From contig JAFGNP010000006.1 of the NCBI GenBank assembly GCA_016926975.1, forward strand, positions 2,696-66,695: DNA of 64,000 bases, in the 5' to 3' direction. The notes beneath the pieces were generated by a model. The model worked only from the letters and a program-made list of their open reading frames with translations, was not told the DNA's origin and searched no databases. This document shows positions 1-64,000 of the stretch, piece by piece; the first letter of the stretch is position 1, and each line of letters starts with the position of its first letter. The position numbers were made by a program, and so were the translations under genes. This DNA comes from Coriobacteriia bacterium. GTDB taxonomy: Bacteria > Actinomycetota > Coriobacteriia > Anaerosomatales > Anaerosomataceae.

Positions 1-74
1 TCATCCTCGCGATGGGCGCGGGCAAGCGTGCCGCTCGTTCGATAGACGAGTGGCTGGATGCGGGCTCTGAATAG
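1..74 (+). CDS. C-terminal fragment of a GltD-like FAD/NAD(P) oxidoreductase (partial, enters from left edge)
   Basis: Open frame 3..74 reads ILAMGAGKRAARSIDEWLDAGSE then TAG 72-74. The GKRAA.SID..L tail is typical of glutamate-synthase small-subunit-type oxidoreductases. The fragment is too short to say more. Confidence 0.35.
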   Translation, partial: ILAMGAGKRAARSIDEWLDAGSE

Positions 75-182
75 TCCAGGGTTTCCGATGTGCGGTACAA
101 TCTGCACTGAAGGCGCGATATTCGGCACGGTAGCCGGACAAATGGGGCGCGCTTGGGGTTCGATGGCTCCTCGGAGGTGACG

Positions 183-923
183 ATGTCCGATCCCATCAGG
201 GTGCTGGTCGTCGACGACGACGAGTCGATCGTAGAGATGATTCGCATGGGCCTCGAAGCCGAGGGCATGCAGGTCATATCCGCTTCAGACGGCTCCGAGG
301 CTTTGGATGCCCTTCACGCGCACCCTACCGACGTGGTGCTGCTGGACATCATGATGCCCAGGGTCGACGGTTGGATGGCTCTGATGGAGATCCGCAACGA
401 TCCCGTCACGGCGGACATCCCCGTGATCATGCTGACCGCCAAGACGCAGGACCTCGCGCGCATCCTGGCCTTCAAACAGGGCGTACAACAGTACATGACG
501 AAGCCCTTCAACCTCATGGAGCTCGTTGCGCGCATACAGAGCCTGATGCGCGGGCGTCCGCGCGCGGGCACGGTCACCGCAGCGGAAGGCGACTTCCACA
601 AGCTTGCCGTCCGCAAGGCCGGCAGGACCGTTCTGCTCGACCTCGATGAGGTCGTGTACATCTCGGCCAAGAACAAGTCGACCTACGTGCACACCTACGA
701 GAACCAGTACCTGGTTGACCTGACTCTGTCGGAGCTCGAGGAACGTCTCGGAGCCGACGCGTTCCGTCGCCTTCACCGAAGCTACATGATCAATCTCAAC
801 AAGGTGAAGGAGATCGTGCGTGCCGAGGGTGCGTACACGGTTGTGGCCGCGGATCGCGACGAAACGCAGATCCCGGTGGCACGCCGCCAGGTCAAGCTGT
901 TCCGCGAGGCGGTCGGAATCTAG
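183..923 (+). CDS. Response regulator, REC receiver + LytTR DNA-binding domain
   Basis: [29 protein letters not shown] is a receiver domain. The C-terminal half ([37 protein letters not shown]) is LytTR-like. ATG 183 is preferred over TTG 153. No histidine kinase is adjacent. Confidence 0.85.
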
Positions 924-2287
924 TTCCGCAGGCTGCCGAGAGGCGCGGGCACGCGCCCTCCCCGGTTCACGAACTTGGCGCTGCTCCACTTCGAGACGTC
1001 CATCACCGGAGCGGTGCCCAGCAGGCCACCCCAGCTCACCCGGTCGCCGGCTTTCTTGCCGAAGGCCGGGATCAGCCGTGCGGCCGTCGTTTTGCCGTTG
1101 ATGACGCCGATCGCGCATGCGTCCGCGATGATCCCGGCGATGGTCTCGGCGGGCGTGTCGCCGGGGATGGCAATCATGTCCAGGCCGACCGAGCACACGG
1201 CGGTCATCGCCTCGAGTTTCTCGAGGTTCAAGGCGCCGGATTCCACCGCGCGCACCATGCCCGCGTCTTCCGAGACGGGGATGAACGCGCCGGACAGGCC
1301 CCCTATGCTCGACGTACCCATCGCGCCGCCCTTCTTGACGGCGTCGTTCAGCAGCGCCAACGCGGTAGTGGTGCCGGGTGCGCCGCAGCGTTCTACGCCC
1401 ATGGCTTCGAGTATCTCGGCGACACTGTCGCCCTCGACGGGCGTGGGCGCGAGTGACAGGTCGACGATGCCCATCGACACTCCGAGGCGGCGGGCCGCCT
1501 CTCGCGCCACGAGCTCGCCCGCGCGCGTGATCTTGAAGGAGGTCGCCTTGATCGCCTCGGCCACGTCGGTCAGATCGGCATCTTCCGGCATCGCTGCGAT
1601 GACCGCACGCACTACGCCGGGGCCGGAGATGCCCACGTTCACAACGACGTCCGCTTCGCCCGCGCCGTGGACGGCTCCCGCCATGAAGGGGTTGTCCTCC
1701 ACCATGTTGGCGAAGACGACAAGCTTCGCGCAGCCGATGCTGTCGGCTTCGGCAGTTAGCCTCGCTGTCTCCTTCACCGAGTGCGCCATGCGCAAGACGG
1801 CGTCCATGTTGATGCCGGCGCGCGTGGAAGCGACGTTCACGGACGAGCAGACCCGGTTGGTGGCGGCCAGCGCGTTGGGGATTGAACGGATGAGGGCATC
1901 GTCGGCCCGACCGACGCCTTTGTGCACGAGTGCCGAGAAGCCGCCGATGAAGTCGATGCCGGCAGCCTCTGCGGCGCGGTCCATGGCCTGGGCGATAGGG
2001 GTTAGGTCATCGCAGGTGCAACGGCCGGCAACCGCCGCGACGGGGCTGACCGAGATGCGCTTGTTGCGGATCGGGATGCCGTACTCGCGCTCGATGGCCT
2101 CGCAGACGGGCACGAGCCGCTCCGCGGTGGCGGTGACCCTCTCGTAGAGGCGCTTGCCCATCTCATCGGCGGTGTCGGCGGCACAATCACCGATCGAGAT
2201 CCCGAGCGTGACGGTTCGGATGTCGAGGTGCTGCTGATGAACCATCAGCAGTGTCTCGGCGATCTCCTCCGGGCTGATGTGGAGCAT
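920..2287 (-). CDS. UPF0210 (DUF711, PFL-like) family protein
   Basis: 455 aa. The N-terminus [32 protein letters not shown] is characteristic of UPF0210. It sits immediately downstream of its usual ACT-domain partner. Confidence 0.8.
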
Positions 2288-2302
2288 TCCGGTCCCCTTC
2301 CG

Positions 2303-2578
2303 CTACACGCGGTGCATGAAGCGGAAGACATCCTCCCGCTGGAGCGTTATCTGCATGCCGATGCGGTCGGCTACATCGGCGAGGTGCGCCTGCACTTCCT
2401 CGAACGGGTGCGTCTCCTCGTCGACGGTGACCAGCATGGTCATCGAGAAGATGCCGGAGATGATCGTCTGCCGGATGTCCTCGATGTTCACGCCGCTATC
2501 GGCAAGCGCGGTAGACACCGCTGCGACGATGCCGACGCGGTCCTCGCCGAGTACCGACAGGATCGCCCTGGTCTTCAT
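2303..2578 (-). CDS. ACT domain protein (UPF0237 family)
   Basis: MKTRAILSVLGEDRVGIVAAVSTALADSGVNIEDI is a typical ACT fold start. ATG 2576-2578 is preceded by AAGGAGGA. It is the conserved partner of UPF0210. Confidence 0.8.
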   Translation of the reverse strand: MKTRAILSVLGEDRVGIVAAVSTALADSGVNIEDIRQTIISGIFSMTMLVTVDEETHPFEEVQAHLADVADRIGMQITLQREDVFRFMHRV

Positions 2579-2644
2579 AGATCCTCCTTGAGGTTCCATT
2601 GCATCCACGCGGTATACTCTACCCGCCTTTCACCCCTGTGCGCG

Positions 2645-2866
2645 ATGGAGAGCCCGGTGGCGGTTCCGATCACACCCATCAAGATTGGTGACGTGGTGCG
2701 CCTCAAGAAGCCGCACCCCTGCGGAACCAACGAGTGGGAGGTCACCAAGCTCGGGATGGACATCGGCCTGAGGTGCACGGGATGTGACCGCAAGGTCCGC
2801 CTCGAACGCTACGAATTCGACCGCCGGTTTCGAGGGTTCGTCGGGCGTTCTGGAGGCGAAGACTAG
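2645..2866 (+). CDS. DUF951 family small protein
   Basis: 73 aa reading IKIGDVVRLKKPHPCGTNEWEVTKLGMDIGLRCTGCDRKVRLERYEF, the DUF951 signature. Only the 3' third of track ORF 2228..2866 is credible. Confidence 0.75.
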   Translation: MESPVAVPITPIKIGDVVRLKKPHPCGTNEWEVTKLGMDIGLRCTGCDRKVRLERYEFDRRFRGFVGRSGGED

Positions 2867-3699
2867 GATCCTCCCGTACCGGTCAGGTCGCCTTGCGCCT
2901 GGACCTGGTTGATCTGCATATGCACGTGGTCGCCGCCGTTGGTGGTATACCCGCTGAGTTGGATCTCGATCTTGTCGGACATCTTGCGCACGCTGCCGAT
3001 CTGGGTGACACCTCCCTTTACGCGGTCTCCGGTTGCGATCAGGACGTCCTGCACGTGGATGACGACCAGGTCCGCGTCCTCTCTCCCGTCGGGTCTGATG
3101 TGGATCTCTACGTCTTCGTACTTCTCGTACAGCATGTAGGGTCGGACCTGGGTGACGGTTCCGGTGACCGGAGACCATACCGGCGTACCGTAATCCGCAC
3201 CCATGTCGGCTGCGGTGTCCGGCACGCCGGTACGGTTGCTGCGCCAGAGGCGCAGGCAGACGCCGTGCCACACGCCGTCTGACGGATCCGGGTCCTCGCC
3301 TGCCGGGGGCACCGCCTTGAGTTGGTCGGCCAGCGCCATGTCCGCATCGGGCACGAGCGAGTCGATGTGCAGGGCAGCGGAGCCCGACGCCTGGTGGAAT
3401 GCTAGTGCAGTGAGTTGCTGCGGGTCTATCATCAGGTGCAGGGAGGTGGTGCCTTCCCGGGCGAACAGGGGCGTTGGATCGCGCTCATCAAGTACTACGG
3501 GCCCAGCTTCCGCGGGGGCCTGTGTTTCGACGGTGCCGCCCGCATCACCCAAGGTCAGCGTCCAGCCGATGACAGCCAGTCCGATGACGGCGACGATGAC
3601 CGTCATCACCGGGTGGGGTGAACGGCGTCGCTTGCAGTGCCTATGGGCATCCCGGACCTTCAGGCCTGTGTCGCCTCGGCGGGTGCGGTGAGTGGGCAT
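2863..3699 (-). CDS. Membrane-anchored M23/LytM-like peptidase domain protein
   Basis: One N-terminal TM (VMTVIVAVIGLAVIGWTL). The C-terminal GADYGTPVWSPVTGTV ... GGDHVHMQI resembles the M23 strand and HxH motif. Confidence 0.5.
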   Translation of the reverse strand: MPTHRTRRGDTGLKVRDAHRHCKRRRSPHPVMTVIVAVIGLAVIGWTLTLGDAGGTVETQAPAEAGPVVLDERDPTPLFAREGTTSLHLMIDPQQLTALAFHQASGSAALHIDSLVPDADMALADQLKAVPPAGEDPDPSDGVWHGVCLRLWRSNRTGVPDTAADMGADYGTPVWSPVTGTVTQVRPYMLYEKYEDVEIHIRPDGREDADLVVIHVQDVLIATGDRVKGGVTQIGSVRKMSDKIEIQLSGYTTNGGDHVHMQINQVQAQGDLTGTGGS

Positions 3700-3817
3700 G
3701 ATGCGGATCCCATCGCATGTCCAGATGGTTGGAGCAATCAGAGTCCTTGTGTACTATACTGTACGACTACATGAGCCGTCGCATGCGGTTTGAGAATGCT
3801 CTCTGGAGGACGCGACG

Positions 3818-4177
3818 GTGTCGGCAATGAGACCTGCAAGTTCTATCGGGCCAAGGGTAGGGGCGTGCGTGGAGAAACTCGAGAAGATACTACACGCCGA
3901 AGATGCGGCGCGTTCTGAGACGGAAGACGCCCGACGCGCGGCGGCGGCCGCGATCAGTGAAGCTCGTGCCAAGGCTGCCGAGGTGTTGCGCACAGGTCGC
4001 GAGAAGACGCGGGAACTGGCCTCGGCCAGGCGAGACGAACTGTCCGCCAAGGCGCGCGAAGAGGCAGTTACTCTGCAGGAGACTTCGAATCTGAACTCGC
4101 GTGGGGTGCTCGAGGAAGCTGATGCTCGCAGGGACGGCGCGCTCGTGGCCGTGATGCAGGTTCTGAAGGGGCGCTAG
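3818..4177 (+). CDS. A/V-type ATPase peripheral-stalk small subunit (G/H-like)
   Basis: 119-aa Ala/Glu/Arg-rich predicted coiled coil directly upstream of, and overlapping (TAGTG), subunit I. GTG start has GGAGGA 7 nt upstream. Confidence 0.55.
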   Translation: MSAMRPASSIGPRVGACVEKLEKILHAEDAARSETEDARRAAAAAISEARAKAAEVLRTGREKTRELASARRDELSAKAREEAVTLQETSNLNSRGVLEEADARRDGALVAVMQVLKGR

Positions 4178-6363
4178 TGGCTGTCGCACCGATGCTCAAG
4201 GTCACCGTGCTCGCCCATCAGTCGGTGATGGACGATCTTGTGGGCCGCATGCAGCGTGCCGGTGTGCTCGCTATCGACAGCGCGCCGGCCGAGTTGCCGG
4301 GCCTGGACAGCTCGTCGGACGAGGACCGCCTTCATCGGCTGGAGGAGTACCTGGCCGACGCCACGTTCGTGCGGGACTTCCTGGGGCGGTATCACGTCTC
4401 AGGACAGCCTTTCGGTGCGTTCGTCTCCGAGAAGATACATATCGATGTGGACGAGTTCCACTCGCTGTCGGCCGATGCCGCTATGCTCCAGCTCTATCGG
4501 GAGTGCGAGGAGATCTCCTCGCGTAGCGCGACGCTCCAGCGGGAGCGCACCCGCCTGCTGCATCTGGCGGAAGAGCTGCTGCCCTGGGAGAACCTGCATC
4601 TCCAGATCTCGCGCTGGCTCGGCACGGAGCACATGGTGCTCTTCACCGGTATAGTCCCGGCGTCCGATGGAGCGGCGATCCGGCAGGCGCTTCGCGAGAC
4701 CGCGAGCGACGTGACGGTCGAGGAGCTTCAGTCGGTGAACGGCCGTGCGGCTTGGGTGGTGATGGCTCACCGTGCTGTCGTCGATGCCGTGCGGGCCACA
4801 CTGGCACTCACCAACTTCCAGGAAGTCGGGTTCCCAGATCTCGAGGACTATCCGGCTGAGGAGCGTGCCGAAGCCCTGGAGCGAGCGGACGACATCGCCG
4901 AAGAGCTGGCGAGGCTGGACGAGGCTGCGCAGAATCTTGCAGCTGCGAACCACAGCCGGTGTGTGGCGGTAGTGGAAGCGGTCGCCTCCGAACTGGACTC
5001 CGTGATCGTGCGTGGGCAGTTCGGAGCGACAGAGCGCACATTCGCGATCGGCGGGTGGGTCCGTGCCTCACAGCGTGAAGAGCTGGAGGCGGTTCTGGAG
5101 CCGCTGGCCGACGAAGTCGACGTGAGCTTCGCCGAGCCTGCCGATGATGACAAGCCTCCTGTGGTCTTGGACAACCTCAGGATCATCAGGCCTTTCGAGA
5201 CGCTCACCGATCTGTACGGTCTGCCGAAGTACGGTGAAGTCGATCCGACACCACTGCTCGCCCCGTTCTTCCTGCTGTTCTTCTCACTGTGTATCTGCGA
5301 CGTCGGCTACGGTTTGATGCTCATAGCCGGTGCCTGGTACATCAAGAACAAGATCGACGTCGCCCCTGGAGTGAAGCGGTTCATGGATCTGCTGATGTAC
5401 GGTGGCGCGGGTGCCATGGTGGCTGGAGTGCTCTTCGGTTCGTACTTCGCGCTCGACTTCAAGATGGTCGCCGGAGCGCTGCCATTCCTCGAGCCCCTGC
5501 AGGTGATAGACCCGCTGATCGAGCTTCCCAAGTTCCTGATCTTCACCATTGTCCTCGGAGTGATCCAGGTCTTCTTCGGAATTCTGATATCGGCCTGGGA
5601 CCTAGCACGTCATGGCGACAGGCGTGCGGCGTTCTTCGATCAGTTCTCCACGATCCTGATGTTCGCCAGCATCGGGGTGGCAGCTGCCGTCCCGGCGCTC
5701 ACCATGCCCGCCATAGTGCTCGGAGTGGGCGTGACGGCGGTATTCAAAGGGCGTGCGATCGAGGCAGCGCTGGGGCGCAAGGAGTCGCCGGGTTGGGATC
5801 GCGCGCTGGGAATCTCCTGGCTGGTCGCGGTTTTGGTGACGCTGGTGACATGGGCCACAGGTTTGTCGCTGCCTGTCGGATGGGTACTTCTGGGCCTGAC
5901 GCTAGTCGGTCTCGCGGCTTCGAAGACCGTCCGGCGCTCCGTTGTCGCGCTTCTCGGCGGCATGTACGCCGTCTACAGCATGACTTCGTTCATCGGGGAC
6001 ATCCTTTCCTACACTCGCCTTGCAGCCCTCGGTCTCTCGGGGATGTTGGTGGGCATGGTCTTCAACACGCTGGCGGGACTCGTGATGGGAGGCGCAGGGG
6101 GGTTGTTCGCAAGTGGCGGCTTGTCCGTCGTCGGCGGCATCGTGGTAGTGCTGCTTGGGTCTTTGGTGTTCGCCGTCGGCCACACGTTCAACGTGGTGAT
6201 AAGCCTGCTCGGCGCGTTCGTGCATCCCGCGCGCCTGCAGTTCGTCGAGTTCTTCAGCAAGTTCTACGAGGGCGGCGGCCGACCGTTCAAGCCGTTCGCG
6301 CATCGGACCAAATCACTTGTGCTGCATGCCGGCGGAGCCCGGCAGGAAGGAGCGGGATCGTGA
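4177..6363 (+). CDS. atpI: A/V-type ATP synthase subunit I (membrane a-subunit homologue)
   Basis: 728 aa with a soluble N-terminal half and a polytopic C-terminal half ending in the SYTRLAALGLS..HP.RL.FVEFF motif typical of subunit I. Confidence 0.9.
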   Translation: MAVAPMLKVTVLAHQSVMDDLVGRMQRAGVLAIDSAPAELPGLDSSSDEDRLHRLEEYLADATFVRDFLGRYHVSGQPFGAFVSEKIHIDVDEFHSLSADAAMLQLYRECEEISSRSATLQRERTRLLHLAEELLPWENLHLQISRWLGTEHMVLFTGIVPASDGAAIRQALRETASDVTVEELQSVNGRAAWVVMAHRAVVDAVRATLALTNFQEVGFPDLEDYPAEERAEALERADDIAEELARLDEAAQNLAAANHSRCVAVVEAVASELDSVIVRGQFGATERTFAIGGWVRASQREELEAVLEPLADEVDVSFAEPADDDKPPVVLDNLRIIRPFETLTDLYGLPKYGEVDPTPLLAPFFLLFFSLCICDVGYGLMLIAGAWYIKNKIDVAPGVKRFMDLLMYGGAGAMVAGVLFGSYFALDFKMVAGALPFLEPLQVIDPLIELPKFLIFTIVLGVIQVFFGILISAWDLARHGDRRAAFFDQFSTILMFASIGVAAAVPALTMPAIVLGVGVTAVFKGRAIEAALGRKESPGWDRALGISWLVAVLVTLVTWATGLSLPVGWVLLGLTLVGLAASKTVRRSVVALLGGMYAVYSMTSFIGDILSYTRLAALGLSGMLVGMVFNTLAGLVMGGAGGLFASGGLSVVGGIVVVLLGSLVFAVGHTFNVVISLLGAFVHPARLQFVEFFSKFYEGGGRPFKPFAHRTKSLVLHAGGARQEGAGS

Positions 6364-6857
6364 CCGACGCATTCTGGGGTCTTAGCGGTGTGGATTGGGC
6401 GTTGTTGGGGGGTGCCGCAGCGGCGATCCTGGGCGGCATCGGGTCGGCCATCGGAATCACCATCGCAAGCGCGGTGGTCTCCGGGATAGTCACCGAGGAC
6501 GGGGAGAAGTTCGGCAAGCTACTGCCTCTGGCAGCGATGCCCAGCACGCAGGGCATCTACGGCTTCATCTCGGCGATACTGGTTCTCGTATTCTTCGGCA
6601 TCTTCAACGGGGACGTGTCGCTGGAAGGGGCCGTCGGCTTCAAGGTCTTCCTCGCATGTCAGCCGGTGGCCTGGCTGTGCCTGGTCTCCGCCATCTATCA
6701 AGGCAAGACCGGAGCGTCCGCGGCGGGCATCGTCGCACGCCGTGGTGAGGATTCGGGTAAGGCACTCATCTTCCCCGCGCTGGTCGAGACTTACGCCGTG
6801 CTGTCTCTCATCGTCACCGTTCTGATGATGCTGAGCCTGCAGGGCGCCTACATGTAG
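6360..6857 (+). CDS. atpK: A/V-type ATP synthase proteolipid subunit K
   Basis: GTG 6360 overlaps the subunit I stop (GTGA). 165 aa, a double-hairpin Gly/Ala-rich proteolipid (GGIGSAIGI...PALVETYAVLSLIV). It is hidden in the 3' end of spurious track ORF 5289..6857. Confidence 0.85.
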   Translation: MTDAFWGLSGVDWALLGGAAAAILGGIGSAIGITIASAVVSGIVTEDGEKFGKLLPLAAMPSTQGIYGFISAILVLVFFGIFNGDVSLEGAVGFKVFLACQPVAWLCLVSAIYQGKTGASAAGIVARRGEDSGKALIFPALVETYAVLSLIVTVLMMLSLQGAYM

Positions 6858-6866
6858 GGGACTGAC

Positions 6867-7448
6867 GTGGCGATTACCGACATCCTGACCCGCATCTCGA
6901 GAGACTCCGCCGCCGAGGCTGCTGAAATTCTCGCCGAGGCTACGGCCGAAGCGGCTCGCATAGTGGCCGCAGCCGAATCGAAGGTGGCTACCGAGCGCAA
7001 GGTAGCGCTCGATGTTGCCGAGCGTGCCGGTGAAGACGAAGCTGCGACTCTCATCGCCGGTGCGCGGCTGGTCGCGCGCGACGGGCTGCTGTCCGGGAAG
7101 CGGGTGATGGCCGAGCAAGTGCTCGAGCGCGCGCGCGAGGCACTCGAGTCACTCCCGGACGACGAGTACCGTGAATTCATCGCCGCCGAAGTAGCGCAGG
7201 CGGCTGTAGGCGGGGAGGACCTGCTCGTGTCCTCGGCCGATTCCCGTCGCCTGAAAGGACTGGCCGAACGCCTTTCCGCGCTCGGTGTGGATGTGTCGGC
7301 GACCGGTGATCCTGCACCGATCGACCGAGGCGTGCTGCTGACCGGTGACCGGGTGCGTGTTGAGATCTCGCCGGCTACAGTGATCGCCGACCGGCGGGAC
7401 GAGCTGCTGTCAGTAGCCGCCCGCGAGCTGTTCGGCGAGAAGGAGTAG
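6867..7448 (+). CDS. atpE: A/V-type ATP synthase subunit E
   Basis: 193 aa with an N-terminal long helix (ILAEATAEAARIVAAAESK) plus a globular C-terminus. Operon position between K and C. Confidence 0.8.
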   Translation: MAITDILTRISRDSAAEAAEILAEATAEAARIVAAAESKVATERKVALDVAERAGEDEAATLIAGARLVARDGLLSGKRVMAEQVLERAREALESLPDDEYREFIAAEVAQAAVGGEDLLVSSADSRRLKGLAERLSALGVDVSATGDPAPIDRGVLLTGDRVRVEISPATVIADRRDELLSVAARELFGEKE

Positions 7449-7455
7449 AAACGCT

Positions 7456-8448
7456 TTGGCGACTACCACCCGCATACGCGATGATCTGCGCTACGGCTAC
7501 GCCGTAGGCCGGGTGCGCGTGCTCAGCGGTCGTCTGCTTTCGGGCGTGACGTTCGAGCGTCTTCTCGATGCCCCCGACCTGTGCGAGCAGAAGCGGATCC
7601 TCGCGGAGACTCACGTCGGGCGCTATCTGGAGCACGCCGAGACCGCTGCCGAGGTGGAGAGGGCGCTCGACGCTTCGCTCGCCGATCTCTACGACGAGTT
7701 CCTGGAGCGGGCCGAGTTGCCCGCTGCAGTCGTGAAGTACTTCCAGGCGCCACACGACTTCGCGAACCTGCGGCTGACCGTCAAGTCGCGAGTCCTCGGC
7801 GTGCCTGTCGACGAGCCGCTCTCCCCACTCGGCTCCATACCTCCTGAGGACTTCGCCGGGGAAGGGACAGCCCTACCGGCGTCCATGAGGGAACTGCTCA
7901 CCACATGGGACGAGGCAGCGGAGACCCCGGACCTCGATGAGGTTGAGACGCTGGTCGACAGGGAGATGTTCTCGGCTCTGGATGCGGCGGCACGCGCAAG
8001 CAAGGTGCGCTTTCTGCGGGAGCTCACAAAGCTGCGAATAGACCTTGCCAACGCGCGCCTGCTCGTCCGCTCGCGGACCAAGGGACTGCCGCCAGCCGAG
8101 ATAACCGCACGCTTCGTGCCGGGCGGGTCCCAGTCGCTGAAGGCGCTTGTTCTTGCTGCTCCGCGGATGAGCGCTTCAGACTTGAGCGAGGCGATAGCGG
8201 CCACCCGCGCACTCGGCACGATGTCCGAGGCGGACCTCACGGATATCGAGCGGTTCGACGCCAGCGCCGACTCGCTCATCGCACAGCGCATGCTTTCGGC
8301 CCGCAGGTCACCGGGGGGCGCCGAGCCGGTTCTTGCGTACGTGCTCGGCCGCGAGGCGGAGGCTATGCTCCTGCGAACCGTGATGGTGGGCAGACTGGCA
8401 GGACTGGATCGCGAGCACGTGCGCGCGAGCTTAAGGGAGCGCATCTGA
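7456..8448 (+). CDS. atpC: A/V-type ATP synthase subunit C (d-like)
   Basis: 330 aa. The YGYAVGRVRVL start resembles the Y.Y.NARVRAM start of subunit C. TTG start. Operon position. Confidence 0.8.
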   Translation: MATTTRIRDDLRYGYAVGRVRVLSGRLLSGVTFERLLDAPDLCEQKRILAETHVGRYLEHAETAAEVERALDASLADLYDEFLERAELPAAVVKYFQAPHDFANLRLTVKSRVLGVPVDEPLSPLGSIPPEDFAGEGTALPASMRELLTTWDEAAETPDLDEVETLVDREMFSALDAAARASKVRFLRELTKLRIDLANARLLVRSRTKGLPPAEITARFVPGGSQSLKALVLAAPRMSASDLSEAIAATRALGTMSEADLTDIERFDASADSLIAQRMLSARRSPGGAEPVLAYVLGREAEAMLLRTVMVGRLAGLDREHVRASLRERI

Positions 8449-8780
8449 TGGCCGCTCACAACGTCGCCGTGATGGGGGAGTCCACGAGTGTCGCGGGCTT
8501 CCGGCCACTCGGCTTCGTAGTCTTCGCCGTCGATAAGCCCGAGGACGTCCGTAGCCGATGGAGCGAGATCGTGCAGGGCGGCTACGGGGTCGTGTTCGTA
8601 ACCGAGCCGGTTTATGCGGCGATAGACGATCTGGTGGCCGAGGTCGCCGACAGACCAGTGCCGGCCGTGACTGTGATTCCCGCTGCCGGATCCGCCGGCG
8701 GCGTTGGCGCCGCGAAGCTCGATCGTGCGATCGAGCGGGCGCTGGGCACTTCGGTGCCCTATCGAGAAGAGGAAGAGTAG
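8448..8780 (+). CDS. atpF: A/V-type ATP synthase subunit F
   Basis: 110 aa (VAVMGESTSVAGFRPLGF..VVFVTE). ATGA-type overlap with subunit C. Confidence 0.8.
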   Translation: MAAHNVAVMGESTSVAGFRPLGFVVFAVDKPEDVRSRWSEIVQGGYGVVFVTEPVYAAIDDLVAEVADRPVPAVTVIPAAGSAGGVGAAKLDRAIERALGTSVPYREEEE

Positions 8781-10547
8781 ATGGAGCGAGGCACTATCGT
8801 CAAAGTCGCCGGCCCGCTTGTGGTAGCTGAGGGCCTGGCCGAATCGAAGATGTTCGACCTAGTCCGAGTGGGCGAACAGGGCCTGATGGGCGAGATCATC
8901 GAGATGCGGGGCGACCGCGCGTCGATTCAGGTGTACGAGGAGACCGAGGGTCTCGGCCCAGGGGATCCGGTCGAGGGCACCGGTGCGCCGCTGTCGGTGG
9001 AACTCGGCCCGGGCATGCTGGGCGCGGTTTACGACGGAGTGCAGCGTCCGCTCGACGCGCTGGAGAGGATCGCGGGGTCGTTCCTGTCCCGGGGTATCTC
9101 GGCGCCGGGTCTGGATCGCGAGAAGCGCTGGGAGTTTGTGCCGGTGGTCGAGACCGGCGCGCAGGTGGTAGGCGGCGACTTCATCGGCAAGGTGCAGGAG
9201 AACGAGGTCATCGAGCACCGCGTCATGGTGCCGCCGAACCTTCAGGGCGAGATCGTCTCCATCTCGGGCGGAGAGTACACGGTTACCGACACGGTCGCGA
9301 AGCTGAAGGCAGCCGACGGCACGACGCACAATCTCGTGATGATGCAGACTTGGCCGGTCCGCATCCCGCGACCCTACGCGCGCAAGGTCTCTGCCGAGGA
9401 GCCGCTGGTCACCGGGACGCGCGTCATCGACACGTTCTTCCCGCTCGTGAAGGGCGGCGTGGCCTGCATCCCGGGACCGTTCGGCGCCGGCAAGACGGTC
9501 ACGCAGCATCAGGTGGCGAAGTGGTCCAACGCTCAAGTGGTCATCTTCATCGGCTGCGGCGAGCGGGGCAACGAGATGACCGACGTGCTGATGGAGTTCC
9601 CCGAGCTTACCGACCCGTACTCGGGCGAGCCGCTGATGAAGCGCACGGTGCTCGTGGCCAACACCTCGAACATGCCGGTCGCGGCCCGTGAAGCGAGCGT
9701 GTACACGGGTATCACGATGGCCGAGTACTTCCGCGACATGGGCTACGAAGTAGTTCTTCAGGCCGACTCCACCAGCCGCTGGGCCGAAGCGATGCGCGAG
9801 ATCTCCGGGCGGTTGGAAGAGATGCCGGGCGAAGAGGGCTTCCCTGCGTACCTCGGCACGAAGCTCGCGGCGTTCTACGAGCGGGCCGGAAAGGTCGAGA
9901 CGCTGACTTCGGGCGAGCCCCGCACGGGCAGCGTATCGGTCGTGGGATCGGTATCCCCTCCCGGCGGAGACCTGTCGGAGCCGGTCGTCCAGAACACGCT
10001 TCGCGTGGTGAAGGTCTTCTGGGCCCTTCAGGACACCCTGGCCTACGAGCGCCACTTCCCGGCCATCGACTGGCTTACCAGCTACTCGCTGTATCTCGAG
10101 AAGCTTCGCCCGCATTGGGACGAGGAAGTGTCTCGCGAGTACCGCTCAAGGCGAGACGAGTGTATGGCGATCCTCCAGCGTGAGAGCAACTTGGCCGAGA
10201 TCGTGCGGCTGGTCGGCCTCGAGGCGCTCAGCCAGGAGGAGCAGATCCTGATGGAGACCGCCAAATCGATCCGTGAGGACTTTCTCCAGCAGAACGCGTT
10301 CCGAGATGATGACCAGTTCACCAGCTTGAAGAAGCAGGACCTGCTGCTGCAGACCATCCTGCTATTCCACGAGAAGGCCTTGTCGGCACAGAAGCACGGC
10401 GCGCCGCTCAAGGGCATATTCACCGCCCCGGTGCGGGAGCGCATCGCGCGCGCGAAGTATCTGACCGAGGATGAGCTGGCGGTCTTCGACGAGATTGCCT
10501 CGGATATCGAGACGCAGCTGGTCGGAGAAGGCGAGGGGGAGGCATAG
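8781..10547 (+). CDS. atpA: A/V-type ATP synthase catalytic subunit A
   Basis: 588 aa with Walker [10 protein letters not shown], the non-homologous insert typical of A subunits, and [10 protein letters not shown]. Confidence 0.95.
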
Positions 10548-11963
10548 ATGGCCCGCGAATACACTACTACGCGCGACATCGTCGGGCCGCTGCTGCTCGT
10601 CGAGAAGGTCGCTAACGTGACCTATGGCGAGCTCGTGGAGCTCGAGTTCCCCGACGGTACGCGTTCGCTCGGCAACGTGCTCGAGGTCAACCGCGACGTC
10701 GCGCTCGTGCAGGCGTTCGGCGGGACGCGTGGGGCCAACCCCAGCCAGACGAAGGTGAAGTTCCTCGGCCGGTCGCTGGAGCTCGGGGTGAGCCGCGACA
10801 TGCTGGGGCGGGTCTTCGACGGGCTCGGACGCCCGCGAGACGGCGGACCGGAGATCATGCCCGACGAGCGCCGGTCGATCTACGGCGAGCCGATCAACCC
10901 CACCGCTCGCGACTTCCCGGATGATTTCATCCAGACCGGCATCTCGGCCATAGACGGCTTGAACCCGTTGGTACGCGGCCAGAAGCTGCCGATCTTCTCG
11001 GGCTCCGGACTGCCGCACAACCAGCTGGCGGCGCAGATCGCCCGTCAGGCGGCCGTGCTCGAGAGAAGTGACGACCCGACGACGGTGGGCGCGAAGCTGG
11101 AGGGCGAGTTCGCCGTGGTGTTCGCCGCGATGGGCATCACTTTCGAGGACGCCGACTTCTTCATGACGGAGTTCCGCAAGACGGCGGCCATCGAGCGCGC
11201 CGTGCTCTTCCTCAACCTGGCTGACGACCCGGCCGTAGAGCGCATCGCCACGCCGCGCATGGCGCTTACAGCGGCGGAGTACCTGGCATACACGTGCGAT
11301 ATGCACGTGCTGGTCATCCTTACCGACATGACCTACTACTGCGAGGCGCTTCGGGAGGTCTCGGCAGCGCGCAAGGAAGTGCCGGGCCGTCGTGGCTATC
11401 CCGGTTACCTGTACACGGACCTCGCCACCATCTACGAGCGTGCCGGCCGAGTGAAGGGGCGCAAGGGCTCGATCACGCAGGTGCCGATCCTGTCGATGCC
11501 CGACGATGACAAGACCCACCCGATCCCCGACCTCACCGGCTACATCACCGAGGGTCAGATCATCATGGACCGCGCGCTGCACCGCTCCAACGTCTATCCG
11601 CCGATAGCGGTTCTGCCGAGCCTGTCGCGCCTGAAGCAGAAGGGCATCGGTCCCGGCAAGACGCGCGAGGACCACGCCGACCTCAGCAACCAGCTCTTCG
11701 GCGCATATGCGCGCGGCATCCAGGCCAAGGAACTGGCTGTCATCCTCGGCGACGCAGCGCTGTCGGACACAGACAAAGCGTTCGTGGCGTTCGCCGATGC
11801 GTTCGAGGACCGCTTCATCCGTCAGGGAGAGCACGAGGAGCGCTCGGTGGAGCGCACGCTCGAGCTAGGGTGGGAACTGGCCGCCTTGCTGCCCAGAACG
11901 GAACTGAAGCGTATCAAGGACGAGTACGTCGAGCGGTACATGAAGGAGCAGGCCAAGGCGTGA
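10548..11963 (+). CDS. atpB: A/V-type ATP synthase subunit B
   Basis: 471 aa with the [24 protein letters not shown] signature. Starts directly after A. Confidence 0.95.
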
Positions 11964-12151
11964 GAGACGTTCTGATCATCGGTCTGTTCGTCTTGCTGGC
12001 AGGCCTGCTGGCCTACCAGGCATACATGCTGTTCTGGACGAAGAAGACGACCGGCAAGGTTCCAAGGGCTGTGCTGGTCATCCGTCTGGTCAACATCGTC
12101 CTTCTAGTGGGGGGAACCGTTCTCATCGCCGTCAACCTGGCGAGGGGATGA
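11960..12151 (+). CDS. Small 2-TM membrane protein embedded in the ATPase operon (hypothetical)
   Basis: 63 aa, [49 protein letters not shown]. Its GTG overlaps the B stop (GTGA) and its stop overlaps the D start (ATGA). Confidence 0.5.
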
Positions 12152-12795
12152 CCATGCCGGCGCTTAGGGTCAACCCCAACCGCATGGAGCTCCTGAAACT
12201 CCGCCGTCGCGGAGATGTGGCGCGACGCGGCCACAAGCTGCTCAAGGACAAGCTGGACGAGCTGATGAAGGAGTTCCTGGCTCGGATCAGCGACAACCGC
12301 AGATTGCGCGTGGATGTGGAGCGCGAGCTCGCCGGCGCGTTCGGGCTGTTTGCCCTGGCGCGTGCCGAGGCCGGCAGCGGAGCTCTGGCATCTGCGCTGA
12401 TGGCGGGGACGCCACTCCCGCTGCTGGATGTAGCCGAGAAGAGTGTCATGAGCGTCCGGGTGCCCGTATTCACTCTCGGCGGACTTCCGGAGCCCGGGGG
12501 CTACTCGCTTGCGACCACACCGGCAGTTCTGGACAAGGCCCTGGGCAGTCTGGCGGCCGTTGCGCCACGGATGGTCGAGCTGGCCGAGCGAGAGAAGGCG
12601 ATCGAGCTGCTGGCCGGAGAGATCGAGCGCACGCGTCGCCGCGTGAACGCGCTCGAGTACGTGCTGATACCCAACATCGACGCGACCGTCCGCGACATCA
12701 CCATGAAGCTGGACGAAGCCGAGCGCTCGAATCTCACGCGCCTGATGAAGGTGAAAGAGATGATCGCCAAGCAGGAGGCTGGTGGGGAAACGTAG
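12148..12795 (+). CDS. atpD: A/V-type ATP synthase subunit D
   Basis: 215 aa. N-terminal NPNRMELLKLRRR..A.RGHKLLKDK and C-terminal RRVNALEYVLIP are classic subunit D motifs. Confidence 0.9.
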   Translation: MTMPALRVNPNRMELLKLRRRGDVARRGHKLLKDKLDELMKEFLARISDNRRLRVDVERELAGAFGLFALARAEAGSGALASALMAGTPLPLLDVAEKSVMSVRVPVFTLGGLPEPGGYSLATTPAVLDKALGSLAAVAPRMVELAEREKAIELLAGEIERTRRRVNALEYVLIPNIDATVRDITMKLDEAERSNLTRLMKVKEMIAKQEAGGET

Positions 12796-13079
12796 TTCTT
12801 CGCTCGGCGGGAGCCTTTGACCGTCCATCGGTGAAACAGTGCATCTGGTCAGCATTTCGAACTCGCCTCTAAAGTCCGATTGCTTCTAACCCGATGATTA
12901 GGGCGTCAGGACAAGAGAACGTCACCTGACAGATAGTCCGGCCCGATGGTGGCGCCCCTCCATCCGGAGGGCTGGACAGAGTTAGACAGCAGGCTCCGGG
13001 GGTCCCGCCTCGGGGTCTGCCGGTTTCTGTTCGGATTCCGCGTGCGAAGCCTTCATGATGCGAGGGAGCGCCGGGTCCG

Positions 13080-14423
13080 CTATCCCGACCGCCCCGTGAA
13101 CGCCCAGGAGTCCAGCATCAGCGCGGGCGCCAACGTGGCCGCGGCCTCGTCGGAACCCACGAGCATCCGCTGAGAGCCGATCGCGCGCACTCGCGAGAAC
13201 GCTTCGAGGACATCTTGCGTGAAGCGCAGGTTCTTGACCGGCCGGGAGAGTTCCCCGTCCTCGATCAAGAAGGTGCCGTCGCGCGTCATGCCTGTGAGTA
13301 CGAGTCTCATCGGGTCCTCTACGTTGACGTAGTGGAAGCGCGTGACGTACACGCCGCGTTCCACCGACGCGATCATCTCCTCAGGGGTGCTGTCGCCCGC
13401 CTTCATCTCGATGTTCAGCGGGATGGGGCCGTACATGTTCGGCGCGGGCAGCGCGTGCCCCGTGTTAGGGATACCGAGCTTGGCCGAGTAGTACGAGTCG
13501 GTCACGGGCCCCCGTGCGATGCCGCCCTCGATGAGCGGCGTGCGCCGTTTCGGCTGACCCTCGTAGTCGAAGGAGAGGCCTATCGTTGCGGGAGACAGCG
13601 CGTCGTCGTAGATGCTGATGCGCGGATCCATCACCTGTGTGCCCGCGGCACCCACGAGAAACGAGCTTCCCTCGGCAAAGGCCTTGGCGCCGAAACCGAG
13701 ATAGCCCACGAAATCGAGGATGTCGGCCACCGCCTCCGGGGCCAGCACCACCGGGTATGTGCCAGTGTCGAGTTCTATCGGGTCTACCGAGCGCTCGGCC
13801 ATGGTCGCGGCGTGGCTGCCGAGTGCGGAGGGTGAGAGGGAAGACGGATCGTTGGCAAGGAATGATGCCCACCCGCTGGCGCCGTTCTCGCCCATCGACA
13901 GCACGGTGGCGCGCGCGTGGTCGGCCTGCATCGCCGCGTCCACATCCAGGCTGCTTGCTACTGCTACGGCGTACTCGCCGATCTCGACCGTGCCCGCGGC
14001 CACCAGTCCGCGCGCCTCGGACTGGATGATGATGTCGCGCGCTGCCTGGGCGCGCCGCCGGGCATCGAAGCTGCTCGATGCGTGCTCGAAGCGCGAGGGG
14101 ATCGTGAGGGACTGCGGGTCTGGCAGCCCCGGGAAGTCCGGATCCTGCGGTGCGTGGCGGGCGGCTTCTGCCGCGGCTGCGGCGCATCGCAGAATCGAGT
14201 CGTCGTCGAGTCGGTTGGTGTTCGCAACGCCGGTCCGGGTGCCGATCACGGCACGGATCGACAGCTGGCTGTCGGTCTCGGCTACATTCTGGTGGATGCG
14301 GTTGCCGGCGAAGCGCGTGAGCGCCGAGGACGTTGCCATGATGACCGCCTCGGCGGCGTCAGCGGGAGTGTTGTGCGCTGCACGACCTGCGAGCATGCGG
14401 ATGTCCTCAAGATCGAGCCTCAT
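13080..14423 (-). CDS. pmbA: PmbA/TldE-type metalloprotease subunit
   Basis: 447 aa from ATG 14423, which overlaps the tldD stop (ATGA). TldD/PmbA family pattern including the C-terminal GDGTFLIEDGE..PV. The upstream extension in the track ORF is Arg/Gly/Pro-rich junk. Confidence 0.8.
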   Translation of the reverse strand: MRLDLEDIRMLAGRAAHNTPADAAEAVIMATSSALTRFAGNRIHQNVAETDSQLSIRAVIGTRTGVANTNRLDDDSILRCAAAAAEAARHAPQDPDFPGLPDPQSLTIPSRFEHASSSFDARRRAQAARDIIIQSEARGLVAAGTVEIGEYAVAVASSLDVDAAMQADHARATVLSMGENGASGWASFLANDPSSLSPSALGSHAATMAERSVDPIELDTGTYPVVLAPEAVADILDFVGYLGFGAKAFAEGSSFLVGAAGTQVMDPRISIYDDALSPATIGLSFDYEGQPKRRTPLIEGGIARGPVTDSYYSAKLGIPNTGHALPAPNMYGPIPLNIEMKAGDSTPEEMIASVERGVYVTRFHYVNVEDPMRLVLTGMTRDGTFLIEDGELSRPVKNLRFTQDVLEAFSRVRAIGSQRMLVGSDEAAATLAPALMLDSWAFTGRSG

Positions 14424-15862
14424 CGTCCCACCCCCACCCGGACGTTGCGGAACCGGGCCGGGGCGGCCCCGTGGGCGACATGCGCGACCTGCATGGGCTC
14501 GCCCTTGCCGCAGTTGGGGATTCCCCAGACCTGCCAGTGGTCTCGCGAGCACACAGCGTCGCACGAGCCCCAGAACTCAGGCGTGATGCCCGTGTAGTTG
14601 GGGTTCTTGATCATGCGGCCGAGCTTGCCGCCCTTGATCTCCCAGCCGATCTCGCAGGCGAACTGGAAGTTCAGCCGTCTGTCGTCGATAGACCAGGAGT
14701 TGTTGGTCTCGATATAGATGCCGTTATCGGTGTCGGCCACGAGGTCGTCGAAGTCCCACGTTCCGGGTTCGAGGCTGACGGTCGTCATGCGGACCAGAGG
14801 TTGTCGCTGCCAGCCGTCGGCACGCATGCAGCCGTTCGAAGCCCGGCCGATGGCTACAGCCGACTCCCGGGAGGTCTGGAAGCCGGTGAGGATGCCTGCC
14901 TCGATGATGTTGTCGCGCTGCGCCGGTACGCCCTCGTCGTCGTAGCCGAATGAGCCGATCGAGCCGGGGACGGTGGCGTCGGCGGCGACGTTCACGTGCT
15001 CCGAGCCGTAGCGCAACTCCCCGAGATCGGGAATGCCCACCCAGGAGGTTCCGGCGAAGGCGGCTTCGTCCCCCAGGACCCGGTCGAGTTCGGTCGGGTG
15101 GCCGATCGATTCGTGGATCTGCAGGGCTACCTGGGAACTGTCGATGATCACGGTCGTCTCGCAAGCCGGACAGGGGTCTGCCGACAGTAGCCCGGCGGCC
15201 TGTTCGGCCACGCGCGGTGCGTTGCCCGGCAGGTCGAGTGCGAGGATCGTCTCCCAGCCACCCTGGATGGCCTGCCCGCCGAGGTTGTTGGGGTACGAGC
15301 GGGGAAGCATCTCACCGTCGGCGATGGCGAAAGCGGTGATCCCCGCCTGCGACTCGATGTACGACTGTTCGATCAGCGAGCCCTCGGTCGAGCCGAAGAG
15401 CTTGCGCACCGCAAGGAATCCCATGCTCGAGGTGGTGACGCTCACCGCAGGTTCGCTACGCAGTGCGTCGTCGGCTGCGAAGAGCAGGGCCAGCTTGTCT
15501 TCGAGCGAGACAGCGAAGGGGTCGGTGTCGCATGCGCCGGTCCAGGTATCCGTGTAGGCGGCGACCTCGGCCAGGCTCACCGGCGTGCGGACGGTGGTCG
15601 CCGAGGCTCGCGCGAGGGTGACCGCCTGGCGTGCAGCGGCCCTGATGCCGTCAGACGTCAGGTCGTTGGTGGCCGCGAAACCCCAGGCCCCTTCGGCGAT
15701 CGCCCGGATACCTATCCCGAGCGACTCGCCGGATTCTATGGATTCGACCCGTCCCGTGCGCACCGCGAGGGTCTGGTGGCGCGTCTCGACCACTCTGGCA
15801 TCCGCATAAGTGGCCCCGGCCGTACGCGCTGCATCCAGCGCAACGGCTATGTGCTCCCTCAT
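14420..15862 (-). CDS. tldD: TldD-type metalloprotease
   Basis: 480 aa with the HESIGHPTELDR (HExxxH) zinc motif and a GxC..CGKG C-terminal motif typical of TldD. Confidence 0.88.
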   Translation of the reverse strand: MREHIAVALDAARTAGATYADARVVETRHQTLAVRTGRVESIESGESLGIGIRAIAEGAWGFAATNDLTSDGIRAAARQAVTLARASATTVRTPVSLAEVAAYTDTWTGACDTDPFAVSLEDKLALLFAADDALRSEPAVSVTTSSMGFLAVRKLFGSTEGSLIEQSYIESQAGITAFAIADGEMLPRSYPNNLGGQAIQGGWETILALDLPGNAPRVAEQAAGLLSADPCPACETTVIIDSSQVALQIHESIGHPTELDRVLGDEAAFAGTSWVGIPDLGELRYGSEHVNVAADATVPGSIGSFGYDDEGVPAQRDNIIEAGILTGFQTSRESAVAIGRASNGCMRADGWQRQPLVRMTTVSLEPGTWDFDDLVADTDNGIYIETNNSWSIDDRRLNFQFACEIGWEIKGGKLGRMIKNPNYTGITPEFWGSCDAVCSRDHWQVWGIPNCGKGEPMQVAHVAHGAAPARFRNVRVGVGR

Positions 15863-15956
15863 CTGTCCTCCAGTCCGTGATACAGCGAACGTGCGTAGGC
15901 ACGCGCAAAGGAACCTGCGGTGGTCTGAAAGGAAGATACCCCTGCGCGCGAGCGGT

Positions 15957-17168
15957 CTACTGCACCGTGGCTGTCGGGTCTACGACCGCGTTGGCGATCG
16001 GGTCGGTGCGGTACTGCCAGTCGTAGCGGCGGGCGCCTGCGTAGTCCTTACGGTCGGCGAGCCTGGAGAGCTTCACGAAGTCGCCGGTGCGGGGTGCGTG
16101 GATGAAGTAGCCGGCTCCGACGTACATGCCGACGTGGTGTACGGGCGAGCCGAAGAACACCACGTCGCCGGCCTTCAAGTCGGCCGGAACGATCTTCTCG
16201 CCCAGCAGGAACTGCGCGCCGGAGTAGTGGGGAAGGTTCACACCGTGCTGGTTCATCACGTACATAACGAGACCGGAGCAGTCAAAGCCTGCAGGGCTTT
16301 CGCCTCCCCACAGGTATGGCACGCCGTGATAGCCGAGCGCCGTTTCGACCGGAGAGCCCGGCTCCACTACGATGCCGGCCTTGTTGGCGCCCGAGAACAC
16401 CTGGCGGAGCAGTTCCGCTTCGGCCAGCTGGCGTGCGGCGGCCTGGTCATCGAGCATCTCGAGCAGTTCGATCTGCGCGGCGGCCAGAAGCGCCTCGCGC
16501 TCCTGTATCCGCAGCATGACCTCTATCTGGCGCGCCTGGAGCTCGAACTCCAGCGAGCGGGCGCGGAGCGCGTCTTCCTCGAGCTCGGCGGCAGCGAGCG
16601 CTATCTGGTCGCGTTGCGCCTCCAGTGCGGCGGCGATGTCGGCGTCACTCTCGCCGATGGAGTGGAGGAACTTGATTCGCGCCATGAAGTCGGAGACCGA
16701 CTTGGAGCCTAGCAGCACCTCGAGGATGTTCATCTCTCCGCGGCGGTAGATGTCTCGCGCCCGCTCGGAGAGAGTGTCTTGCCCTATCTCGAAAGCGGCC
16801 TCAGCGTTTACGAGGTCGGTCTTGGTCGTGTCGAGATGGTTCCTGGTGGCCTCGAGTTCGATGACGGCCTTGTTGTATGCCTCTGCGGCGATCGCCAGCT
16901 CGCGGTCCAGTGCGTCAAGCTGTGCTTCGAGTTCGTCGAGAGCCGCCTGTTTGCGCGCGAGTTCCTCGCGGAAAGCCCTGGAGGCGGCGTCTTCGGGCTG
17001 CGGGATCGGGCTCTCGTCAACGGGGGCGACAGCCGGTCCGGTTACCGGAGAGGGCGTGTCCGTGGCGGTCTCTGAAGGCAGCGCGAACGCGGGAACTGTC
17101 AGGAGAGCCATAGACACGGCTACAGCCACAGACCGGGTGAGAAGCTTCCTGTGAGTCGTCTTGTGCAT
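15957..17168 (-). CDS. Secreted coiled-coil NlpC/P60 (C40) peptidoglycan hydrolase
   Basis: Signal peptide, about 200 aa of heptad-rich coiled coil, then GVPYLWGGESPAGFDCSGLV...HHVGMY..G..IHAP, the NlpC/P60 catalytic Cys/His. ATG 17168 has AAGGAAG upstream. Confidence 0.85.
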   Translation of the reverse strand: MHKTTHRKLLTRSVAVAVSMALLTVPAFALPSETATDTPSPVTGPAVAPVDESPIPQPEDAASRAFREELARKQAALDELEAQLDALDRELAIAAEAYNKAVIELEATRNHLDTTKTDLVNAEAAFEIGQDTLSERARDIYRRGEMNILEVLLGSKSVSDFMARIKFLHSIGESDADIAAALEAQRDQIALAAAELEEDALRARSLEFELQARQIEVMLRIQEREALLAAAQIELLEMLDDQAAARQLAEAELLRQVFSGANKAGIVVEPGSPVETALGYHGVPYLWGGESPAGFDCSGLVMYVMNQHGVNLPHYSGAQFLLGEKIVPADLKAGDVVFFGSPVHHVGMYVGAGYFIHAPRTGDFVKLSRLADRKDYAGARRYDWQYRTDPIANAVVDPTATVQ

Positions 17169-17313
17169 CGTGACTTCCTTGTCAGCATGACTCTGATACG
17201 TGTTCATGAACCGCTTACTGCGAAAACCTTGCCGAAACCTTCACTAGTCGCTATCGGATAGTTCAACGGCGAGGTTGATAGGGTCGTTGCGGTTCGCGCG
17301 CAAGAATCCCGGA

Positions 17314-20300
17314 CTACGGCCAGGCTGTGTTGTCGTTGGGATGCTTGCCGGAGCTGCACCCGGCGTAGCAGTCGTCTTTCGTCCACCCGAGCGGCGTGTA
17401 GCTCTTAAGACTGAAGTTCACCGTGCCCCAGGTACCTGTGGCCGAGTAGCCGGTCTGCGAGCGCCAGGTAGCGTAGGGGTCCGGGTCCGTCGTGTACCCG
17501 AGAAGTCGGGGTCGCTTCCAGCCGTGAGGGATCCCTACATGGCAGTGCCTGCAGTAGCCGCCCTGGCTGCTGCGGCCTTTGTGCTCATCATGCACGTTGT
17601 TCATAGTCGTGAAGCTGGTGCTGCCATGGCACTTCTCGCAGATGATACCTGCGTTGGCGGTGCCACTGCCGGATCTGCTCATCCCGGTATTCGAGCCTGC
17701 GTTGAGCTGAGGTGTGTTCGTCTCGCCGTCGTAGAAGTTCCACGAGTACGGGTACGCCGGGTCGATGAGCCACTTGGCGCCCGAACCGTGGGGGCCGCGT
17801 GCGTCTGTGGTCGCGGCGCTCATGTGGCAGTCCGTGCAGGTCATCATCGAGTCGGTCGTCCAGGGGGACTTCAGCCACTGAGTGAGTGTCGCCGGCTTCG
17901 ACCAGGTGTAGTTGCTTCCGTTGACCGTGAACGCGGTCTCCATCACCGTCCGCTGCCCGAACACGTTGTGCTCGCTTTGGTTGCTGGGGTTGAACTCGAG
18001 CGCGACGTCGGTGGAAGTGTACGTCCCGGATCCGCTCGTCACCGTGAACGGCTGACCGGAGTAGCTGCTGTGGCATTTCAGGCACAGGTACGCTTCGAAG
18101 TCGGTGGTCTGGCCGGAAAGGCGGATCGGGACCCAGTCGCCGCTTGCCACGGCCGTCCAGTTGCCCGGCCAGGTCTCCACCATCACGCCTCTTGCGCCTC
18201 GGAGGACCTCGCCTGCCTTAGAGTCGTACAGCGTGTGTCTTCCGGCACGCGCTGCGTGCGGGTCGTGGCAGTCCACGCACTCGGAATGGCGGTTGGACTG
18301 GCCGAGTTCCGCGGCGCCCTCGGTGTCGCTGTGCCGGTCTGAATACTCGACCGGGTGGCGGTACGTGGCGGTGAACGCTTCCTGAACGTCCATACCGGTG
18401 CCGGTGAGTGAGTCTATGTTGGGGTGACAGCCTGTGGTCGTACAGGTCGGGGTGCTTCGCTGCGAGGTATGGCAGACGTAGCAGCCCTTCTCCTCTTCGT
18501 AGGTCGTCGAGTCGTCGCGCATGACGGCGATGTGGCCCGCGACTCCCGTGTAGTAGGCCGAGGAGGCGAGCAGACGTGGCTGGTCCGAAGCATGCGGGTC
18601 GTGGCAGCTGTCGCAGCCTGTGGACATGTTGCTCACGCGCGAGTTGGCGTGACCGCTGTTCGCCCACTCGTAGCTTGTCTCCGTTTTGTTCCAGCCTGTG
18701 AAGAACGGCGCGGTGGTGTCCGTGTAGATGTGGAAGCCCACGCTGTAGGGGATGAGGGTTGTGTCCGTCGTGGTGGCTGCGGGCAGCACGCCGTCATGGC
18801 AGACCAGGCAGAACTGGGTGGGCGTCCCCGTGAACGCGTTCAACGTGTTGTCCGGGTCGCTGACGCGGGTCATGTCCCAGGCCGTCGAGCCACCCGTGCC
18901 GACCGTGTGGACGTTGTGGCAGTTGGAGCAAGTGAGCGATCTTGCCGTTTCCCATGCGGACGTCACGGACCACTCGTCCAGGCGCGGGGTGGTACTCGTG
19001 TCGCTAGTGGTGAACAGCCCCACCAGCCGGATCTTCGTGTATGTCTCGACGGAGAATGAGCTCAGATCGGTCGGGCTGTCCGCATCGGTCACCAGATCGT
19101 CCCACTCAGCGCCGTCCCAGCCCTGGACCTTCACCGAGAGGGCGGTGCCCGAAGGCTCGCTCTCGGTCCAGGAGAGGGTCCCCCAGGAGGTCGGGTGAGT
19201 GCTCGGTATGGTGATATCGCTCGTGGTCAGAGTTCCAGAGGTTCGGTAGGCCAGGCCGGTGTAGCTCGGCGGATCGGCGTTGCAGAACGCAATCCCCGCA
19301 CCCGCTCCCTGGGTCCAGGGCGTAGCCGTCAGAGCTTCCCAGGTGCCCCAGTTACCCGCGGTCTCGGCGCCGGACGCCGGGATGGCGATACGGGCCATCG
19401 AGTTGTCGGAGCCGCGGATCGCGTACAGGTAGCCGCCGTCCACCCCGTCCCACGTCAGGTCGCATCCGTCACCCAGGGCCGAGGAGAAGGGGGCGATGTT
19501 GAGGAACGTCGGCACCGGGGTACCGCTCAGACTCGAGACGATCACGGTGTCGTCGTTGCCGGACAAGTCCTTGCCGATCATCATGAGGTACTCGGTGCCG
19601 GCCCCGTCGCGGAAGTGCGCGAGGCGGTTGTAGTAGGTGATGCCGCCGGCGTCGGTGACCTGACGGGTTGAGCTCGTGAAGGTCTGGTTGCCGGTCTTGG
19701 TCGCCGGATTGGACAGGTAGTAGAGGATGCCGTTGCCGGTGCCGCCGTTGCGGTTGACCACGAACAGGCGGTCGGCGCCGGGAGCGTACGCCATGGCGGA
19801 GCCGGCGCCGAGGCTGGCCGTCGAGCCGCCGGGCTGGTAGGTGATGCTGTTGACGGTGGTGCCGGAGTACTGCCACCACTGGATGGCGTTCGTGTTCCCG
19901 CCGCGGTTGATGTAGACCACCGATGAGCCGGAGTTCACCGCGGCCTGTGCGCCGGTGCTGAAGCCGGCGCCGAACGCGGTGATCGCCGCGGGCGCCCACG
20001 TGCCGGTTCCGGAGTTCACGGGCGGGGTGTACTGCCGGATCATTGGGCTGGTGATGCTGTTGCCGCCGCGGATTACATAGACCTTGCCGTTCGCGCTGAA
20101 CAGCGTTGAGCCTGTGGCGGTGCTGAAGCTGTCGTTGGCGGGCGGGTCGAACTTGCCGTAGTTGTTGGCGTTCCACGCGTTGTCGGCAGGCCGATACTGG
20201 TCGAACGTCTGCGCTCCACCGCCGTGAGCGAACAGGTAGCTTTCCGACGAAGGATCGATGGTGTCGGTGTACTGCTCCAGCACGACCGAGTCGGGTATCA

Positions 20301-21690
20301 GGGCGGCGCTCAGCTGATAAGCTGTGTTCGTCTCGAACTCGGCCTGTGTGGTCTGGGTGAATATCGTCCCGCCCGCCTCGACCCAGATCCCGCTGTCGGC
20401 AAGCGTCGGGTGCCTGGACGCCTGCCCGAACTCGGCCTGCATGTCCCGGCCGTTCCAGGCGAAGTTCACGTTGCCCGTCGCCGTACCTGCCGCGACCTCG
20501 GCGGCATAGCCGGCCGCACTGTGGCACTTATAGCAGAGGTAGGACTGCTTGTTCTCTTCCGGGTCGGTCGTACCGCTGCCGCGGTAGTCGATGAGCTTGA
20601 TCGTGGCCGACGCGTGCTTGTTGTGGCAGGCGAGGCACTGCACCGCGGGGTTCGTCGCGGGAGCGTCGTTGGCGAACACGTTGCCCGTGCTGTGAGCCGC
20701 GCCACTGGCATATGTGTGATCGCCGGCAGTATCAGAGTAGATGCCCGAGTCACCCACATAGGAGATCGGTGTGGCATTCGGGCCGTGGCATGCCAGGCAG
20801 AAGCCGATACCCTGCGGGTTGGTCGCCTGGGTGTAGTAGGTGTATGTGGGCGCACCGCCGCTGACGCCGGTCTGCACCCTTAGCATCTTCGGGTAGCTCA
20901 GGGAGGCAACGTAGTTGCCGTCCTTGTCGTAGTAGTACGCGGTGCGGTGCGACGAGTGGCAGGCGTCGCACTCGGTCTCGTCGGTCTCCATCTTCGTGCT
21001 GCGATGCCAGGACGTGAAAGCCGTCTGGCCTTCGTAGTCGCCGAACGCGCGCTGGATGTTCTTGCTGCTCTTGGCGCCGAAGTCCGAGTCTTCGGAAGTC
21101 GAGCCATGGCAGGTGTAGCAGAGCTCGACGTCGTGGTAGTCCCACTCTGCGGGGTACGCGCCGTGGACTTCGTGACACCTGGTGCAGGTGACGGTGTTCT
21201 CGACGTCCCCCACATCACGGTAGCCGTGGACGTTAGGCGCCATGGTCTTGGAGAGGGTGGACACCTCCGTGCCGTCGGTGGCCCGCACCGCATACCACCA
21301 GACGCACGATTGGAGGATCTCGAGCGGATCAGCATCGACCTCGATGCTCGTCTCTTCAGTGGTGCCGACCAGAGTGGCCGAACCTAGATTGGCCGTGGTC
21401 ACGGGCTGCGGCAACCGGTAGACGTTGTAGGTGATCGGGTCCTCATCGGCATCAGTCGAGGCTTCCCACAGCACGCTCACAGACGATCTTGATGCTCCGC
21501 TGACGTGCGCGTCAGTCATGAGAGGCTGCGTCGGGGCGGCGGCATGGGCGAGGGACGGCAAGGCAAGAACACCTGTTGCGACCAGCGCGACAAGCACACT
21601 CATGCAGATGTAGCGCGCGCCACATCTGTGCGGTCTCTTCCGTTCCACTTCCAGTGCCCTTCTGGAATGGCCCATTCGTACCACCATCAC
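17314..21690 (-). CDS. Secreted multihaeme cytochrome c with FN3-like domain and a large haem-free propeller/jelly-roll insert
   Basis: 1458 aa with a signal peptide (VLVALVATGVLALPSLAHA). It carries 15 CxxCH motifs plus one CxxxxCH: 6 in residues 169-390 and 9+1 in residues 921-1400. Residues 391-920 have no haem motif. The exact start is uncertain (GTG 21690, ATG 21687 or internal Met). Confidence 0.85.
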   Translation of the reverse strand: MMVVRMGHSRRALEVERKRPHRCGARYICMSVLVALVATGVLALPSLAHAAAPTQPLMTDAHVSGASRSSVSVLWEASTDADEDPITYNVYRLPQPVTTANLGSATLVGTTEETSIEVDADPLEILQSCVWWYAVRATDGTEVSTLSKTMAPNVHGYRDVGDVENTVTCTRCHEVHGAYPAEWDYHDVELCYTCHGSTSEDSDFGAKSSKNIQRAFGDYEGQTAFTSWHRSTKMETDETECDACHSSHRTAYYYDKDGNYVASLSYPKMLRVQTGVSGGAPTYTYYTQATNPQGIGFCLACHGPNATPISYVGDSGIYSDTAGDHTYASGAAHSTGNVFANDAPATNPAVQCLACHNKHASATIKLIDYRGSGTTDPEENKQSYLCYKCHSAAGYAAEVAAGTATGNVNFAWNGRDMQAEFGQASRHPTLADSGIWVEAGGTIFTQTTQAEFETNTAYQLSAALIPDSVVLEQYTDTIDPSSESYLFAHGGGAQTFDQYRPADNAWNANNYGKFDPPANDSFSTATGSTLFSANGKVYVIRGGNSITSPMIRQYTPPVNSGTGTWAPAAITAFGAGFSTGAQAAVNSGSSVVYINRGGNTNAIQWWQYSGTTVNSITYQPGGSTASLGAGSAMAYAPGADRLFVVNRNGGTGNGILYYLSNPATKTGNQTFTSSTRQVTDAGGITYYNRLAHFRDGAGTEYLMMIGKDLSGNDDTVIVSSLSGTPVPTFLNIAPFSSALGDGCDLTWDGVDGGYLYAIRGSDNSMARIAIPASGAETAGNWGTWEALTATPWTQGAGAGIAFCNADPPSYTGLAYRTSGTLTTSDITIPSTHPTSWGTLSWTESEPSGTALSVKVQGWDGAEWDDLVTDADSPTDLSSFSVETYTKIRLVGLFTTSDTSTTPRLDEWSVTSAWETARSLTCSNCHNVHTVGTGGSTAWDMTRVSDPDNTLNAFTGTPTQFCLVCHDGVLPAATTTDTTLIPYSVGFHIYTDTTAPFFTGWNKTETSYEWANSGHANSRVSNMSTGCDSCHDPHASDQPRLLASSAYYTGVAGHIAVMRDDSTTYEEEKGCYVCHTSQRSTPTCTTTGCHPNIDSLTGTGMDVQEAFTATYRHPVEYSDRHSDTEGAAELGQSNRHSECVDCHDPHAARAGRHTLYDSKAGEVLRGARGVMVETWPGNWTAVASGDWVPIRLSGQTTDFEAYLCLKCHSSYSGQPFTVTSGSGTYTSTDVALEFNPSNQSEHNVFGQRTVMETAFTVNGSNYTWSKPATLTQWLKSPWTTDSMMTCTDCHMSAATTDARGPHGSGAKWLIDPAYPYSWNFYDGETNTPQLNAGSNTGMSRSGSGTANAGIICEKCHGSTSFTTMNNVHDEHKGRSSQGGYCRHCHVGIPHGWKRPRLLGYTTDPDPYATWRSQTGYSATGTWGTVNFSLKSYTPLGWTKDDCYAGCSSGKHPNDNTAWP

Positions 21691-22496
21691 TGCAAAACCT
21701 GTACCAATTGCACGAATCTCAGGTCTGGCGTCGCGTCATCCAGCGATGTCAGGTACCAGCGCCCGTCCACATAGCGCATCGCGACCGGGATCGTGTGTTC
21801 GGATATGAGCCCCGCATCTCGCCACTGCAGCTGGCTGTACGCAATGTAGATTGTAGCGTCGTTCACGGTGAAGATGTTGACGCAGCAACCGGGAGCCGAA
21901 GTGAGGATGGGCGGGTACCGCTCGGCTATGTATTCGATGTATGTGGTCTGAGAACCTTCATCCGGAGCCAGGAAGTCGGCAAGTGCTTCGGCATCCCTTG
22001 CGGATAGAGCTTCGACTATCGCGGCCACCATCGCCCTGACGGCGTCAGGGTTCGACTGTACGTTCCTCCTGGTCTCCTCCAAGTACTCTGACTGGTCGTC
22101 CGTGATCTCGTGGGGACTCGAGGATTGAGGAGGTATTCCTTCATCCGGGATGGCTGGGGTGTCTTTCACGGCGTAGCGGCGCTTCCTGGCGGCTACATCT
22201 TCGGGTGTGGATGTCTCTTCCACAGGTTCGCCTGTCTCAGGATCGAGAGCGGACCCTCCTTCGGACTCGCCGTCGCCTTCCAGGACCTTGGGGAGGAAGA
22301 CATCGGGGATGTGCAGTTTGGGTGAGTCGCCGTCTCCGGCGGTGAGCGAGAAGAAGGCCACCGCTCCCACGACAAGCAGCAGCGCCAGAGTAGCCAAAAC
22401 AGGCCATCGCGAACGCGTAGCCAACTGGTGTCCTTTCCGTATGCGTCCTTCTAGCGAATCTATCGGACGATTACGGTCACAGCAGTAGCAGTACAA
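21687..22496 (-). CDS. Membrane-anchored hypothetical protein upstream of the cytochrome
   Basis: 269 aa with one TM (WPVLATLALLLVVGAVAFFSL), an acidic Pro/Glu linker, and a C-terminal globular domain of about 120 aa (weakly NTF2/SnoaL-like by pattern). Its stop overlaps the cytochrome start (GTGA). Confidence 0.5.
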   Translation of the reverse strand: MYCYCCDRNRPIDSLEGRIRKGHQLATRSRWPVLATLALLLVVGAVAFFSLTAGDGDSPKLHIPDVFLPKVLEGDGESEGGSALDPETGEPVEETSTPEDVAARKRRYAVKDTPAIPDEGIPPQSSSPHEITDDQSEYLEETRRNVQSNPDAVRAMVAAIVEALSARDAEALADFLAPDEGSQTTYIEYIAERYPPILTSAPGCCVNIFTVNDATIYIAYSQLQWRDAGLISEHTIPVAMRYVDGRWYLTSLDDATPDLRFVQLVQVLQ

Positions 22497-22599
22497 TCCA
22501 TATTAATCCCCAGGAAGTGCCTGCTCTAAGCGTCGGCAGGGTGCTGTACGCAGTTCGTCTGGACGATTCCGGCCGGCCGCGCGAGCGCGCCTCCGTCGG

Positions 22600-22628
22600 T
22601 TGCGCCCTGGTGAGGACCGTGTTAGAGT
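22600..22628 (+). promoter_or_regulatory. Putative sigma-70-type promoter of the tRNA gene
   Basis: TTGCGC (22600-22605), a 17-nt spacer, then TAGAGT (22623-22628), ending 11 nt before the tRNA 5' end. Confidence 0.45.
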
Positions 22629-22639
22629 GACTTTCCCGT

Positions 22640-22716
<77 letters not shown>

Positions 22717-22805
22717 ACATATCCGCAGGTCCTGGGCTCAAAGCGCCCGGGGCCTGTTTCGTTGTCGGGGCAAACGGGAGCATCTGAGAGTGTGGGGTGA
22801 AAGCG

Positions 22806-23747
22806 CTACCCGACCAGTGAGGCGAGGTACAGGCCGTAGACGGCCACGAGCAGGAGCCCCTCGGCCCTGTTGAGCACCCAGCCCCGGATCATCATCGGCA
22901 GCACCAGGACTGCCGTCGCCACGAGCACCCCGAAGTCGAGCAGGCGCAGTCCCTCGACGGCGAATGGGTGGATCAGGGCTGTGATGCCCAGCACCGCGAG
23001 GATGTTCAGCGTGTTTGAGCCGATGACATTTCCGAACGCTACGTCGGCCTGCTCCTTGCGTGCTGCCGCCACGGAGGTCGCGAGTTCGGGGAGGCTGGTA
23101 CCTATGGCGATGACGGTGAGTGCGATGACCGCCTGGTCCACCCCGAGCCCACCTGCGACAGTGACGGCTCCACTCACGAGCAGTTCCGCACCGGCTACCA
23201 GTGCGGGTACGCCGCCGATGATCAAGCCGAGGTCTCTGCCGAGCAGACGAGTTTGCGGGATCGCTTCGTCGAACTGAGCCGATACGGCAGGTATGTCGCC
23301 CGCCCGCGCGCCTCGGTAAGCGAACACGGTGTAGGCGACGCCTGCAGTGACCAACAGCAGGCCATCCAGCCGACCGAGCATGCCGTCGAGCAGGAGTACG
23401 CACAGCAGAACGGTGGCCCCGAGCATGAGCGGCATCTCTCGCCTCACCAGCCGTGCTCGGACTTGCATCGGTTTGATCACTGCAGCAACGCCGAGCACGA
23501 GGGCGATGTTGCTGATGTTGGAGCCGACGACATTGCCGAGAGCGATGCCGCTGTTGCCGGTGGCCGCGCCCTTGACGCTCACCGCGAACTCGGGGGCGCC
23601 GGTGGCGAAGGCGACCACCGTGAGGCCGACGACGAGAGGAGCGATTCCAAGGCGCACCGCCAGGGAGCTCGACCCATTCACTAGCAGTTGCGCTCCGAAG
23701 GGCAGGAGCAAGAGCCCTGCGAGGAGCAATGCGGTACCAGTCAGCAT
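22806..23747 (-). CDS. Ca2+/Na+ antiporter (CaCA/YrbG family)
   Basis: 313 aa, polytopic, with duplicated alpha-repeats GNVVGSNISNIALVLG and GNVIGSNTLNILAVLG. Confidence 0.85.
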   Translation of the reverse strand: MLTGTALLLAGLLLLPFGAQLLVNGSSSLAVRLGIAPLVVGLTVVAFATGAPEFAVSVKGAATGNSGIALGNVVGSNISNIALVLGVAAVIKPMQVRARLVRREMPLMLGATVLLCVLLLDGMLGRLDGLLLVTAGVAYTVFAYRGARAGDIPAVSAQFDEAIPQTRLLGRDLGLIIGGVPALVAGAELLVSGAVTVAGGLGVDQAVIALTVIAIGTSLPELATSVAAARKEQADVAFGNVIGSNTLNILAVLGITALIHPFAVEGLRLLDFGVLVATAVLVLPMMIRGWVLNRAEGLLLVAVYGLYLASLVG

Positions 23748-23826
23748 GCGTGTAGTCCCCGCTCTTCACATTCGACTGTCTTGGGGCCCCTGAGATGAGA
23801 CGTGCGCTCTCCTCGCATTCTATCGG

Positions 23827-24843
23827 ATGCCCTTGCGGACACTCATAGACAGTCGCCGATCGTGTTTCGGTATGCGGACGATGGCGCGATGGGCAATAAG
23901 GTGGCAGAGTGTTGCTGCAGTTGGTGATAGGCGGGGGCCAGTGCAAGACAGACCTGCGGACCGGCCTAGGCGCCGGAAGAGAAGAAGAACGAGAGCCTGG
24001 GCACGCCAGCGCCTCATAGCCATGGGTGCGGTTGCCGTCTTGTTCGTTGTCGTGTGGTCCGCCTTTCAGCTGGGTGACGCGGACGCTGGACAGAGCGCCG
24101 ACACGGAGTCCGGATCGGACGCGGTCTTCGCGAATCGCATCTCCGTGATCGAGCCTCCGACTGAGGAGCAGCCGCCAGCCGAGTATCAGGCTCTCGTCGC
24201 CTCGGAGCACCCTCTGAAGCGCACGTCTACTTCCAGCGGCTCCTCGGCAAGCGGATTGAAACCCTCGCACAAGTACATCGCCCTCACGATCGACGACGGT
24301 TACAACTTCCAGCCCGAGATGCTCGAGCTGATGAGAAGCTACGACGTGCGTTGCACCACCTTCCTCCCGGGGAAGTGGGCTTCCGGCAACCGGGCTTCGG
24401 TGAAGATGATGCAGGACGCCGGCTTCGAGATCGCCAATCACAGCTGGGACCATCCCGACCTCACGAAGCTCAGTGCCGACGAGATCTCATCGCAACTGAG
24501 TAGGACGCAGAGCGTGCTCAAAGAGATCACGGGCAAGTCCGTGATGCTGATGCGGCCGCCTTACGGGGTAACGAACGCGGACGTGAAGGCTGTCGTGCAA
24601 GGTGAGGGTTACCGTTCGATCATGTGGACCAAGACCTTCGGCGATTCCGGGACGGGCATCACGGCCGAGGGCGCCTATAACAACGTGATGGTCAACAACG
24701 GCCCGGTGCGTGCCGGCGACATCATCCTGTGCCACTGGGGTTCGAAGGCCACATACGAGGCGCTCAAGCGCATCATCCCGGAGCTGCAGGCGCAGGGCTT
24801 CACGTTCGTGACGGTCAGCGAGCTACTGGCCGACAGCCAGTGA
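23827..24843 (+). CDS. Membrane-anchored polysaccharide deacetylase (NodB homology domain)
   Basis: TM segment, then IALTIDDGYN ... ANHSWDHPDL ... LMRPPYG, the NodB motifs. The true start may be an internal Met. Confidence 0.8.
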   Translation: MPLRTLIDSRRSCFGMRTMARWAIRWQSVAAVGDRRGPVQDRPADRPRRRKRRRTRAWARQRLIAMGAVAVLFVVVWSAFQLGDADAGQSADTESGSDAVFANRISVIEPPTEEQPPAEYQALVASEHPLKRTSTSSGSSASGLKPSHKYIALTIDDGYNFQPEMLELMRSYDVRCTTFLPGKWASGNRASVKMMQDAGFEIANHSWDHPDLTKLSADEISSQLSRTQSVLKEITGKSVMLMRPPYGVTNADVKAVVQGEGYRSIMWTKTFGDSGTGITAEGAYNNVMVNNGPVRAGDIILCHWGSKATYEALKRIIPELQAQGFTFVTVSELLADSQ

Positions 24844-24924
24844 GCTTGGCCGGGGAAAGCCGTACGGCGGCCTGATCCAGCGGCCGCGCCAGACTCTCGC
24901 ATGTGGTCGCCGGTAGGGCTAGAG

Positions 24925-24953
24925 TTGCATAGAGGATCTGCCGAACTGCATAG
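24925..24953 (+). promoter_or_regulatory. Conserved upstream motif, copy 1 (before ord)
   Basis: TTGCATAGAGGATCTGCCGAACTGCATAG contains two TGCATA(G) half-sites 21 nt apart. The second half-site starts 25 nt before the ord ATG. A near-identical arrangement occurs at 32321-32349. Confidence 0.45.
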
Positions 24954-24970
24954 CCTCGGAAGGAGCCGGC

Positions 24971-25981
24971 ATGATCAAGGTCGCTGTGTGGGGAACGGGC
25001 ATGATGGGCCAGGGGCTACTCGGCTACATCCTCGATCGTCCCCGGCAACTCGAGCTTGTCGGCGCCATCGTCACTAACCCCGCCAAGGAGGGCAGGCGAG
25101 TTGGCGAGCTGCTCGACAGGGATTGCGACGTCCGCATGATCACCGATGCCCAGGCGGTACTCGGCCAGCAGCCTGAAGTCGTCTGCATCTGCACGCAGAG
25201 CAACCTCAGCGAGGTCTCCGATCAGATCGGGGCGTGCGTGCGTGCCGGATCCAACGTGCTCTGCATCGCCGAGAAGCTGGCGTACCCGTGGGCGAGCGAT
25301 CCGGATTGGGCCGACAGGTTCGAGGAGCTCGCGGTCGAGCACGACGTCTCCGTGCTGGGCACGGGCATCAACCCCGGCTTCATCCTGGACGCGCTCATCG
25401 TGATGTGGACCTCGGTCTGTCTCAGAGTCGATCGTATCGAGGCGCAGCGCGTGAACGACCTGTCGCCGTTCGGTCCCACTGTCATGGCGAGCCAGGGCGT
25501 GGGGACGACAGTCGCCGAGTTCGAGGTCGGTGTGGCCGACGGCACGATCGTGGGGCACATGGGTTTTCCCGAGTCGATCAACCTCATAGCCGACGCGCTG
25601 GGTTGGGAGATAGACGACATCCGGGAGACGCGGGAGCCGATCGTGACCGGCGTGGAGCGCTCTACGCCGCACGTTCACGTGAACCCGGGTGACGTGTGCG
25701 GATGCCGGCACATCGGCCGTGGCTACAGCAAGGGTGAGCTCAAGATCGAGCTGGTGCACCCGCAGCAGATCCATCCGGGGCTGGAGGGCGTCGAGACGGG
25801 CGACTACATACATATCTTCGGCGACCCCGAGGTGCACATGGCCAACTCGCCGGAGATCCCCGGTGGCAAGGGGACGTACGCGAGCACCGGCAACTACATC
25901 CCGCTGATAGTCGATGCTCCCGCGGGGATACTTACAGTGACCGATCTGCCCGTACCGCGGTTCTGGGCGCCAGAGGCGTAG
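24971..25981 (+). CDS. ord: 2,4-diaminopentanoate dehydrogenase
   Basis: 336 aa. N-terminal Rossmann fold MIKVAVWGTGMMGQG of the DapB-like amine dehydrogenase family. Located directly upstream of ortA/ortB. Confidence 0.75.
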   Translation: MIKVAVWGTGMMGQGLLGYILDRPRQLELVGAIVTNPAKEGRRVGELLDRDCDVRMITDAQAVLGQQPEVVCICTQSNLSEVSDQIGACVRAGSNVLCIAEKLAYPWASDPDWADRFEELAVEHDVSVLGTGINPGFILDALIVMWTSVCLRVDRIEAQRVNDLSPFGPTVMASQGVGTTVAEFEVGVADGTIVGHMGFPESINLIADALGWEIDDIRETREPIVTGVERSTPHVHVNPGDVCGCRHIGRGYSKGELKIELVHPQQIHPGLEGVETGDYIHIFGDPEVHMANSPEIPGGKGTYASTGNYIPLIVDAPAGILTVTDLPVPRFWAPEA

Positions 25982-26036
25982 GCGGACGAAGACGCCGCCC
26001 GCAACCGGGACGGCCGGAAGAGAGAGGGAGAGCGCC

Positions 26037-26390
26037 GTGCCAGACGCGTTCCGCTGCAGCGCCGGCGATTGGGTGGAGGTGGAGTACGTTCTCCTCCAGC
26101 CTGCCGAGCGCGCCTCCGGACTTCCGGCGGACACCGCTGCACAGCCGCTGCGTGCGTGGGTGAAGGGCTTCGCTCTCGCCGGGGGCATGATCGGCGACGA
26201 GGTCGAAATCGAGACGATGACCGGCCGAAAGGTGCGAGGGCGTCTCTCGGCTGTGAGCCCCGGCTACTCGCACACTTTCGGCACGCCGCTGCCGGAGATA
26301 GTCGGAATCGGCCGGGACTTGCGCGCGCGCGTCGCCGCGTACCGCGCGGCCACGCCAGGTGTACGCGTCGACCCCGAGGCGGGTGAGTGA
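26037..26390 (+). CDS. ortA: 2-amino-4-ketopentanoate thiolase alpha subunit
   Basis: 117 aa with GDWVEVEYVLL.P.ER...LP.DT...PL..WVKGF and SPGY.H.FG, as in OrtA. GTG start with GAGGGAG upstream. Confidence 0.75.
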   Translation: MPDAFRCSAGDWVEVEYVLLQPAERASGLPADTAAQPLRAWVKGFALAGGMIGDEVEIETMTGRKVRGRLSAVSPGYSHTFGTPLPEIVGIGRDLRARVAAYRAATPGVRVDPEAGE

Positions 26391-26391
26391 C

Positions 26392-27804
26392 GTGGCCTCC
26401 CGCTACGAGCAGGTGATGGCGCGCAAGGGCGAGATCATGAAGAGCGCGCTGGGCATGGACTACGCGCAGTTCGAGCGCAGTCCCATCGCTTTCGACTACG
26501 AGGGCATGATGGGCGCGCACGGCTACACTCTCGAGCAGATCCGGAGCATCCAGCGCGCCGCTGGTGTGGGACTGACGCCGCTGCTCGAACTTCGCAATCT
26601 CACGGATCTCGTGCGCTCCTATGCGGGACCGGGCCGTGGCGCGCGGCTGTTCGTGAAGGACGAGGCCGCCAACATGGCCGGCTCGTTCAAGGACCGCCGG
26701 GCGTCGATGAGCATCCACGTGGCGGCCGAGAAGGGGTACGCAGGAGTGATCGCGGCCACCTCCGGCAACTACGGCGCGGCGGTGGCAAGCCAGGCGGCGC
26801 GTGCCGGCCTGAAGTGCATCATCTGCCAGGAGACCTTCGACTCGCGCCACGTCGGCCAGCCGGAGATCGTCGAGAAGTCCCGCATCTGCGAGGCGTTCGG
26901 CGCCGAGGTCATTCAGATGACCGTGGGTCCCGAACTCTTCTTCCACATGCTCGAGCTTCTGGAACAGACCGGCTATCTTTCGGCATCGCTGTACTCGCCG
27001 TTCGGCGTGTCGGGCATCGAATCGCTCGGTGCGGAGCTGGCCGAGGAGATGACGGCGCTCACGGGCTCTCCGCCCACGCATGTGGTGGTGACGCACGCCG
27101 GCGGCGGGAACACCACGGGCACCGCGCGCGGCCTGAAGCGGATGGGCGCGAGGACTGAGATCGTGAGTGCGAGCGTGGACCTGTCGGGACTCCACATGGC
27201 GAGTGACACCGACTTCAACCGCAAGAGCTTCACCACCGGGCACACCGGCTTCGGAGTGCCGTTCGCCACGTGGCCGGACCGCGCCGACGTGCCCCGCAAC
27301 GCCGCGCGCTCGCTTCGCTACATGGATCGCTACCTCATCGTCACTCAAGGCGAGGTCTTCTACGTCACCGAGGCGCTCTCGAAGCTGGAGGGACTCGAGC
27401 GCGGGCCGTCCGGCAACACCGCGATGGCGGCGGCGATGTCGCTCGCGAGAGACCTGCCGCAAGACGCCACCGTGGTGGTACAGGAAACCGAGTACACGGG
27501 CGCAGGCAAGCACCACTGGAGCCAGCTGGCGTTCGCGCGCGAGCAGGGCATCGAAATGCGGGCCGGGAACCCAGCCGAGAACGCGCCCGGTAAGGCGATC
27601 GTGATCCCCGAGCGTCCCGAGCAGATCGCTGCGACGGACTTCGACCTCGGCAAGATGCGCCGGTCGTACGTGCGTAACGCGTTGCAGCACGCGCCGGAGG
27701 GTTACGAGCCGACGCCCGAGGACACGGTGTTCCTCGCCGAGGACACCAACACCACGCCGGCGATAGTCGAGGAGATCATCGCCGGGCTCCGGGCCGGTCA
27801 GTAG
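26392..27804 (+). CDS. ortB: 2-amino-4-ketopentanoate thiolase beta subunit (PLP-dependent)
   Basis: Trp-synthase-beta-like fold with the PLP lysine in NMAGSFKDRRAS. Follows ortA. GTG 26392 (1 nt after the ortA stop) is preferred, but 26359 and 26383 are also possible. Confidence 0.8.
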   Translation: MASRYEQVMARKGEIMKSALGMDYAQFERSPIAFDYEGMMGAHGYTLEQIRSIQRAAGVGLTPLLELRNLTDLVRSYAGPGRGARLFVKDEAANMAGSFKDRRASMSIHVAAEKGYAGVIAATSGNYGAAVASQAARAGLKCIICQETFDSRHVGQPEIVEKSRICEAFGAEVIQMTVGPELFFHMLELLEQTGYLSASLYSPFGVSGIESLGAELAEEMTALTGSPPTHVVVTHAGGGNTTGTARGLKRMGARTEIVSASVDLSGLHMASDTDFNRKSFTTGHTGFGVPFATWPDRADVPRNAARSLRYMDRYLIVTQGEVFYVTEALSKLEGLERGPSGNTAMAAAMSLARDLPQDATVVVQETEYTGAGKHHWSQLAFAREQGIEMRAGNPAENAPGKAIVIPERPEQIAATDFDLGKMRRSYVRNALQHAPEGYEPTPEDTVFLAEDTNTTPAIVEEIIAGLRAGQ

Positions 27805-27832
27805 GGGGCGCGCTCCCGGGAGGAGGCCGGTC

Positions 27833-28465
27833 ATGATCTTCGTCGCGTTGGCTGCTCTGGCAGGCTCAGCCCTGATGTCCTACGCGATCGGCTACGCCTT
27901 CATCGCGCCACGGGACGCATTCGTCCGATCGAAGCGCGGTGTGTTGCTGATCGTGGTGGGCGGGCTCAGCTTGATCTTCCTGCCGCCGCAGGTCACCGGG
28001 CTGGACGCGGTAGGCGGGACTGTCGCGGCCACATACGGCCTATCCGGCGCCTTCAACTGGCCCGAGTCGCTGAGCAAGGGCGCGTACCTTGTCGTCTGGG
28101 GCGTAACCTCGATCGTCGCGCTGCTTGCGGGCATGCGCATCTGGGCGGCAGGCTCGCCCGACTGGCGTGCCGGATCGCGAGCGTACGATGCTTCAGCAGC
28201 CAGCCGCGTGAACAGCTTGCTGCCGCTTGCGGACACGCTGCCCGACGCGCTCGACGTGCTTGCGCGCGCAGGCATGAGCGAGCGAGATGTCGGCCGGGCC
28301 GCCGGAGACATCCGCGAGGCAGGCCGACGGCTGGCCGATGCCTTGCCACCGAGTGACGGTGCGCTCTACGCGATGGCAGCTGCGAAGATGCCTGCCGGGT
28401 TGGCCGGGCCGGTTACCGGCTACCTGCTCGAAGGCGCAGGACGACGTGCCGGTGTGAGGGGTTGA
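27833..28465 (+). CDS. Membrane protein of unknown function (paralogue A of 42144..42731)
   Basis: 210 aa with 3-4 TM segments followed by a soluble helical tail. Clear similarity to the 195-aa ORF at 42144 (SYAIGYAF/SYVVGYAF, LPLADTLPDALDVLAR/LPLADSLQDALDVLAR, YAMAAA..VTGYLLEGA/YAMVAS..VTGLLLQGA). Confidence 0.6.
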   Translation: MIFVALAALAGSALMSYAIGYAFIAPRDAFVRSKRGVLLIVVGGLSLIFLPPQVTGLDAVGGTVAATYGLSGAFNWPESLSKGAYLVVWGVTSIVALLAGMRIWAAGSPDWRAGSRAYDASAASRVNSLLPLADTLPDALDVLARAGMSERDVGRAAGDIREAGRRLADALPPSDGALYAMAAAKMPAGLAGPVTGYLLEGAGRRAGVRG

Positions 28466-28592
28466 GGCAGGAGTGCAGTGGTATTCGGAGAACACATAAG
28501 CAAAGGCGGGACTTCGCGGTAGCGCTTCGCTGCCGGCGTTCAGTCCCCGGGATTTGACTGTTCTTCCAGGGGCGTTGTTGAAGGAGGCTGTT

Positions 28593-29129
28593 ATGCGCTG
28601 CGACAAGAGACTGGTGGTCCTAGCCCTCGTGCTCGCGAGCATGTTGGTGTTGGTGGGCTGCGGATCGGAAGCCGCCACCGATACGGCAGAAGAGACTCAG
28701 GCGAGCGCTGGCGACGTCGCCGCGCTGCCCGAGGTCGATGCAGTCGCCTCCAAGACCGGTTGGGCGCTTATGCAGGAAAAGTGTACGGTCTGCCACCCGA
28801 TTGCCACAGTCAATGAGGCCAGACTCAGCTGGGAAGAGTGGAAGACGGCCGTAGGTCACATGCTCGACAACGGCGCCACTCTGACCGATGCCGAGCAGCA
28901 GGCGGTACTCGAGTACCTGAGGACCAGGGACGAGGTCTTCGCCACCGGACCGTCGGTCTTCCAGCAGGAGTGCATGGTCTGCCACACCACGCAGCGCGTG
29001 AACGAAGCGGCATACGACTGGACCGGTTGGGAGACCGCCGTAGACCACATGATCGCGAACGGTGCCCAGATCGATCAAGCGCGCAGGGCTGTGATCGTCG
29101 AGTACCTGGCGATACGCGGGCCGCAGTAG
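28593..29129 (+). CDS. Dihaem c-type cytochrome lipoprotein
   Basis: ATG 28593 with AAGGAGG upstream. Lipobox LVGC. Two copies of a roughly 65-aa unit, each with CxxCH (CTVCH, CMVCH) followed by R.S/Y.W..W..AV.HM..NGA.....E/R...V.EYL. Confidence 0.75.
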   Translation: MRCDKRLVVLALVLASMLVLVGCGSEAATDTAEETQASAGDVAALPEVDAVASKTGWALMQEKCTVCHPIATVNEARLSWEEWKTAVGHMLDNGATLTDAEQQAVLEYLRTRDEVFATGPSVFQQECMVCHTTQRVNEAAYDWTGWETAVDHMIANGAQIDQARRAVIVEYLAIRGPQ

Positions 29130-29187
29130 GCTCAGGGTCTCATTCGCCGAATATCGGCCGTTACGACACGGGGCGTTCGCGCCGCGG

Positions 29188-30204
29188 CTAGACGAGCAGT
29201 CCGCCGAAAGCGTTGAACGCGTAACCGATCGCGAGGATACCGGTCACGACCAGCCCGAAGAACGTGGCCAGAAGCGGCGTCTTCACGACCTTCTTCAACA
29301 TCACGAGGGATGGCAGCGAGAGCGCCGTGACCGCCATCATGAACGCGAGCGCGGTGCCGATGCCCACGCCCTTGGCCACGAGCGCCTCGGCTATCGGAAG
29401 GGTGCCGAAGATGTCGGCGTACATCGGCACGCCCACGAGTGTGGCGAGCACCACCGAGAACGCGTTCTTCTCGCCCAGAACGGCAGCCACCCACTCGGCC
29501 GGTATCCATCCGTGGATGATGGCGCCTATGCCCACTCCGGCCAGCACGTACAGCCAGACCCGTTTCACGATGTCGGTCACTGCCTGCCAGCCGAAGGCGA
29601 TGCGGTCGCGGCGTGTCATCTCGGGCAACTCGGCATCCGCCAGGTGCGCGCCGTACACGAACGGTTCCACGAACCGCTCGAGTTTGAGCGCGCTGATGGT
29701 GGAGCCGCCGATGATGGCGAGCACCAATCCGGTGATCACGTAGGCGGCGGCGATCTTCCAGTTGAAGATGCTTGCCAGCAAGATGACTGAGGCGAGGTCC
29801 ACCAGCGGCGAGCATATGAGGAACGAGAACGTCACGCCGATAGGAAGACCCGCCGAGGTGAACCCGATGAAGAGCGGGATCGACGAACACGAGCAGAACG
29901 GCGTCAGAGTGCCGAGCAGCGCGCCGAGGGTGTTCGCTCCGATGCCGCTGAAGCGGCCGAGGATACGCTTGGTGCGCTCGGGAGGGAAGTAGCTCTGCAC
30001 GTACGAGATGGTGAAGATGAGCACCGAGAGCAGTACGAAGATCTTCACGACGTCGTAGACGAAGAACTGGATGCTCGCGCCCAGGCGTTCGTCCAACGGC
30101 AGGCGGAGCACGTTCTCGACGAACGCGCCAACCAGGTCGTTGAGCCAGAGCATCTTCAGGAGCTGGTCGTTCATCCAGGCGAACATGTCTGCAGCGCACC
30201 CCAT
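29188..30204 (-). CDS. Permease of the DUF318/ArsP-like family
   Basis: About 338 aa, polytopic, with the TPFCSCSSIP motif typical of this family. Only the 3' part of track ORF 29188..30927 is used. The start is ATG 30204 or 30186. Confidence 0.75.
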   Translation of the reverse strand: MGCAADMFAWMNDQLLKMLWLNDLVGAFVENVLRLPLDERLGASIQFFVYDVVKIFVLLSVLIFTISYVQSYFPPERTKRILGRFSGIGANTLGALLGTLTPFCSCSSIPLFIGFTSAGLPIGVTFSFLICSPLVDLASVILLASIFNWKIAAAYVITGLVLAIIGGSTISALKLERFVEPFVYGAHLADAELPEMTRRDRIAFGWQAVTDIVKRVWLYVLAGVGIGAIIHGWIPAEWVAAVLGEKNAFSVVLATLVGVPMYADIFGTLPIAEALVAKGVGIGTALAFMMAVTALSLPSLVMLKKVVKTPLLATFFGLVVTGILAIGYAFNAFGGLLV

Positions 30205-30248
30205 CCTGTCCTGCGAACTCTCCCTCTTGTGCTGCCGGTACTCTCTCC

Positions 30249-30276
30249 ATATACTTCGATGAGTATCGAAGTATAT
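30249..30276. promoter_or_regulatory. Perfect 12-4-12 inverted repeat in divergent promoter region (candidate ArsR operator)
   Basis: ATATACTTCGAT gagt ATCGAAGTATAT is AT-rich in a GC-rich genome. It lies between the divergent permease and DUF2703 genes. Confidence 0.45.
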
Positions 30277-30295
30277 TCTGTCGCAGTATACACGA

Positions 30296-30805
30296 ATGCC
30301 GGGTGGCGCAAGCGCCACGATGGGGCGGGAGTTCCGATCGTTCGAAGGAGGCCTTGTGAGCTGTGGTTGTAGCGGGCCGGTGAAGGTGCTCGTCGAGTTG
30401 GAGTACCTGGTGGTAGACGGTTCTACTTGCGAGCGCTGCGGCAGCACTCGCGAGGCGGTCCGGGCCGCAGTGACCGACGCGCGGGCGCTGTTCTCCTCAG
30501 CCGCTGTCGAGCTGGAGCTTGTCGAGCGCGAACTGGGAGCTTCGGAACTCGGGGACTCGAACCGGGTGCTGGTGAACGGTCGGCCCGCCGAGGAATGGCT
30601 GGGTGGTCGCTCGGTGATGACCGAGTGCGTCTCCTGCAGCGATATGCTCGGCACTGCGGTGTCCTGCAGGGAGGTCGAGGTGGGCGGGGTCCGCACCGAG
30701 GCGGTCGGTCGGGACGTAGTCTTCGACGCGATCATCGCGGCGTCCGGGACCGCTGCCGTCGGTGAGCCCACTGTTACTCTCGTCGGAGGGCCGGGGTGCG
30801 GTTGA
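30296..30805 (+). CDS. DUF2703 domain protein
   Basis: The pattern VELEYLVVDGSTCERCGST ... VLVNGRP.E ... ECVSCSDMLG..VSCREVEV matches the Cys pattern I recall for DUF2703, a family often linked to arsenic/redox loci. Start uncertain. The terminal TGA is discussed in findings. Confidence 0.6.
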   Translation: MPGGASATMGREFRSFEGGLVSCGCSGPVKVLVELEYLVVDGSTCERCGSTREAVRAAVTDARALFSSAAVELELVERELGASELGDSNRVLVNGRPAEEWLGGRSVMTECVSCSDMLGTAVSCREVEVGGVRTEAVGRDVVFDAIIAASGTAAVGEPTVTLVGGPGCG

Positions 30806-30871
30806 GGAGGAGACTCGTGCGACCCCGGTCCGGAGGTCGAGTTCGTGGGGCCCGAAGGCGCCACATGAGAC

Positions 30872-31129
30872 ATGCCGTCGGCGTGGCGTGTCCGCGTCGT
30901 CGAGAAGCGGCTTGAGAGCGTAGGCATCCGCGCGCTGGTGAGCGAGCGCGATGTCTACGCGCTTGATTCGGCCGACCGCGCGGCGGTGTTGGACGTCCTC
31001 GTCGGGGCCGAAGCATCCTTCCCGATGGTGCTCGTGAACGGGGCGGTCGTCTGTCACGGAGGAGTGGATCTGGATGCCGTCGCACGCAGCCTGCAGCAAG
31101 GACCCGCAAGTGCCGGCCGCTGTTGCTGA
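30872..31129 (+). CDS. Small thioredoxin-fold-like protein (ATG-bounded minimum; may extend upstream through TGA 30866-30868)
   Basis: 85 aa with SFPMVLVNGAVV (a cis-Pro strand pattern) and a C-terminal CC. No good RBS precedes ATG 30872. A GGAGG-spaced GTG lies at 30845, but an in-frame TGA intervenes. Confidence 0.35.
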   Translation: MPSAWRVRVVEKRLESVGIRALVSERDVYALDSADRAAVLDVLVGAEASFPMVLVNGAVVCHGGVDLDAVARSLQQGPASAGRCC

Positions 31130-31433
31130 GCTGGTAGCCGAAGAGCAGCTCGATGTCGCTCTCAAGGCGCTCGCCTCGGCACAGCGCCGCGAGATAGTGC
31201 GCTTCCTGCTTGCGAGTTGTGCAGCCGCAGGCAAGACCTGTTGTGCGGCCGACGAAGTGTGCGCGTGCAAGCTCTCGGAACACCTCGGTCTTGCCGCGTC
31301 GACGGTCTCTCACCACATGACTGCGCTGAAGGACGCCGGTATCGTGACGGCGCGCAAGGACGGCACCTGGGTCTACTACACGGTGCAGCGCGACGTGCTC
31401 CGTGCGGTGGCCGGATCGATCGAAGGGTTGTAG
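31074..31433 (+). CDS. ArsR/SmtB family metalloregulator
   Basis: LASAQRREIVRFLL ... CACKLSEHLGLAASTVSHHMTALKDAGIV..RKDGTWVYY is a winged-helix ArsR pattern with a Cys cluster before the recognition helix. The start is uncertain (overlaps the previous ORF). Confidence 0.8.
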   Translation: MPSHAACSKDPQVPAAVAELVAEEQLDVALKALASAQRREIVRFLLASCAAAGKTCCAADEVCACKLSEHLGLAASTVSHHMTALKDAGIVTARKDGTWVYYTVQRDVLRAVAGSIEGL

Positions 31434-31466
31434 CGGCCGTAACAGGCTCGACCGGGAAGGGACTGC

Positions 31467-31712
31467 GTGAGGGAGATCAAGATCCTCGGCACGGGATGTG
31501 CCAAGTGCAAGCAGCTGGAGAAGACGGTGCGCGAGGCGGTCGACGAGATGGGCCTCGACGCGTCGGTAGAGAAGGTCACCGAGCTCACCGACATCATGTC
31601 GTACGGCATCATGTCCACGCCCGGTCTGGTGGTCGACGGCGAAGTGCGCCTCTCCGGACGCCTACCCAAGGTCTCCGAGGTCAAATCGATCCTAGAGCGT
31701 GCGGGAGCCTAG
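31467..31712 (+). CDS. Thioredoxin-fold redox-active disulfide protein 2 family
   Basis: 81 aa reading MREIKILGTGCAKCKQLE...STPGLVVDGEV. This is the usual partner of ArsR and DUF318 permeases. Confidence 0.8.
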   Translation: MREIKILGTGCAKCKQLEKTVREAVDEMGLDASVEKVTELTDIMSYGIMSTPGLVVDGEVRLSGRLPKVSEVKSILERAGA

Positions 31713-31713
31713 C

Positions 31714-32196
31714 GTGAGCGACGAGCGGGCCGAGGGTGCGATGCCTCAAACGGAGGCCGCTCCTGTGGCCTGGCGCCGGGGCAGGCTCCGGGTCGCGCTG
31801 ATCGCGCTGACGGTTATCGCGGTCGTCGGTGTCGCGGCGTTCCTCTCCGCCGAGGGCCCGGAGTCTCCTGCGCCTACGGGTGGTCCCTCGGTCACACTCG
31901 ACGCGGCGCTCGCCGCGGGGGAGCCTGTCTACATCCTCATTCACTCGCTCACTTGAGCCTCCTGCACCGAGCTCGCGGCGGTCGCTGCGGAGGTCATGCC
32001 CGAGTACGAGGGCCGCATCGTATACGTAGATGTGGTGACCAGCGAGCCTTCGGCCCGGCCGGTCCTCGAGCGCTACCCCACGCGGTACATCCCGACCTCG
32101 GTGTTCGTAGGCGCTGACGGTGCGGTGGTGGAGACCGTGATGGGCCCGCTGACCGAGGCGGGACTTCGGACGCGTTTGGACGTGCTCGCCGAGTAG
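31714..32196 (+). CDS. Membrane-anchored thioredoxin-like protein with in-frame TGA (candidate Sec, UxxC) at 31954-31956
   Basis: Track ORFs 31699..31956 and 31996..32196 are in the same frame. Joined, they read PVYILIHSLT-TGA-ASCTELAAVAAEVMPEYEGRIVYVDV..YIPTSVFV. This aligns residue for residue with the CPFC thioredoxin-like lipoprotein at 63420. N-terminal TM anchor. Start GTG 31714 has GGGAG upstream. Confidence 0.6.
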
Positions 32197-32320
32197 CCGC
32201 CCGATTTGGAGGGGCTGCCTGCGCCAGCGCTACCCTCCTGGGGAATATTCGCACTACCTGTATGTACGGTGGTGCGCTGGCTCTGGGTCCGCCTTGCGAA
32301 CGCGTCCGGTGCCGCTATGC

Positions 32321-32349
32321 TTGCATAAGAGATGATGCAGACTGCATAG
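32321..32349 (+). promoter_or_regulatory. Conserved upstream motif, copy 2 (before oraS)
   Basis: TTGCATAAGAGATGATGCAGACTGCATAG has the same two half-sites and the same 21-nt register as 24925-24953. The second half-site starts 29 nt before the oraS ATG. Confidence 0.45.
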
Positions 32350-32370
32350 GCCGATCGGGGAGGAGCACGA

Positions 32371-32733
32371 ATGGCACGCGAGGACACGTTCGCGGAGGCG
32401 CGCAAGCATCTCGAAGGCCTGACCGACTCCGAGCTCGAGGCTCGCTTCTGGGAGCTGTCCGGGCAGTGCGTTGACCCGATGGTCGAGCTCGCTCGCACGC
32501 ACACGTCTCCCTCGATCGAGCGTAGCGTGCTCATGCGCATGGGAATCGACTCCCTGACCTGCAAGGCCGTGGTGGCCGAGTGCGAGGCGCGCGGTCTGCT
32601 GGGGCATGGTGCAGGTCACGTGATGCTTCTGGCTATGCGCGGGCTCGGTGTGGACGCACCAAGCGCGGCTGCGCGCCTGGCGGCAGGCGAGGGCTGGGAG
32701 TTCGCCGAGTCGAAGTGGGATGACGGGCGATGA
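32371..32733 (+). CDS. oraS: D-ornithine 4,5-aminomutase small subunit
   Basis: 120 aa with F.EAR.HL..L.D.ELE.RFWEL and PSIERSVLMRMG, as in OraS. Overlaps oraE (ATGA). Confidence 0.8.
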   Translation: MAREDTFAEARKHLEGLTDSELEARFWELSGQCVDPMVELARTHTSPSIERSVLMRMGIDSLTCKAVVAECEARGLLGHGAGHVMLLAMRGLGVDAPSAAARLAAGEGWEFAESKWDDGR

Positions 32734-34988
32734 GCGAGCAGGACGTTCACTTCGGCCGCCCGCTTTCAGACCCGCCGCTGTCGCCGGACGAGAAGCTCGA
32801 TGTCGCCGCGCTGCTCGACGGTCTCGAGCACTACCGCCCCCGCCGTCGCGGGTGGACGTGGCGCAAGCGAGTCCCGAACCAGCGCGCCTACGAGTTCACC
32901 TATCACGAGACCGCCGAGCCTCTAGAGCGCAGCATCCCGCTGCCCGCCGCGCACTACTTCGACAACATCGATCCTCAGCCCGACTGCGTGATCACAACGG
33001 AGATAGCTTCGGGCCGCCCGGAAGACGACATCCGCCGCATGCGGATGGCAGCGTGGCACGGCGCGGACCATCTGATGGTCATCCGTACCGCCGGCCAGAG
33101 TCATATGGACGGTCTGCTGGAGGGCACGCCTGAAGGTGTGGGAGGCATCGCGATCACGCGGAAGCAGCTCCGGTTCACGCGCCGCGCGCTCGATCTCATC
33201 GAGGAAGAGGTGGGTCGTCCGGTCAACTTCCACTCCTACGTGAGCGGCGTGGCGGGACCCGAGATAGCCGTGATGTTCGCCGAGGAGGGCGTGAACGGCG
33301 CGCACCAGGACCCGCAGTACAACGTGCTCTACCGCAACATCAACATGTACCGGAGTTTCGTGGACGCCGCGGAGGCCAAGCACGTCATGGCCTCGGCCGG
33401 CATCCTGCAGATAGACGGCGCGCACAACGCGAACGCAACGGCGATCAAGGCGTGGAAGGTGATGGCCGAGCTTCTGGTGCAGCATGCGGTCAACTGCGCG
33501 TTCTCCGAGGCCGTCGGCATGCCGGCCGAGCTGATAGCGCTGTCCACCGTTCCGCCGGACGCGGCGCCCGCGCCCTGCATGCGCATGGACCTACCTTACG
33601 CGATCGCGCTGCGCGACCTGTTCGGCAGGTACAAGATGCGGGCACAGCAGAACACCCGGTACATGGAGTCCGACGGTCGCGACGCGACGGTCTCGCACGT
33701 GATGAACCTGCTCATCTCGCGGCTCACGAGCGCGGATATACAGTCCACGATAACCCCCGACGAGGGGCGCAACGTGCCGTGGCACTACAACAACGTGGCC
33801 GCGGTGGACACTGCCAAGCAGTCGCTCATCGGGATGGACGGCCTGTGCGAGATGGTGAAGATCGACCGTGACAACCCCGAGTTGAAGGCGCGCGTGCGCG
33901 AGGTCAAGGAGCGCGCGGTGCTCTTCCTTGAGGCTATGCTCGAAGACGGCGGGTACTTCGCTGGTGTGGAGAAGGCGTACTTCGTCGATAGCGGCGAGTA
34001 TCCCGAGACCAACGACGACGGTATCGGCAGGGACAGCCAGGGTGGGGTGGCTGCGGGCTCGATCGTGCCGCGCGCTGACGACTATCTGGCGCCGGTGTGC
34101 CACCACTTCGGCGAAAACCACCTGGAGTTGTTGGCAGAGTACGGCGTGTCGCCCGAAAGCCGCGCCTGCGAGTTCATCGGCGGCTGCACGCTGTGCGACG
34201 ACTCGACGGTCCCGTTCATCGACGAGCTCGACCCCACCGACAACGCCCCCCTGCGCCTCATGCAGACTGCAGAAGCGCGCGAGCGAGGGCTCATCACTCC
34301 CGAGGTGGAGTGGGCGGGCGACGGCGTGGTGGTCGTCACGATGTTCCTGCCAGCCTCCGAGCAGGTGGCCGAGGCGGCTGCGCTCGAGCTCGGCCGCGAG
34401 ATGAATCTTGCCGACTGCGAGGTCATCCACAAACGCGTGATGCATCCGGCCGAGGGCGCGCTCGTCGAGCTCAAGGGTCGCCTTGACGCCACGGTCGACC
34501 TCACCACGCTGGAGATTCCGGAGCCGCCTGAGGTCCTCACCGACGAGGAGGTACGCGAGTTCGTGCACGAGCGCAACGTGCGTTGCGTGGCGGCCACCGT
34601 CGGCGAGGACGAGCACTCGGTGGGCATGCGTGAGATCATCGACATCAAGCACGGCGGCCTCGAGAAGTGGGGCTTCTCGGTCACCTACCTCGGGACCAGC
34701 GTACCGATCGAGAAGGTCCTCGATGCAGCCATCGAGCACGCTGCGAGCGCGGTGCTCATCTCCACGATCATCACGCACGCCGACGTTCATCGCGAGATGA
34801 TGCGCAAGCTCTCGGACCTGGCCGAGGAGAAGGGCGTGCGTGGCAGGCTCCTGCTCATCGCCGGAGGCACGCAGGTGACCGACGAGATCGCGCGCGACAG
34901 CGGCATGGACGCCGGATTCGGGCGCAGGACCAAGGGTATCGATGTGGCGAGCTTCATCGTGAAGACGATGCGAGAGCGGGAGATCTAG
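32730..34988 (+). CDS. oraE: D-ornithine 4,5-aminomutase large subunit (PLP and cobalamin-binding)
   Basis: 752 aa. TIM-barrel part plus a C-terminal Rossmann B12-binding module (ATVGEDEHSVGMREI, DxHxxG-like). Size and gene order fit OraE. Confidence 0.85.
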   Translation: MSEQDVHFGRPLSDPPLSPDEKLDVAALLDGLEHYRPRRRGWTWRKRVPNQRAYEFTYHETAEPLERSIPLPAAHYFDNIDPQPDCVITTEIASGRPEDDIRRMRMAAWHGADHLMVIRTAGQSHMDGLLEGTPEGVGGIAITRKQLRFTRRALDLIEEEVGRPVNFHSYVSGVAGPEIAVMFAEEGVNGAHQDPQYNVLYRNINMYRSFVDAAEAKHVMASAGILQIDGAHNANATAIKAWKVMAELLVQHAVNCAFSEAVGMPAELIALSTVPPDAAPAPCMRMDLPYAIALRDLFGRYKMRAQQNTRYMESDGRDATVSHVMNLLISRLTSADIQSTITPDEGRNVPWHYNNVAAVDTAKQSLIGMDGLCEMVKIDRDNPELKARVREVKERAVLFLEAMLEDGGYFAGVEKAYFVDSGEYPETNDDGIGRDSQGGVAAGSIVPRADDYLAPVCHHFGENHLELLAEYGVSPESRACEFIGGCTLCDDSTVPFIDELDPTDNAPLRLMQTAEARERGLITPEVEWAGDGVVVVTMFLPASEQVAEAAALELGREMNLADCEVIHKRVMHPAEGALVELKGRLDATVDLTTLEIPEPPEVLTDEEVREFVHERNVRCVAATVGEDEHSVGMREIIDIKHGGLEKWGFSVTYLGTSVPIEKVLDAAIEHAASAVLISTIITHADVHREMMRKLSDLAEEKGVRGRLLLIAGGTQVTDEIARDSGMDAGFGRRTKGIDVASFIVKTMREREI

Positions 34989-35225
34989 GGGGCGTCTGCC
35001 GCGACGATGTCCTCCAACTTGTTTTTCTCCGTCGGCACCTCTGCTTCATGGATGCGCGACCAGGCTCGCTTCAGATACCATGCCGCCACCGTAACTGCCG
35101 GTGCAAAGGGACTGTCTCGCCTGGGAGTATCGCGGTCTCATGGGCTGTCTGGAGAGTTGATGGTGTCGGACGGTATCCGATAGTGGGCGAGAACGCGGTA
35201 CGATTCAGATGCGAGAAGGAGTGAC

Positions 35226-35993
35226 ATGCGGCCCACAGAGTCGGCAGAAGCGCGCCTCACCATCGTCTACGACAACGACGGTCCGGTGTCCGGGTCGACT
35301 CCGACCGATCCCGCGTTGCGGACCGGATGGGGCTTCTCGTGCTTTGTCGAGGCCGAAGGGATAAGGCTTCTCTTCGACACGGGTGGCGATGGACCGACAC
35401 TTCTGGGGAACATGGCTGCTCTTGGTGTGGACTCTGCATCCATCGACATCCTAGTGCTCTCGCACGAGCACAGCGACCATGTGGGCGGTCTGAGCGCGCT
35501 TCTCGATGAAGGTGCGCGGCCGGTCGCATATGTGCCGCGGTCGTTCTCAGCGGCGTTTCGCGAGACCCTGTCCGCGCGAATCCCGGTCGTGGAGGTCAGT
35601 GGGCCGACCGAGATCGTTCCGGGTGTGCGCACGACAGGCGAGGTGGGGTCGGCGATCGTGGAGCAGTCGCTGGTCTTGGAGACCGGGGAAGGCCTTGTGT
35701 TGATCACTGGTTGCGCGCATCCCGGGATAGTCGAGATCGTCCGTTCGGTGGCCGAGTCAGGTTCGATCTGCCTGGCCGTCGGGGGTTTTCACCTGAAGGA
35801 CCAGGATGTCGCCCGGTGTCACGAGGTCGCCGGGCAGCTCCGGGCGCTCGGTGTGGGGCGGGTCGCGCCCACACACTGCACCGGCGAGACAGGTGTGAGC
35901 AGTCTCGAGGCGGGATTCGGAGACCGTTGCATCCGAGTCGGCCTCGGCTCTCGTATCAGCATCGGTGTCGGCGAGAGACCACCAGATGTCTGA
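35226..35993 (+). CDS. MBL-fold metallo-hydrolase
   Basis: LSHEHSDHVGG (HxHxDH) with later His/Cys ligands. It resembles the MJ0301-like MBL subgroup. Confidence 0.7.
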   Translation: MRPTESAEARLTIVYDNDGPVSGSTPTDPALRTGWGFSCFVEAEGIRLLFDTGGDGPTLLGNMAALGVDSASIDILVLSHEHSDHVGGLSALLDEGARPVAYVPRSFSAAFRETLSARIPVVEVSGPTEIVPGVRTTGEVGSAIVEQSLVLETGEGLVLITGCAHPGIVEIVRSVAESGSICLAVGGFHLKDQDVARCHEVAGQLRALGVGRVAPTHCTGETGVSSLEAGFGDRCIRVGLGSRISIGVGERPPDV

Positions 35994-37332
35994 TGCCCGT
36001 CGCGTAGATGCACTCGTCGCCGAGATCGGGTCCACCACGACCGTACTGTCGGCCTTCGACGGCCTCGATGCCGGGTCCGAGTGCGCGCCGCGGCTGATCG
36101 GTCAGGGGTTCGCACCCACCAGCGTCGAGCAGGGCGACGTGGGCATCGGTGTCGTGTCGGCACGCGCAGCCTTGGAGGAGGCCACCGGACCGCTGGCGCC
36201 CGGCATCACTCTTGCGACCTCTTCGGCGGCCGGCGGTCTGCGCATGACCGTGCACGGCCTCACACAGAAGATGACGGCGATGGCTGCGCGCGAAGCGGCG
36301 CTTGGCGCCGGTGGCGTGGTGGAGTACCAGACTGCCGGGCGGCTGAACGAGAGCGACCTTGAAGCGATCGACGCGGCGCGGCCCGGGCTGATCCTGCTGG
36401 CGGGCGGTGTGGAGGGCGGCGACAGTGAGGTCGCGCTCTTCAACGCGCAGGAGCTCTCCGGTCTGCGTTCGCGCCCGATGGTCATCTACGGTGGCAACTC
36501 GGCGGTGGCTCCCGAGGCGCGCGCCGCACTCGAGGCCGCAGGCTTTTGCGTGCGCGTCACGGACAACGTCTACCCGGGCGTCGACGAGCTCGATATCGTG
36601 CCCGCGCGCCACGCGATACACGATGCGTTCGAGGAGCACATCGTCCACGCGCCGGGCATGGAGCGTATCGGCGAGTTCGTGAGCGGCGCCATCCTGCCCA
36701 CGCCGGGCGCGGTGCTCATCGCTGCCGAGCTGCTCTCCGCCGAACTCGGCGACCTGGTCGTGATCGATGTGGGTGGCGCCACCACCGACGTGCACTCGGT
36801 GACCGACGGCACGCCCGAGATCTCTGCCATCTCCACCGACCCGCAGCCGCACGCCAAGCGTACCGTGGAGGGGGATCTCGGCACGTACGTGAGCGCATCG
36901 CACGTCGTGGAGCTGATGCCCCCTGCCGAGCGCCCGTTGTCGCTGCCGTCCGCAGTGCCGACCGCTTCCGAGGAGATCGCCGCCGCAGTGTCCCTCGCGC
37001 GGACCGCGGCGCGCGTGGCCGTCGAGCGGCATGCCGGCCGACTGGTGCACCTGTACACGCCGAAGGGCCGCCAGACGGTCGCGCACGGCCGCGACCTCAC
37101 CGCCTGTCGGCTCGTGATCGGCACCGGTGGGGCGCTCACGCGCCTGCCCGGCGGCAAGGGGATGCTCGAGGCGGTCCGGGCGAGCGCGGCCGGCGGCGAG
37201 CGGCTGCTCCCGCCATCCGATGCCGAAGTGGCGCTAGACTCCCATTACGTCTTCGTCTGCTGCGGAGCGCTGGCGTCGCACTTCGCGCCCGAGGCGGTTG
37301 TAGCGCTCATGCGCTCGAGCGCGGGACTCTGA
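35986..37332 (+). CDS. MutL/GlmL-like (ASKHA-fold) putative aminomutase reactivase
   Basis: DALVAEIGSTTTV...LAGGVEGGD...VIDVGGATTDVHSV is typical of glutamate-mutase MutL-like proteins found in ornithine/lysine aminomutase loci. ATG 35986 overlaps the MBL stop. Confidence 0.7.
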   Translation: MSDARRVDALVAEIGSTTTVLSAFDGLDAGSECAPRLIGQGFAPTSVEQGDVGIGVVSARAALEEATGPLAPGITLATSSAAGGLRMTVHGLTQKMTAMAAREAALGAGGVVEYQTAGRLNESDLEAIDAARPGLILLAGGVEGGDSEVALFNAQELSGLRSRPMVIYGGNSAVAPEARAALEAAGFCVRVTDNVYPGVDELDIVPARHAIHDAFEEHIVHAPGMERIGEFVSGAILPTPGAVLIAAELLSAELGDLVVIDVGGATTDVHSVTDGTPEISAISTDPQPHAKRTVEGDLGTYVSASHVVELMPPAERPLSLPSAVPTASEEIAAAVSLARTAARVAVERHAGRLVHLYTPKGRQTVAHGRDLTACRLVIGTGGALTRLPGGKGMLEAVRASAAGGERLLPPSDAEVALDSHYVFVCCGALASHFAPEAVVALMRSSAGL

Positions 37333-37395
37333 CGGGCGCAGTTCCCGCGCCGTATTTGCTACTCTCTAGGTGTCCGCCTGTCCGAGGAGCTGTCC

Positions 37396-38052
37396 TTGAG
37401 CGACCTGTTCTGCAATTCGTGCGGTGCTCCCAGAACGCCAGGTGAGTCCTTCTGCACCGCGTGCGGTTCGCGCTTGGATCCGGTGACGCCGGGGAAGCGC
37501 TCCCGGTCGCGGGCGGTGGCGTTCGGGTGTCTCGCCTTGGTGCTTGCCTGCTCTCTGAGTTGTGGCGCGGTGTTCCTGCTCGGCTCGAGAAGCGGTGGTG
37601 GCGGAGGGCTGTCGGCGGACCAGAAGCGTGTGGCCGAGGAGTTCGGCCTGCCGCGCACGTTCTCGGTGGTGATCGGTGAGGATGTGGAGGGCGCGCTCGA
37701 GGGCGGCGACCTGGACGTCCACCGCATCGAGACGTGGGACTACCACGAGATGGGTACGAGGTTCGTGTTCCGCGACGGCGCCGTCGTGGGCACGCGCGAC
37801 ATCAGCGTGCTCGATCCGGCAGCCTTCGCCTATCCCGCCATCTCTCCGGCGTCATTCTCGGAAGGCATGTCTCCCGACGATGTCAGCGAGCTGCTCGGCG
37901 GAGAACCCGGCGGCGAGGCTACGCTCAGCGCCGGGTTGGGTGAAGAGGTGCGCACGCTTGTCTGGAGCGGCGTGGTGTCGTGTACGTTCGTGGACGGCGA
38001 GCTTGCCGTGGTCGAGACGGCTCCGCTGCAGATCGCGGAGGTGGCCCGATGA
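37396..38052 (+). CDS. Zinc-ribbon membrane-anchored protein (hypothetical)
   Basis: N-terminal FCNSCGAP..FCTACGS double CxxC, one TM segment, then an extracytoplasmic domain of about 140 aa. TTG start. Confidence 0.55.
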   Translation: MSDLFCNSCGAPRTPGESFCTACGSRLDPVTPGKRSRSRAVAFGCLALVLACSLSCGAVFLLGSRSGGGGGLSADQKRVAEEFGLPRTFSVVIGEDVEGALEGGDLDVHRIETWDYHEMGTRFVFRDGAVVGTRDISVLDPAAFAYPAISPASFSEGMSPDDVSELLGGEPGGEATLSAGLGEEVRTLVWSGVVSCTFVDGELAVVETAPLQIAEVAR

Positions 38053-39176
38053 TAGGGCGCCTCGATCGCGAGGGCGGTTTCGCCGTCACGACGCTGCTGC
38101 TGATCACCGGCGTCGCCACAGCGGTGATCGTGGGCGGCTCGAGTACGGCAGCTTCGGTCATGAACCAGGCCGATGTCCGGGAAGCTGCCGACCAGATGTC
38201 GTACGTGGCCTCCGACATCCGCGCCCGCACCCAGTACGATCGCTCGGCCGAGGCGCAGGCGCTCGGCGCGCACGCTACAGCCATGTACGCCGTCTCAGGC
38301 GCGCTCACGCGTGCCGCGGACGAAGACGTGCTGGTGAACGTGCGCAACAACGCTGGCGACGTGGTGATGACGCCACTGCAGGGTGGAGCGGTGATCGATG
38401 TGGCCAAGTTCGCCTGGGACCTCAAGGGCGGTTGGGAGCTCGGAGACACCGCGCTGAAATCGTGGGGACTCACCGACCGAGGTGCGGACCCGCTGATCGC
38501 GCAGCTGCAGGGTCTTCAGCCAGCCCGCGACTACACCGCGCCGGCAGAGCAGGCGATAGTGGAGGCGAAGCTGAAGGCGGGGCGCGCGGCGCTCGTGCGT
38601 AGCGACCCAGGTCTCAGCCCCGAGGAGATCGATTCGCTCGCAGGGCAACTCGTCATCGATATCGAGGCGGGCGGCGCCACGGCAAGTGCGGGCGGCGACG
38701 AGTACCGCAATCGCTACGTGGACAGCGCTATAGCCCAATACCTGGGCTGGACGCCGCCCGACGATGTCGCCGCAGGTGACGGAGGCGCGGCAGCGGGCGA
38801 CGCGGTTGCCGGCAACGCGCAGGAGCAGGACGCTTCTGCGGACGTCGACGCTGGCGAGTGGATGAAGTTCCTGTTCGCGAAGCCGGGCACTTACTGGCCG
38901 GGTTCGCCGAACACCGGAATGGTCTCGAGGGCGATCCGCGACAGCGCGCAGGCTTTCCTCGGCCTGGAGGCGGGCACGACCGTTGAGGTGCTTGCCATCG
39001 GCCCCACCGATGCCGAAGGCTCGATCTGGCCGGTCCGCTTCCGCCTGGTCCCTCCCGGCGAGGACAGCGGCATGGTCTTCCTGACGCTCGTGTATCCGAG
39101 CGACGACGGGATGTTCGCCTCGCCGATCTTCATGCCCGACGTCCTGGGCACGGCCACCGCGGCGTTCGGTGACTGA
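38049..39176 (+). CDS. Hypothetical protein with TadE/G-like N-terminal hydrophobic segment
   Basis: ATG 38049 overlaps the previous stop (ATGA). The N-terminus LDREGGFAVTTLLLITGVATAVIVG resembles Tad pseudopilin-type anchors. The rest has no motif I recognise. Confidence 0.45.
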   Translation: MIGRLDREGGFAVTTLLLITGVATAVIVGGSSTAASVMNQADVREAADQMSYVASDIRARTQYDRSAEAQALGAHATAMYAVSGALTRAADEDVLVNVRNNAGDVVMTPLQGGAVIDVAKFAWDLKGGWELGDTALKSWGLTDRGADPLIAQLQGLQPARDYTAPAEQAIVEAKLKAGRAALVRSDPGLSPEEIDSLAGQLVIDIEAGGATASAGGDEYRNRYVDSAIAQYLGWTPPDDVAAGDGGAAAGDAVAGNAQEQDASADVDAGEWMKFLFAKPGTYWPGSPNTGMVSRAIRDSAQAFLGLEAGTTVEVLAIGPTDAEGSIWPVRFRLVPPGEDSGMVFLTLVYPSDDGMFASPIFMPDVLGTATAAFGD

Positions 39177-39230
39177 CGGCGCTTCCCGGGGCGGGTACAC
39201 TCGTGTTGCCGGGCTGCCGAGGGGAGACCG

Positions 39231-40295
39231 ATGTCTGCTGTAGCGAGCGTCACCGTCGATCTGGCCAAAGTCACCGAGAACACGAGGCGCGTGATCGACG
39301 CGCTCGGCGGAAGGGCAGTGTATGGCGTCACCAAGGTGACGTGCGGTTCCCCCGAGGTCGCGCAGGCGATGCTTGCCGGCGGTGCTGTCGGTATCGCGGA
39401 TTCGCGGTTCGAGAACATCGCGCGCATGCGCGAGGCGGGAGTGGATGCCGACTTCTGGTCGCTCCGCGCGCCGGCACCGGCGCTGGCCGACGACGTGGTG
39501 AGGATCGCGGACCTGTCGCTGGAGAGCGAGATCGAGACGGTAGCAGCGCTTAATGCGGCCGCAGCGCGTGCAGGCAAGCGCCACCGTATCCTGGCGATGG
39601 TCGACCTCGGCGACCTGCGCGAGGGCATGATGCCCGCCGAGTTGCCGGCGTTTCTCGATGCTGCCGAGGCGATGCCGGACATAGAGGTCTTCGGGATTGG
39701 CACGAGCCTGACGTGCTACGGCGCGATCGTGCCGGACGCTGACAATCTAGGCGAACTTGTCGCGCTTACACAGACTGCAGAAGCCCGACTCGGGCGGCGC
39801 CTCCACGTGAGCGGTGGCATGTCGAGCTCGCTCGATGCGCTCGCTGACGGCGTCCTGCCTGCGCGCATAGACGGTCTGCGTATCGGCGAGTCCATCCTGC
39901 TGGGAGTCTCCACGGTCACGCGCGAGCCGATCCTCGGCCTGCACACCGACGCCATCACGGTGAGCGCACCGGTGATCGAGTGCATGCGCAAGCCGAGTGC
40001 GCCGCACGGCACGAGCGCACAGGACGCATTCGGGCAGCGGGCGGTCTTTCTCGACCGGGGTGAGCGTTTGCGTGCGATTCTCGCGATGGGGCGCCAGGAC
40101 GTGGTGCCGGAGGGGATCGTGCCGCTCGATTCGCGCGTCCAGGTGCTCGGCGCCTCGAGCGACCACCTCGTGCTCGATGTCCACGACCTGCCCGATCCGC
40201 CTCGTCTCGGCGATACCATCGCGTTCGTTCCTAGCTACGCCGCCACGCTCGCGGCGTTCACCTCGCCTTACGTGGAGAAGCGGTTCGTCGGGTAG
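39231..40295 (+). CDS. orr: Ornithine racemase (alanine-racemase-fold PLP enzyme)
   Basis: 354 aa with VYGVTKV (PLP Lys) near the N-terminus. TIM barrel plus beta domain. Size and context match Orr. Confidence 0.7.
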   Translation: MSAVASVTVDLAKVTENTRRVIDALGGRAVYGVTKVTCGSPEVAQAMLAGGAVGIADSRFENIARMREAGVDADFWSLRAPAPALADDVVRIADLSLESEIETVAALNAAAARAGKRHRILAMVDLGDLREGMMPAELPAFLDAAEAMPDIEVFGIGTSLTCYGAIVPDADNLGELVALTQTAEARLGRRLHVSGGMSSSLDALADGVLPARIDGLRIGESILLGVSTVTREPILGLHTDAITVSAPVIECMRKPSAPHGTSAQDAFGQRAVFLDRGERLRAILAMGRQDVVPEGIVPLDSRVQVLGASSDHLVLDVHDLPDPPRLGDTIAFVPSYAATLAAFTSPYVEKRFVG

Positions 40296-40404
40296 AGCCA
40301 GTTGCGCGAGGGTGTGCGTTTGCGGTTCATCTGCGCACGTCGTGTGTCTAGGGTACATGTCGAGGAGTAGGCGTAGTGCGAGCGCGTCCCGCTACAATGG
40401 CCGC

Positions 40405-40941
40405 ATGCGTACTCGTCTTCACTTCACCCTCGCTCTGCTGCTCGCGGCCGTCCTTGCCGCGGGCTGCACTTTGCTGCCCGAGTCCGCCGAGGAGCCACCG
40501 CCCGGCGCGCCCGAGGTCACGCAGGCGGATGTGATCCGCCACACCGATGGCGACACGGCGCACTTCCGCCTAGACGGTGGCGCTGAGGAGAAGGTTCGCT
40601 TCATCGGCATCGACACGCCCGAGGTGGGCGAGAACCTCGAGCCTTTCGGCGAGGAGGCGGCCGTATACACCGCCGAGGCGATCCCCGTCGGCACGACGGT
40701 GTGGCTCGAGACCGACGCCGAACTGCGCGACAAGCACGGGCGGCTGCTCGCCTATGTGTGGCTCGAGCGGCCGACCGTCGGCGACGCGGCCGAGGTTCGC
40801 GAGAAGATGCTCAACGCCCGGCTGGTGCTCGACGGCTATGCCAACGCCTACACCTACCCGCCGAACGTGAAGTACACCAACGTGCTCAAGGACCTGCAGT
40901 CAGAAGCCCGCGGGGCGAAGCGCGGGCTCTGGGCGGAGTGA
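40405..40941 (+). CDS. Thermonuclease (SNase) family lipoprotein
   Basis: Lipobox LAAGC. DGDT..F.....E.VRFIGIDTPE ... HGRLLAYVW ... GLW are staphylococcal-nuclease motifs. The 5' part of track ORF 39997..40941 overlaps orr and is not used. Confidence 0.85.
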   Translation: MRTRLHFTLALLLAAVLAAGCTLLPESAEEPPPGAPEVTQADVIRHTDGDTAHFRLDGGAEEKVRFIGIDTPEVGENLEPFGEEAAVYTAEAIPVGTTVWLETDAELRDKHGRLLAYVWLERPTVGDAAEVREKMLNARLVLDGYANAYTYPPNVKYTNVLKDLQSEARGAKRGLWAE

Positions 40942-41120
40942 GAAGAAGGGTTCACTCCCGATCGGAGCGGGCCCCTTCGACTCTCGCGCGTGGTAGTCGA
41001 CCTACGACCTACTGCCAGGCGTAGATGTCGACCGTGAGCGAAGCCACGTATCTACTCTGCCCTGCCTTGTCGCGTCGTGTCGTTGTAGACTTCAGGTAGT
41101 CCATTCCGAGGAGGGGCTGT

Positions 41121-42128
41121 ATGTCTGTGACCACACCGGAGCCGCTCGAGCGGCTTACATTCGATTCCGCCGAGCTCATGCGGGAGTACCCGCCGGTGCT
41201 CCGTCACACCAACAAACTCGTGGTCTTCAGCGTTGCCTGTGGCGAGATCTGCGAGCCTTCGGGCACGCTCGGCTACACGCGTTGGCCGGCGATGGAGCTT
41301 CCCGGGCGCTTCGATCTGGCGGCGGCGCTCGAGCACCTGTCCAGTGCGCCAACGATCTTCGACTATGTCCCGGTGACGGACATGCCTGGTGCCGTGGAGT
41401 GGCACGTGAACTTCGCCGATCCTCTGCTGTTCTACGCGTATGGCTCCGGCCTGTTCGCTCAAGACGAGATGCAGTCGGCCGAACACCCGGTGCTCGGATC
41501 GCTGGTCGAGGCGCTGCACGTCGGCGGGCACCGTGCAATCACCGAGGACGACAGCGGCCCCACGCCGGCGCTCGTCACGGGTGCCGAGCGCCGCTGCTGC
41601 GTGGCGACGGATCCCAACGAAGCCGAGGGCCGCCCGCGCGGTCTGTACGGCAACGAGTTCTCGGCGGCCTCGGTGGACGTGGTGCGCCGCGCGACGAGGC
41701 GCATCGACCCTCCCACGATAAGCAATCTCATCGCGCTGGCTGCACCCTCGTACGGGGTGGGCGCATACGAGCGGGGCGCGCTCGAGCGTATCCTGGTCAC
41801 GGCGTACACGGGCTTCGCGGCCGCGGTGGCAGAGTCGGCCAGCGTCAAGTCAGGCGCCCCCGTGGTGATCCACTCCGGGTACTGGGGCTGCGGTGTGTTC
41901 GGCGGCGACCGCGTGGTGATGTCGCTGCTGCAGATACTGGCTGCAGGCATGGCCGGTGTCGACCGTTTCGTGTTCCACACAGTCAATGCCGAAGGTGCCC
42001 CGCCTTTCGACGAGGCACTGCGCATCGTGCGCGAGGAACTTGCGCCGGCCGGCCAGATGACCGCGGGCGAGCTCCTCGACCGTGTGTCGGCGATGGGCTT
42101 CATGTGGGGGATGAGCAACGGCAGCTAG
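41121..42128 (+). CDS. Poly(ADP-ribose) glycohydrolase (PARG)-like macrodomain protein
   Basis: VNFADPLLFYAYGSGLFAQDEMQ resembles the PARG GGG-X6-8-QEE loop, here as a GSG..QDE variant. HSGYWGCGVFGGDRVVMSLLQILAAGMAG resembles the TGNWGCGAFGGD..K.L.Q.LAAS block of canonical PARGs. Confidence 0.6.
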   Translation: MSVTTPEPLERLTFDSAELMREYPPVLRHTNKLVVFSVACGEICEPSGTLGYTRWPAMELPGRFDLAAALEHLSSAPTIFDYVPVTDMPGAVEWHVNFADPLLFYAYGSGLFAQDEMQSAEHPVLGSLVEALHVGGHRAITEDDSGPTPALVTGAERRCCVATDPNEAEGRPRGLYGNEFSAASVDVVRRATRRIDPPTISNLIALAAPSYGVGAYERGALERILVTAYTGFAAAVAESASVKSGAPVVIHSGYWGCGVFGGDRVVMSLLQILAAGMAGVDRFVFHTVNAEGAPPFDEALRIVREELAPAGQMTAGELLDRVSAMGFMWGMSNGS

Positions 42129-42143
42129 CCTGAGGGGGCGCGG

Positions 42144-42731
42144 ATGCTCGGAGTGCTCATCGTGGTGTCCTTCTTCGCCGGAGTCTGTTCCTACGTGGTC
42201 GGCTACGCTTTCACTGCCTCCCGAGAATCGCCGCTTCGCACGCTGGCCGGCGGCGTGGCGCTTGCCGGTTGCGTGATCTTCGCGTTGTTCGTTCCGCCGC
42301 TCGTGGCGTATGTGACCGGACTCGGCAGCGCCGAGTCCGTCTCGGCGTCCGGCGACAGCACCTACCGCTGGTTCTGGATCGGGTTCATCGTGGTCGGCCT
42401 GCTCGCTGGCCTGCGCGTCTGGCGCATGCGCCTCTTCTCGCCGGGTGCGGGGATGTTCCGGCTCGACGAGTCGCCGGTGAGCCGTGCCGAGAGCGAACTG
42501 CCGCTCGCCGACTCGCTCCAGGACGCGCTCGACGTGCTGGCCCGGGAGAAGGTTGCGCAGCGCGACGTGCCGCATCTGGCCCCTGCGATCAAGCGGGTGG
42601 GCACGCGCTTCTTCCACGAACTGCCTGAGAAGAAGAGCGAGGTCTACGCAATGGTGGCGTCATGCATCCCGCCGGCCGTGGCTGCCGACGTGACGGGGCT
42701 GCTGCTCCAAGGTGCGAGCCGCGAAGGCTGA
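42144..42731 (+). CDS. Membrane protein of unknown function (paralogue B of 27833..28465)
   Basis: 195 aa with the same architecture and conserved blocks as 27833..28465. Confidence 0.6.
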   Translation: MLGVLIVVSFFAGVCSYVVGYAFTASRESPLRTLAGGVALAGCVIFALFVPPLVAYVTGLGSAESVSASGDSTYRWFWIGFIVVGLLAGLRVWRMRLFSPGAGMFRLDESPVSRAESELPLADSLQDALDVLAREKVAQRDVPHLAPAIKRVGTRFFHELPEKKSEVYAMVASCIPPAVAADVTGLLLQGASREG

Positions 42732-42793
42732 GCCTTTGGCTGTCTGTGGGGAATAGTGTTGCAGGGGGTCGTTCATCGAGAGGGGAGATCGAC

Positions 42794-43537
42794 ATGAGGC
42801 GGACGGTGTGGTGCGCGGCTGCGATCGCGGTCGTGGTCTGCGCGCTGGCTCTCGGCGGATGCGATCTGCTTGCGGTCGGCTCGGGCGGCGAGACCGGCGA
42901 GGTGGCGCCTCCGCCTGATGAGCAGGTCGAAGATCAGAACGAGGTCGGCGGCGACGAGGGCATGATGACCGGCGGCTCGCTGGTGAACCCCGGTTTCGAG
43001 GACGGTCTTGACGGCTGGAGGGTCTACGACGAGAAGCCGACGCGTAGCCCGGGCAACAACGTCATCGAGACGACTCCGTGGGAGGCGCGCGGTGGCGACG
43101 TGTTGCACATAGCGCGCACTTCCGAGGCCGATGGTGGCGGAGCTGGCGTCGAGCAGGCGATTGCCATGGATGTGACCGGCGTGAAGGACCTGCGGGTCGT
43201 GTACGTCGGCTACGTCAACTACGAGGATGGTGGGAACATCGGTGGCGGGGATCCTCAGTGGTATCCGGAAGGCGGAGCGCAGGTACGCGTCTTCTACACC
43301 GACGAGGACGGCGTCAAGCAGGAGTGGTACCACGGCATGTGCATGGTGCCGACCGGTGCGCTCGATCCCAACTTCCAGCAGGTCCCGGACAACGAGTGGA
43401 CGCGCTTCGAGTCGGAGAACCTGATGGAGCTCGATCCCAAGCCGGCGAGCATCGACAACATCCGTTTCCACGGGTTCGGCTGGGGCTTCGACGCGATGTT
43501 TGACGACTGTAACCTGATGATCGCCGAGTTCGAGTAG
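42794..43537 (+). CDS. Lipoprotein with CBM4/9-like (galactose-binding-like) domain
   Basis: Lipobox LALGGC, an acidic linker, then NPGFEDGLDGW, which typically starts CBM_4_9-type jelly rolls. Confidence 0.5.
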   Translation: MRRTVWCAAAIAVVVCALALGGCDLLAVGSGGETGEVAPPPDEQVEDQNEVGGDEGMMTGGSLVNPGFEDGLDGWRVYDEKPTRSPGNNVIETTPWEARGGDVLHIARTSEADGGGAGVEQAIAMDVTGVKDLRVVYVGYVNYEDGGNIGGGDPQWYPEGGAQVRVFYTDEDGVKQEWYHGMCMVPTGALDPNFQQVPDNEWTRFESENLMELDPKPASIDNIRFHGFGWGFDAMFDDCNLMIAEFE

Positions 43538-43540
43538 CCG

Positions 43541-44254
43541 CTATCGCGTCTCGGTGCCGCCCAGAGCGTAGGTCCCGGCGGTGACGTCGGCGTACACGCT
43601 CACCGTGCGGTACAGGCCGTCGTCGGCCCTGGGGAAGTAGACCACATACAGCTCGATCCCGCCCTGCGTTGCGTCCGGGTTCACTTTCGCCACTTCGGCC
43701 TTGGCAGCGTCCAACGCCGCCTGTTGCCTGGGCGTCTGCGGGGCAATCGTCGGGTTCATGCCCTCGTCGTATGCGGAGACCAGCAGCACATCACTTGCGC
43801 GGCTGAAGAACGGCACGGCCTTGCCGTCGAGGATTTTCACCGCGTACTGTGTCTCGCCATCGTGCAGGATGAAGATGTATCCGCCGAGGAATGCGTGGCC
43901 TTCCACAGGTTCACCGGCGTACGGGTCCCCGCTGGCCCATGTGCGCCCCTCATCGAGCTCCGCCACGAACAGCGCGAGACGTTCGCCGTCGGTCTCAGGC
44001 TCCAGATGCGCGATCTGCTTGAGCAGGATGGTGTCGAAGAAGGTGTCGTGTTCGCCCGAGCAGGAGCGAACGGCCACCACTGACACGAGCAGCACCACTG
44101 CCAGCGCCACGCCAGCCAGCAGGGGCCAGCGCTCACGCATGGTCGTGCCGCTTTCGTCCGAAGTGGGCATACCGTGCCACGTTCGTTTCTTCCCGACAGA
44201 CAGCTTCATAGTGAGTATACGGTCGCTGGAGAACATCTGTGCAGCGATTGTCAC
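43541..44254 (-). CDS. Membrane-anchored hypothetical protein
   Basis: TM segment WPLLAGVALAVVLLVSVVAV. No recognisable motif. A start at ATG 44140 (MRERW) is at least as likely as 44254. Confidence 0.45.
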   Translation of the reverse strand: MTIAAQMFSSDRILTMKLSVGKKRTWHGMPTSDESGTTMRERWPLLAGVALAVVLLVSVVAVRSCSGEHDTFFDTILLKQIAHLEPETDGERLALFVAELDEGRTWASGDPYAGEPVEGHAFLGGYIFILHDGETQYAVKILDGKAVPFFSRASDVLLVSAYDEGMNPTIAPQTPRQQAALDAAKAEVAKVNPDATQGGIELYVVYFPRADDGLYRTVSVYADVTAGTYALGGTETR

Positions 44255-44294
44255 GAAAACAGCGAACCATACCTTGCCGCAGCTTGCGAGTTGC

Positions 44295-45314
44295 TCACGG
44301 CAGCTGCCCGATGCAGTCGTCCAGGGGCTTCATGTTGTCCGCGAACAGGCCGTAGCCGGCATAGGAGACGGTGGCTATGTAGTAGTCGGCGCGCTTGCGG
44401 GGCGGTATCTCGCGCAGCTCGCGGGCCAGGATCGTGGATGACGGCTGGTGGTTGGCGATCACGAACAGCACCTCGGGCCGCCTGGAGATCTCGGCGATCT
44501 CGAGGTCCGCCATGCGCCTGGGGACCGACGGCAGGCCGAGCTGCCGCTTCGTCTCGAAAACGCTTCGCAGCTCGCGGCACATCAGCTCGTAAGGCTTCGA
44601 GGTCGACTTCCGGGGTTTCGGAGTGAGGAACCTCTCTATGTCGCGCACGCGTTTGGCCAGGCCAGGTAGGGTGTCCGCCGAGTCGAGCGCAGTCGGTCGG
44701 GAGGCGAGCGCCGCGTCGCCCACCTTCATCTCGATGATCACCGGCGTTACCACGCCACTCCCGCGCGCGTGCCCAGCGGCCGGCCAGCGGAAGCCGATCA
44801 TGTCGAAGCGGTACGCGGGCTCCTGCTCGGCGAAGAGTTGCGCCGGCTGGGCGTAGTCCACGTCGACTATCAGGTAGTCCGACACCTCGCCCGTGGCGTG
44901 CCGGCTGTTGTCGCGCATCACCTGCTGCCGGTACTCGCGCTCGAGCTTAGGGTGCAGCGCCAGGCGCACGTCCGTGGCCTGCTTGTAGTCGGGGAGAGCG
45001 TTGGCCCAGGCGCGCGCGTGCTCCACGTCGGTGATCGTGTGCCGCGGCTTCCTGCGTCGCGTGAGGCGGTACTCGACGTCTTCGCCGAAGTAGCTCTCGT
45101 CCGACTTCGTTTCGAACCGCTCTCCGCCCGGCTGCTCGTAGATGCCGAGTATGCGCGTGCCTCGGTAGTAGATCTCGATGTGACCGTTGCGTATCTCCAG
45201 GCCGAGTGTGTCATCGTGCCGAACGCGTTCGAGGATGGGATTCAAGATGCCGTCCGGCAACAGCTGCTGCACGAACTGGGGCGAGATGCCGCGCTGAAGG
45301 CTTGCGTCTACCAT
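44295..45314 (-). CDS. Hypothetical protein with predicted PD-(D/E)xK nuclease core
   Basis: 339 aa. Reads ...YLIVDVDY...RFDMIGFRW...VTPVIIEMKVGD, a D...ExK arrangement on alternating strand-like segments. The family is not recognised. Confidence 0.45.
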   Translation of the reverse strand: MVDASLQRGISPQFVQQLLPDGILNPILERVRHDDTLGLEIRNGHIEIYYRGTRILGIYEQPGGERFETKSDESYFGEDVEYRLTRRRKPRHTITDVEHARAWANALPDYKQATDVRLALHPKLEREYRQQVMRDNSRHATGEVSDYLIVDVDYAQPAQLFAEQEPAYRFDMIGFRWPAAGHARGSGVVTPVIIEMKVGDAALASRPTALDSADTLPGLAKRVRDIERFLTPKPRKSTSKPYELMCRELRSVFETKRQLGLPSVPRRMADLEIAEISRRPEVLFVIANHQPSSTILARELREIPPRKRADYYIATVSYAGYGLFADNMKPLDDCIGQLP

Positions 45315-45496
45315 TCCCGGCTCCCTTCACGGTACGAAACGAGTATAGGCAAGTCGGGGCCGAGGTGCGGGAGAGATGTGTGACGGATTCGTGCCCCTGC
45401 TCCGAGACCTCCCCCCGCCGCGACATCTCACCCCAGCATTCACGACCGTCCCGCTTCGGCGCATACTTACGGAGAAGCCTAGGTACGGAGGTCGCT

Positions 45497-45898
45497 ATGC
45501 GCTCCACGCTGTTCCGCGCTGCCTCGCTCCTGTGCGCTGCGGCGCTTCTGCTTGCGCTGTCCATCGGCTGCGCTAAAGAGGAACTGCTCGTGCGGTTCGA
45601 ACAGGGCGAGTACTCCGCCACCGTGGGGGAGCCGGTCCAGCTCGAGCTCATCGGTATCGAGACGAGCACTCCCGGCTGCAGCTTCAAGGAGGCGCCGGAA
45701 GCCGAGATCTCCGACCGGACCTCCACGGTGGAGAAGTGGAAGGTGGATCCCTCGGAAGGCGCCAGCGTCAGTTCCTCGGGCGTCTTCACCGCTGATGAGC
45801 CTGGGGAGTACACCGTATCGGCCACCGTCGGGGATCTCTCGCACATCGCCACCGTGAAGGTCGCCTCGGAAGGCGAAGGGGACGCACAGACACCCTGA
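45497..45898 (+). CDS. Small lipoprotein with Ig-like (Big_2-like) domain
   Basis: Lipobox LSIGC. ATVGEPVQLELIG...VSSSGVFTADEPGEYTVSATVGDLSHIATVKV resembles bacterial Ig-like domains. Confidence 0.5.
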   Translation: MRSTLFRAASLLCAAALLLALSIGCAKEELLVRFEQGEYSATVGEPVQLELIGIETSTPGCSFKEAPEAEISDRTSTVEKWKVDPSEGASVSSSGVFTADEPGEYTVSATVGDLSHIATVKVASEGEGDAQTP

Positions 45899-46569
45899 AG
45901 GCGGGCGCCAGCGCAGTCCGGTTCAGCCGAAACGGGCCTTCTGAGGGGTTGCAGGGGGCGCAAACGCCCGGTGGCGAGTGCAATCGACCGTTCGTATGCG
46001 GCGAAGACCGCTAATCCTGCAATATGTTCCTTGTGTCGCTTGATATACACCGGTCGGCAGGTACCTCTACATTTCCAAAATTGCCTATTGCGTCGCCCGT
46101 GAAGGTACCGTAAAGTCGTTCTTGTCCCGAGAGGTCGATCCGGGAGAACCGCCAAAGGTGACGTACCAGTAGCTGCCGGCGGGGTGTTCAGGGGAACGGG
46201 CTTCGCGAAAGCTGGCTGGTTCCGCTGGGGCTCCAAAGGAAAGAAATGGGAAGTCGCGGAGTAGCGGATCTTCGCAGGTGAGGTTTCTCGGGACACCTCT
46301 ATTCCCAGGCTGACTCTCGATACCTTCTCTCGACGCTTGCTGCGTGCGAGCGCGTCTTCCACAGGCGTTCAAGTTCCGGTGAGATCCGGTTGACGACCCC
46401 CCGTTATCTTGTGAGTGCCCGTCTGTTGTTGTGGCGGTGGGTGTCTTACAGTCAGTCTCGAAGGTCGGGCATAGCGCACACTGCAGCGGGATGATCGCGG
46501 TTGGGGTGCGTCTGTCGTCAGCGTGTCAGACCTGCGCGCTACCATTCTCGCGGATGGAGATGATGTCGC

Positions 46570-48051
46570 ATGGCGAGGATGATTTCCAAATCGCGGTTCC
46601 AGAAGGGGCTTCAGTGCGAGAAGGCCCTGTGGCTCGGATTCAATCGTCGCGAACTGGCTACGCCCCCCGACGAAGCGCAGCAGCGCATATTCGACCAGGG
46701 CACCGAGGTGGGGCAGCTCGCCCGCCAGCTCTTCCCGGGCGGCGTAGAAGTTGCCGAGGACTTCATGCATCCCCGAGACGCTCTCGCTACAACGGCGCGT
46801 CTGATAGCCGAAGGTGCCAGGGTCCTCTACGAGCCCGCGTTCGAGCACGACGGCGCGTTTGCGCGCGTGGACATCCTCGTTGCCAATGAAGACGACCGGT
46901 GGGACCTCTACGAGGTGAAGTCGTCGGGATCCCTCAAGGACGTGCACATCACCGACGCGGCCGTACAGGCGTACGCGGTAGAGGGCTCGGGCCTGAAGCT
47001 CCGCAGGATCGCGATCGTCCGCCTGAACACGTCGTACGTGTACGCCGGAGGCGAGTACGACCTGCAGGGGCTCTTCGCCATCGATGACATCACCGAGATG
47101 GCGCGCGGCTATATGCCCACGGTGCCGACTACGCTCACTCGCTTCAGAGAAGTCCTGGAGGGGCCCGAGCCCGAGATCCGCGTGGGAGCGCAGTGCTCGA
47201 CACCTTACCCTTGCGATTTCGCCGAGTACTGCCACGCGTTCATGCCCGGTGAGTTCCCGGTGACGGCTTTGCCGCGGTTGAGCGAGCCGCGCCTTCACGC
47301 GCTGCTCGATGAAGGCATCACATCGATCCGCGATGTCCCTGAGGACTTCCCGGGTCTCACTTCGGCACAGCGCGAGTCGATCGCGGTTGTGAGGGCCGGT
47401 GAGCCGTACGTGGACGTCGAGGGCCTTTCGGCAGCGCTAGCGGGCCTGGAGTTCCCCGTCTGTCACCTCGACTTCGAGACGGTGAACCCCGCGTTGCCGG
47501 TATGGCCCGGAACCAGGCCCTACGAGGTCATACCGTTCCAGTATTCGGTACACATCCAGCACTCGAACGGCAACGTGGAGCACCGGGAGTACATCGATGT
47601 CGGCACGGTCGACCCGCGCCGCGCGCTTGCCGAGCACCTGCTGGACGACCTCGGCGAGACGGGCTCGGTGGTGCACTACACGAACTTCGAGCGCACAAGG
47701 CTCACGGCTCTGGCCGAGGTGCTTCCCGATCTCGCGCCTGCCATCAAGCGGGCGCAGAAGCGGCTGTTCGACCTCGAGGCGGTCATCCGGAAGAACACCT
47801 GCCACCCGCTCTCGATCGGGCGGTCGAGCATCAAGAGCGTACTGCCGGCGTGGTGCGCCGATCTCTCGTATGCCGGGATGAGCATCGCCGACGGCCAGAC
47901 GGCGAGCGCGCGCTATCTCGAGGCCGTGAAGGGCACCGTATCGCAGGAGGAGGCCGAAGCGATCTTCGCCGACCTGCTGGAGTACTGCGGACTGGACACT
48001 CTGGCGATGGTCCGGCTTCTCGACGAGATGATGCTCAAGGTTGCGGGGTAG
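46570..48051 (+). CDS. DUF2779 domain protein (N-terminal PD-(D/E)xK, C-terminal DFET module)
   Basis: ISKSRFQKGLQCEKALWL start, VDILV...LYEVKSS nuclease motif, and HLDFETVNPALP..PY..IPFQYSVH later on. All are characteristic of DUF2779 as I recall it. Confidence 0.7.
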   Translation: MARMISKSRFQKGLQCEKALWLGFNRRELATPPDEAQQRIFDQGTEVGQLARQLFPGGVEVAEDFMHPRDALATTARLIAEGARVLYEPAFEHDGAFARVDILVANEDDRWDLYEVKSSGSLKDVHITDAAVQAYAVEGSGLKLRRIAIVRLNTSYVYAGGEYDLQGLFAIDDITEMARGYMPTVPTTLTRFREVLEGPEPEIRVGAQCSTPYPCDFAEYCHAFMPGEFPVTALPRLSEPRLHALLDEGITSIRDVPEDFPGLTSAQRESIAVVRAGEPYVDVEGLSAALAGLEFPVCHLDFETVNPALPVWPGTRPYEVIPFQYSVHIQHSNGNVEHREYIDVGTVDPRRALAEHLLDDLGETGSVVHYTNFERTRLTALAEVLPDLAPAIKRAQKRLFDLEAVIRKNTCHPLSIGRSSIKSVLPAWCADLSYAGMSIADGQTASARYLEAVKGTVSQEEAEAIFADLLEYCGLDTLAMVRLLDEMMLKVAG

Positions 48052-48091
48052 GTGGTGCTCCGATCGGCGCTCTCCCGCGCGCGGCATCGCG

Positions 48092-49261
48092 CTAGAGCGG
48101 CAGGTCCCAGATCCGCCATGTCTTATAGCGTTCGCCGCCCATGAACTCGGCGGCGCGGATGATCAGGTCGTTCACCTCTAGCAGCAGCGAGACGTCGCAC
48201 TTCTTATAGCCCTTGGACAGCGCGTATTCGTGGACTTCCTTGTACAGGAGCGCATCTGCGCCCAGGCGCCGGAAGCCCGGCACGATGCCGAAGAATATCA
48301 GCCGCACCCGGGGGATCTTCCTGCGCTTCGCGAACAGCCTGGCCAGCCGCGTGTAGTCCGAGTCGCCGTACATCTTCCAGCGAGGCTGCAGCAGGTAGTT
48401 GGGATCGGGGAAGGCCCCGAGAACCGCGATCGGCTCGCCCTTGTAGTAGGCGAACCGGCACAGTCCCGGGTCGATGATCGGCTTCAGCGCTTCGACCAGC
48501 GCGTCGACCTCCCAGTCGGTGATCGGGAGGAATCCCCAGTTCTGCGCCCAGGCCTGGTTGTAGATGTCGATCACGATGCGCAGGTCCTCGTCGAAGCGCG
48601 ACATCTCCAGGGACCGGATCTCGATATGTCCCTTGGCGCGAACGGCTTCGGAGATCTTTGCCAGCCGCTCGGGCACCGGCTGCGTGAGGTCTATCAGGTG
48701 CGCGTAGTAGTCCATCGCCTTGGCGAAGCCGTAGCGCTCGATGAACTCGGCGTAGTAGGGCGGGTTGTACGTGTGCTCCACGTACACGTCCTGGTCGAAC
48801 CCCTCGATCAGGCATGCCTGACGCTCGTGGGTGGCGTTGCTGTACTCGCCCGGGCCGCGCAGCACCTCGGCGCCCTGCGCCTTCGCCCAGTCGCGGGCCG
48901 CATCCAGAAGCGCCTCGGCCACCGCATAGTCCTCCACGGTTTCGAAGAAGCCGAAGAACGCGTAGTTGCTGTTGTAGTAGTCGTTGAAGCGGTGGTTCAC
49001 CACCACCGAGATGCGCCCTGCTGCCTCGTCGCCACGGAAGGCCATGAAGTGCGTGGCATCGGCCGTCTTGTGGTACGGGTGGTCCGGCTTCAGAAGCCCC
49101 TTCATGCCGAGTAGGCGGTTCCCGAGCAGGTCGGCATCCAGTTGGGGTACCCAGTGCTCGTTCCCGCGGTAGTGCTTCCAATGGAAATCGACGAACTGCT
49201 TGATGCGCGGGTCGCCGAGCGGGATCTCTTCTACGCGCACGGACGGATCGGCGTCGGCCAT
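48092..49261 (-). CDS. GNAT-fold acyltransferase-like protein (uncharacterised family)
   Basis: 389 aa from ATG 49261 with a perfect AAGGAGGA upstream. The FFGFFE block and an acyl-CoA N-acyltransferase-like C-terminal half (GFRRLGADALLY) are present. Confidence 0.5.
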   Translation of the reverse strand: MADADPSVRVEEIPLGDPRIKQFVDFHWKHYRGNEHWVPQLDADLLGNRLLGMKGLLKPDHPYHKTADATHFMAFRGDEAAGRISVVVNHRFNDYYNSNYAFFGFFETVEDYAVAEALLDAARDWAKAQGAEVLRGPGEYSNATHERQACLIEGFDQDVYVEHTYNPPYYAEFIERYGFAKAMDYYAHLIDLTQPVPERLAKISEAVRAKGHIEIRSLEMSRFDEDLRIVIDIYNQAWAQNWGFLPITDWEVDALVEALKPIIDPGLCRFAYYKGEPIAVLGAFPDPNYLLQPRWKMYGDSDYTRLARLFAKRRKIPRVRLIFFGIVPGFRRLGADALLYKEVHEYALSKGYKKCDVSLLLEVNDLIIRAAEFMGGERYKTWRIWDLPL

Positions 49262-49349
49262 CGTTCCTCCTTGTCTGGTGCATTGCGCATGAGCGTAACA
49301 CCGAGGGTGGTGCTGGTACACTTAACCATCAGCGAAAGGGACTCTGCCC

Positions 49350-50264
49350 ATGCTTGAAGGGCTTGCATCCAGCCGGATAGGAATGCGCATGGCGCTCGGC
49401 GTCGGCCGCGCCGTGCCGAAGCGTGCCGCGGACAGAGTGGTGGGCGCGTTAGCCCGCCGCATGGCATCCGACACCGGCTCCGAATTGGTGCGTGCCTCGC
49501 GCGTGAACCAGTTCGTCGTCTCCGGCGGCACACTCTCCGGCGAGGCGCTGGAGCAGACTGTGCGCGAGAACGTCCTCTCGATGGCGCGCTCCCTCTACGA
49601 CCTCTACCACGTGCTCGGCGACGACGATGCCGAGGAGTCCCTCGTCGTGCGTGACGCGGAGTTCGTCAAGTTCGTGGAGCGCGAGAGTTCGTCCGGTCCG
49701 TACGTATACGTGGGTGTGCATCTCGGCAACTTCGATTTGCTCGGCCGTGTGCTCGGACGCGCCGGTTGGACGATGCAGGTGCTTTCGGTGCCCGATCCCA
49801 CTGGCGGCTACCAGTGGCAGAACGACATGCGCGAGCAGGTGGGGTTCGAGGTCACCCCTGTCTCGCTCGAGTCTCTGAAGGCGGCCGCACGGCGTCTCGA
49901 AGCCGGGGGGTCCGTGCTGACGGGCCTGGACCGGCCGCTCGATGAGCCCGACAAAGTGCAGCCGCGATTCTTCGGTCGGCCTTGTGCGCTGCCGCTTCTC
50001 CACGTGCGGCTGGCGATGCGCGCTGGCGTGCCCGTGATACCGTTCACCGCGCCACGCACGCCTGACGGCCACTACCGCCTTCTGAGCACTGACCCTATCC
50101 CCATGGTCGGCGACCGTTCTTCGCCCGAGGCGCTGCTGGCGAACGCCGAGCGTTGTCTTGCGCCCGCCGAACGCTGGATCGCCGAGTATCCTTCGCAGTG
50201 GGCCATGCCGCACGTGGTTTGGCCGGACGTTTCTCTGCCTGCCGACGAGGAGCATGCCGAATGA
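49350..50264 (+). CDS. Lipid A/PIM-type lysophospholipid acyltransferase (LpxL/HtrB/PatA family)
   Basis: VHLGNFD (HX4D) motif and family-like length. Overlaps the following CDP-alcohol phosphatidyltransferase gene (ATGA), as in the actinobacterial pgsA1-patA arrangement. Confidence 0.7.
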   Translation: MLEGLASSRIGMRMALGVGRAVPKRAADRVVGALARRMASDTGSELVRASRVNQFVVSGGTLSGEALEQTVRENVLSMARSLYDLYHVLGDDDAEESLVVRDAEFVKFVERESSSGPYVYVGVHLGNFDLLGRVLGRAGWTMQVLSVPDPTGGYQWQNDMREQVGFEVTPVSLESLKAAARRLEAGGSVLTGLDRPLDEPDKVQPRFFGRPCALPLLHVRLAMRAGVPVIPFTAPRTPDGHYRLLSTDPIPMVGDRSSPEALLANAERCLAPAERWIAEYPSQWAMPHVVWPDVSLPADEEHAE

Positions 50265-50956
50265 CCGAGATGGGCGATATCAAGCAGCACAAGCGCGTGA
50301 ACGACATGCTTCTCGGCCCGCTCGAGAGGCCGGCGCTGCAGTGGATGGCCTCGCACTCGCCGGCATGGGTGACGCCCGACGTTCTCACCGCTCTGGGCGT
50401 CGTCGGCTCGCTGTTCTGCTTCGCGGGCTACTGGCTCTCGGGGCGTAGCGTGCTGTGGCTGCTCTTCGTCAACCTCGGCTTCATAATCAACTGGGTCGGC
50501 GACAGCCTAGACGGCACGCTCGCACGCTACCGCAAGATCGAGCGTCCGAAGTTCGGCTTCTACATCGACCACACGGTCGATGCGGTCACCGAGTTCCTGA
50601 CCATCATCGGCATCGGCATGTCGCCTTTCCTGCGTCTGGACATCGCGGCGTTCGCGATGATCGGCTATCTGCTGATGAGCGTTCACGTGTACGTGCGCAC
50701 GGCCGTGGAGGGTGTCTTCAAGATCAGCTACGGCACCTTCGGCCCAACCGAGCTCAGGGTCATCATCATGCTGGTGAACACCGCGATCATGCTTGCCGAA
50801 GGCTGGTTCCTGACTCCTCTCCTGCGCGACGTGCCGGTCCTCGGGAATCTGCTGCCGTTCGACATCATCGGCATCGTCCTTGCGGTGGCGCTCAGCGGCG
50901 TGTTCCTCGGCTCTTCATGGGAGCATGCGGTAAGGCTCGCCAGGGAAGGGAAGTAG
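50261..50956 (+). CDS. CDP-alcohol phosphatidyltransferase
   Basis: NWVGDSLDGTLAR...G...DHTVD matches DG(x)2AR...G(x)3D(x)3D. Polytopic. Confidence 0.85.
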   Translation: MTEMGDIKQHKRVNDMLLGPLERPALQWMASHSPAWVTPDVLTALGVVGSLFCFAGYWLSGRSVLWLLFVNLGFIINWVGDSLDGTLARYRKIERPKFGFYIDHTVDAVTEFLTIIGIGMSPFLRLDIAAFAMIGYLLMSVHVYVRTAVEGVFKISYGTFGPTELRVIIMLVNTAIMLAEGWFLTPLLRDVPVLGNLLPFDIIGIVLAVALSGVFLGSSWEHAVRLAREGK

Positions 50957-50987
50957 CGTGCAGCCAACCCCGGGTTGGAGGCGCCAG

Positions 50988-51857
50988 ATGAGGTCGATAC
51001 TGGGCCGCAAGCGGATCGGACTGGCGCTCGGAAGCGGTGCTGCCCGCGGGCTCGCGCACATCGGGGTGCTCAAGGTCCTTGAGGCTGCGGACCTCGCGCC
51101 CGATGTCGTGACCGGTACGAGCATGGGAGCCATGGTCGGGGCCTTGTACGCGGCAGGCATACCGCTCGCCGAGATCGAGCAGATCGCACTCGATTTCGAC
51201 ATCAAGACGATCACGGGTGTTTCGGAGGTGGCGCTTGCCAAGGGCGCTGTCTTCTCCGGTGACAAGGTGCAGTCCTTCCTGCGCGAGCACCTGCCCGCCA
51301 CCTTCGAAGAGCTGCGCGTTCCTTTCGGCTGTGTGGCGACCGATCTCACGCGCAACGTGCCGGTGCGCTTTACCTCGGGCGACCTCATCGGAGCTATCCG
51401 GGCGAGCGTGTCGGTCCCGCTGGCCTTCGTGCCCGTCCGCATGGACGACATGCTCCTGGTGGACGGGTACGTGTGCGACCCCGTGCCGGTGGACCTGGCC
51501 CGGCATCTCGGAGGACAGACGATAGTGGCCGTCGAAGTGTGCGGTAGCGGCACCGTCGAGCTACCTCAGGACGGTGACCAGGGCGTGGCGCGCCAGGTCA
51601 AGGACAGGCACTCGGCCATTGTGAGCGGGAAGCCGTACCGTCGAGGTTCGGCGGGACTCGACATCATGGGAGCCGTCTCAGAGGCGTTAGAACGCCGAGT
51701 GGCCGAGCCTGCCTTGAGGAAGGCGGACGTCGTCATCTCTCCCGGCATCCACTACCTGGACGGCCTCGAGTACGGTCAGGCTGCCGCTGCGATCGAGGCC
51801 GGCGAGGAGGCCGCGCTGGCGGCTGTCGGTGCGGTGCGCCGAAAGGCGCGCCGCTAG
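50988..51857 (+). CDS. Patatin-like phospholipase
   Basis: GLALGSGAARGLAHIGV (oxyanion GGxR-like), GTSMGA (GxSxG) and DGY (catalytic Asp) motifs. Confidence 0.85.
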   Translation: MRSILGRKRIGLALGSGAARGLAHIGVLKVLEAADLAPDVVTGTSMGAMVGALYAAGIPLAEIEQIALDFDIKTITGVSEVALAKGAVFSGDKVQSFLREHLPATFEELRVPFGCVATDLTRNVPVRFTSGDLIGAIRASVSVPLAFVPVRMDDMLLVDGYVCDPVPVDLARHLGGQTIVAVEVCGSGTVELPQDGDQGVARQVKDRHSAIVSGKPYRRGSAGLDIMGAVSEALERRVAEPALRKADVVISPGIHYLDGLEYGQAAAAIEAGEEAALAAVGAVRRKARR

Positions 51858-51937
51858 AGGCCTCTCAGGTCCCCTGGCCTTCGCGAGGCTGCTGTTAGAA
51901 TGCGTCTGACCGCACCTGCCTGCCGAGAGGAGCTTCC

Positions 51938-52576
51938 GTGCCGCTGTCGAAGACCGCCCGCACCGTGCTCATCGCAGTCATTCCGATCGCAGCCGTAGCG
52001 TGTGCGGTGGCGGTCCTCAGCATCCCCGAGGACGAGCGGCTCGGCGCGATGGTGCGCTTCGTGATGTTCCACGGGGCGTCCACCTGGGTGAACATGGGCA
52101 CCTTCACGCTGGCGGGAGTCTGCGGGCTCGGCTTCGTGTTCGGCGCGAAGAAGCTCGGGCGTTGGGGAGAGGCGTTCCGCTGGTTCTCCCTGCCGCTTTG
52201 GACGGTGAACACCGTGCTCGGCATCATGTCGATGCAGCTGATCTGGGGCGGCATCCTGTGGAACGAGCCCCGGCTGTCTATGACCTTCGGACTGCTGGCG
52301 GCCGCTGTCATCATCCTGGCGTTGCAGCTCATCTTCGACCACCCGAAGGTGCCTGCCGCGCTCGATGCGTTCCTCGCGGCGGCGCTATGGCTTCTCGTGC
52401 TGGTTCTGCCGAACCTCTTCCACCCCGATAGCCCGGTCTTCAACTCGGACAACATGGCCTACATCTACGGATTCTTCGGGATGGTGCTCTCGATCGCGGT
52501 CGTCGCGCTCGCAGTCGTCACGCTCGTGGCGCGCAGGAAGCACCCCGAGCACACCCACGGTCACGCGCTGCCGTAG
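51938..52576 (+). CDS. CcmC-like haem-handling membrane protein (WWD-type Trp-rich motif)
   Basis: 212 aa with about 6 TM segments. FHGASTW (conserved His before TM2), LIWGGILWNEPRLS (compare the CcmC motif WG..W.WD.RLT) and a distal HP. Confidence 0.5.
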   Translation: MPLSKTARTVLIAVIPIAAVACAVAVLSIPEDERLGAMVRFVMFHGASTWVNMGTFTLAGVCGLGFVFGAKKLGRWGEAFRWFSLPLWTVNTVLGIMSMQLIWGGILWNEPRLSMTFGLLAAAVIILALQLIFDHPKVPAALDAFLAAALWLLVLVLPNLFHPDSPVFNSDNMAYIYGFFGMVLSIAVVALAVVTLVARRKHPEHTHGHALP

Positions 52577-52582
52577 CAGCTG

Positions 52583-53785
52583 CTACGCAGGAAGCACGCC
52601 GAGTTCGCGGCCGATCTTGGCGAACGCCTCGAGGACGAACTCCATCTGCGCGTCGGTGTGCGTCGCCATGTAGCTGGTGCGGAGCAGTGCGCGTCCTGCG
52701 GGTACGGCCGGCGGGCGCACGGGATTCACGAACACGCCCTCCTCGGCCAGGCGGCGCCAGAACTCGAAGACAAGCATCTCATCGCCCAGGATTATCGGTA
52801 TGACCGGCGTCTCGCTGGTGCCGGTGTCGAAGCCGAGCTCACGGTAGCCGGCCTGCATCCGCCGCGTGACCTCCCAGAGCCGCTGGCGGTGCTGCGGCTC
52901 GCTCTCCATGACGTCCAGCGCGCCGAGGCACGCGCCCACACTCGGTGGAGCCATCGCCGCGGAGAAGATGAACGGCCGCGAGGAGTGCTTGACGTAGTCG
53001 ATCACCACGGCGTCGCCGGCGATGAAGCCGCCAAGCGAGGCGAAGCTCTTCGAGAACGTCCCCATGATGAGGTCGACCTGGTCGGTGACTCCGAAATGTG
53101 CCGAGGTGCCCTCGCCTTTGGGGCCGATCACGCCCGAGGCGTGCGCGTCGTCCACCATCAGGCGCGCTCCGTGCTCGCGGATGACGGGCAGCATCCTGTC
53201 GAGCGGCGCAATGTCGCCTTCCATGGAGAAGATGCCGTCGACGACCACCAGGGCGCCGCCACCGTTACCGTTGCTGTTGTTGCTGCTGCGCTCGAGCGCA
53301 GCGCGCAGACTCTCCACGTCGTTGTGCTCGAAGCGCTCGACCTTGCCGTAGCTGAGCTTGCAGCCGTCGTAGATGCTCGCGTGGTCGTCCTTGTCGATCA
53401 CTACGGTGTCGTGCCGGCTGGCCAGTGCAGATATTGTGCCGAGGTTCGCACCGAACCCGGTGGAGAACACCAGCGCAGCCTCCTTGCCCACGAAGCGCGC
53501 CAGGCGGCCCTCGAACTCCTCGTGGATGTCGAGGTTGCCGTTCAGCAGGCGCGAGCCGGTGCACGATGTACCGTACTTCGCCAGCGCCTCGGCGGCGCGC
53601 TCGCGGACGTGAGGATGCGTGGTCAGCCCGAGGTAGTTGTTCGAGCCGAGCATGATCAGCTCGCGGCCGTCGACGAGGACCTTTGAGTCAGACTCGGACT
53701 CGATCACTCTGAAATACGGGTAGTAGCCTGATTCGCGCGCAACGCGTACTTCGGTGAAGTCCAACGCCTTCTGGAATATGTCCAC
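52583..53785 (-). CDS. Alpha-oxoamine synthase family PLP enzyme (BioF/Kbl/serine-palmitoyltransferase-like)
   Basis: 400 aa with YYPYFR.IES, GSNNYLGL, VDDAH..G and GTFSKS (PLP Lys). Substrate cannot be assigned by eye. Confidence 0.8.
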   Translation of the reverse strand: MDIFQKALDFTEVRVARESGYYPYFRVIESESDSKVLVDGRELIMLGSNNYLGLTTHPHVRERAAEALAKYGTSCTGSRLLNGNLDIHEEFEGRLARFVGKEAALVFSTGFGANLGTISALASRHDTVVIDKDDHASIYDGCKLSYGKVERFEHNDVESLRAALERSSNNSNGNGGGALVVVDGIFSMEGDIAPLDRMLPVIREHGARLMVDDAHASGVIGPKGEGTSAHFGVTDQVDLIMGTFSKSFASLGGFIAGDAVVIDYVKHSSRPFIFSAAMAPPSVGACLGALDVMESEPQHRQRLWEVTRRMQAGYRELGFDTGTSETPVIPIILGDEMLVFEFWRRLAEEGVFVNPVRPPAVPAGRALLRTSYMATHTDAQMEFVLEAFAKIGRELGVLPA

Positions 53786-53944
53786 ACTGCCCCCGTTGAG
53801 AGTCTGTCTATTAGGCGCCGGTTCAGCGCGCGCCTACGCATTGTACCGCTTCCGCGCCGGATTCTGGTCAGAGCGTACACGGCTTGAAGTACGCGCTTTC
53901 CACAATGCCCTCCGAGGGCTATGATGACGCGGACAACCGAAGAT

Positions 53945-54057
53945 GGTGCAGGTGCCCGGGCAACCGGGAGAATAGGGAAGCCGGTGCGATTCCGGCGCGG
54001 ACCCGCCACTGTAACGAAGCTATCGATCGCTTCGAAGCCAGGAGACCTGCCTGTACC
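53945..54057 (+). promoter_or_regulatory. Cobalamin (B12) riboswitch aptamer
   Basis: AATAGGGAAGCCGGTGCGATTCCGGCGCGGACCCGCCACTGTAA plus the B12 box AGCCAGGAGACCTGCC. P1 is closed by GGUGCAGG (53945-52) pairing with CCUGUACC (54050-57). Confidence 0.9.
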
Positions 54058-54134
54058 AGCGCGACGCGGCCTTCGTGGTACGAGGCACACTCGCAGCGTT
54101 CTCGCCCGGCGCTCCGAACCCAGACCTCGAGCAC

Positions 54135-54172
54135 GAAGACCCCTGCCAGACGGCGAGGGTCTTCTTCGTTCT
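54135..54172 (+). terminator. Intrinsic terminator of the riboswitch expression platform
   Basis: GAAGACCCCUGCC [AGAC] GGCGAGGGUCUUC is a 13-bp stem with one mismatch, followed by UUCGUUCU. It lies 57 nt before the btuF-like ATG. Confidence 0.6.
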
Positions 54173-54228
54173 CGGGGCGCGTCATCTCTTCGGCAGGAGT
54201 GTACGGTTCGAGACGCAAGGAGGAAGAG

Positions 54229-55164
54229 ATGGAAGCACGAAATCGCATCAGAAGGTGGGTGGCGCTCGCCCTCACCGCCGCGTTGGCTCTCGGCGTACTT
54301 GCAGGATGTGGGGCCGACGAGACCACCGGGACGGACACGTTGTCGGAGGCGGCGTTTCCGGTCACGGTGACCGATGACACCGGTCGCGATGTGACGATAG
54401 CGGCCCGGCCGGAGCGCATCGTGAGCCTGGCGCCGGCCAACACCGAGATCGTTGCCGAGCTCGGTGCGCTGGACCGCCTGGTCGGCGTCACCGCGTACTG
54501 CGACTACCCGGAAGCGGTGGTCGGGATAGAGAAGGTCGGCGACTTCATGCAGCCGAATCTCGAGGCGATCGTGGCTCTCGACCCCGATCTGGTGCTGGTG
54601 ACCACCGGCGTGCAGGCGGAGATCGTCGGTCAGTTGGAAGCGCTCGGCGCTGCCGTGGTCGCGATCGACCCGCAGACTCTGGACGCGCTGTATGTCTCCA
54701 TCGGCACCGTGGGAGAGGCCATCGGCGAGACCGCCGCGGCCGACGAGCTCGTCGAGTCGATGCGCATCCAGATCGAGGACATCGGCGAGCAGGTCGAAGG
54801 TGCGCCTGTGACCTGCTTCCTTGAGATCTCGCAGGATCCGCTGTTCACGGTGGGCTCGGGTACCCTGCTCGACGATCTCATCCAGCACGCGGGCGGCCAG
54901 AACGTCGTTACCGACGAGGGCTACGTGGCGTACTCGGTGGAGCAACTCGTTGCAGCCGATCCCGATGTCTACCTGGCCACCCTCGGCTCGATGAGCGATC
55001 CGAGCGACATCATCGGTCGCCCGGGGTACTCGAACCTCTCGGCTGTGGCAGAGAACCGCGTCCACCTGCTCGACGACAACCTGGTCAGCCGCCCCGGTCC
55101 GCGCGTGGTAGAGGGCGTGCGGCTGATAGCCGAGGCGCTCCATCCGGACGTCTTCGACCAGTGA
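54229..55164 (+). CDS. Cobalamin/siderophore-type ABC substrate-binding lipoprotein (BtuF-like)
   Basis: ATG 54229 with AAGGAGGA upstream. Lipobox LAGC. RIVSLAPANTEI..ALG and DLV.. are typical of class III (PF01497-type) binding proteins. Riboswitch-controlled. Confidence 0.8.
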   Translation: MEARNRIRRWVALALTAALALGVLAGCGADETTGTDTLSEAAFPVTVTDDTGRDVTIAARPERIVSLAPANTEIVAELGALDRLVGVTAYCDYPEAVVGIEKVGDFMQPNLEAIVALDPDLVLVTTGVQAEIVGQLEALGAAVVAIDPQTLDALYVSIGTVGEAIGETAAADELVESMRIQIEDIGEQVEGAPVTCFLEISQDPLFTVGSGTLLDDLIQHAGGQNVVTDEGYVAYSVEQLVAADPDVYLATLGSMSDPSDIIGRPGYSNLSAVAENRVHLLDDNLVSRPGPRVVEGVRLIAEALHPDVFDQ

Positions 55165-55165
55165 T

Positions 55166-56191
55166 ATGACGCCCACGTCCGACAGATCGCGAGGCCCTCT
55201 CACTCTGGTGGGCCTCGGCGTGGCGCTCGTGCTCGCGCTTCTCGCGGGCGTTGCGTTCGGCGCCGTACCGATCTCGCCGGGCGATGTCGTGGGAGCCGTG
55301 TCCCGGGCGCTTGCGGGGCACGGCTCCACGCTGGCCGACGCCGTGGTCGTAGACCTCCGTCTGCCGAGGGTGCTGCTGACCGCGCTGGTAGGCGCGTCAC
55401 TCGCGCTTGCGGGCGTGCTCTACCAGGCGCTCTTCAAGAACCCGCTGGCCGACCCTTACATCCTCGGCGTGTCCTCGGGCGCCGGTCTGGGCGCCACCCT
55501 GGCGCTGGCGGTGTTCGGGACGAGCTACCTGGCCCGTGCAGCAGGCGTGCCGCTGGGGGCCTTCGCCGGAGCGGCGCTGGCGATGCTCGTTGTGGTTCGT
55601 CTGGCTTCTCGAAGGGGCCGAATGGACCCCACGTCGCTTCTGCTCGCGGGCATCGCGATCTCCTACATCCTCTCGGCGCTGACATCGTTCGTCCTGCTGT
55701 TCAACCGGGAGTCGATGACGAGCGTCGTCTACTGGATGATGGGCAGCCTCGGCAGCAGGTCCTGGGAGCACGTGGGGATACTGGCGGTGATGTTCTCTCT
55801 GGGTGCCGTGATCCCGGTGCTTTACCACCGCGAGCTCGACCTGATGCTTCTGGGTGACGAGCGCGCCGGGCAGCTGGGAGTATCGGTGGAGAGGTTCAAG
55901 CTGCTTGCTCTGGGCTCGGCGTCGCTCGTGGTGGCCGGAGCCGTTTCGGTGTCCGGGCTCATCGGCTTTGTCGGCCTGATGACGCCGCACATGGTAAGGC
56001 TCGTGCTCGGCCCGCGGCACCGGCTGCTGCTTCCGGCTTCCGTTCTCACAGGAGCGATCGTGCTCGTGCTAGCCGACCTCATCGCACGGGTGGTGCTGGC
56101 ACCGGTGGAGATCCCGGTGGGCATCATCACCGCGCTCGCCGGCGGGCCGTTCTTCATCTGGCTTCTGATCCGCAAGGAGCGTGCGAGATGA
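55166..56191 (+). CDS. FecCD/BtuC family ABC permease
   Basis: 341 aa, polytopic, with RLPRVL..LVGA.LA.AG...Q..F.NPLADP.ILG.SSGA and a C-terminal PVG..TAL.G.PFF. Confidence 0.9.
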   Translation: MTPTSDRSRGPLTLVGLGVALVLALLAGVAFGAVPISPGDVVGAVSRALAGHGSTLADAVVVDLRLPRVLLTALVGASLALAGVLYQALFKNPLADPYILGVSSGAGLGATLALAVFGTSYLARAAGVPLGAFAGAALAMLVVVRLASRRGRMDPTSLLLAGIAISYILSALTSFVLLFNRESMTSVVYWMMGSLGSRSWEHVGILAVMFSLGAVIPVLYHRELDLMLLGDERAGQLGVSVERFKLLALGSASLVVAGAVSVSGLIGFVGLMTPHMVRLVLGPRHRLLLPASVLTGAIVLVLADLIARVVLAPVEIPVGIITALAGGPFFIWLLIRKERAR

Positions 56192-57462
56192 GCGGCGCTG
56201 GTGGCACCGCGCTGGCATTCGAGGCTGCGGCGGTAGGCTACGGCGACCGCACCGTGGTGCACGGAGTGTCCTTCGAGGTGCGCGCCGGTGAGTTCGTAGG
56301 TCTCGTGGGGCCCAACGGTGCTGGCAAGTCCACACTGCTGCGTGCGGTGACCGGGGGCGCCGATATCGGTGAGGGAGACATCACCAGCGAGGGAGCGTCC
56401 CTGCTGCGTATGCCCGACCGGGACCGCGCGCGATTGGTGGGCGTGGTCCCGCAGTCCGCGGTCGCGCTCTTCGCCTTCACGGCGCGCGCGTTCGTCGAGA
56501 TGGGCCGCCACCCGCATCTGGGGCGGCTCGCCGCACTCGGCCAGGAAGACGATGCGGTGGTCGACGGAGTGATGGAGCGGACCGATACCTCGCGGTTGGC
56601 TGCGGAGCGCGTGGACGAGCTTTCCGGCGGTGACCTGCAGCGCCTGACACTCGCGCAGGCTCTTGCCCAGCAGCCGCGAGTGCTGCTCCTCGACGAGCCG
56701 ACGAGTCACCTCGACCTCAACCACGCACTCCAGGTGCTCGATCTCGTGCGCTCGCTGGCCGACGGCGGGATGGCCGTGCTCGGTGTCTTCCACGACCTCG
56801 GCATCGCTGCGCGCTATGCCGACCGCATCGCGATCGTCGCTGACGGTCGCGTGACGCCTCCCGTGCCGCCTGCCGAGGCGTTGAGTGCGCGGGTCGTCTC
56901 CGACGTCTTCGGGGTCCGGGCGGTAGTGCGCACGGATCCCGTGACCGGCAGCGTTGCGGTTACGCCGGTGCTGCGTGGCGAGGACCTCGAGCGGCATGCC
57001 GAGCTGGGCACTGTCGGTCTGGTGTGCGGTTCGGGTGCCGGGGCATCGCTCATGCGGCAGCTCATGCTCGCAGGCTACGGCGTTGCCGCCGGGGCGCTCA
57101 ACCGCGGCGACGTCGACCAGTCGGTCGCCGAGGCGCTCGGCGCGGGGTACGTGCCGCTGCCGCCTTTCGACGAAGTGGGGCCGGTCGCCTCGGCCGAGGT
57201 CGCGGGCTCCTTTGCGAGCGCCGCGTGCGTCGTGGTGTGTCCGACGCCGTTCGGCAGGTCGAACCTCCCGAACTTGCAGGCGGCGATCGATTCAGGGAGG
57301 CCGCTCGTGCTGATGGGCGACATGGACGCCGAGCGCGACTTCACCGGAGGTGAGGCCACGAAGCTGTGGGCCGAGGCGCTGGCCGCGGGAGCCGAGCGGG
57401 TAGAGACTGAGGCAGAGGCGCTCGAGGTCGTCGGGCGACACGGCGGAGCGGAGAGGCGATGA
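56188..57462 (+). CDS. ABC transporter ATPase (BtuD/FepC-like) with about 160-aa C-terminal extra domain
   Basis: Walker A GPNGAGKST, signature LSGGDLQR and Walker B LLLDEP lie in residues 1-260. Residues about 265-424 form an additional Gly/Ala-rich domain (VGLVCGSGAGASLMRQL...). Confidence 0.85.
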   Translation: MSGAGGTALAFEAAAVGYGDRTVVHGVSFEVRAGEFVGLVGPNGAGKSTLLRAVTGGADIGEGDITSEGASLLRMPDRDRARLVGVVPQSAVALFAFTARAFVEMGRHPHLGRLAALGQEDDAVVDGVMERTDTSRLAAERVDELSGGDLQRLTLAQALAQQPRVLLLDEPTSHLDLNHALQVLDLVRSLADGGMAVLGVFHDLGIAARYADRIAIVADGRVTPPVPPAEALSARVVSDVFGVRAVVRTDPVTGSVAVTPVLRGEDLERHAELGTVGLVCGSGAGASLMRQLMLAGYGVAAGALNRGDVDQSVAEALGAGYVPLPPFDEVGPVASAEVAGSFASAACVVVCPTPFGRSNLPNLQAAIDSGRPLVLMGDMDAERDFTGGEATKLWAEALAAGAERVETEAEALEVVGRHGGAERR

Positions 57463-57989
57463 CTTCGGCAGAAAGCGGGCTCGTCCAGGTCTACACCGGC
57501 GACGGCAAGGGCAAGACTACAGCTGCCGTGGGCCTTGCAGTACGCGCTGTCGGCGTCGGCATGACAGTGGCGTTCGTGCAGTTCGTGAAGGGCGGCAGCC
57601 GGTCAGGCGAGCTCGCGGTTCTGGAGGAGCTCGGCGTTCGCGTCGAGCGCCCCGCTGTGCACTCCACCGGGCTGCTCGGCGGCGGACTCACGGACGACGA
57701 CCGCGAGGCTGCTCGTGAAGCGTGGGAGATCGCGGCCGGAATCCTTAGCACAGCCGAGTACGACGTCGTGGTCCTCGACGAGATCAACGTGGCGATGCGC
57801 TACGAACTGGTGGCGGAAGCCGATGTGCTCGCCACACTCGACGCGCGGTTGCCGGGCGTGGAGGTCGTGCTGACCGGGCGGGGAGCGTCTGAGGCTCTGA
57901 TCGCCCGGGCGGATCTCGTCACCGAGATGGTGGCGCGCAAGCACCCGTTCGAGGCTGGCGTCCCCGCCCGACGCGGGATCGAGTACTGA
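57459..57989 (+). CDS. cobO: Cob(I)yrinic acid a,c-diamide / cob(I)alamin adenosyltransferase (CobO/BtuR type)
   Basis: VYTGDGKGKTTAA.G.A.RA.G.G..V..VQF.KG ... VVLDE ... TGR is the classical CobA/CobO pattern. Confidence 0.9.
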   Translation: MTSAESGLVQVYTGDGKGKTTAAVGLAVRAVGVGMTVAFVQFVKGGSRSGELAVLEELGVRVERPAVHSTGLLGGGLTDDDREAAREAWEIAAGILSTAEYDVVVLDEINVAMRYELVAEADVLATLDARLPGVEVVLTGRGASEALIARADLVTEMVARKHPFEAGVPARRGIEY

Positions 57990-57996
57990 GCGAGTC

Positions 57997-58758
57997 CTAG
58001 AGCCCGCAGCCGGCGATCTCGTTCCGCGCTACCGTCTCCAGCGCGGCTGTCTGCCGGAGGGCCTTCGCCAGCGCGGTACGCGCCGAGGCCGGCGTGTTGT
58101 TCTGCTCCGAGATGTGCAGCGCGAACACATGCGACAGACCCTTCCAGCCGAGTGTGCCGAGTGCCGCTGCCGCGGCGGCGTTGGAGAGGTGCCCGCGGTC
58201 GCCCGCGATTCTCCGCTTGAGGAACGGCGGGTACGGCCCCTCGGCCAACATCTTCTCGTCGTGGTTCGATTCGAGCCCGATCGCGTGACACCCGCGGAGC
58301 GCTTCGGCTATCTCAGGCGTGACCACTCCGGTGTCGGTGGCTACCCCGATGCGATGCCCGTTTCGGCTCTCGAAGGTGTAGCCGCACGACTCGGAGGCGT
58401 CATGTGCGGTCGGGAACGAGGTCACTCGCATTCCGGCCACAGAGAACCGGTCCTGGCGCCGGATGGCAGAGGTCTCGGGGACGTCGGCCAGACACCGGGC
58501 GGCGGCCTGCAGCGTTCCCGGGGTGCCCATGACCGGCACGCCGAGGCGTCTTGCAAGCACGCGCGCTCCTCGTACGTGGTCGACGTGCTCATGGGTCAGC
58601 AGAATCGCCTCTATGCGTGCGTCGCTGCCGCCGGCTGCGGTGATCCGGCGCATTGTCTCGCGGGCCGAGATGCCCACATCGAGCAGGACGGCGCGGCCGC
58701 CCGACTCGATGAGAGCCGAGTTGCCCGACGATCCGGATGCGAGAACGATCAGGCGCAT
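57997..58758 (-). CDS. MBL-fold metallo-hydrolase (YycJ/PhnP-like)
   Basis: MRLIVLASGSSGNSALIE..LLDVG...LLTHEHVDHVRG. ATG 58758 is used. The upstream part of track ORF 57997..58953 is not credible. Confidence 0.8.
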   Translation of the reverse strand: MRLIVLASGSSGNSALIESGGRAVLLDVGISARETMRRITAAGGSDARIEAILLTHEHVDHVRGARVLARRLGVPVMGTPGTLQAAARCLADVPETSAIRRQDRFSVAGMRVTSFPTAHDASESCGYTFESRNGHRIGVATDTGVVTPEIAEALRGCHAIGLESNHDEKMLAEGPYPPFLKRRIAGDRGHLSNAAAAAALGTLGWKGLSHVFALHISEQNNTPASARTALAKALRQTAALETVARNEIAGCGL

Positions 58759-58921
58759 GAGAGCGCTGCGGGTCCAAGGTGGCGTGGCATGTGAGGATTG
58801 TACCGTGCCGGGCTGACATCCGCTTGCCCGCGTCGTCTCATCGCGCGAGAAGCGGACCGTCGGTGGGAATACTCTGTTGAGGCAAACGCACGGGATTCTG
58901 TTTCCTGCCGGAGGAGGGGAA

Positions 58922-59284
58922 ATGGCCAAGGACCGTTGGTCACTCCGCAACATCTACATGTACCTGGTGTGTCTCATCACGCTGATAATGGTCATCGTGG
59001 CGGCCGTCGGCCTAGTTCGCAGCTCTGTGGAGCTGGCGTATCCGGATCCCGGCTACTACATGGACAAGCCCTTGGACGATGACGGTGAGCCTGTCTACAG
59101 CGAAGAGGAGTGGGAGAGGCAGATGGAGGCGCAGGAGGCCTCCAGCCGCCGTTATGCCGTCTTGAGCCTGGTGGGCAACGCCGCGATGGTGTTGATCGCA
59201 GGCCCGCTGTACGTCTACCACTGGCGCAAGATCGAAGTCGAGCATATCGACAAACCCGCGGTCGAGCAGGCGACAGGGGCGTAG
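58922..59284 (+). CDS. Small 2-TM membrane protein (hypothetical)
   Basis: 120 aa from ATG 58922 with GGAGGGG upstream. Two hydrophobic helices flank an acidic loop. Confidence 0.5.
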   Translation: MAKDRWSLRNIYMYLVCLITLIMVIVAAVGLVRSSVELAYPDPGYYMDKPLDDDGEPVYSEEEWERQMEAQEASSRRYAVLSLVGNAAMVLIAGPLYVYHWRKIEVEHIDKPAVEQATGA

Positions 59285-59333
59285 CCGCCCGATCGATAAG
59301 GTCCCGCATAGATGGCACGCAAGGAGGAACGGC

Positions 59334-59579
59334 ATGACCGTGAAGGTGTTCGCCCTATCGACCTGCCCGTACTGCCGAATGGCACGCAAGTATCTTGACG
59401 ACAACGGTGTCGCCTACGAGGTCGTTGAAGTCGATCTTCTCGAAGGTGACGAGAGATCTGCTGCGGTCGCCGAGGTGAAGGAGATATCGGGGGGCACGTC
59501 GTTTCCAGTGATGCTGCTCGATGGAGAGCTGATAGTAGGCTTCAACAAGAAGCGGATGAAGGAGCTGTTGGGTCTGTGA
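59334..59579 (+). CDS. Glutaredoxin/NrdH-like small redoxin (CPYC)
   Basis: 81 aa reading VKVFALSTCPYCRMARKYLDDNGV.YEVV.VD...TSFPVMLLDGELIVGF. Confidence 0.85.
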   Translation: MTVKVFALSTCPYCRMARKYLDDNGVAYEVVEVDLLEGDERSAAVAEVKEISGGTSFPVMLLDGELIVGFNKKRMKELLGL

Positions 59580-60253
59580 GCGAGGGGGAGGGGCGCTCCG
59601 TCCGTCGGCGCTTCGCCGAGGGGACGACGGTAGACGATCTCAGGGTCTACATGGGTCCGTTTGTCGCCACTCTCGGCTACAAGTTCAACACTGAGGCGGA
59701 CTTCGTGGACGAGGTCCTGAACTCGGAGATCGAGATACTGGACGCTACCGGCGATGTCTACTGCCCGTGTCGCATCCGTACGGGCGATCCCAAAGAGGAC
59801 CTCAAGATCGTCTGTCCGTGTATTCCTTTCCACTCAGAGCAGTTCGCCGCGATGCGCAAGTGCTGGTGTGGGCTGTTCATCCGGGATGATGTCGAAGATG
59901 GCGCAGATCTCCTCGGCGTGATCGAAGAGCCTTCACCCGGCGAGAGAGTGGAAGTCCCTGTCTGCCGGGTGAGCGACCTCGCGCCGGGACAGGTCCGGCA
60001 CGTGAAGGTGGGAAGGTCGGATGTCGCGATAGCGCGTGTTGCCGACGAGTTCTTCGCCCTCTCGAACGTCTGCAGGCATGCCTTCGGGCCTCTGTCCGAC
60101 GGGGTCCTAGAGGGGTACGAAGTGATGTGCCCGTGGCACGGCTGGCGTTACGACGTGCGCGACGGATCGACCGATCATCCGGATGCCGACGTGAAGACGT
60201 ACCCGGTTGTCGTGCGCGACGGGTTGGTCCTGGTGAGCGTCACCGCAAGGTAG
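59576..60253 (+). CDS. Ferredoxin:thioredoxin reductase catalytic-subunit-like domain fused to a Rieske [2Fe-2S] domain
   Basis: N-terminal half: YCPCR-x14-CPC-x13-CWCGLF, compared with FTR-c CPC..CPC..CHC. C-terminal half: CRH-x16-CPWH, a Rieske CxH...CxxH. GTG overlaps the glutaredoxin stop (GTGA). Confidence 0.7.
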   Translation: MSEGEGRSVRRRFAEGTTVDDLRVYMGPFVATLGYKFNTEADFVDEVLNSEIEILDATGDVYCPCRIRTGDPKEDLKIVCPCIPFHSEQFAAMRKCWCGLFIRDDVEDGADLLGVIEEPSPGERVEVPVCRVSDLAPGQVRHVKVGRSDVAIARVADEFFALSNVCRHAFGPLSDGVLEGYEVMCPWHGWRYDVRDGSTDHPDADVKTYPVVVRDGLVLVSVTAR

Positions 60254-60271
60254 GCTTCGGTGAACGGGACG

Positions 60272-61204
60272 CTACCCGGCGCTCTCGCCCTTCTCCTTGA
60301 ACAGTTCGGCTATCCCGCCGATGGATCCCAGCACGCCGGAGATCTCCATCGGTAGGAAGACCTTGTTCGCTGCGCCGTTAGCGATGAACTTGAGCGCTTC
60401 GAGATAGCGGATCGCGATGAGATCGTTGGTTGGGTCACCCTCGTGGATCGCGGCGAACACGCTCTTGATGGCGAGTGCCTCACCTTCGGCTACCGTCAGC
60501 TTCTGGAACTTCTCGGCTTCGGCCACTTCCTTGATCGCGTTGGCCTTGCCCTGCGCGTCGAGTATGGCCGCCTCCTTGGATCCTTCGGCCCGAGTGATGG
60601 CGGCCTGCTTGTCGCCGTCTGCCTCCAGGATGACCGCACGGCGCGTGCGCTCGGCCTTCATCTGGCGGTGCATCGCCTCGGTGACGTCGGTGGGTGGCTC
60701 GATGCGCTGGAGTTCGACGCGCACCACGCGCACGCCCCACTTGTCGGTGGCATCGTCGAGTATCTGGCGCAGCGCGGCGTTGATCTGCTCGCGGCTGGTG
60801 AGCGATTCGTCGAGCTGCATCTCGCCGATGACGTTGCGCAGGTTGGTCTGGGCGAGCTTGGTGGCCGCGATGTAGAAGTTGGCGACGTTGTAGACGAGTT
60901 TCACCGGGTCGGTGGCCTCGTAGTAGACGACCGCGTCCACGGTCACGACCACGTTGTCCTTCGTGATGACTTCCTGCGGCGGCACATCCACGACGTTCTC
61001 GCGCATGTCCACCTTGGTGAGCTTGTCTATGACCGGGATGATGATGGTCAGTCCCGAGTCCACCGTTCGCTGGTACTTGCCGAGCCGTTCTATCAGACCC
61101 TTCTCGTAAGGCCTGACGATGCGGATGCCCGCAAGCGCGTAGAAGAAGAGCACCGAGAGTACGATCAGGCCGAACACGATCACGAAGACGACTGCACCCT
61201 CCAT
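60272..61204 (-). CDS. SPFH/band-7 (stomatin-like) protein
   Basis: 310 aa with an N-terminal TM and the [16 protein letters not shown]...[10 protein letters not shown]...AEGEA pattern. Confidence 0.9.
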
Positions 61205-61206
61205 GG

Positions 61207-61662
61207 CTACTCCTCCGCTTCCGGTTCGGAACCAGCACGATGCACGATGAGATGCGTGCCCACGATGCTGTCAACGATTACGCGCGAGCCCGTTGGTATC
61301 ACGTCAATCCCTGTGGCGTCCGCGCGCCACTCTTCGCGCTCTATGCGGATTCGTCCGCCGCCGTCACCGGGCTCCACGTCCTCGATCACCGTGCCTTGCT
61401 TACCGATGAGACGGTCCGCGCCCATCTTCTCGGGGGGTTCATGAGTGACCTTGTCGGAGAAGCGCCGCAGGCTGAACAGCATCAGGGCGGATACGCCGAG
61501 AAAGGCGAGCCACTGCCAGCCTACGGCTGCGTCGAAGAACGTGAGTACCGCTGCCACAGCTGCGCCGATGCCGAACGGCAGGAGAAAGAAGCCCGCCGTG
61601 AACATCTCGCCGACTATCAGGGCGGCTGCCAGTGCTGCCCACACCCAAACCCAGACGTTCAT
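61207..61662 (-). CDS. NfeD family membrane protein
   Basis: 151 aa with three TM helices and a C-terminal OB-like domain ([24 protein letters not shown]). The classic operon partner of stomatin. Confidence 0.85.
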
Positions 61663-61734
61663 GCGCGCCTTCCCCTCTTCGAGGCCGCCAGTGCAGAAGT
61701 ACCCGTGGAGGGCGGAGCGAAAACGGTGATTGCG

Positions 61735-62634
61735 CTAGTTGGGTACTTCCTCCGCCTCGTCGCCGAGTGGCGTGAAGCCGCGCTCTGCCGCGACGCACTC
61801 AAGCGGCACCAGTACGATCTCCTCGAGTTCGGGGACCGCTCTGACGGTCAGCTCTTTCTCGACCGAGACGGGGGTGTAGCCATGACAGCTCTTGCACGTG
61901 TGCACGCGATGCCCCGGGTCCTTCTCATCGTAAAGATACTCGAGGTCTTCCTGCCTGCGCGTGCCGCACCGGGCGCATCGCACGCGTGCGTACTCCCACT
62001 GGGTTCGACACAGCGGGCAGCTCAGCCACCGGCGCCCGCCCTGTAGCTCGCCTTCGTCTCGGACGATCCCGGAAGAGGCCGGAGTCCCGCATACCGGGCA
62101 CAATCCGGAGTCCCACATGAGCCAGTCGAACTTGCCCGCAGCCTCCACGGCCCTCTTCGCCGGTCCGATCAGGAACGGCGTGATGGCTTCGGCAAGCACG
62201 AACGACAGCAGCGGCTCAGTGATGCGCTCGTCGGCCACCGAACCGGCAACCAGCTGAACGAAGACATCGTAGCCCGACAGCGCTTTGCCGAGGGCGTCTT
62301 CGGAGACTGCGGCACCAAGGTCGGCCTCCCTGAGGGCTGTCACCTGGTCGTCGGGAAGCCCTGACTCCTCAGCCATCAGCGCTGCGATCGCCCGCACGGC
62401 CTCACGGTAGGGCTCGAGGGGGATCTCGGGAGCGGCCAGGGAGAACAACGTACGGTGCTGCTTGAGGACCTTCTGGACTTCGTCAACCGATGAATCCAGG
62501 GTGTACCCGGAGGCCAGCTCCGAGAACCTGCTCTGCGCCTCCCAGAGCTTCTCGAACAGTGCGAGCTGATGCTCGAGGTCGGGGCGTTCGGCCCTGTACT
62601 TCTCGACCGCTTTGGCCCGTGCGGAATCAGTCAT
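61735..62634 (-). CDS. fdhE: FdhE-like formate dehydrogenase accessory protein
   Basis: 299 aa with C-terminal rubredoxin-like CPVCG...CPLC...CARCG...CKSCHGY clusters typical of FdhE. Confidence 0.75.
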   Translation of the reverse strand: MTDSARAKAVEKYRAERPDLEHQLALFEKLWEAQSRFSELASGYTLDSSVDEVQKVLKQHRTLFSLAAPEIPLEPYREAVRAIAALMAEESGLPDDQVTALREADLGAAVSEDALGKALSGYDVFVQLVAGSVADERITEPLLSFVLAEAITPFLIGPAKRAVEAAGKFDWLMWDSGLCPVCGTPASSGIVRDEGELQGGRRWLSCPLCRTQWEYARVRCARCGTRRQEDLEYLYDEKDPGHRVHTCKSCHGYTPVSVEKELTVRAVPELEEIVLVPLECVAAERGFTPLGDEAEEVPN

Positions 62635-62780
62635 GGTACCTCCAAGTAGTCATCCCTTACCCGTGGGACCCCGTCGTACCCCCGCGTTTCGCCGACGCGT
62701 ATGCCGGACGCATCGCTACGCGGGTACAATGGTACAGAGGCCACCAGGTCAGTCTACACGTTTGTGAGGAGGGACGGGGT

Positions 62781-63371
62781 ATGAGGATGAGAGCGGCACC
62801 GCTCCTTATCGCAGGGCTGGCGCTGGCAGCCCTGACGATCGTGGGGTGCACGTCCGACGGAGGGTCCACGGACGTCGCGGACTCGGAAGAGGCAACCGAG
62901 CAGAACGGCTTGGAAGTCGGCACCGAGGCGCCCGACTTCCGCATGAAGAACCAAGACCAGCAGACGTTCGCCCTCTCCGACTACAAGGGTACCAAGAACG
63001 TCGTTCTGGTGTTCTACCCGGCCGATTTCACGCCCGTTTGAGAAGGCGAGCTGTCCGGGTACCGTGACAACTACCAGTACTTCCAGGAGCGCGACACCGA
63101 GGTCTTCGGCATTAGTGCTGACGGTTGGGCATCGCACGCGGAGTTCAGGCGTCAGCTCGAGCTTCCTTTCGATCTGCTTTCCGACTGGGACCGCGAAGTG
63201 ATGCCGGCATATGGCGCGTTCAGCCCGCGGACCAAGATCGCCAACAGGTGGAGCTTCCTGATCGACAAGGAGGGTATCGTTCGCTTCACCCAACACACCG
63301 GTCTCAACGAGCCCCGTGATGTTGAAGCGATGATGGAAGAGGTCGACAAGCTCTATCAGGAGCAGCAGTAA
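62781..63371 (+). CDS. Lipoprotein peroxiredoxin (Bcp/AhpC-TSA type) with in-frame TGA (candidate Sec) at 63039-63041
   Basis: ATG 62781 with GAGGAGGGA upstream. Lipobox TIVGC. EAPDF....VVLVFYPADFTPV-TGA-EGEL, followed by 109 further in-frame codons with the rest of the Prx fold (VFGISAD...FPLLSDW-like...FLIDKEG). TAA at 63369-63371. Confidence 0.7.
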
Positions 63372-63419
63372 CCGGCGGTGGCTGTAGCACACAGGTGCGA
63401 GGCCGACAGGAGGGTTCTT

Positions 63420-63872
63420 ATGAGGCGGCTAGTCACGGTGGTACTTGTTGTCGCGCTTGCCGCGGTGCTGAGTGTCGGCATCGCCGGCTGCGATGAAGGC
63501 GCCACCACCGAAGAGAAGGCACCCTTGCACTTCATCCAGTTCTTCGATCCGGACTGCCCGTTCTGCCAGGCGATGGAGCCGACGGTGGACAAGCTTCGCG
63601 AGGAGTACGAGCCCAGGATCGAGAAGTTCGAGATCATCGATGTCTCCACGACCGAGGGCCTTGCACAGGCCGATGAGTACGGAGTGTTCATCACGCCGAC
63701 ATTCATCATCCTCGACGCGGAGGGCGAGGAGCTAGACCGCGTACAGGGTGCGGCGACCGAGGAGAGCATGATCAAGTTCATCGATCGCGGCATCGACGAT
63801 GTGACCGGGACGGCATCCGGCCCGCGTGAAGAGATACCCACCACGGGTGGTACCGAGCAGGGCAGCGAGTAG
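63420..63872 (+). CDS. Thioredoxin-like lipoprotein (CPFC)
   Basis: ATG 63420 with AGGAGGG upstream. Lipobox IAGC. FFDPDCPFCQAMEP...ITPTFIILD. It is the Cys paralogue of the TGA-containing ORF at 31714. Confidence 0.8.
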   Translation: MRRLVTVVLVVALAAVLSVGIAGCDEGATTEEKAPLHFIQFFDPDCPFCQAMEPTVDKLREEYEPRIEKFEIIDVSTTEGLAQADEYGVFITPTFIILDAEGEELDRVQGAATEESMIKFIDRGIDDVTGTASGPREEIPTTGGTEQGSE

Positions 63873-63890
63873 TCCTGACTGTCAGATAGG

Positions 63891-63924
63891 AGAGGGCCGG
63901 ATCCCTGTGGGGATCCGGCCCTCT
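63891..63924. terminator. Strong hairpin, probable bidirectional intrinsic terminator
   Basis: AGAGGGCCGGAUCCC [UGUG] GGGAUCCGGCCCUCU is a perfect 15-bp stem followed by UUUG. On the other strand an open frame ending ...ELKKGDNVIVE-stop (TAA, 63951-63953) converges on it. Confidence 0.7.
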
Positions 63925-64000
63925 TTGCGTGCGAGGTGCAGGTGAGTGGATTACTCCACGATCACATTGTCACCCTTCTTGAGCTCTTCCTTCGCCCAGG

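Follow-up and report, generated by a model that had tools for sequence, protein, structure and literature searches.

A 15-haem cytochrome and its candidate membrane partner in environmental Coriobacteriia: a proposed electron-transfer module of the wall zone

Electron transfer across the thick, non-conductive wall of Gram-positive bacteria is known in outline from a few Firmicutes and essentially not for Actinobacteria. The question of how it might be accomplished is raised by a locus in a stretch of 64,000 nucleotides of Coriobacteriia DNA (the window), where a long gene rich in haem-binding motifs adjoins a gene for a small membrane protein. An earlier note, made from the letters of the DNA, had described a multihaem c-type cytochrome in a Gram-positive-looking genome, and this holds true for a protein with an export signal in a monoderm actinobacterial host. 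The accompanying remark that such proteins are barely characterised in actinobacteria is fair, except that multihaem cytochromes of the Anaerosomatales lineage have already been reported at the genome and transcriptome level (PMC9686372, PMC7943316).

The cytochrome gene is intact and, counted from the first GTG, comprises a maximal reading frame of 1458 aa (17314..21690, minus strand). An ATG at 21675, located 15 nt downstream of this GTG and preceded by GGTGG, is at least as probable a start, and the likely product has 1453 aa. The GTGA overlap with the upstream gene, pointed out earlier, exists only if the first GTG is used and is lost with the ATG; with either start the gap between both genes is at most 11 nt. 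The NCBI start (1401 aa, MTDAHV...) is too late, so that the signal peptide is cut off. Our results therefore correct the public annotation, in which the gene carries the label 'hypothetical' or 'cytochrome c3 family' and the truncated start hides the signal peptide.

By regular expression, 15 CxxCH motifs and one CxxxxCH were counted, against about 0.03 CxxCH expected by chance (mean of 2000 shuffles of the sequence, maximum 2). The analysis was refined against about 100 relatives, and invariant Cys and His were read from 25 aligned members. All 15 CxxCH sites are invariant in the family. The CxxxxCH (CTTTGCH, aa 1083-1089; 18424..18444, minus strand) is found in about 13 of 47 relatives and varies between lineages. 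Of the approximately 16 haems counted previously, 15 are conserved and the last, a possible 16th site, is optional. The motifs indicate 15 covalent c-type haems, which are probably bis-His ligated, as suggested by 19 further invariant His in the 25 aligned members.

From the N-terminus, the cytochrome consists of a Sec signal peptide, an FN3 module, six haems, a 485-aa insert of beta-propeller and beta-sandwich, and nine haems. The N-terminal hexahaem block (aa 160-430; 20401..21213, minus strand) contains three CxxCHxxH/CxxCH pairs and the C-terminal block (aa 916-1458; 17317..18945, minus strand) nine invariant CxxCH in three pairs and three singles, which gives six di-haem pairs and a terminal triplet. 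The paired form, recognised from the start, is present in six CxxCHxxH motifs and is also seen by the profile searches that had been proposed: Pfam Paired_CXXCH_1 (PF09699; E 4.6e-23, 81.1 bits against a cut-off of 20.6) and TIGR01905 (44.7 bits against 25.2) assign the protein to the doubled-CXXCH class of multihaem c-type cytochromes, and Mtrc-MtrF_II-IV_dom was matched above its curated cut-off (E 2.1e-13). PF22113 aligns with the N-terminal block over profile positions 6-171 of 176 (37.7 bits, cut-off 30), and with the C-terminal block in three partial stretches (33.2 bits). On this profile evidence the first haem block is homologous to the pentahaem domain II/IV of MtrC/MtrF. Searches of PDB sequences (phmmer, family profile) and of the literature yielded no characterised full-length homologue, and for the haem core no homologue that is either characterised or solved.

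The only hydrophobic segment of the cytochrome, aa 26-50, ends in ...LAHA|AAPTQP and belongs to an N-region with Sec-type signal peptide (aa 1-50; 21541..21690, minus strand; predicted cleavage AHA|AAP). Since the hydrophobic segment is conserved and a cleavage site of the type AxA|A(T/V)PT is common to all full-length homologues, the signal peptide proposed earlier stands, and export by Sec is predicted. It is followed by an FN3 module (aa 51-155; 21226..21540, minus strand), likewise suspected before: the family profile (aa 51-160) matches the solved FN3 of chitinase A1 (1k85) over its full length (E 2.9e-4, residues 3-101 against 3-84 of 88), and the whole-family profile recognises the module too. 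Pfam fn3 was not triggered by the single sequence. As already stated in the earlier note, the protein has no recognisable anchor; LPxTG, SLH, CWB2 and lipobox were not found by motif and Pfam search, the nearest approach to LPxTG is IPASG at aa 770 in the middle of the protein, and the signal peptide contains no Cys. In related genomes, neighbouring surface proteins do make use of CWB2.

The most unusual feature of the cytochrome, overlooked in the first description, is the insert without haems between haem 6 and haem 7 (aa 431-915; 18946..20400, minus strand). The structure prediction suggested for the haem domains gave a haem-block model of low confidence, too poor for fold comparison; the insert was modelled confidently by AF2 (pLDDT 90-98). 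In the model it is clearly a beta-propeller, of the sugar-binding type and, judging from the order of the strands, probably with six blades; a beta-sandwich comes after it. Foldseek returned Kelch, YWTD, sialidase and GH43 propellers (E 5e-9 to 1e-6), and the family profile found a Kelch protein in the PDB (9tsn, E 2.5e-4). Pfam Kelch_1 stays under its cut-off (E 0.054), and YWTD, sialidase and GH43 propellers match equally well. Across the family the position after haem 6 is constant and the inserted length ranges from 0 to about 1050 aa, with approximately half of the orthologues lacking any insert; this point is a family-wide insertion hot spot. Where present, the insert is 33-67% identical among homologues and as conserved as the haem blocks, which indicates purifying selection. 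Relatives lie in gene clusters together with ResB/ResC, further multihaem cytochromes and NHL propellers that are encoded separately.

Upstream of the cytochrome, the partner gene (21687..22424, minus strand) encodes a single-pass membrane protein of 245 aa with an NTF2-like ectodomain. The TM helix, acidic linker and globular domain described before are real and conserved, but the length is 245 and not 269 aa: translation starts at a TTG at codon 25 of the 269-aa frame, preceded by GGAAAGGA, in agreement with homologues and with NCBI JXA36_00470. About seven residues precede the TM helix (aa 8-28; 22341..22403, minus strand), which is helical in AF2 and conserved as a hydrophobic stretch in alignments. 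With so short a cytoplasmic part, a signalling role can be ruled out. The linker (aa 29-104; 22113..22340, minus strand) is acidic and proline-rich (17 D+E, 7 K+R and 11 P in 76 aa), differs between species in sequence and length, and is predicted to be disordered (pLDDT below 50). From extended-chain geometry, its approximately 76 residues could reach roughly 25 nm.

For the ectodomain (aa 105-245; 21690..22112, minus strand) AF2 predicts helices H109-169 and strands E173-242 at a pLDDT of about 90. Almost all of the top 50 PDB matches in Foldseek are NTF2-like, among them KSI, the CaMKII hub, RsgI9, VirB8-like proteins and the PBP2a N-domain (probability about 1, E about 2e-3, TM about 0.5 on the target), and the modelled fold is assigned accordingly. 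At sequence level the NTF2 signal is a sub-threshold match to TIGR02246. Twelve residues of the domain are invariant (Y114, D155, E156, P171, T191, Y193, W201, D203, S208, H210, R217 and W223). The partner family comprises 65 clusters in 1.84 billion proteins, with uniform architecture.

The coupling of both genes, proposed earlier from a single locus, is well supported by the HMM synteny analysis over 81 loci. The partner adjoins an orthologous cytochrome in 27 loci of different species-level genomes, with cytochrome identity down to about 37%. In 25 of these it lies upstream, with NlpC/P60 and/or TldD downstream, except on L035, a short contig that breaks off at the cytochrome. The linkage survives rearrangement: at L048 the pair stands in an unrelated context and at L050 the order is swapped. 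Insert-bearing and insert-less cytochromes are accompanied alike, and in the 81 loci the partner was never found beside 15-haem paralogues, even in genomes that hold the pair. From gene linkage we infer that the two proteins may be in physical contact. The carriers are, without exception, MAGs from environmental Coriobacteriia (Anaerosomatales and relatives); in Firmicutes, 15-haem relatives of the family exist at 31-34% identity (P0049, P0051, P0052).

Downstream of the cytochrome follows a peptidoglycan endopeptidase of the NlpC/P60 type with PcsB-type coiled coil (15957..17207, minus strand; Pfam, NCBIfam). It is found there in most group-A loci and is absent in L041, L048 and L050, and no minus-strand terminator was detected in the 106-nt gap between the genes; its membership in the same functional unit is uncertain. 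Elsewhere in the window, the dihaem lipoprotein reported before was found again (28554..29129), while the gene at 51938..52576 that had been called CcmC-like has no match in Pfam, NCBIfam or PDB and contains only a WWD-like motif, IWGGILWNEPRL. The window contains no other multihaem gene, no recognisable maturation genes, no neighbouring quinol- or hydrogenase-linked cytochrome and no MtrA/B-like genes.

Taken together, the reading that we favour, with some reserve, is that partner and cytochrome form a membrane-tethered, two-component extracytoplasmic electron-transfer module in the wall zone of monoderm anaerobic Coriobacteriia. The cytochrome would be exported by Sec and then loaded with 15 covalent haems, possibly a 16th in the host lineage, and the partner would tether the otherwise anchorless protein to the cell. 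Through the haem chain, donors on the membrane side would exchange electrons with insoluble acceptors or donors outside the cell, for instance Fe(III) minerals, electrodes or partner cells. With its propeller/sandwich module the cytochrome may bind wall glycopolymer or an external substrate; the module would be the counterpart of the separately encoded NHL propellers in other such clusters. Extracellular electron transfer, put forward from the beginning, is suggested by family resemblance and by lineage physiology. The Anaerosomatales in culture are Gram-positive, Parvivirga uses ferrihydrite for respiration and carries 17 multihaem cytochromes (PMC9686372), and EMTCatB1, which carries the partner-cytochrome cassette (L008), dominates a biocathode (PMC7943316). 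What does not fit is that the putative orthologue in EMTCatB1 is missing from the cytochromes induced at the cathode, and that the window offers no neighbouring quinol- or hydrogenase-linked cytochrome for electron input.

The decahaem proteins MtrC, OmcA and MtrF of Shewanella (PF22113) share with our cytochrome the alternation of haem blocks with all-beta domains, the extracytoplasmic location and the CxxCHxxH-type packing motifs, and their pentahaem profile is matched almost end to end by the N-terminal block, although no MtrC-family chain was matched in PDB sequence searches. The haems number 15 (6+9) here against 10 (5+5) there, FN3 and propeller/sandwich take the place of split beta-barrels I and III, and there is no lipobox and, because the host is monoderm, no MtrAB porin partner. 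Gram-positive Firmicutes, too, have Sec-exported multihaem cytochromes, surface-bound or secreted, namely OcwA of Thermincola, OmhA and SmhA-C of Carboxydothermus and CFE_2239 of Carboxydocella; these monoderms likewise have no porins, and the cytochromes are proposed as electron carriers at the wall or through it. Membership of the NrfA/OTR lineage, in which OcwA and its relatives are placed, was rejected for our cytochrome, as phmmer and family-profile searches of the PDB returned no OcwA, and NrfA only at E 0.56. OcwA contains nine haems (PMC7829351), and OmhA, SmhA-C and CFE_2239 contain 11, 8, 12, 7 and 17, respectively (PMC7829351, PMC6085454). In CFE_2239 the haem domains are fused to an adhesin-like non-haem part (PMC6085454), which parallels the insert, but for none of these Firmicute proteins has an internal propeller or a membrane partner of NTF2-like fold been reported.

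Cytochromes for extracellular electron transfer are known to be accompanied by NHL proteins (UetHI of Tenderia/Gallionella, DFE_0451 and DFE_0463 of Desulfovibrio ferrophilus; also the NHL genes in L006 and L013), and these too place a six-bladed-type propeller in one functional unit with multihaem cytochromes (PMC10734462, PMC9769857). In contrast to these separate proteins, the propeller described here is fused between haems 6 and 7 and is Kelch/YWTD-like, not detectably NHL. On the side of the partner, the NTF2-like fold recurs among the Foldseek matches as membrane-proximal scaffold in monoderm envelope proteins, including VirB8-like OrfG/TcpC, the PBP2a N-terminal domain and the RsgI9 sensor domain, which also combine a TM helix with an extracytoplasmic NTF2-like domain that docks proteins or ligands. 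The partner differs from them by its long disordered linker, the lack of sequence similarity and of any T4SS, transpeptidase or anti-sigma domain or context, and the family-specific invariant set PDE, W-D-G-S-H-T, R and W. A role as VirB8-like T4SS scaffold was rejected; the architecture is similar, but no T4SS genes occur in the window or in syntenic loci.

A more far-reaching version of the two-component module, which we regard as tentative, is a dedicated, lineage-specific conduit across the cell wall, formed by partner and cytochrome and possibly NlpC/P60, as the counterpart in monoderm actinobacteria of Gram-negative porin-cytochrome complexes. Here, the partner would be an NTF2 'socket' rooted in the membrane that, by a flexible leash of about 25 nm, keeps a 15-haem wire in the peptidoglycan, the propeller/sandwich cassette, exchangeable at its fixed insertion point (0 to about 1050 aa in different species), would dock the wire to wall polymers, mineral or electrode, and the hydrolase would open the wall for insertion.

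The cytochrome could instead be a wall-zone redox enzyme or electron store for soluble compounds, such as sulfur species, chelated metals, humics or nitrogen oxides, with the propeller as substrate-binding or catalytic module. We consider this unlikely. The pairing of propeller and sandwich is typical of glycosidases and sialidases, and the multihaem enzymes OTR, NrfA and HAO give weak motif-level matches. However, approximately half of the orthologues do without the insert, which is thus not the core catalytic site, catalytic haem motifs of atypical form, such as CxxCK, are missing, the invariant His suffice for bis-His ligation of all 15 haems, and no known enzyme family was matched significantly in Pfam, NCBIfam or PDB. 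Physiology and expression speak rather for such an enzyme: Anaerosoma tenue does not reduce Fe(III) in spite of a similar cytochrome inventory, and Anaerosoma, rich in multihaem cytochromes, respires sulfur compounds (PMC9686372). In EMTCatB1 the inferred orthologue (1d0620) is transcribed constitutively at a modest level (TPM about 67-83) and is not induced by current, whereas 1d0898 and 1c0642, which are proposed for electrode contact, are induced 10-17 fold.

Similarly improbable, in our view, is that the partner serves as an assembly or export chaperone or scaffold, or as a wall remodeller with NlpC/P60, so that adjacency reflects a shared envelope process. VirB8, TcpC and OrfG are indeed assembly scaffolds, and NlpC/P60 follows the cytochrome in most loci without a terminator in between. 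In addition, the inferred partner mRNA in EMTCatB1, the sole expression data, amounts to about 20-35 times the cytochrome mRNA. This does not agree with a simple 1:1 operon product and lends no support to the 'stoichiometric' partner of the earlier note. Against such a role, the pair is kept without NlpC/P60 and TldD in L041, L048 and L050, no T4SS or division context is found nearby, and the uniform family of about 65 clusters matches the narrow spread of the orthologous cytochrome. Polymerisation into extracellular conductive filaments like those of OmcS, OmcE and OmcZ is very improbable. In its favour are a weak profile match to OmcE (7tfs, E 0.076) and the appendages that Parvivirga forms only with ferrihydrite (PMC9686372). 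However, the OmcE match is not significant and covers about 30 residues with one haem motif. Known nanowire subunits carry 4-8 haems and lack accessory domains, in contrast to a protein of about 150 kDa that includes FN3 and propeller, and at a reported width of 0.8-0.9 nm the appendages are much too thin for a cytochrome filament.

The cytochrome family is widespread in Coriobacteriia from subsurface, hot-spring, aquifer and bioelectrochemical habitats, and among the lineages that carry it are one that depends on Fe(III) reduction and one that dominates a biocathode. If the proposed tethered module is true, biochemistry and cryo-EM would have a concrete target in this conserved, minimal two-gene unit of anchor and 15-haem wire, and the natural variants with and without the binding cassette would help to dissect the contact to wall or mineral.

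The cytochrome gene (17314..21690, reverse strand) is open over 1458 codons without interruption if the first GTG is taken as its start, and its product carries 15 CxxCH motifs plus one CxxxxCH. In 2000 shuffles of its own amino acids, CxxCH appeared by chance 0.03 times on average and at most twice. Two Pfam families scored over their curated thresholds: the doubled-CXXCH family, at E 4.6e-23, and that of MtrC/MtrF domain II/IV, at E 2.1e-13. On these grounds, namely an intact ORF, motifs far beyond the shuffle expectation and significant Pfam matches, the multihaem cytochrome proposed in an earlier note is genuine. Genes of the window, which has 65% G+C, were called by GC3, and the value of the cytochrome gene (0.85) is like that of the others.

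The haem motifs are arranged in two blocks, an N-terminal one with six CxxCH (aa 169-390) and a C-terminal one with nine CxxCH and the CxxxxCH (aa 921-1384), parted by a stretch of about 485 residues without haem motifs. In an alignment of 25 family members all 15 CxxCH are invariant together with 19 further His residues, a number that would be sufficient to provide a second axial His for every haem. The CxxxxCH is not conserved and occurs in only about 13 of 47 relatives, so that the roughly 16 haems first counted are better given as 15+1. The motif order, six times CxxCHxxH followed by a plain CxxCH and three single motifs at the end, looks like a plan of six di-haem units and a triplet, with the haem-free insert (aa 431-915) placed exactly between units 3 and 4. 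Taken alone, the N-terminal block matches positions 6-171 of 176 of the MtrC/MtrF pentahaem profile (37.7 bits, cut-off 30), and the C-terminal block gives only a piecemeal match. Sequence searches of the PDB returned no informative match for the haem core and no solved structure akin to it. The AlphaFold2 model of the C-terminal block was of low confidence, as expected for a model without haems.

The sole hydrophobic segment of the protein (aa 26-50) is a predicted signal peptide ending in AHA-AAPTQP, and the junction AxA-A(T/V)PT is common to every full-length homologue. NCBI holds a 100% identical protein from a Coriobacteriia MAG (JXA36_00465, 'hypothetical protein', 1401 aa), whose start, MTDAHV, lies 3' of the signal peptide (stretch concerned: 21517..21690, reverse strand). 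Since all full-length homologues keep the junction, this start removes the signal peptide, and the public record makes an exported cytochrome look cytoplasmic. Translation most likely begins at the ATG at 21675, with GGTGG in front of it. The signal peptide is followed by an FN3 domain (aa 51-155), for which the family profile matched the solved FN3 of Bacillus circulans chitinase A1 (1k85) end to end (E 2.9e-4). Pfam and motif checks of the cytochrome found no LPxTG, SLH, CWB2 or lipobox. Sequence and comparison show an exported protein that combines 15 conserved sites for c-type haem with an MtrC-like haem domain, FN3 and a conserved propeller/sandwich cassette.

This last element became apparent when residues 425-1458 were modelled by AlphaFold2 with a 42-sequence alignment. 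The insert model is all-beta (pLDDT 90-98), and Foldseek against the PDB matched it to beta-propellers with E values from 5e-9 to 1e-6: Kelch domains (LZTR1, KLHDC2, NS1-BP), YWTD propellers of LRP4/6 and megalin, sialidases and GH43 enzymes, as well as propeller-plus-sandwich proteins such as phage tail nozzles. Independently, the whole-family sequence profile matches the Kelch protein 9tsn (E 2.5e-4). BLAST detected no internal repeats in the insert, and the blades are seen only in the model. The insertion point after haem 6 is fixed throughout the family, and the length of the insert falls into classes of 0 (forms of about 940 aa), about 330, about 420, 520-560 (the window gene), 720 and about 1040 aa. 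Identity of the insert among the 1400-aa and 1950-aa forms is 33-67%. This conservation equals that of the haem blocks and rules out a fast-evolving or junk spacer. In a comparison with P0002, P0005, P0024 and P0028, the FN3 and hexahaem half of the window protein is nearest to insert-less proteins of about 940 aa (58-60%), and the insert and C-terminal half are nearest to the 1400- and 1950-aa proteins P0002 and P0005 (57-67%). Such mosaic identity along the gene (17317..21540, reverse strand) suggests recombination at the splice point after haem 6. The propeller/sandwich cassette might bind a wall polymer or a substrate. We also considered the cytochrome as a wall-zone enzyme or an electron store for soluble substrates, and regard this as rather unlikely.

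The partner gene lies directly upstream (21687..22424, reverse strand). Its start is a TTG, the 25th codon of a 269-codon ORF, with GGAAAGGA just 5' of it, and the resulting 245-aa product agrees with NCBI JXA36_00470 and with all homologues. The protein formerly taken as 269 aa is thus real and conserved, with the expected TM segment, linker and globular domain, but is shorter. An alignment of 26 sequences shows roughly 7 residues in the cytoplasm, then a single TM helix, a linker that varies between sequences, and a C-terminal domain of about 140 aa that is conserved and has 12 invariant residues. The linker of the window protein comprises 76 aa, of which 17 are acidic, 7 basic and 11 Pro. 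AlphaFold2 predicted a TM helix (8-28), disorder (29-104) and then a confident alpha+beta domain (pLDDT about 90). Nearly all Foldseek matches of this domain are NTF2-like folds, among them ketosteroid isomerase, the CaMKII hub, the NTF2 domain of RsgI9, the VirB8-like proteins OrfG and TcpC, and the PBP2a N-domain. Neither Pfam, NCBIfam nor PDB sequence searches matched the partner. Word-index searches for homologues gave just 3 and 6 matches; they were replaced by an HMM search through all of 1.84 billion representative proteins, which yielded only 65 clusters, nearly all of 215-290 aa and identical layout.

A scan with one genome per species gave 75 loci, nearly all from environmental Coriobacteriia MAGs, and HMM synteny searches covered 81 loci. 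In 25 of these the partner is located directly upstream of the cytochrome. Downstream, NlpC/P60 (in the window PcsB-type, 15957..17207, reverse strand) and/or TldD, then PmbA, follow in all of these but one, a short contig with nothing beyond the cytochrome (L035). The DNA farther upstream varies and encodes an Na/Ca exchanger, a molybdopterin oxidoreductase with cytochrome b, or an NiFe hydrogenase. One locus carries the pair in an unrelated neighbourhood (L048), another has the partner directly downstream of the cytochrome (L050), and a third lacks NlpC/P60 (L041). Paralogues with 15 haems (33-38% identity) have no partner, even in the cassette-bearing genomes UBA2272, UBA2286 and Anaerosomatales Yes46-06. 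The link between partner and cytochrome outlasts rearrangement and is confined to a single orthologous group, which argues for functional coupling and not for inherited gene order. The anchorless cytochrome is locked genetically to a single-pass membrane protein with an NTF2-like domain on a long flexible linker. As the partner is found with insert-less and insert-bearing cytochromes alike, it must recognise the conserved core; FN3 is ruled out as a partner-specific docking site, since the partner-less paralogues have it too. In one MAG a toxin-antitoxin pair, AbiEi/AbiEii (L004:15433-16943), separates NlpC/P60 from TldD, so the block downstream of the cytochrome is not an indivisible operon.

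Upstream, the cassette is bounded by a tRNA-Met gene (22640..22716, forward strand) and a strong terminator-like hairpin after it (22725..22757, forward strand). The promoter must therefore fall within 22425..22640. A scan of the region for sigma-70-like promoters found none, a result that says little in this phylum.

Hints on expression come from Coriobacteriaceae sp. EMTCatB1, the dominant organism of an electromethanogenic biocathode (PMC7943316), which carries the cassette (L008). In the accessible part of its published transcriptome, the gene named tldD is 1d0623, and the hypothetical gene 1d0619 has TPM values of 2908, 1874 and 1412 (PMC7943316). From gene order around tldD we infer that 1d0619 is the partner and 1d0620 the orthologous cytochrome. 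Within the same excerpted data, the latter would be expressed constitutively and modestly, and unlike the current-induced 1d0898 and 1c0642 it is not induced by current (PMC7943316). The putative partner transcript, likewise not current-responsive there, exceeds that of the cytochrome about 20-35 times. The stoichiometric partnership proposed earlier consequently found no evidence in these data. A gap of about 200 nt between the two genes in EMTCatB1 may hold a terminator or attenuator. The partner could also be an assembly scaffold and not a tether, a role that we judge to be rather improbable.

Our overall reading, which we hold to be somewhat probable, is that the 15-haem cytochrome forms an electron relay in the wall zone and is held there by the partner. 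The partner would keep the cytochrome at the cell envelope, and the haem chain would pass electrons through the wall zone, either to insoluble partners or from them. An extended linker of 76 residues reaches up to about 25 nm, and the MtrCAB chain with 20 haems is about 18 nm long; by these dimensions a 15-haem chain could cover much of the way through a thin Gram-positive wall. The PcsB-type NlpC/P60 may aid insertion into peptidoglycan, a weak link, since the rearranged loci do not keep it. That the cytochrome is a nanowire subunit appears very unlikely.

Apart from the cassette, the window contains no second multihaem gene and no recognisable cytochrome-maturation gene. Haem would be attached by a System II (ResBC) apparatus whose genes lie elsewhere. 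At the window edge, next to FdhE (61735..62634, reverse strand), a thioredoxin is encoded that is secreted or a lipoprotein (63378..63872, forward strand); it could serve cytochrome maturation as a ResA-like thiol reductase, together with more genes past the window. The gene formerly called CcmC-like encodes a polytopic membrane protein of 212 aa (51938..52576, forward strand) with IWGGILWNEPRL and flanking His, which recalls the WWD motif, rich in tryptophan, of CcmC and CcsA, two proteins that handle haem. Beyond this motif the assignment lacked profile or structural backing (no Pfam, NCBIfam or PDB match), and the protein could be a very divergent haem handler or resemble one by chance. The dihaem lipoprotein noted earlier is present as a class-I cytochrome c (28554..29129, forward strand; lipobox LVGC, two CxxCH) and might pass electrons to the large cytochrome from the membrane side. 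Its gene is surrounded by an ornithine-fermentation cluster (24971..40295) with 2,4-diaminopentanoate dehydrogenase, a PLP enzyme, D-ornithine aminomutase, a MutL-type reactivase and a racemase, an odd setting for a cytochrome. Two paralogous small membrane proteins (27833..28465 and 42144..42731, forward strand) share 34% identity (E 6e-33) and match no family; one of the two genes immediately precedes that of the dihaem lipoprotein. The window also encodes a V-type ATPase operon, TldD/PmbA and an ABC importer.

Relatives of the cytochrome occur in classical Gram-positive electron-transfer clusters. A Desulfitobacteriaceae MAG (L006) combines several cytochromes with NHL propellers, TPR proteins and two ResB/ResC pairs, and a Coriobacteriia MAG (L013:1750-16137) has an NHL propeller, a 7-haem gene, a 15-haem paralogue of 1884 aa with an N-terminal extension, ResB, ResC and a gene for at least 29 haems that runs past the locus end. 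NHL propellers are recurrent, unexplained companions of electron-transfer cytochromes (PMC10734462, PMC9769857). In such clusters the propeller is encoded separately, whereas in the window cytochrome it is fused inside the chain. Two loci (L022:10832-13423 and L038:10240-13380) encode large surface proteins with three CWB2 domains each and FG-GAP/cadherin-like or CarboxypepD_reg repeats, convergent to partner-less 15-haem paralogues. These Coriobacteriia thus use CWB2 anchoring, and their cytochromes are without it.

Cultured Anaerosomatales (OPB41) are Gram-positive and have 17-18 multihaem cytochromes; Fe(III) reduction is obligate in Parvivirga hydrogeniphila and absent from Anaerosoma tenue (PMC9686372). 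The 15-haem family was not singled out in that study (PMC9686372). OmhA, SmhA, SmhB and SmhC of Carboxydothermus, with 11, 8, 12 and 7 haems (PMC7829351, PMC6085454), and Carboxydocella CFE_2239, with 17 haems and an adhesin-like part (PMC6085454), are ruled out as characterised orthologues by haem number and architecture.

The earlier reading of this gene pair was largely sound, with changes concerning haem number, partner length, stoichiometry and the CcmC assignment. Both multihaem cytochromes of this lineage and the idea of wall cytochromes in Gram-positive bacteria have been published before. Three features are undescribed: an invariant 15-haem plan common to a Coriobacteriia family and Firmicute relatives, a fixed splice point with exchangeable propeller cassettes, and a dedicated NTF2-like membrane partner of this cytochrome family.

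Follow-up and report, generated by a model that had tools for sequence, protein, structure and literature searches.

An overlapping gene pair in Coriobacteriia encodes a glutaredoxin-like redoxin and an FTR/FDR-like protein fused to a Rieske domain

The gene pair and its redoxin

The window (the whole 64-kb stretch of DNA analysed here), from an anaerobic actinobacterium that is uncultured, carries two overlapping genes, which encode a small redoxin and a two-domain iron-sulfur protein. Their features are as follows.

59334..59579, plus strand: glutaredoxin-like redoxin gene, 81 aa, active site C11-P-Y-C14 (STCPYC); from the ORF and the Pfam Glutaredoxin match
59559..59579, plus strand: translational-coupling junction, Shine-Dalgarno sequence and start/stop overlap; read from the sequence
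59576..60253, plus strand: FTR-like/Rieske fusion gene, 225 aa; from the ORF and Pfam
59576..59900, plus strand: FTR-catalytic/FDR-like domain, residues about 1-108; from Pfam, phmmer and Foldseek
59901..59950, plus strand: inter-domain linker, residues about 109-125; from a low-confidence model
59951..60253, plus strand: Rieske [2Fe-2S] ferredoxin-type domain, residues 126-225; from Pfam, a PDB match and Foldseek

An AAGGAG Shine-Dalgarno sequence (59559-59564) lies within the end of the redoxin gene, 11 nt ahead of the GTG start codon of the fusion gene, and this GTG (59576-59578) overlaps the TGA stop codon of the redoxin gene (59577-59579) in the sequence GTGA. The initial annotation had described a CPYC redoxin coupled to the fusion gene through this overlap, and both the sequence and the related loci bear this out. 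The pairing is strict: in 79 of 80 related loci, each from a different species-level genome, the redoxin gene is located immediately 5' of the fusion gene, and the 80th locus ends at a contig edge. The 4-nt overlap is present in 49 of the 79 loci, the others having gaps of no more than 38 nt. A scan for promoters and terminators found none. Positions 60010-60160, inside the Rieske domain, are matched exactly by a metatranscriptome contig of the source study, a weak sign of in situ transcription.

Neither protein has a signal peptide or a membrane segment in its sequence. The N-terminal RRRF of the fusion protein was considered as a Tat signal, but no hydrophobic stretch follows it and the assignment was therefore rejected.

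The redoxin matched Pfam Glutaredoxin (PF00462, 2.3e-15, 57 bits, threshold 22.9), and its active site is CPYC in 76 of 79 loci. It scored below every NCBIfam equivalog cut-off (YruB, NrdH, mycoredoxin and Grx3), the best match being the YruB family with 52.9 bits against a cut-off of 88.55. Among solved structures the nearest are 3IC4, 5CAX, 3NZN and, within 7PWE, the N-terminal Grx domain (2.3e-10), and matches to the NrdH family were weak (TIGR02194, 1.9e-9, under the cut-off; 1R7H, 4e-5). The redoxin thus looks more like the methanoredoxin or archaeal Grx type than like NrdH.

Domains of the fusion protein

Both domains of the fusion protein were confirmed by Pfam. The N-terminal domain matched FeThRed_B (PF02943, 2.6e-18, residues 29-109) with 66.4 bits, the cut-off being 22, and the C-terminal domain matched Rieske (PF00355, 6.1e-20, residues 127-210) with 71 bits against a cut-off of 20.3. 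The motif spacings claimed in the initial annotation (x14, x13 and x16) agreed with the translation, and the classical FTR pattern given there for comparison (x16, x8, CHC) agreed with 7BZK.

In the N-terminal domain the motif is C63-P-C65, x14, C80-P-C82, x13, C96-W-C98-GLF. All six cysteines of this CPC...CPC...CxC arrangement (C63/C65, C80/C82, C96/C98) are invariant, in 15 of 15 aligned sequences and in 79 of 79 loci, as is W97, and the CPC/CPC/CWC pattern was found in all 79 related loci. By analogy, C63, C80, C82 and C96 are the predicted ligands of a [4Fe-4S] cluster, C65-C98 is the predicted redox-active disulfide, and W97 would occupy the position of His86 in FTR and of Tyr in FDR. 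For the individual cysteine roles the model was the Synechocystis FTR, as reported by Dai et al. (2000/2007).

Searches of the PDB with phmmer placed the N-terminal domain nearest to 4TPU (1.3e-9) and 7PWE (3.5e-8), with classical FTRc far behind (0.013-0.037; 2PVD, 0.013). An AF2 model of this N-terminal domain (pLDDT 76, pTM 0.67) matched only FDR and FTR structures in Foldseek, in the order 7PWE (4e-5), 4TPU (1.8e-4) and then FTR (2PU9, 0.17). These matches assign the fusion protein to the FDR type rather than to classical FTRc.

The Rieske motif of the C-terminal domain is C166-R-H168, x16, C185-P-W-H188. All four ligands are invariant in the alignment of 15 sequences, as are all other metal and disulfide residues, and this invariance argues for a bound [2Fe-2S] cluster. 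The pair of cysteines that forms the loop disulfide in bc1-type proteins is absent from the sequence. Among PDB entries the domain matched CarAc (3.2e-15) and also the naphthalene and biphenyl dioxygenase ferredoxins, and its model (pLDDT 85-95) had TM scores of 0.71-0.79 to dioxygenase Rieske ferredoxins (CarAc/BphA3) in Foldseek. In an ML tree the fused Rieske domain grouped with generic solo Rieske ferredoxins (100/97) and with neither of the Rieske families of the unfused gene cassettes described below; AU tests did not reject a grouping with the downstream cassette type (p 0.10), with the upstream type (p 0.105) or with both (p 0.40). The gene context of the nearest stand-alone Rieske relative, P0140, was uninformative.

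In the full-length AF2 model (pTM 0.52) the cluster loops were poorly modelled. Residues 111-120 of the linker had a pLDDT of 46, and because of this low confidence the linker is probably flexible; G109, L112, G114 and V115 are invariant in the 15-sequence alignment.

Distribution, the CWC clade and gene context

The fusion protein has 657 homologues, of which at least 120 (those listed) share the two-domain architecture at 69-82% identity. Independent assemblies (NCBI, JGI, ENA and Logan), including contigs longer than 1 Mb, supplied more than 600 full-length homologues, which are 213-235 aa long, and roughly 200 genomes carry the fusion. All 80 genomes with related loci are environmental Coriobacteriia/Actinomycetota. 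The phyletic survey proposed in the initial annotation was carried out against 1.84 billion library representatives and returned the architecture in only two full-length 50%-clusters (P0121 and P0122) and in fragments; the fused form is therefore limited to one actinobacterial lineage. Other matches with two aligned stretches in this search were tandem Rieske proteins.

The N-terminal domain reads CPCIPFH...CWCGLF, fitting the CPC...CPCIP(F/Y)H...CWC signature of a wider group. In the phylogenetic tree the CWC proteins form one clade (support 96/94), apart from the CYC and CHC enzymes, and the domain encoded in the window lies inside it. CWC was found in 52 of 52 stand-alone relatives retrieved, and FTR-like proteins of this clade occur in methanogens, Bathyarchaeota, Asgard archaea and Chloroflexi. 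The Trp had been pointed out earlier as a novel replacement of the catalytic His. The CWC motif is indeed present, but the FDR branch already has Tyr at this position (4TPU and 7PWE), and the Trp is a signature of the whole, widespread clade rather than a peculiarity of this gene.

Genes for Rieske proteins directly flank the Grx-FTRc core in nine unrelated contexts of stand-alone or Grx-fused FTRc of the CWC type, and in all nine the Grx-like gene is immediately 5' of the FTRc gene or fused to its N-terminus. With R for Rieske, G for Grx-like, F for FTRc and Prx for peroxiredoxin, the gene orders are as follows.

R-G-F-R: L087, L089, L091, L092, L093
G-F-R: L086
RRR-G-F: L088
R-G-F: L090
Prx-R-G::F-R: L094/95, with a cytoplasmic-looking Sec-peroxiredoxin directly ahead

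Rieske and Grx-like proteins are thus recurrent companions of the CWC clade, encoded either by genes of their own or, for Grx, in Grx::FTRc fusions. The neighbours of one stand-alone CWC protein, P0130, include neither. The second, upstream Rieske protein of the cassettes has a CxHxxC...CxCH pattern. Neighbouring genes in L089 encode a hemerythrin and a multicopper oxidase, and in L094 a peroxiredoxin.

Around the gene pair itself, 81 loci were compared over ±5 kb. Their conserved neighbours included no reductase for a Rieske centre, no FTRv-like gene, no RNR and no oxygenase. They reflect local synteny only (an MBL-fold gene, a B12-type ABC transporter, SPFH/NfeD and FdhE). No second Rieske gene was found within the 64-kb window. 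Two further genes of the window had been suggested as clients of the reductase.

62781-63371: Sec-peroxiredoxin, predicted exported lipoprotein (signal peptide and Cys at the cleavage site)
63378-63872: thioredoxin-like protein, predicted exported lipoprotein (signal peptide and Cys at the cleavage site)

They were rejected as specific clients since both are predicted to be exported and they lie beside it in just 10 and 9, respectively, of the 80 loci. Such limited co-location points to synteny among close relatives and not to a functional link. A link to peroxiredoxins as a class may still exist, given the Sec-peroxiredoxin ahead of the distant L094/95 cassette.

Proposed function and comparison with known systems

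The fusion is confirmed as a real, uncharacterised variant of a known enzyme class, to which plant FTR and archaeal FDR belong. On balance, we favour the explanation that it works as a reductase of this class and that the two genes form a dedicated thiol-disulfide redox pair. The flexibly linked Rieske domain, in place of the rubredoxin of archaeal FDR or the docked ferredoxin of plant FTR, would deliver two single electrons, one after the other, to the putative [4Fe-4S] cluster (C63, C80, C82, C96) beside the C65-C98 disulfide. The reduced active-site dithiol would then reduce the CPYC disulfide of the translationally coupled 81-aa redoxin, which would pass the electrons onward to cytoplasmic targets. 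FDR is reported to reduce methanoredoxin in vitro (Prakash et al. 2018). The redoxin is proposed as the direct partner of the reductase, probably as its substrate, because redoxin-type modules are fused to the reductase in other lineages (a Rosetta-stone argument): P0145 is a Grx::FTRc(CWC) fusion and 7PWE is likewise a Grx::FDR fusion. The suggestion that the enzyme is self-contained was not upheld, since a Rieske centre carries one electron at a time and must itself be reduced from outside, and the conserved neighbourhood encodes no reductant for it.

A more far-reaching proposal is put forward tentatively, as less likely than not. The CWC enzymes, whether fused to a Rieske domain or encoded in Rieske-Grx-FTRc-Rieske cassettes, may represent a class of disulfide reductases of its own, widespread among anaerobes, in which the Rieske [2Fe-2S] centre is the obligate electron input instead of ferredoxin or NAD(P)H flavoenzymes. 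The Trp would tune the [4Fe-4S]/disulfide site, and a dedicated methanoredoxin-like redoxin would be fed, possibly for peroxiredoxin-based oxidant defence.

The midpoint potential of dioxygenase-type Rieske ferredoxins is usually close to -150 mV, Grx/NrdH disulfide couples typically lie at -200 to -250 mV, and the FTR disulfide is far lower than -150 mV. A Rieske centre at about -150 mV stands above these disulfide couples, and forward reduction may therefore be uphill unless the centre is unusually low. Rieske centres without low-potential features are normally more positive than protein disulfide couples, and this would favour a reversed flow, in which the redoxin, or dithiols by way of it, are oxidised and electrons pass one at a time via the [4Fe-4S] cluster to the Rieske centre, whose potential is higher, and on to a quinone-linked or O2/ROS-reducing acceptor, making the enzyme a thiol:acceptor oxidoreductase. 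The pattern of the upstream Rieske protein in the cassettes is typical of disulfide-bridged, higher-potential Rieske proteins, and the hosts are anaerobes in which oxidant-defence neighbours are common (those of L089 and L094), both in keeping with this direction. However, the peroxiredoxin directly 5' of the cassette in L094 requires a reductant and not an oxidant, and cytoplasmic disulfide formation would have no obvious use in these organisms. Moreover, all characterised FTR and FDR act as reductases (PMC7278568; PMC6262447). We regard reversed flow as unlikely, although it is the strongest competitor of the reductase explanation.

A dedication of the pair to RNR, with the redoxin as an NrdH-like hydrogen donor, has a precedent in Methanosarcina barkeri, where FDR is reported to reduce an NrdH-like redoxin that feeds a class III RNR. 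The case is that of Wei et al. 2015, cited in PMC5704485 and PMC9176816. The weak NrdH matches of the redoxin would fit, but no RNR gene is present among the conserved neighbours (±5 kb, 81 loci) or in the nine cassette contexts, and the closer resemblance to archaeal Grx and methanoredoxin-type proteins also makes this role improbable.

The Rieske domain could instead be a module that senses redox state, O2 or NO, or otherwise regulates, or a degenerate, cluster-less NirD-like domain, in either case gating a ferredoxin-dependent FDR. Cluster-less folds of the NirD type exist, the NirD NCBIfam matched at 1.7e-16 (under the cut-off), 3C0D and 2JO6 appeared in Foldseek, and no partner reductase is encoded nearby (±5 kb, 81 loci). 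The family-wide invariance of the four cluster ligands, together with a position equal to that of the rubredoxin relay in FDR, leaves such a role very improbable. Finally, an assembly or frameshift artefact joining two genes, which the initial annotation had named as a possible refutation, finds no positive support beyond the occurrence of separate FTRc and Rieske genes in other phyla, and is rejected with near certainty on the full-length homologues from independent assemblies, the 80 loci in different species-level genomes and the continuous frame through the conserved linker.

Few routes are known by which proteins of the thioredoxin fold are reduced. Flavoenzymes that use NADPH, F420 or ferredoxin provide some of them, and the [4Fe-4S] enzymes of the FTR/FDR class, studied so far in chloroplasts, in cyanobacteria and in a single methanogen, provide another. 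A Rieske domain in place of the ferredoxin or rubredoxin input, and Trp in place of His or Tyr, would widen the mechanistic range of this class. If the reductase explanation is true, Rieske proteins, familiar chiefly from respiration and from oxygenases, would take part in controlling the thiol redox state of the cytoplasm in strict anaerobes, and it would help to account for thiol reduction or coping with oxidants in methanogens, Chloroflexi and the abundant, uncultured Coriobacteriia of sediments. Both proteins are small and soluble and lend themselves well to heterologous expression, which opens the idea to direct tests. The combination of FTR/FDR with Rieske was thought to be undescribed, and full-text literature searches, in which the main work on FDR (Kumar 2015, Prakash 2018, Wei 2015 and Balsera 2013) was covered through papers citing it, found no paper on it.

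The closest known system is the FDR of Methanosarcina acetivorans (PDB 4TPU), the best sequence match of the N-terminal domain (1.3e-9) and one of its two best structural matches. It is reported to work with Grx-like redoxins. Both proteins have an FTRc-like domain of the [4Fe-4S]/disulfide type, with CPC-x14-CPC spacing, followed at the same position by a C-terminal one-electron metal domain, and neither has a variable subunit. That archaeal relatives carry rubredoxin instead, as stated in the initial annotation, is seen in 4TPU: FDR combines rubredoxin with CYC (Tyr), whereas the fusion protein combines Rieske with CWC (Trp), and the two belong to separate clades. In addition, the redoxin is encoded here by an overlapping gene, and the host belongs to the Actinomycetota. 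PMC6262447 and PMC7278568 cite Kumar et al. 2015 and Prakash et al. 2018 for this FDR.

In the Grx/FDR fusion of Desulfotalea psychrophila (7PWE), Grx-like and FDR-like modules are physically coupled; it was the top Foldseek match of the N-terminal domain (4e-5), and its Grx domain matched the redoxin of the window (2.3e-10). Unlike the window, which has a separate Grx gene and CWC, it has an N-terminally fused Grx, CYC and neither Rieske nor rubredoxin.

Classical FTRc shares Pfam PF02943 and the same six-cysteine logic, with a cluster beside a disulfide, but its spacing is x16/x8 with CHC (7BZK alignment; CHC in 2PVD) in contrast to x14/x13 with CWC, and its similarity to the N-terminal domain is marginal (sequence E 0.013-0.037, fold E about 0.2). 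Classical FTR works with FTRv, a soluble plant-type ferredoxin and thioredoxin, whereas the gene pair has no FTRv-like gene next to it, a fused Rieske domain and a Grx-like partner gene. FTRv has been reported in oxygenic phototrophs only (PMC9025218).

The unfused Rieske-Grx-FTRc(CWC)-Rieske cassettes, for which no published description was found, occur in the methanogens Methanocella and Methanolobus, in Chloroflexi and in other uncultured anaerobes. They share with the window the CWC clade (FTRc 40-47% identity), the upstream Grx-like gene and the Rieske companions. Their genes are separate, they usually have two different Rieske proteins and their redoxin is CPWC, whereas the window has a single fused Rieske domain, no second Rieske gene in 64 kb and a CPYC redoxin.

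The Rieske ferredoxins of aromatic-ring dioxygenases (CarAc 1VCK, BphA3 2E4P and NDO 2QPZ) are the best sequence and fold matches of the C-terminal domain, with the same CxH...CxxH ligands and likewise no loop disulfide. The oxygenase and reductase genes of such systems were not found near the gene pair (±5 kb, 81 loci). These ferredoxins are stand-alone proteins that receive electrons from NAD(P)H reductases and pass them to oxygenases, whereas the domain in the window is fused to a predicted disulfide reductase.

The overlapping gene pair and its domains

The proposed disulfide reductase is encoded by the second of two overlapping genes, which follow a membrane protein gene on the same strand:

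58922-59284, + strand: DUF5671 membrane protein
59334-59579, + strand: redoxin, 81 aa, motif STCPYC
59576-60253, + strand: fusion protein, 225 aa, GTG start

Both ORFs of the pair and their GTGA coupling, as described in the initial annotation, were read directly from the sequence: the GTG start of the fusion gene lies across the TGA stop of the redoxin gene, with AAGGAG located 11 nt upstream of the GTG. The DUF5671 gene, found in 31 of 80 related loci, lies 49 nt upstream of the redoxin gene and may be co-transcribed with it. No promoter-like or terminator-like sites were found by scanning 58700-60500. In two metatranscriptomes of the sediment study that also includes the best DNA holder, short contigs match 60010-60160 (within the Rieske domain) and flanking genes with full identity. 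This hints weakly at in situ transcription, though the contigs are strandless and DNA carry-over is possible.

The redoxin matched Pfam Glutaredoxin (2.3e-15) and scored below all NCBIfam equivalog cut-offs. Its closest solved structures are the archaeal glutaredoxin (Grx)-like proteins 3IC4, 5CAX and 3NZN, and the Grx domain of 7PWE, a Grx::FDR (ferredoxin:disulfide reductase) fusion from Desulfotalea psychrophila. In the fusion protein, HMM searches supported both annotated domains, with residues 29-109 matching Pfam FeThRed_B (66 bits, cut-off 22) and residues 127-210 matching Pfam Rieske (71 bits, cut-off 20.3). The motif spacings had also been quoted correctly: C63-P-C65, x14, C80-P-C82, x13, C96-W-C98-GLF in the domain resembling the catalytic subunit of ferredoxin:thioredoxin reductase (FTRc), and C166-R-H168, x16, C185-P-W-H188 for the Rieske ligands. 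This Rieske domain lacks the additional cysteine pair that makes the loop disulfide in bc1-type proteins.

Among PDB sequences, the N-terminal domain matched the Methanosarcina acetivorans FDR 4TPU (FTR-like domain plus rubredoxin; 1.3e-9) and 7PWE (3.5e-8), and its matches to classical FTRc reached just 0.013-0.037. Modelling residues 1-125 with AF2 from a 53-sequence alignment (pLDDT 76, pTM 0.67) gave structural matches exclusively to FDR and FTR (7PWE, 4e-5; 4TPU, 1.8e-4; plant and cyanobacterial FTR, about 0.2). The full-length model was good for the Rieske domain only (pLDDT 85-95), which resembled dioxygenase Rieske ferredoxins (TM 0.71-0.79).

Distribution and conserved neighbourhood

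The fusion is real, not a frameshift or assembly artefact: its architecture is conserved across independent assemblies. Searching 5.8 billion proteins turned up 657 homologues, of which the top 120 (198-229 aa, 69-82% identity) all contained both domains. These came from independent NCBI, JGI, ENA and Logan assemblies, in some cases on contigs >1 Mb, the named entries being "Coriobacteriia bacterium" MAGs. A one-genome-per-species scan gave 200 relatives, of which the best 80 loci were all from environmental Coriobacteriia/Actinomycetota, including Anaerosomatales and Coriobacteriaceae bacterium EMTCatB1. The six cysteines, W97 and the four Rieske ligands were invariant in a 15-sequence alignment, and the CPC/CPC/CWC pattern was present in 79 of 79 related loci. 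The fused form is a narrow, lineage-specific family, since exhaustive HMMER searching of 1.84 billion 50%-cluster representatives yielded just two full-length clusters of this architecture (P0121, 67% identity; P0122, 53%) plus fragments. The remaining two-stretch matches were tandem Rieske proteins.

The redoxin is a fixed partner of the fusion protein. At 79 of 80 loci its gene directly precedes the fusion gene, and the remaining locus is cut by a contig end. The two genes overlap by 4 nt at 49 of the 79; elsewhere they are separated by no more than 38 nt. The redoxin active site reads CPYC in 76 of these 79 and CPHC in 2. Beyond synteny among close relatives (MBL-fold gene, B12-type ABC transporter, SPFH/NfeD, FdhE), no further conserved neighbours of the pair were found. 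Of these, the MBL-fold hydrolase gene, which lies upstream in divergent orientation (57997-58953, - strand), is retained at 67-69 of the 80 loci. A 465-aa Pyr_redox_2 flavoprotein, NDH-2 or ferredoxin-reductase-like, is encoded about 4.1 kb downstream of the fusion gene in one relative (L001:10806-12203, - strand). It occurs near the pair in 24 of 81 loci, the equivalent site here falling just past the window end, and is a candidate reductase of the Rieske centre, though not a conserved one.

Two nearby proteins had been proposed as clients of the enzyme:

62781-63371, + strand: candidate Sec-peroxiredoxin, TGA at the peroxidatic Cys (FYPADFTPV*EGE), lipoprotein-type signal (…LTIVGCTS)
63378-63872, + strand: thioredoxin-like protein, Pfam Thioredoxin, lipobox-like N-terminus (…GIAGCDE)

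Their lipoprotein-type signals, and their presence with the pair in just 10 and 9 of 80 loci, respectively, argue against this role.

The CWC clade and unfused cassettes

Stand-alone FTRc-like proteins of 105-120 aa with the pattern CPCQ...CPCIP(F/Y)H...CWC were found in Methanocella, Methanolobus, Methanomethylovorans, Bathyarchaeota, Promethearchaeota and Chloroflexi. In the FTRc-domain tree all CWC proteins formed one clade (96/94), separate from the CYC and CHC enzymes, in which the Rieske-fused actinobacterial branch was sister to the stand-alone/cassette branch. In nine independent contexts of CWC FTRc, Rieske genes flanked a Grx-FTRc core:

L087, L089, L091, L092, L093: Rieske-Grx-FTRc-Rieske
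L086 (short contig): Grx-FTRc-Rieske
L088: three Rieske genes, then Grx-FTRc
L090: Rieske-Grx-FTRc
L094/L095: peroxiredoxin-Rieske-Grx::FTRc-Rieske

The replacement of the catalytic His by Trp, which the initial annotation had not seen described, is a signature of a whole clade, in a branch where Tyr for His was already known. This clade associates with Rieske proteins. No Grx or Rieske gene was found within 4 kb of P0130 (L081-L085; 107 aa), which of the stand-alone CWC FTRc proteins comes nearest the fused branch; its context is small-genome-like (TnpB/Cas12f-like gene, GDSL lipase, VapB/PemK toxin-antitoxin pair).

The peroxiredoxin of L094 (2056-2667; also in L095) is of 2-Cys type, called as two genes (57 and 142 aa) in one frame, directly upstream of the cassette on the same strand. 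Because TGA sits exactly at the peroxidatic Cys (FYPADFTFV*ATE), it is probably a selenocysteine protein split by the gene caller. The flavoenzymes beside cassettes vary (FMN reductase, L087; nitroreductase, L088; Zn-ADH-type protein, L089; OYE, L093). An MBL-fold gene also lies downstream of cassette L091 (3753-4556); its occurrence near both cassette and pair may be fortuitous or reflect a weak link in function.

The upstream cassette Rieske proteins (L087:2356-2694, L089:2415-2732, L091:2376-2735, L092:2422-2745, L093:2408-2725, L094:2687-3004) carry CxHxGC...CxCH, as do Rieske centres with a disulfide bridge (bc1/b6f-like, usually high-potential); in strict anaerobes this pattern is unexpected for proteins that are small and soluble. 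It is absent from the downstream ones (127-136 aa), in which some 25 additional residues are inserted ahead of the last strands.

The fusion may be a condensed cassette or an independent recruitment of a Rieske domain. The ML tree placed the fused domain with generic stand-alone Rieske ferredoxins (100/97), not with either cassette type; AU tests did not reject its grouping with the downstream cassette proteins (p 0.10), with the upstream ones (p 0.105) or with both (p 0.40). Neither the 64-kb window nor the 6 kb to either side at the 80 loci contains a second Rieske gene. Two metagenomic fragments join cassette-type CWC FTRc to Rieske-like sequence, P0158 (139 aa) via an apparent frameshift (CWWGC...) and P0251 (104 aa) closing with the C-terminal strands of a Rieske protein of the downstream type; they may be products of assembly or frameshift, or point to additional independent fusions.

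Proposed electron path and relation to known enzymes

By homology with FTR, as reported by Dai et al. (2000, 2007), C63, C80, C82 and C96 would bind the [4Fe-4S] cluster and C65-C98 would form the redox-active disulfide, and W97 would occupy the site of His86. The FDR reportedly studied by Prakash et al. (2018) has Tyr in place of this His, a C-terminal rubredoxin proposed to relay electrons from ferredoxin to the cluster, and is said to reduce a thioredoxin and a Grx-like methanoredoxin. The simplest reading, which we favour with some reserve, is that the Rieske domain stands in for this rubredoxin, with the co-translated redoxin as substrate. Direct partnership with the redoxin is suggested by the existence of Grx::FTRc fusions (P0145, 7PWE), and electron carriage by the Rieske domain by the recurrence of Rieske neighbours beside CWC FTRc. 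Such an enzyme would not be self-contained, as had been proposed, since an external electron donor would still be required.

Dioxygenase-type Rieske ferredoxins usually lie near -150 mV, higher than typical redoxin couples, which makes reversed electron flow, with the enzyme as a thiol oxidiser, a serious though unlikely rival to the reductase reading. Dedication to ribonucleotide reduction, as reported by Wei et al. (2015; cited in PMC5704485) for an FDR/NrdH-like pair of M. barkeri, has no contextual support at these loci and is very improbable.

The FDR class has been summarised previously (PMC7278568, PMC6262447). Full-text literature searches found no published description of an FTR/FDR-Rieske combination, in line with the initial impression of novelty, and database annotation of the fusion family is generic only. 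What is new is a predicted FTR/FDR-class disulfide reductase with a fused Rieske centre, a CWC active site and a dedicated redoxin. It is part of a broader, uncharacterised clade with Rieske links that spans anaerobic archaea and bacteria. FDR 4TPU shares its FTR-like domain, but has rubredoxin in place of Rieske and CYC instead of CWC; 7PWE, also CYC, has Grx fused to an FDR-like module, whereas here the redoxin gene is separate; classical FTRc has CHC and is a marginal sequence match. The fusion is not a new principle, but a clear and testable extension of a small enzyme class.

Follow-up and report, generated by a model that had tools for sequence, protein, structure and literature searches.

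AhpE of Mycobacterium tuberculosis (Rv2238c; PDB 1XVW/1XXU) is a cytoplasmic 1-Cys peroxiredoxin that has one peroxidatic residue, lacks a resolving Cys, and depends on mycoredoxin/mycothiol for its reduction. Among bacterial selenocysteine (Sec)-containing proteins, peroxiredoxins of the TxxU type (PF00578) have the same fold, a PxxxTxxU motif with Sec at the peroxidatic position, and an in-frame hairpin after the UGA. These TxxU proteins are common in genome and metagenome surveys, the Prx selenoprotein family precedes the group headed "Predicted with high confidence" in a 2026 review table, and PrxU is the NCBIfam equivalog for the experimentally verified type. Lipoproteins that act outside the cytoplasm as thiol peroxidases or thiol-disulfide oxidoreductases are a further point of comparison, together with predicted exported UxxC selenoproteins (thiol:disulfide interchange protein, DsbA-like, and Prx-like); these are extracytoplasmic thioredoxin (Trx)-fold redox proteins, some of them with Sec in the redox motif. 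In a limited literature search, we found no description of an exported, lipoprotein, or AhpE-type Sec-peroxiredoxin or of a peroxiredoxin linked to formate dehydrogenase (FDH).

In the 64,000-nucleotide stretch of Coriobacteriia DNA analyzed here (the window), a reading frame on the plus strand starts at ATG 62781, 7 nt downstream of a Shine-Dalgarno sequence read directly from the DNA (GAGGAGG, 62767 to 62773, plus strand). It runs for 86 codons to a TGA at 63039 to 63041, which is preceded by NVVLVFYPADFTPV and at which gene callers end the open reading frame (ORF). The same frame then stays open for 109 further codons, ending with TAA at 63369 to 63371, and this TGA is the only one in frame between 62781 and 63371. 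With the TGA read as Cys, the read-through product matches the Pfam AhpC-TSA profile (PF00578) with an E value of 4.5e-39 and 133.6 bits (gathering cutoff, 26). The match covers profile positions 1 to 123 of 124 and crosses the TGA, so that neither half alone is a complete domain. The original prediction had placed the TGA at the peroxidatic Cys codon and had read the 109 codons beyond it as completing an AhpC/TSA fold; both statements agree with the Pfam match and with an alignment in which the TGA falls on the peroxidatic Cys of M. tuberculosis AhpE. We put at about 0.88 the probability that positions 62781 to 63371 form a single intact gene encoding an exported peroxiredoxin with a lipid anchor, the peroxidatic Sec of which is specified by UGA 63039 to 63041.

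The translation, the Pfam match, the AhpE alignment, and the orthologues describe a predicted selenoprotein with a precursor of 196 residues, an AhpE-like 1-Sec peroxiredoxin lipoprotein in which the UGA corresponds to residue 87 (predicted Sec). Its active-site motif, PxxxTxxU, reads P80-A-D-F-T84-P-V-U87 and is complemented by R156 (in IANRW). P80, T84, and R156 match the AhpE active site by alignment and are invariant in 15 orthologues. A comparison with solved structures ranks the AhpE entries from M. tuberculosis first (E value of about 1e-28), and the protein shares with them the motifs F-x-P-x-x-F-T-x-x-C/U-x-G-E-L and I-A-N-R. AhpE uses Cys, whereas the window protein is predicted to use Sec, to be exported and lipidated, and to work alongside a co-encoded Trx-like partner. 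With respect to the AhpE-type 1-Cys subfamily, closeness and the lack of a resolving Cys were found here and a cytoplasmic location was not, the last point being a prediction from the pattern of the signal peptide and lipobox.

The best NCBIfam model for the protein is PrxU (NF040737), at 81.5 bits against an equivalog cutoff of 270, and no curated NCBIfam model reaches its cutoff. We therefore reject PrxU orthology, and the label "PrxU-type" originally attached to the gene gives way to the 1-Cys peroxiredoxin AhpE as the nearest characterized relative. The nearest Cys homologues are actinobacterial peroxiredoxins of ~152 to 157 residues with ~45% identity and no lipobox; they read C-E-G-E-L-C where the window protein reads U-E-G-E-L-S, so that their second, resolving Cys (at +5) is a Ser in the window. 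Sec aside, the lipobox Cys is the only Cys in the mature protein, as it is in 22 of the 23 subfamily members, making this a "1-Sec" peroxiredoxin whose cycle cannot be completed without an external thiol. The exported UxxC thiol:disulfide oxidoreductases form a different class, since the window protein has a TxxU motif and U-E-G-E without a Cys at +3, and it is the separate Trx-like partner that takes the UxxC/CxxC role in the window's clade. In its core, the finding is a member of the established Sec-peroxiredoxin (TxxU) family, differing from other members in its lipobox, its lack of a resolving Cys, its dedicated Trx-like lipoprotein, and its place in an FDH cluster.

The signal peptide and lipobox occupy positions 62781 to 62849 on the plus strand. 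The N terminus, MRMRAAPLLIAGLALAALTIVG followed by the lipobox Cys (Cys23; TGC, 62847 to 62849), consists of a basic region, a hydrophobic stretch, and the Cys and fits a strict lipobox pattern (PROSITE PS51257-like), as had been claimed. The same strict pattern is present in 18 of the 23 subfamily members (the window and 17 of 22 relatives) versus none of 45 other Sec-peroxiredoxins, and three more subfamily members carry an L-x-G-C box. We predict from this pattern that the peroxiredoxin is exported and lipidated.

A protein search returned a mixed picture of the critical position. The three closest full-length matches show Trp at the Cys position (FYPLDFTPVWTGEL), and two other close matches are C-terminal fragments that start just past it. 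In the DNA of all five closest relatives (L001 to L005), however, the identical codon is TGA, in contigs with GC contents of 38 to 60% and at amino acid identities of 51 to 83%. The Trp in the public proteins of three relatives (P0002 to P0004) stems from gene models made with genetic code 4, and further in-frame TGAs occur in the loci of the code 4 relatives only where the call overran the true stop.

To extend the comparison, 185,579 species-representative genomes were scanned with the degenerate pattern F-Y-P-x-D-F-T-P-V-TGA, for which ~0.3 chance matches were expected, as estimated from the information content of the pattern. The scan gave 63 matches: 18 from the window's subfamily and 45 other Sec-peroxiredoxins, the latter from Acidobacteriota, Clostridia, Bacillaceae, and other lineages and without a lipobox. 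All 18 subfamily members have TGA at the Sec codon. Fourteen of them are Actinomycetota/Coriobacteriia metagenome-assembled genomes (MAGs) whose proteins are ~63 to 80% identical to the window protein, and the other four are more distant, with one MAG each from Actinomycetota, Spirochaetia, Desulfobacterales, and Thermodesulfobacteriota. The window's own genome lies outside the species-representative set, in which its best relative is ~80% identical. A separate metagenome scan used a subfamily-specific pattern in which the third base of the critical codon was left free; 19 of 19 matches had TGA, with no TGC, TGT, or TGG among them. At least 2 of these 19 contigs appear to duplicate genome matches, and the sets of relatives partly overlap. 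Altogether, the TGA-bearing subfamily relatives span GC contents of 38 to 67% and three phyla, and within the close clade, the protein past the TGA is 72 to 92% identical.

By these comparisons, the TGA position is conserved far beyond chance, in every relative examined. The Sec proposed earlier at the peroxidatic position of an AhpC/TSA lipoprotein is thereby matched by a TGA in 5 database, 18 genome, and 19 metagenome relatives. As no Cys form was found among them, this exported AhpE-like subfamily appears to be obligately selenium dependent.

The conservation bears directly on the possibility that the gene is a pseudogene, or an ordinary Cys-peroxiredoxin with an assembly or sequencing error, in which nothing beyond codon 86 is functional. 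The gene callers do stop at the TGA, and the window holds no Sec machinery. Set against this, every subfamily member carries the same TGA, with no instance of TGC or TGT, and these members come from separate assemblies and several phyla; moreover, the 109 downstream codons are open, with conserved amino acids and varying third positions, which is the pattern of purifying selection. We consider a defective or misread gene extremely improbable.

The UGA might alternatively be decoded as something other than Sec, either as Trp or Gly under a reassigned code or as Cys or Trp by near-cognate read-through, with no involvement of SelB or a SECIS element. The W in the public gene calls of three relatives (P0002 to P0004) would fit such decoding, but these residues are the code 4 artifacts described above. 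Within the window, TGA terminates many well-supported genes, TGG is used for the conserved Trp residues of the gene family, and in-frame TGAs with a coding signal on both sides, antisense frames aside, occur only at two redox Cys positions. A conserved RNA element directly follows the UGA, and a canonical Sec site in FdnG adjoins the gene pair in relatives. Non-Sec decoding is, in our view, very improbable. Taken together, the conserved TGA, the use of TGA as an ordinary stop, and the encoding of Trp by TGG leave practically no room for a reassigned code, a pseudogene, or an error of assembly, and UGA 63039 to 63041 almost certainly encodes Sec at the catalytic site of an exported, membrane-anchored enzyme.

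The RNA element is a small hairpin. The original prediction described it as having its loop 17 nt after the UGA, and such a hairpin is present at that distance. Its core, UGUC-CGG [GUA] CCG-U-GACA, lies at 63052 to 63069 on the plus strand, with the GUA loop at 63059 to 63061 and a bulged U at 63065. Additional A-U and G-C pairs across a C·A mismatch may extend it to 63049 to 63072 (AG.UGUCCGG[GUA]CCG(U)GACA.CU), and an optional G-G/C-C extension reaches 63045 to 63075. The hairpin (7 bp with one bulge, plus 2) has a folding energy of -8.0 kcal/mol, or -10.3 kcal/mol with the optional extension. A published model of bacterial SECIS elements (bSECIS) specifies a loop of 3 to 9 nt with a G in the first two loop positions, an upper stem of 4 to 16 bp, a distance of 16 to 37 nt from the UGA, and a minimum free energy (MFE) of at most -7.5 kcal/mol (PMC13188914), and the window hairpin satisfies all four published criteria. 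In a control, however, 65% of 400 random TGA triplets in this window (65% GC) passed them too, and we rejected the criteria as stand-alone evidence. The earlier remark that the hairpin falls within the range of SECIS elements is thus correct as far as the criteria go but carries little weight, since most random TGAs in a GC-rich window also pass.

Folding energy was equally uninformative. In its 62-nt context, the hairpin had an MFE z score of +0.84 relative to dinucleotide shuffles and of -0.5 relative to synonymous recoding; as these values are not significant, energy was not used as evidence for the window. A competing fold lowers the pairing probability of the window hairpin to 0.5 in a 66-nt context, compared with at least 0.96 in most relatives tested.

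Synonymous sites were far more telling. In a codon alignment of 15 close-clade genes (71 to 99% pairwise amino acid identity), the 12 codons that lie over the hairpin (+3 to +14, counted from the UGA) had a synonymous diversity of 0.055, compared with 0.421 elsewhere (Mann-Whitney P = 5e-6); no other 12-codon stretch of the gene is as low. Fourfold and sixfold degenerate codons are fixed there, Ser being TCC and Gly being GGG in 15 of 15 genes each, whereas three or four codons are used for these residues elsewhere. Only three hairpin positions vary within the close clade, namely, the bulge (U or A), a C13-to-U change by which the C·A mismatch becomes a U-A pair and the energy falls to -12.3, and a single G12-to-A change. 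The hairpin is almost invariant within the close clade and showed no compensatory double substitutions there. By structure alone, the hairpin is indistinguishable from chance; its significance comes only from the frozen synonymous sites, which coincide with the feature picked out at the outset.

More distant relatives and a neighboring gene provide further points of comparison. In the distant clade, the peroxiredoxin genes have longer hairpins that are overstable relative to synonymous recoding (z scores of -1.4 to -4.4). We rejected a single structure shared by both clades, since the outer stems of the distant clade lie in different registers (C18 with G46, G48, or G49), and a column-wise count of covariation is consequently not meaningful. 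Within a cell, SelB must recognize every SECIS. The FdnG hairpins of two close relatives, UGUCUCC-GGUCU-GGGGGCA and UGUCCAA-GGU-UUGGGCA, have 7-bp stems that start 14 to 15 nt after the U of the UGA and a small G(G)U loop, and the peroxiredoxin hairpin, UGUCCGG-GUA-CCG·GACA, has the same geometry.

It is conceivable that Sec is encoded and yet the small hairpin is not the functional SECIS, which would then be a larger or different structure, for example, an extended stem involving the UGA itself and UUCUU at codons +13/+14; the freezing of the sites could also serve a different function, for instance, a pause in translation for export. The competing fold makes the hairpin weak in the window, the distant clade has longer hairpins in other registers, several relatives' MFE folds pair GAGAA with UUCUU as a lower stem, and GTT is the only codon used for the Val that precedes the UGA, for which we have no explanation. 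Nevertheless, the freezing falls on the codons of the hairpin, tolerated changes are limited to the bulge, a mismatch becoming a pair, and one G12-to-A change, and both position and loop motif agree with the neighboring FdnG SECIS hairpins and with the published model (PMC13188914). We therefore regard a different SECIS, or an unrelated cause of the freezing, as improbable and retain the small hairpin as the candidate SECIS.

The window contains a second gene with TGA in place of Cys (31714 to 32196), in which TGA 31954 lies in the context HSLT-TGA-ASC and is followed, 23 nt after the UGA, by a 7-bp stem with a GGUC loop. When the entire window was searched systematically for in-frame TGAs flanked on each side by sequence of coding-type composition, the scan recovered the 63039 and 31954 sites plus three hits that we read as antisense frames of other genes, tentatively so for the one at 7151 on the minus strand. 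The two cases reported originally are accordingly the only non-antisense sites of the scan. Three same-frame ORF pairs split by TGA (35899/37333, 37944/39177, and 41100/42129) were judged to be separate genes rather than read-through products. A Pfam survey of ~40 ORFs found no SelA, SelB, or SelD in the 64 kb, neither a Sec machinery gene nor a tRNA-Sec was found in the window or in the flanking sequence of relatives, the tRNA-Sec search covering the short flanks of 19, and Rfam at gathering thresholds reported only one tRNA and one cobalamin riboswitch in the window. From the two window candidates and the Sec-FdnG genes adjacent to the peroxiredoxin in relatives, we infer that the organism probably uses Sec.

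Directly downstream of the peroxiredoxin gene, at 63420 to 63872 on the plus strand, lies a gene for a Trx-like lipoprotein with the lipobox IAGC and the active site CPFC (Pfam Thioredoxin, E value of 2.7e-12). A Trx-like gene occupies this position in 22 of the 22 relatives with sequence there. In the distant clade, the first active-site Cys of the partner is itself a TGA (U-P-x-C); with Cys or TGA depending on the clade, the peroxiredoxin-Trx module would be a one- or two-selenoprotein system according to lineage. The CPFC lipoprotein, named in the original prediction as a plausible reductant, is indeed paired with the peroxiredoxin in every locus with downstream sequence and is likely to be the reductant of the selenenic acid formed at Sec87. 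An electron conduit of the CcdA/DsbD type that could serve the Trx lipoprotein was not seen nearby.

The gene pair is flanked by genes related to FDH. On the other side of the peroxiredoxin gene and divergent from it, an FdhE-like accessory gene (61735 to 62634, minus strand) matches Pfam FdhE_central with an E value of 5.7e-11 and scores 53 bits against TIGR01562, under the cutoff of 187. Its synteny holds throughout the close-clade loci, and the gene is also found in two of the five closest relatives (L002 and L005). The window ends just as a convergent FDH operon begins: its last 48 nt encode WAKEELKKGDNVIVE and a stop, convergent with the peroxiredoxin-Trx pair, and these last 15 codons plus stop (63951 to 64000, minus strand) correspond to an FdnI-like cytochrome b C terminus that is the same in relatives. 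At the equivalent position, L008 and L036 have a convergent fdnG-fdnH-fdnI operon. An FdnG with a Sec site (HQARI-TGA-HS) is present in the loci of five relatives (L005, L008, L036, L045, and L057), and in L005 the gene order is Rex, Prx, Trx, FdnG(Sec), FdnH, FdnI, FdhE. The Sec-FdnGHI system with FdhE resembles the peroxiredoxin in being an exported selenoenzyme with similar SECIS geometry and is its neighbor in both the window's clade and distant relatives. It differs in that FdnG has no relation to the peroxiredoxin and is exported in the folded state by means of a Tat signal; the link to the peroxiredoxin-Trx pair is one of gene neighborhood only.

Combining these observations, we propose the following scheme. 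SelB with Sec-tRNA(Sec) would be recruited by the hairpin with its GUA loop and bulged U, the start of which lies ~10 nt beyond the UGA, and the ribosome would insert Sec at UGA 63039 in place of termination. The signal peptide would then direct export of the precursor, and a lipid attached to Cys23 would keep the protein at the outer side of the cytoplasmic membrane, where Sec87, together with P80, T84, and R156, may reduce H2O2 or organic or lipid hydroperoxides and be converted to the selenenic acid. Since the mature peroxiredoxin has no other Cys, we propose that the co-transcribed Trx-like lipoprotein (CPFC) resolves and reduces this selenenic acid, after which some donor would rereduce the Trx-like partner. 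The pair would form part of an FDH gene cluster, with fdhE on one side and fdnGHI on the other. All of these steps, from Sec insertion, export, and lipidation to the substrate, the Trx partnership with its electron supply, and the FDH link, are inferred from sequence and gene context.

The gene neighborhood suggests that the peroxiredoxin-Trx pair may protect the exported, oxidant-sensitive Sec/molybdopterin FDH or the surrounding membrane. That the two lipoproteins form a dedicated extracytoplasmic module coupled to this FDH is a more specific idea, which we consider doubtful. Such a coupled module could be an on-site peroxide guard for FDH, or, more radically, it could serve as an electron sink in which formate oxidation outside the membrane drives peroxide reduction.

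Several features of the locus seem to be undescribed in the literature searched and absent from curated models, namely, an AhpE-like lipoprotein without a resolving Cys, apparently obligate use of Sec, an obligate Trx-like partner alternating between Cys and Sec, and a place in FDH clusters across phyla. The principles of Sec decoding and of peroxiredoxin chemistry are unchanged by the finding. Its immediate consequence is the correction of an annotation error, as public protein sets routinely contain the gene split, truncated, or with Trp in place of Sec. Beyond this, the relatives delineate a coherent cross-phylum subfamily of predicted exported selenoenzymes, each being a 1-Sec lipoprotein of the AhpE-like kind whose obligate partner is a Trx-like protein (Sec or Cys); the partner offers a natural Cys/Sec pair for studying the choice of Sec, and the locus provides a testable link between extracytoplasmic peroxide defense and FDH in anaerobes.

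Two minor features complete the local gene map. Beyond the FdhE-like gene lie NfeD-like and SPFH/HflK-like genes. At the other end, between the convergent trx-like and fdnI-like genes, a perfect 15-bp inverted repeat (63891 to 63924) is likely to act as a bidirectional terminator.

The gene directly 3' of the AhpE-like Sec-peroxiredoxin lipoprotein gene (62781 to 63371, + strand) encodes a thioredoxin-like lipoprotein (63420 to 63872, + strand) whose CxxC motif is CPFC in the window's own peroxiredoxin clade. In the more distant clade of the same subfamily, the first Cys of this motif is replaced by an in-frame TGA (DPK-U-PIC, DPT-U-PYC, and similar, with U denoting Sec), as observed in the gene 3' of the peroxiredoxin at loci L001, L002, L005, L045, L057, L015, L060, L074, and L081. 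The thioredoxin-like partner of this selenoprotein is thus a natural Cys/Sec switch across clades. The Val codon directly 5' of the peroxiredoxin UGA (63036 to 63038) also has a clade-specific pattern, being GTT in 15 of 15 aligned close-clade genes and either GTC or GTG in those of the distant clade. GTT is a rare codon in these GC-rich close-clade genomes, and its invariance before the UGA may reflect a context or structural requirement of recoding.

Public gene calls for three relatives (P0002, P0003, and P0004, from loci L001 to L003) show Trp at the Sec position. This stems from the choice of a code-4 gene model for these short contigs, and the calls at L002 and L003 additionally overrun the true stop, producing spurious C-terminal extensions. 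Such Trp-for-Sec mistranslation is a systematic annotation artifact and can itself be used as a flag for selenoprotein genes. A separate cluster of Sec-peroxiredoxins that lack a lipobox (FFYP[SAN]DFTPV-U-xTELAAVAA; loci L006, L009, L011, L017, L025, L027, L032, L039, L049, L061, and L063) was found in Bacillaceae isolates, with cultured Bacillus, Robertmurraya, Mesobacillus, and Heyndrickxia genomes as hosts. Few selenoproteins were recorded for the Bacillaceae group in a 2006 survey.

A candidate second selenoprotein gene of the window lies at 31714 to 32196 (+ strand), with an in-frame TGA at 31954 to 31956. Its thioredoxin-like product has a T-U-A-S-C motif, a hydrophobic N-terminal segment, and a weak Pfam Thioredoxin match (E = 9e-4), and 23 nt after the UGA comes a 7-bp stem capped by a GGUC loop (UCGCGGC-GGUC-GCUGCGG). 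An ArsR-type regulator gene (31038 to 31430) is located upstream, and an ArsP_1 permease gene (29191 to 30954, - strand) is nearby.

At the window end, the terminal 15 codons of an fdnI-like formate dehydrogenase subunit gene are present (63951 to 64000, - strand), with the remainder extending beyond it. Since the equivalent position in two loci of peroxiredoxin relatives (L008 and L036) is occupied by fdnI, fdnH, and an fdnG whose product contains Sec and a Tat signal, the locus probably includes a third selenoprotein gene a few kilobases past the window end. Between the convergent thioredoxin-like and fdnI-like genes is a perfect 15-bp inverted repeat with a 4-nt loop (AGAGGGCCGGATCCC / GGGATCCGGCCCTCT; 63891 to 63924), which is probably a bidirectional terminator; a simple terminator scan did not pick it up because its T-run is short.

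Syntenic with the peroxiredoxin cluster in close relatives is a gene (59576 to 60253, + strand) that fuses a ferredoxin:thioredoxin reductase catalytic-subunit domain (CPC...CPC motifs) to a Rieske [2Fe-2S] domain. It matches the NCBIfam "FtrB family double-selenoprotein" model weakly (43 bits versus a cutoff of 160) and, in the window, is the all-Cys form.

A cobalamin riboswitch (53933 to 54068, + strand; Rfam, 87.9 bits) precedes genes for a periplasmic binding protein, a FecCD permease, and, farther on, a BtuR/CobO adenosyltransferase, and the region from 53815 to 57989 has the appearance of a locus for B12 uptake and salvage. Ornithine fermentation genes (24923 to 27801 and 32350 to 34985), encoding 2,4-diaminopentanoate dehydrogenase, a PLP enzyme, and the alpha and B12-binding subunits of D-ornithine 4,5-aminomutase, together with a V/A-type ATPase operon (4123 to 11960), fit an anaerobic, amino-acid-fermenting actinobacterium.
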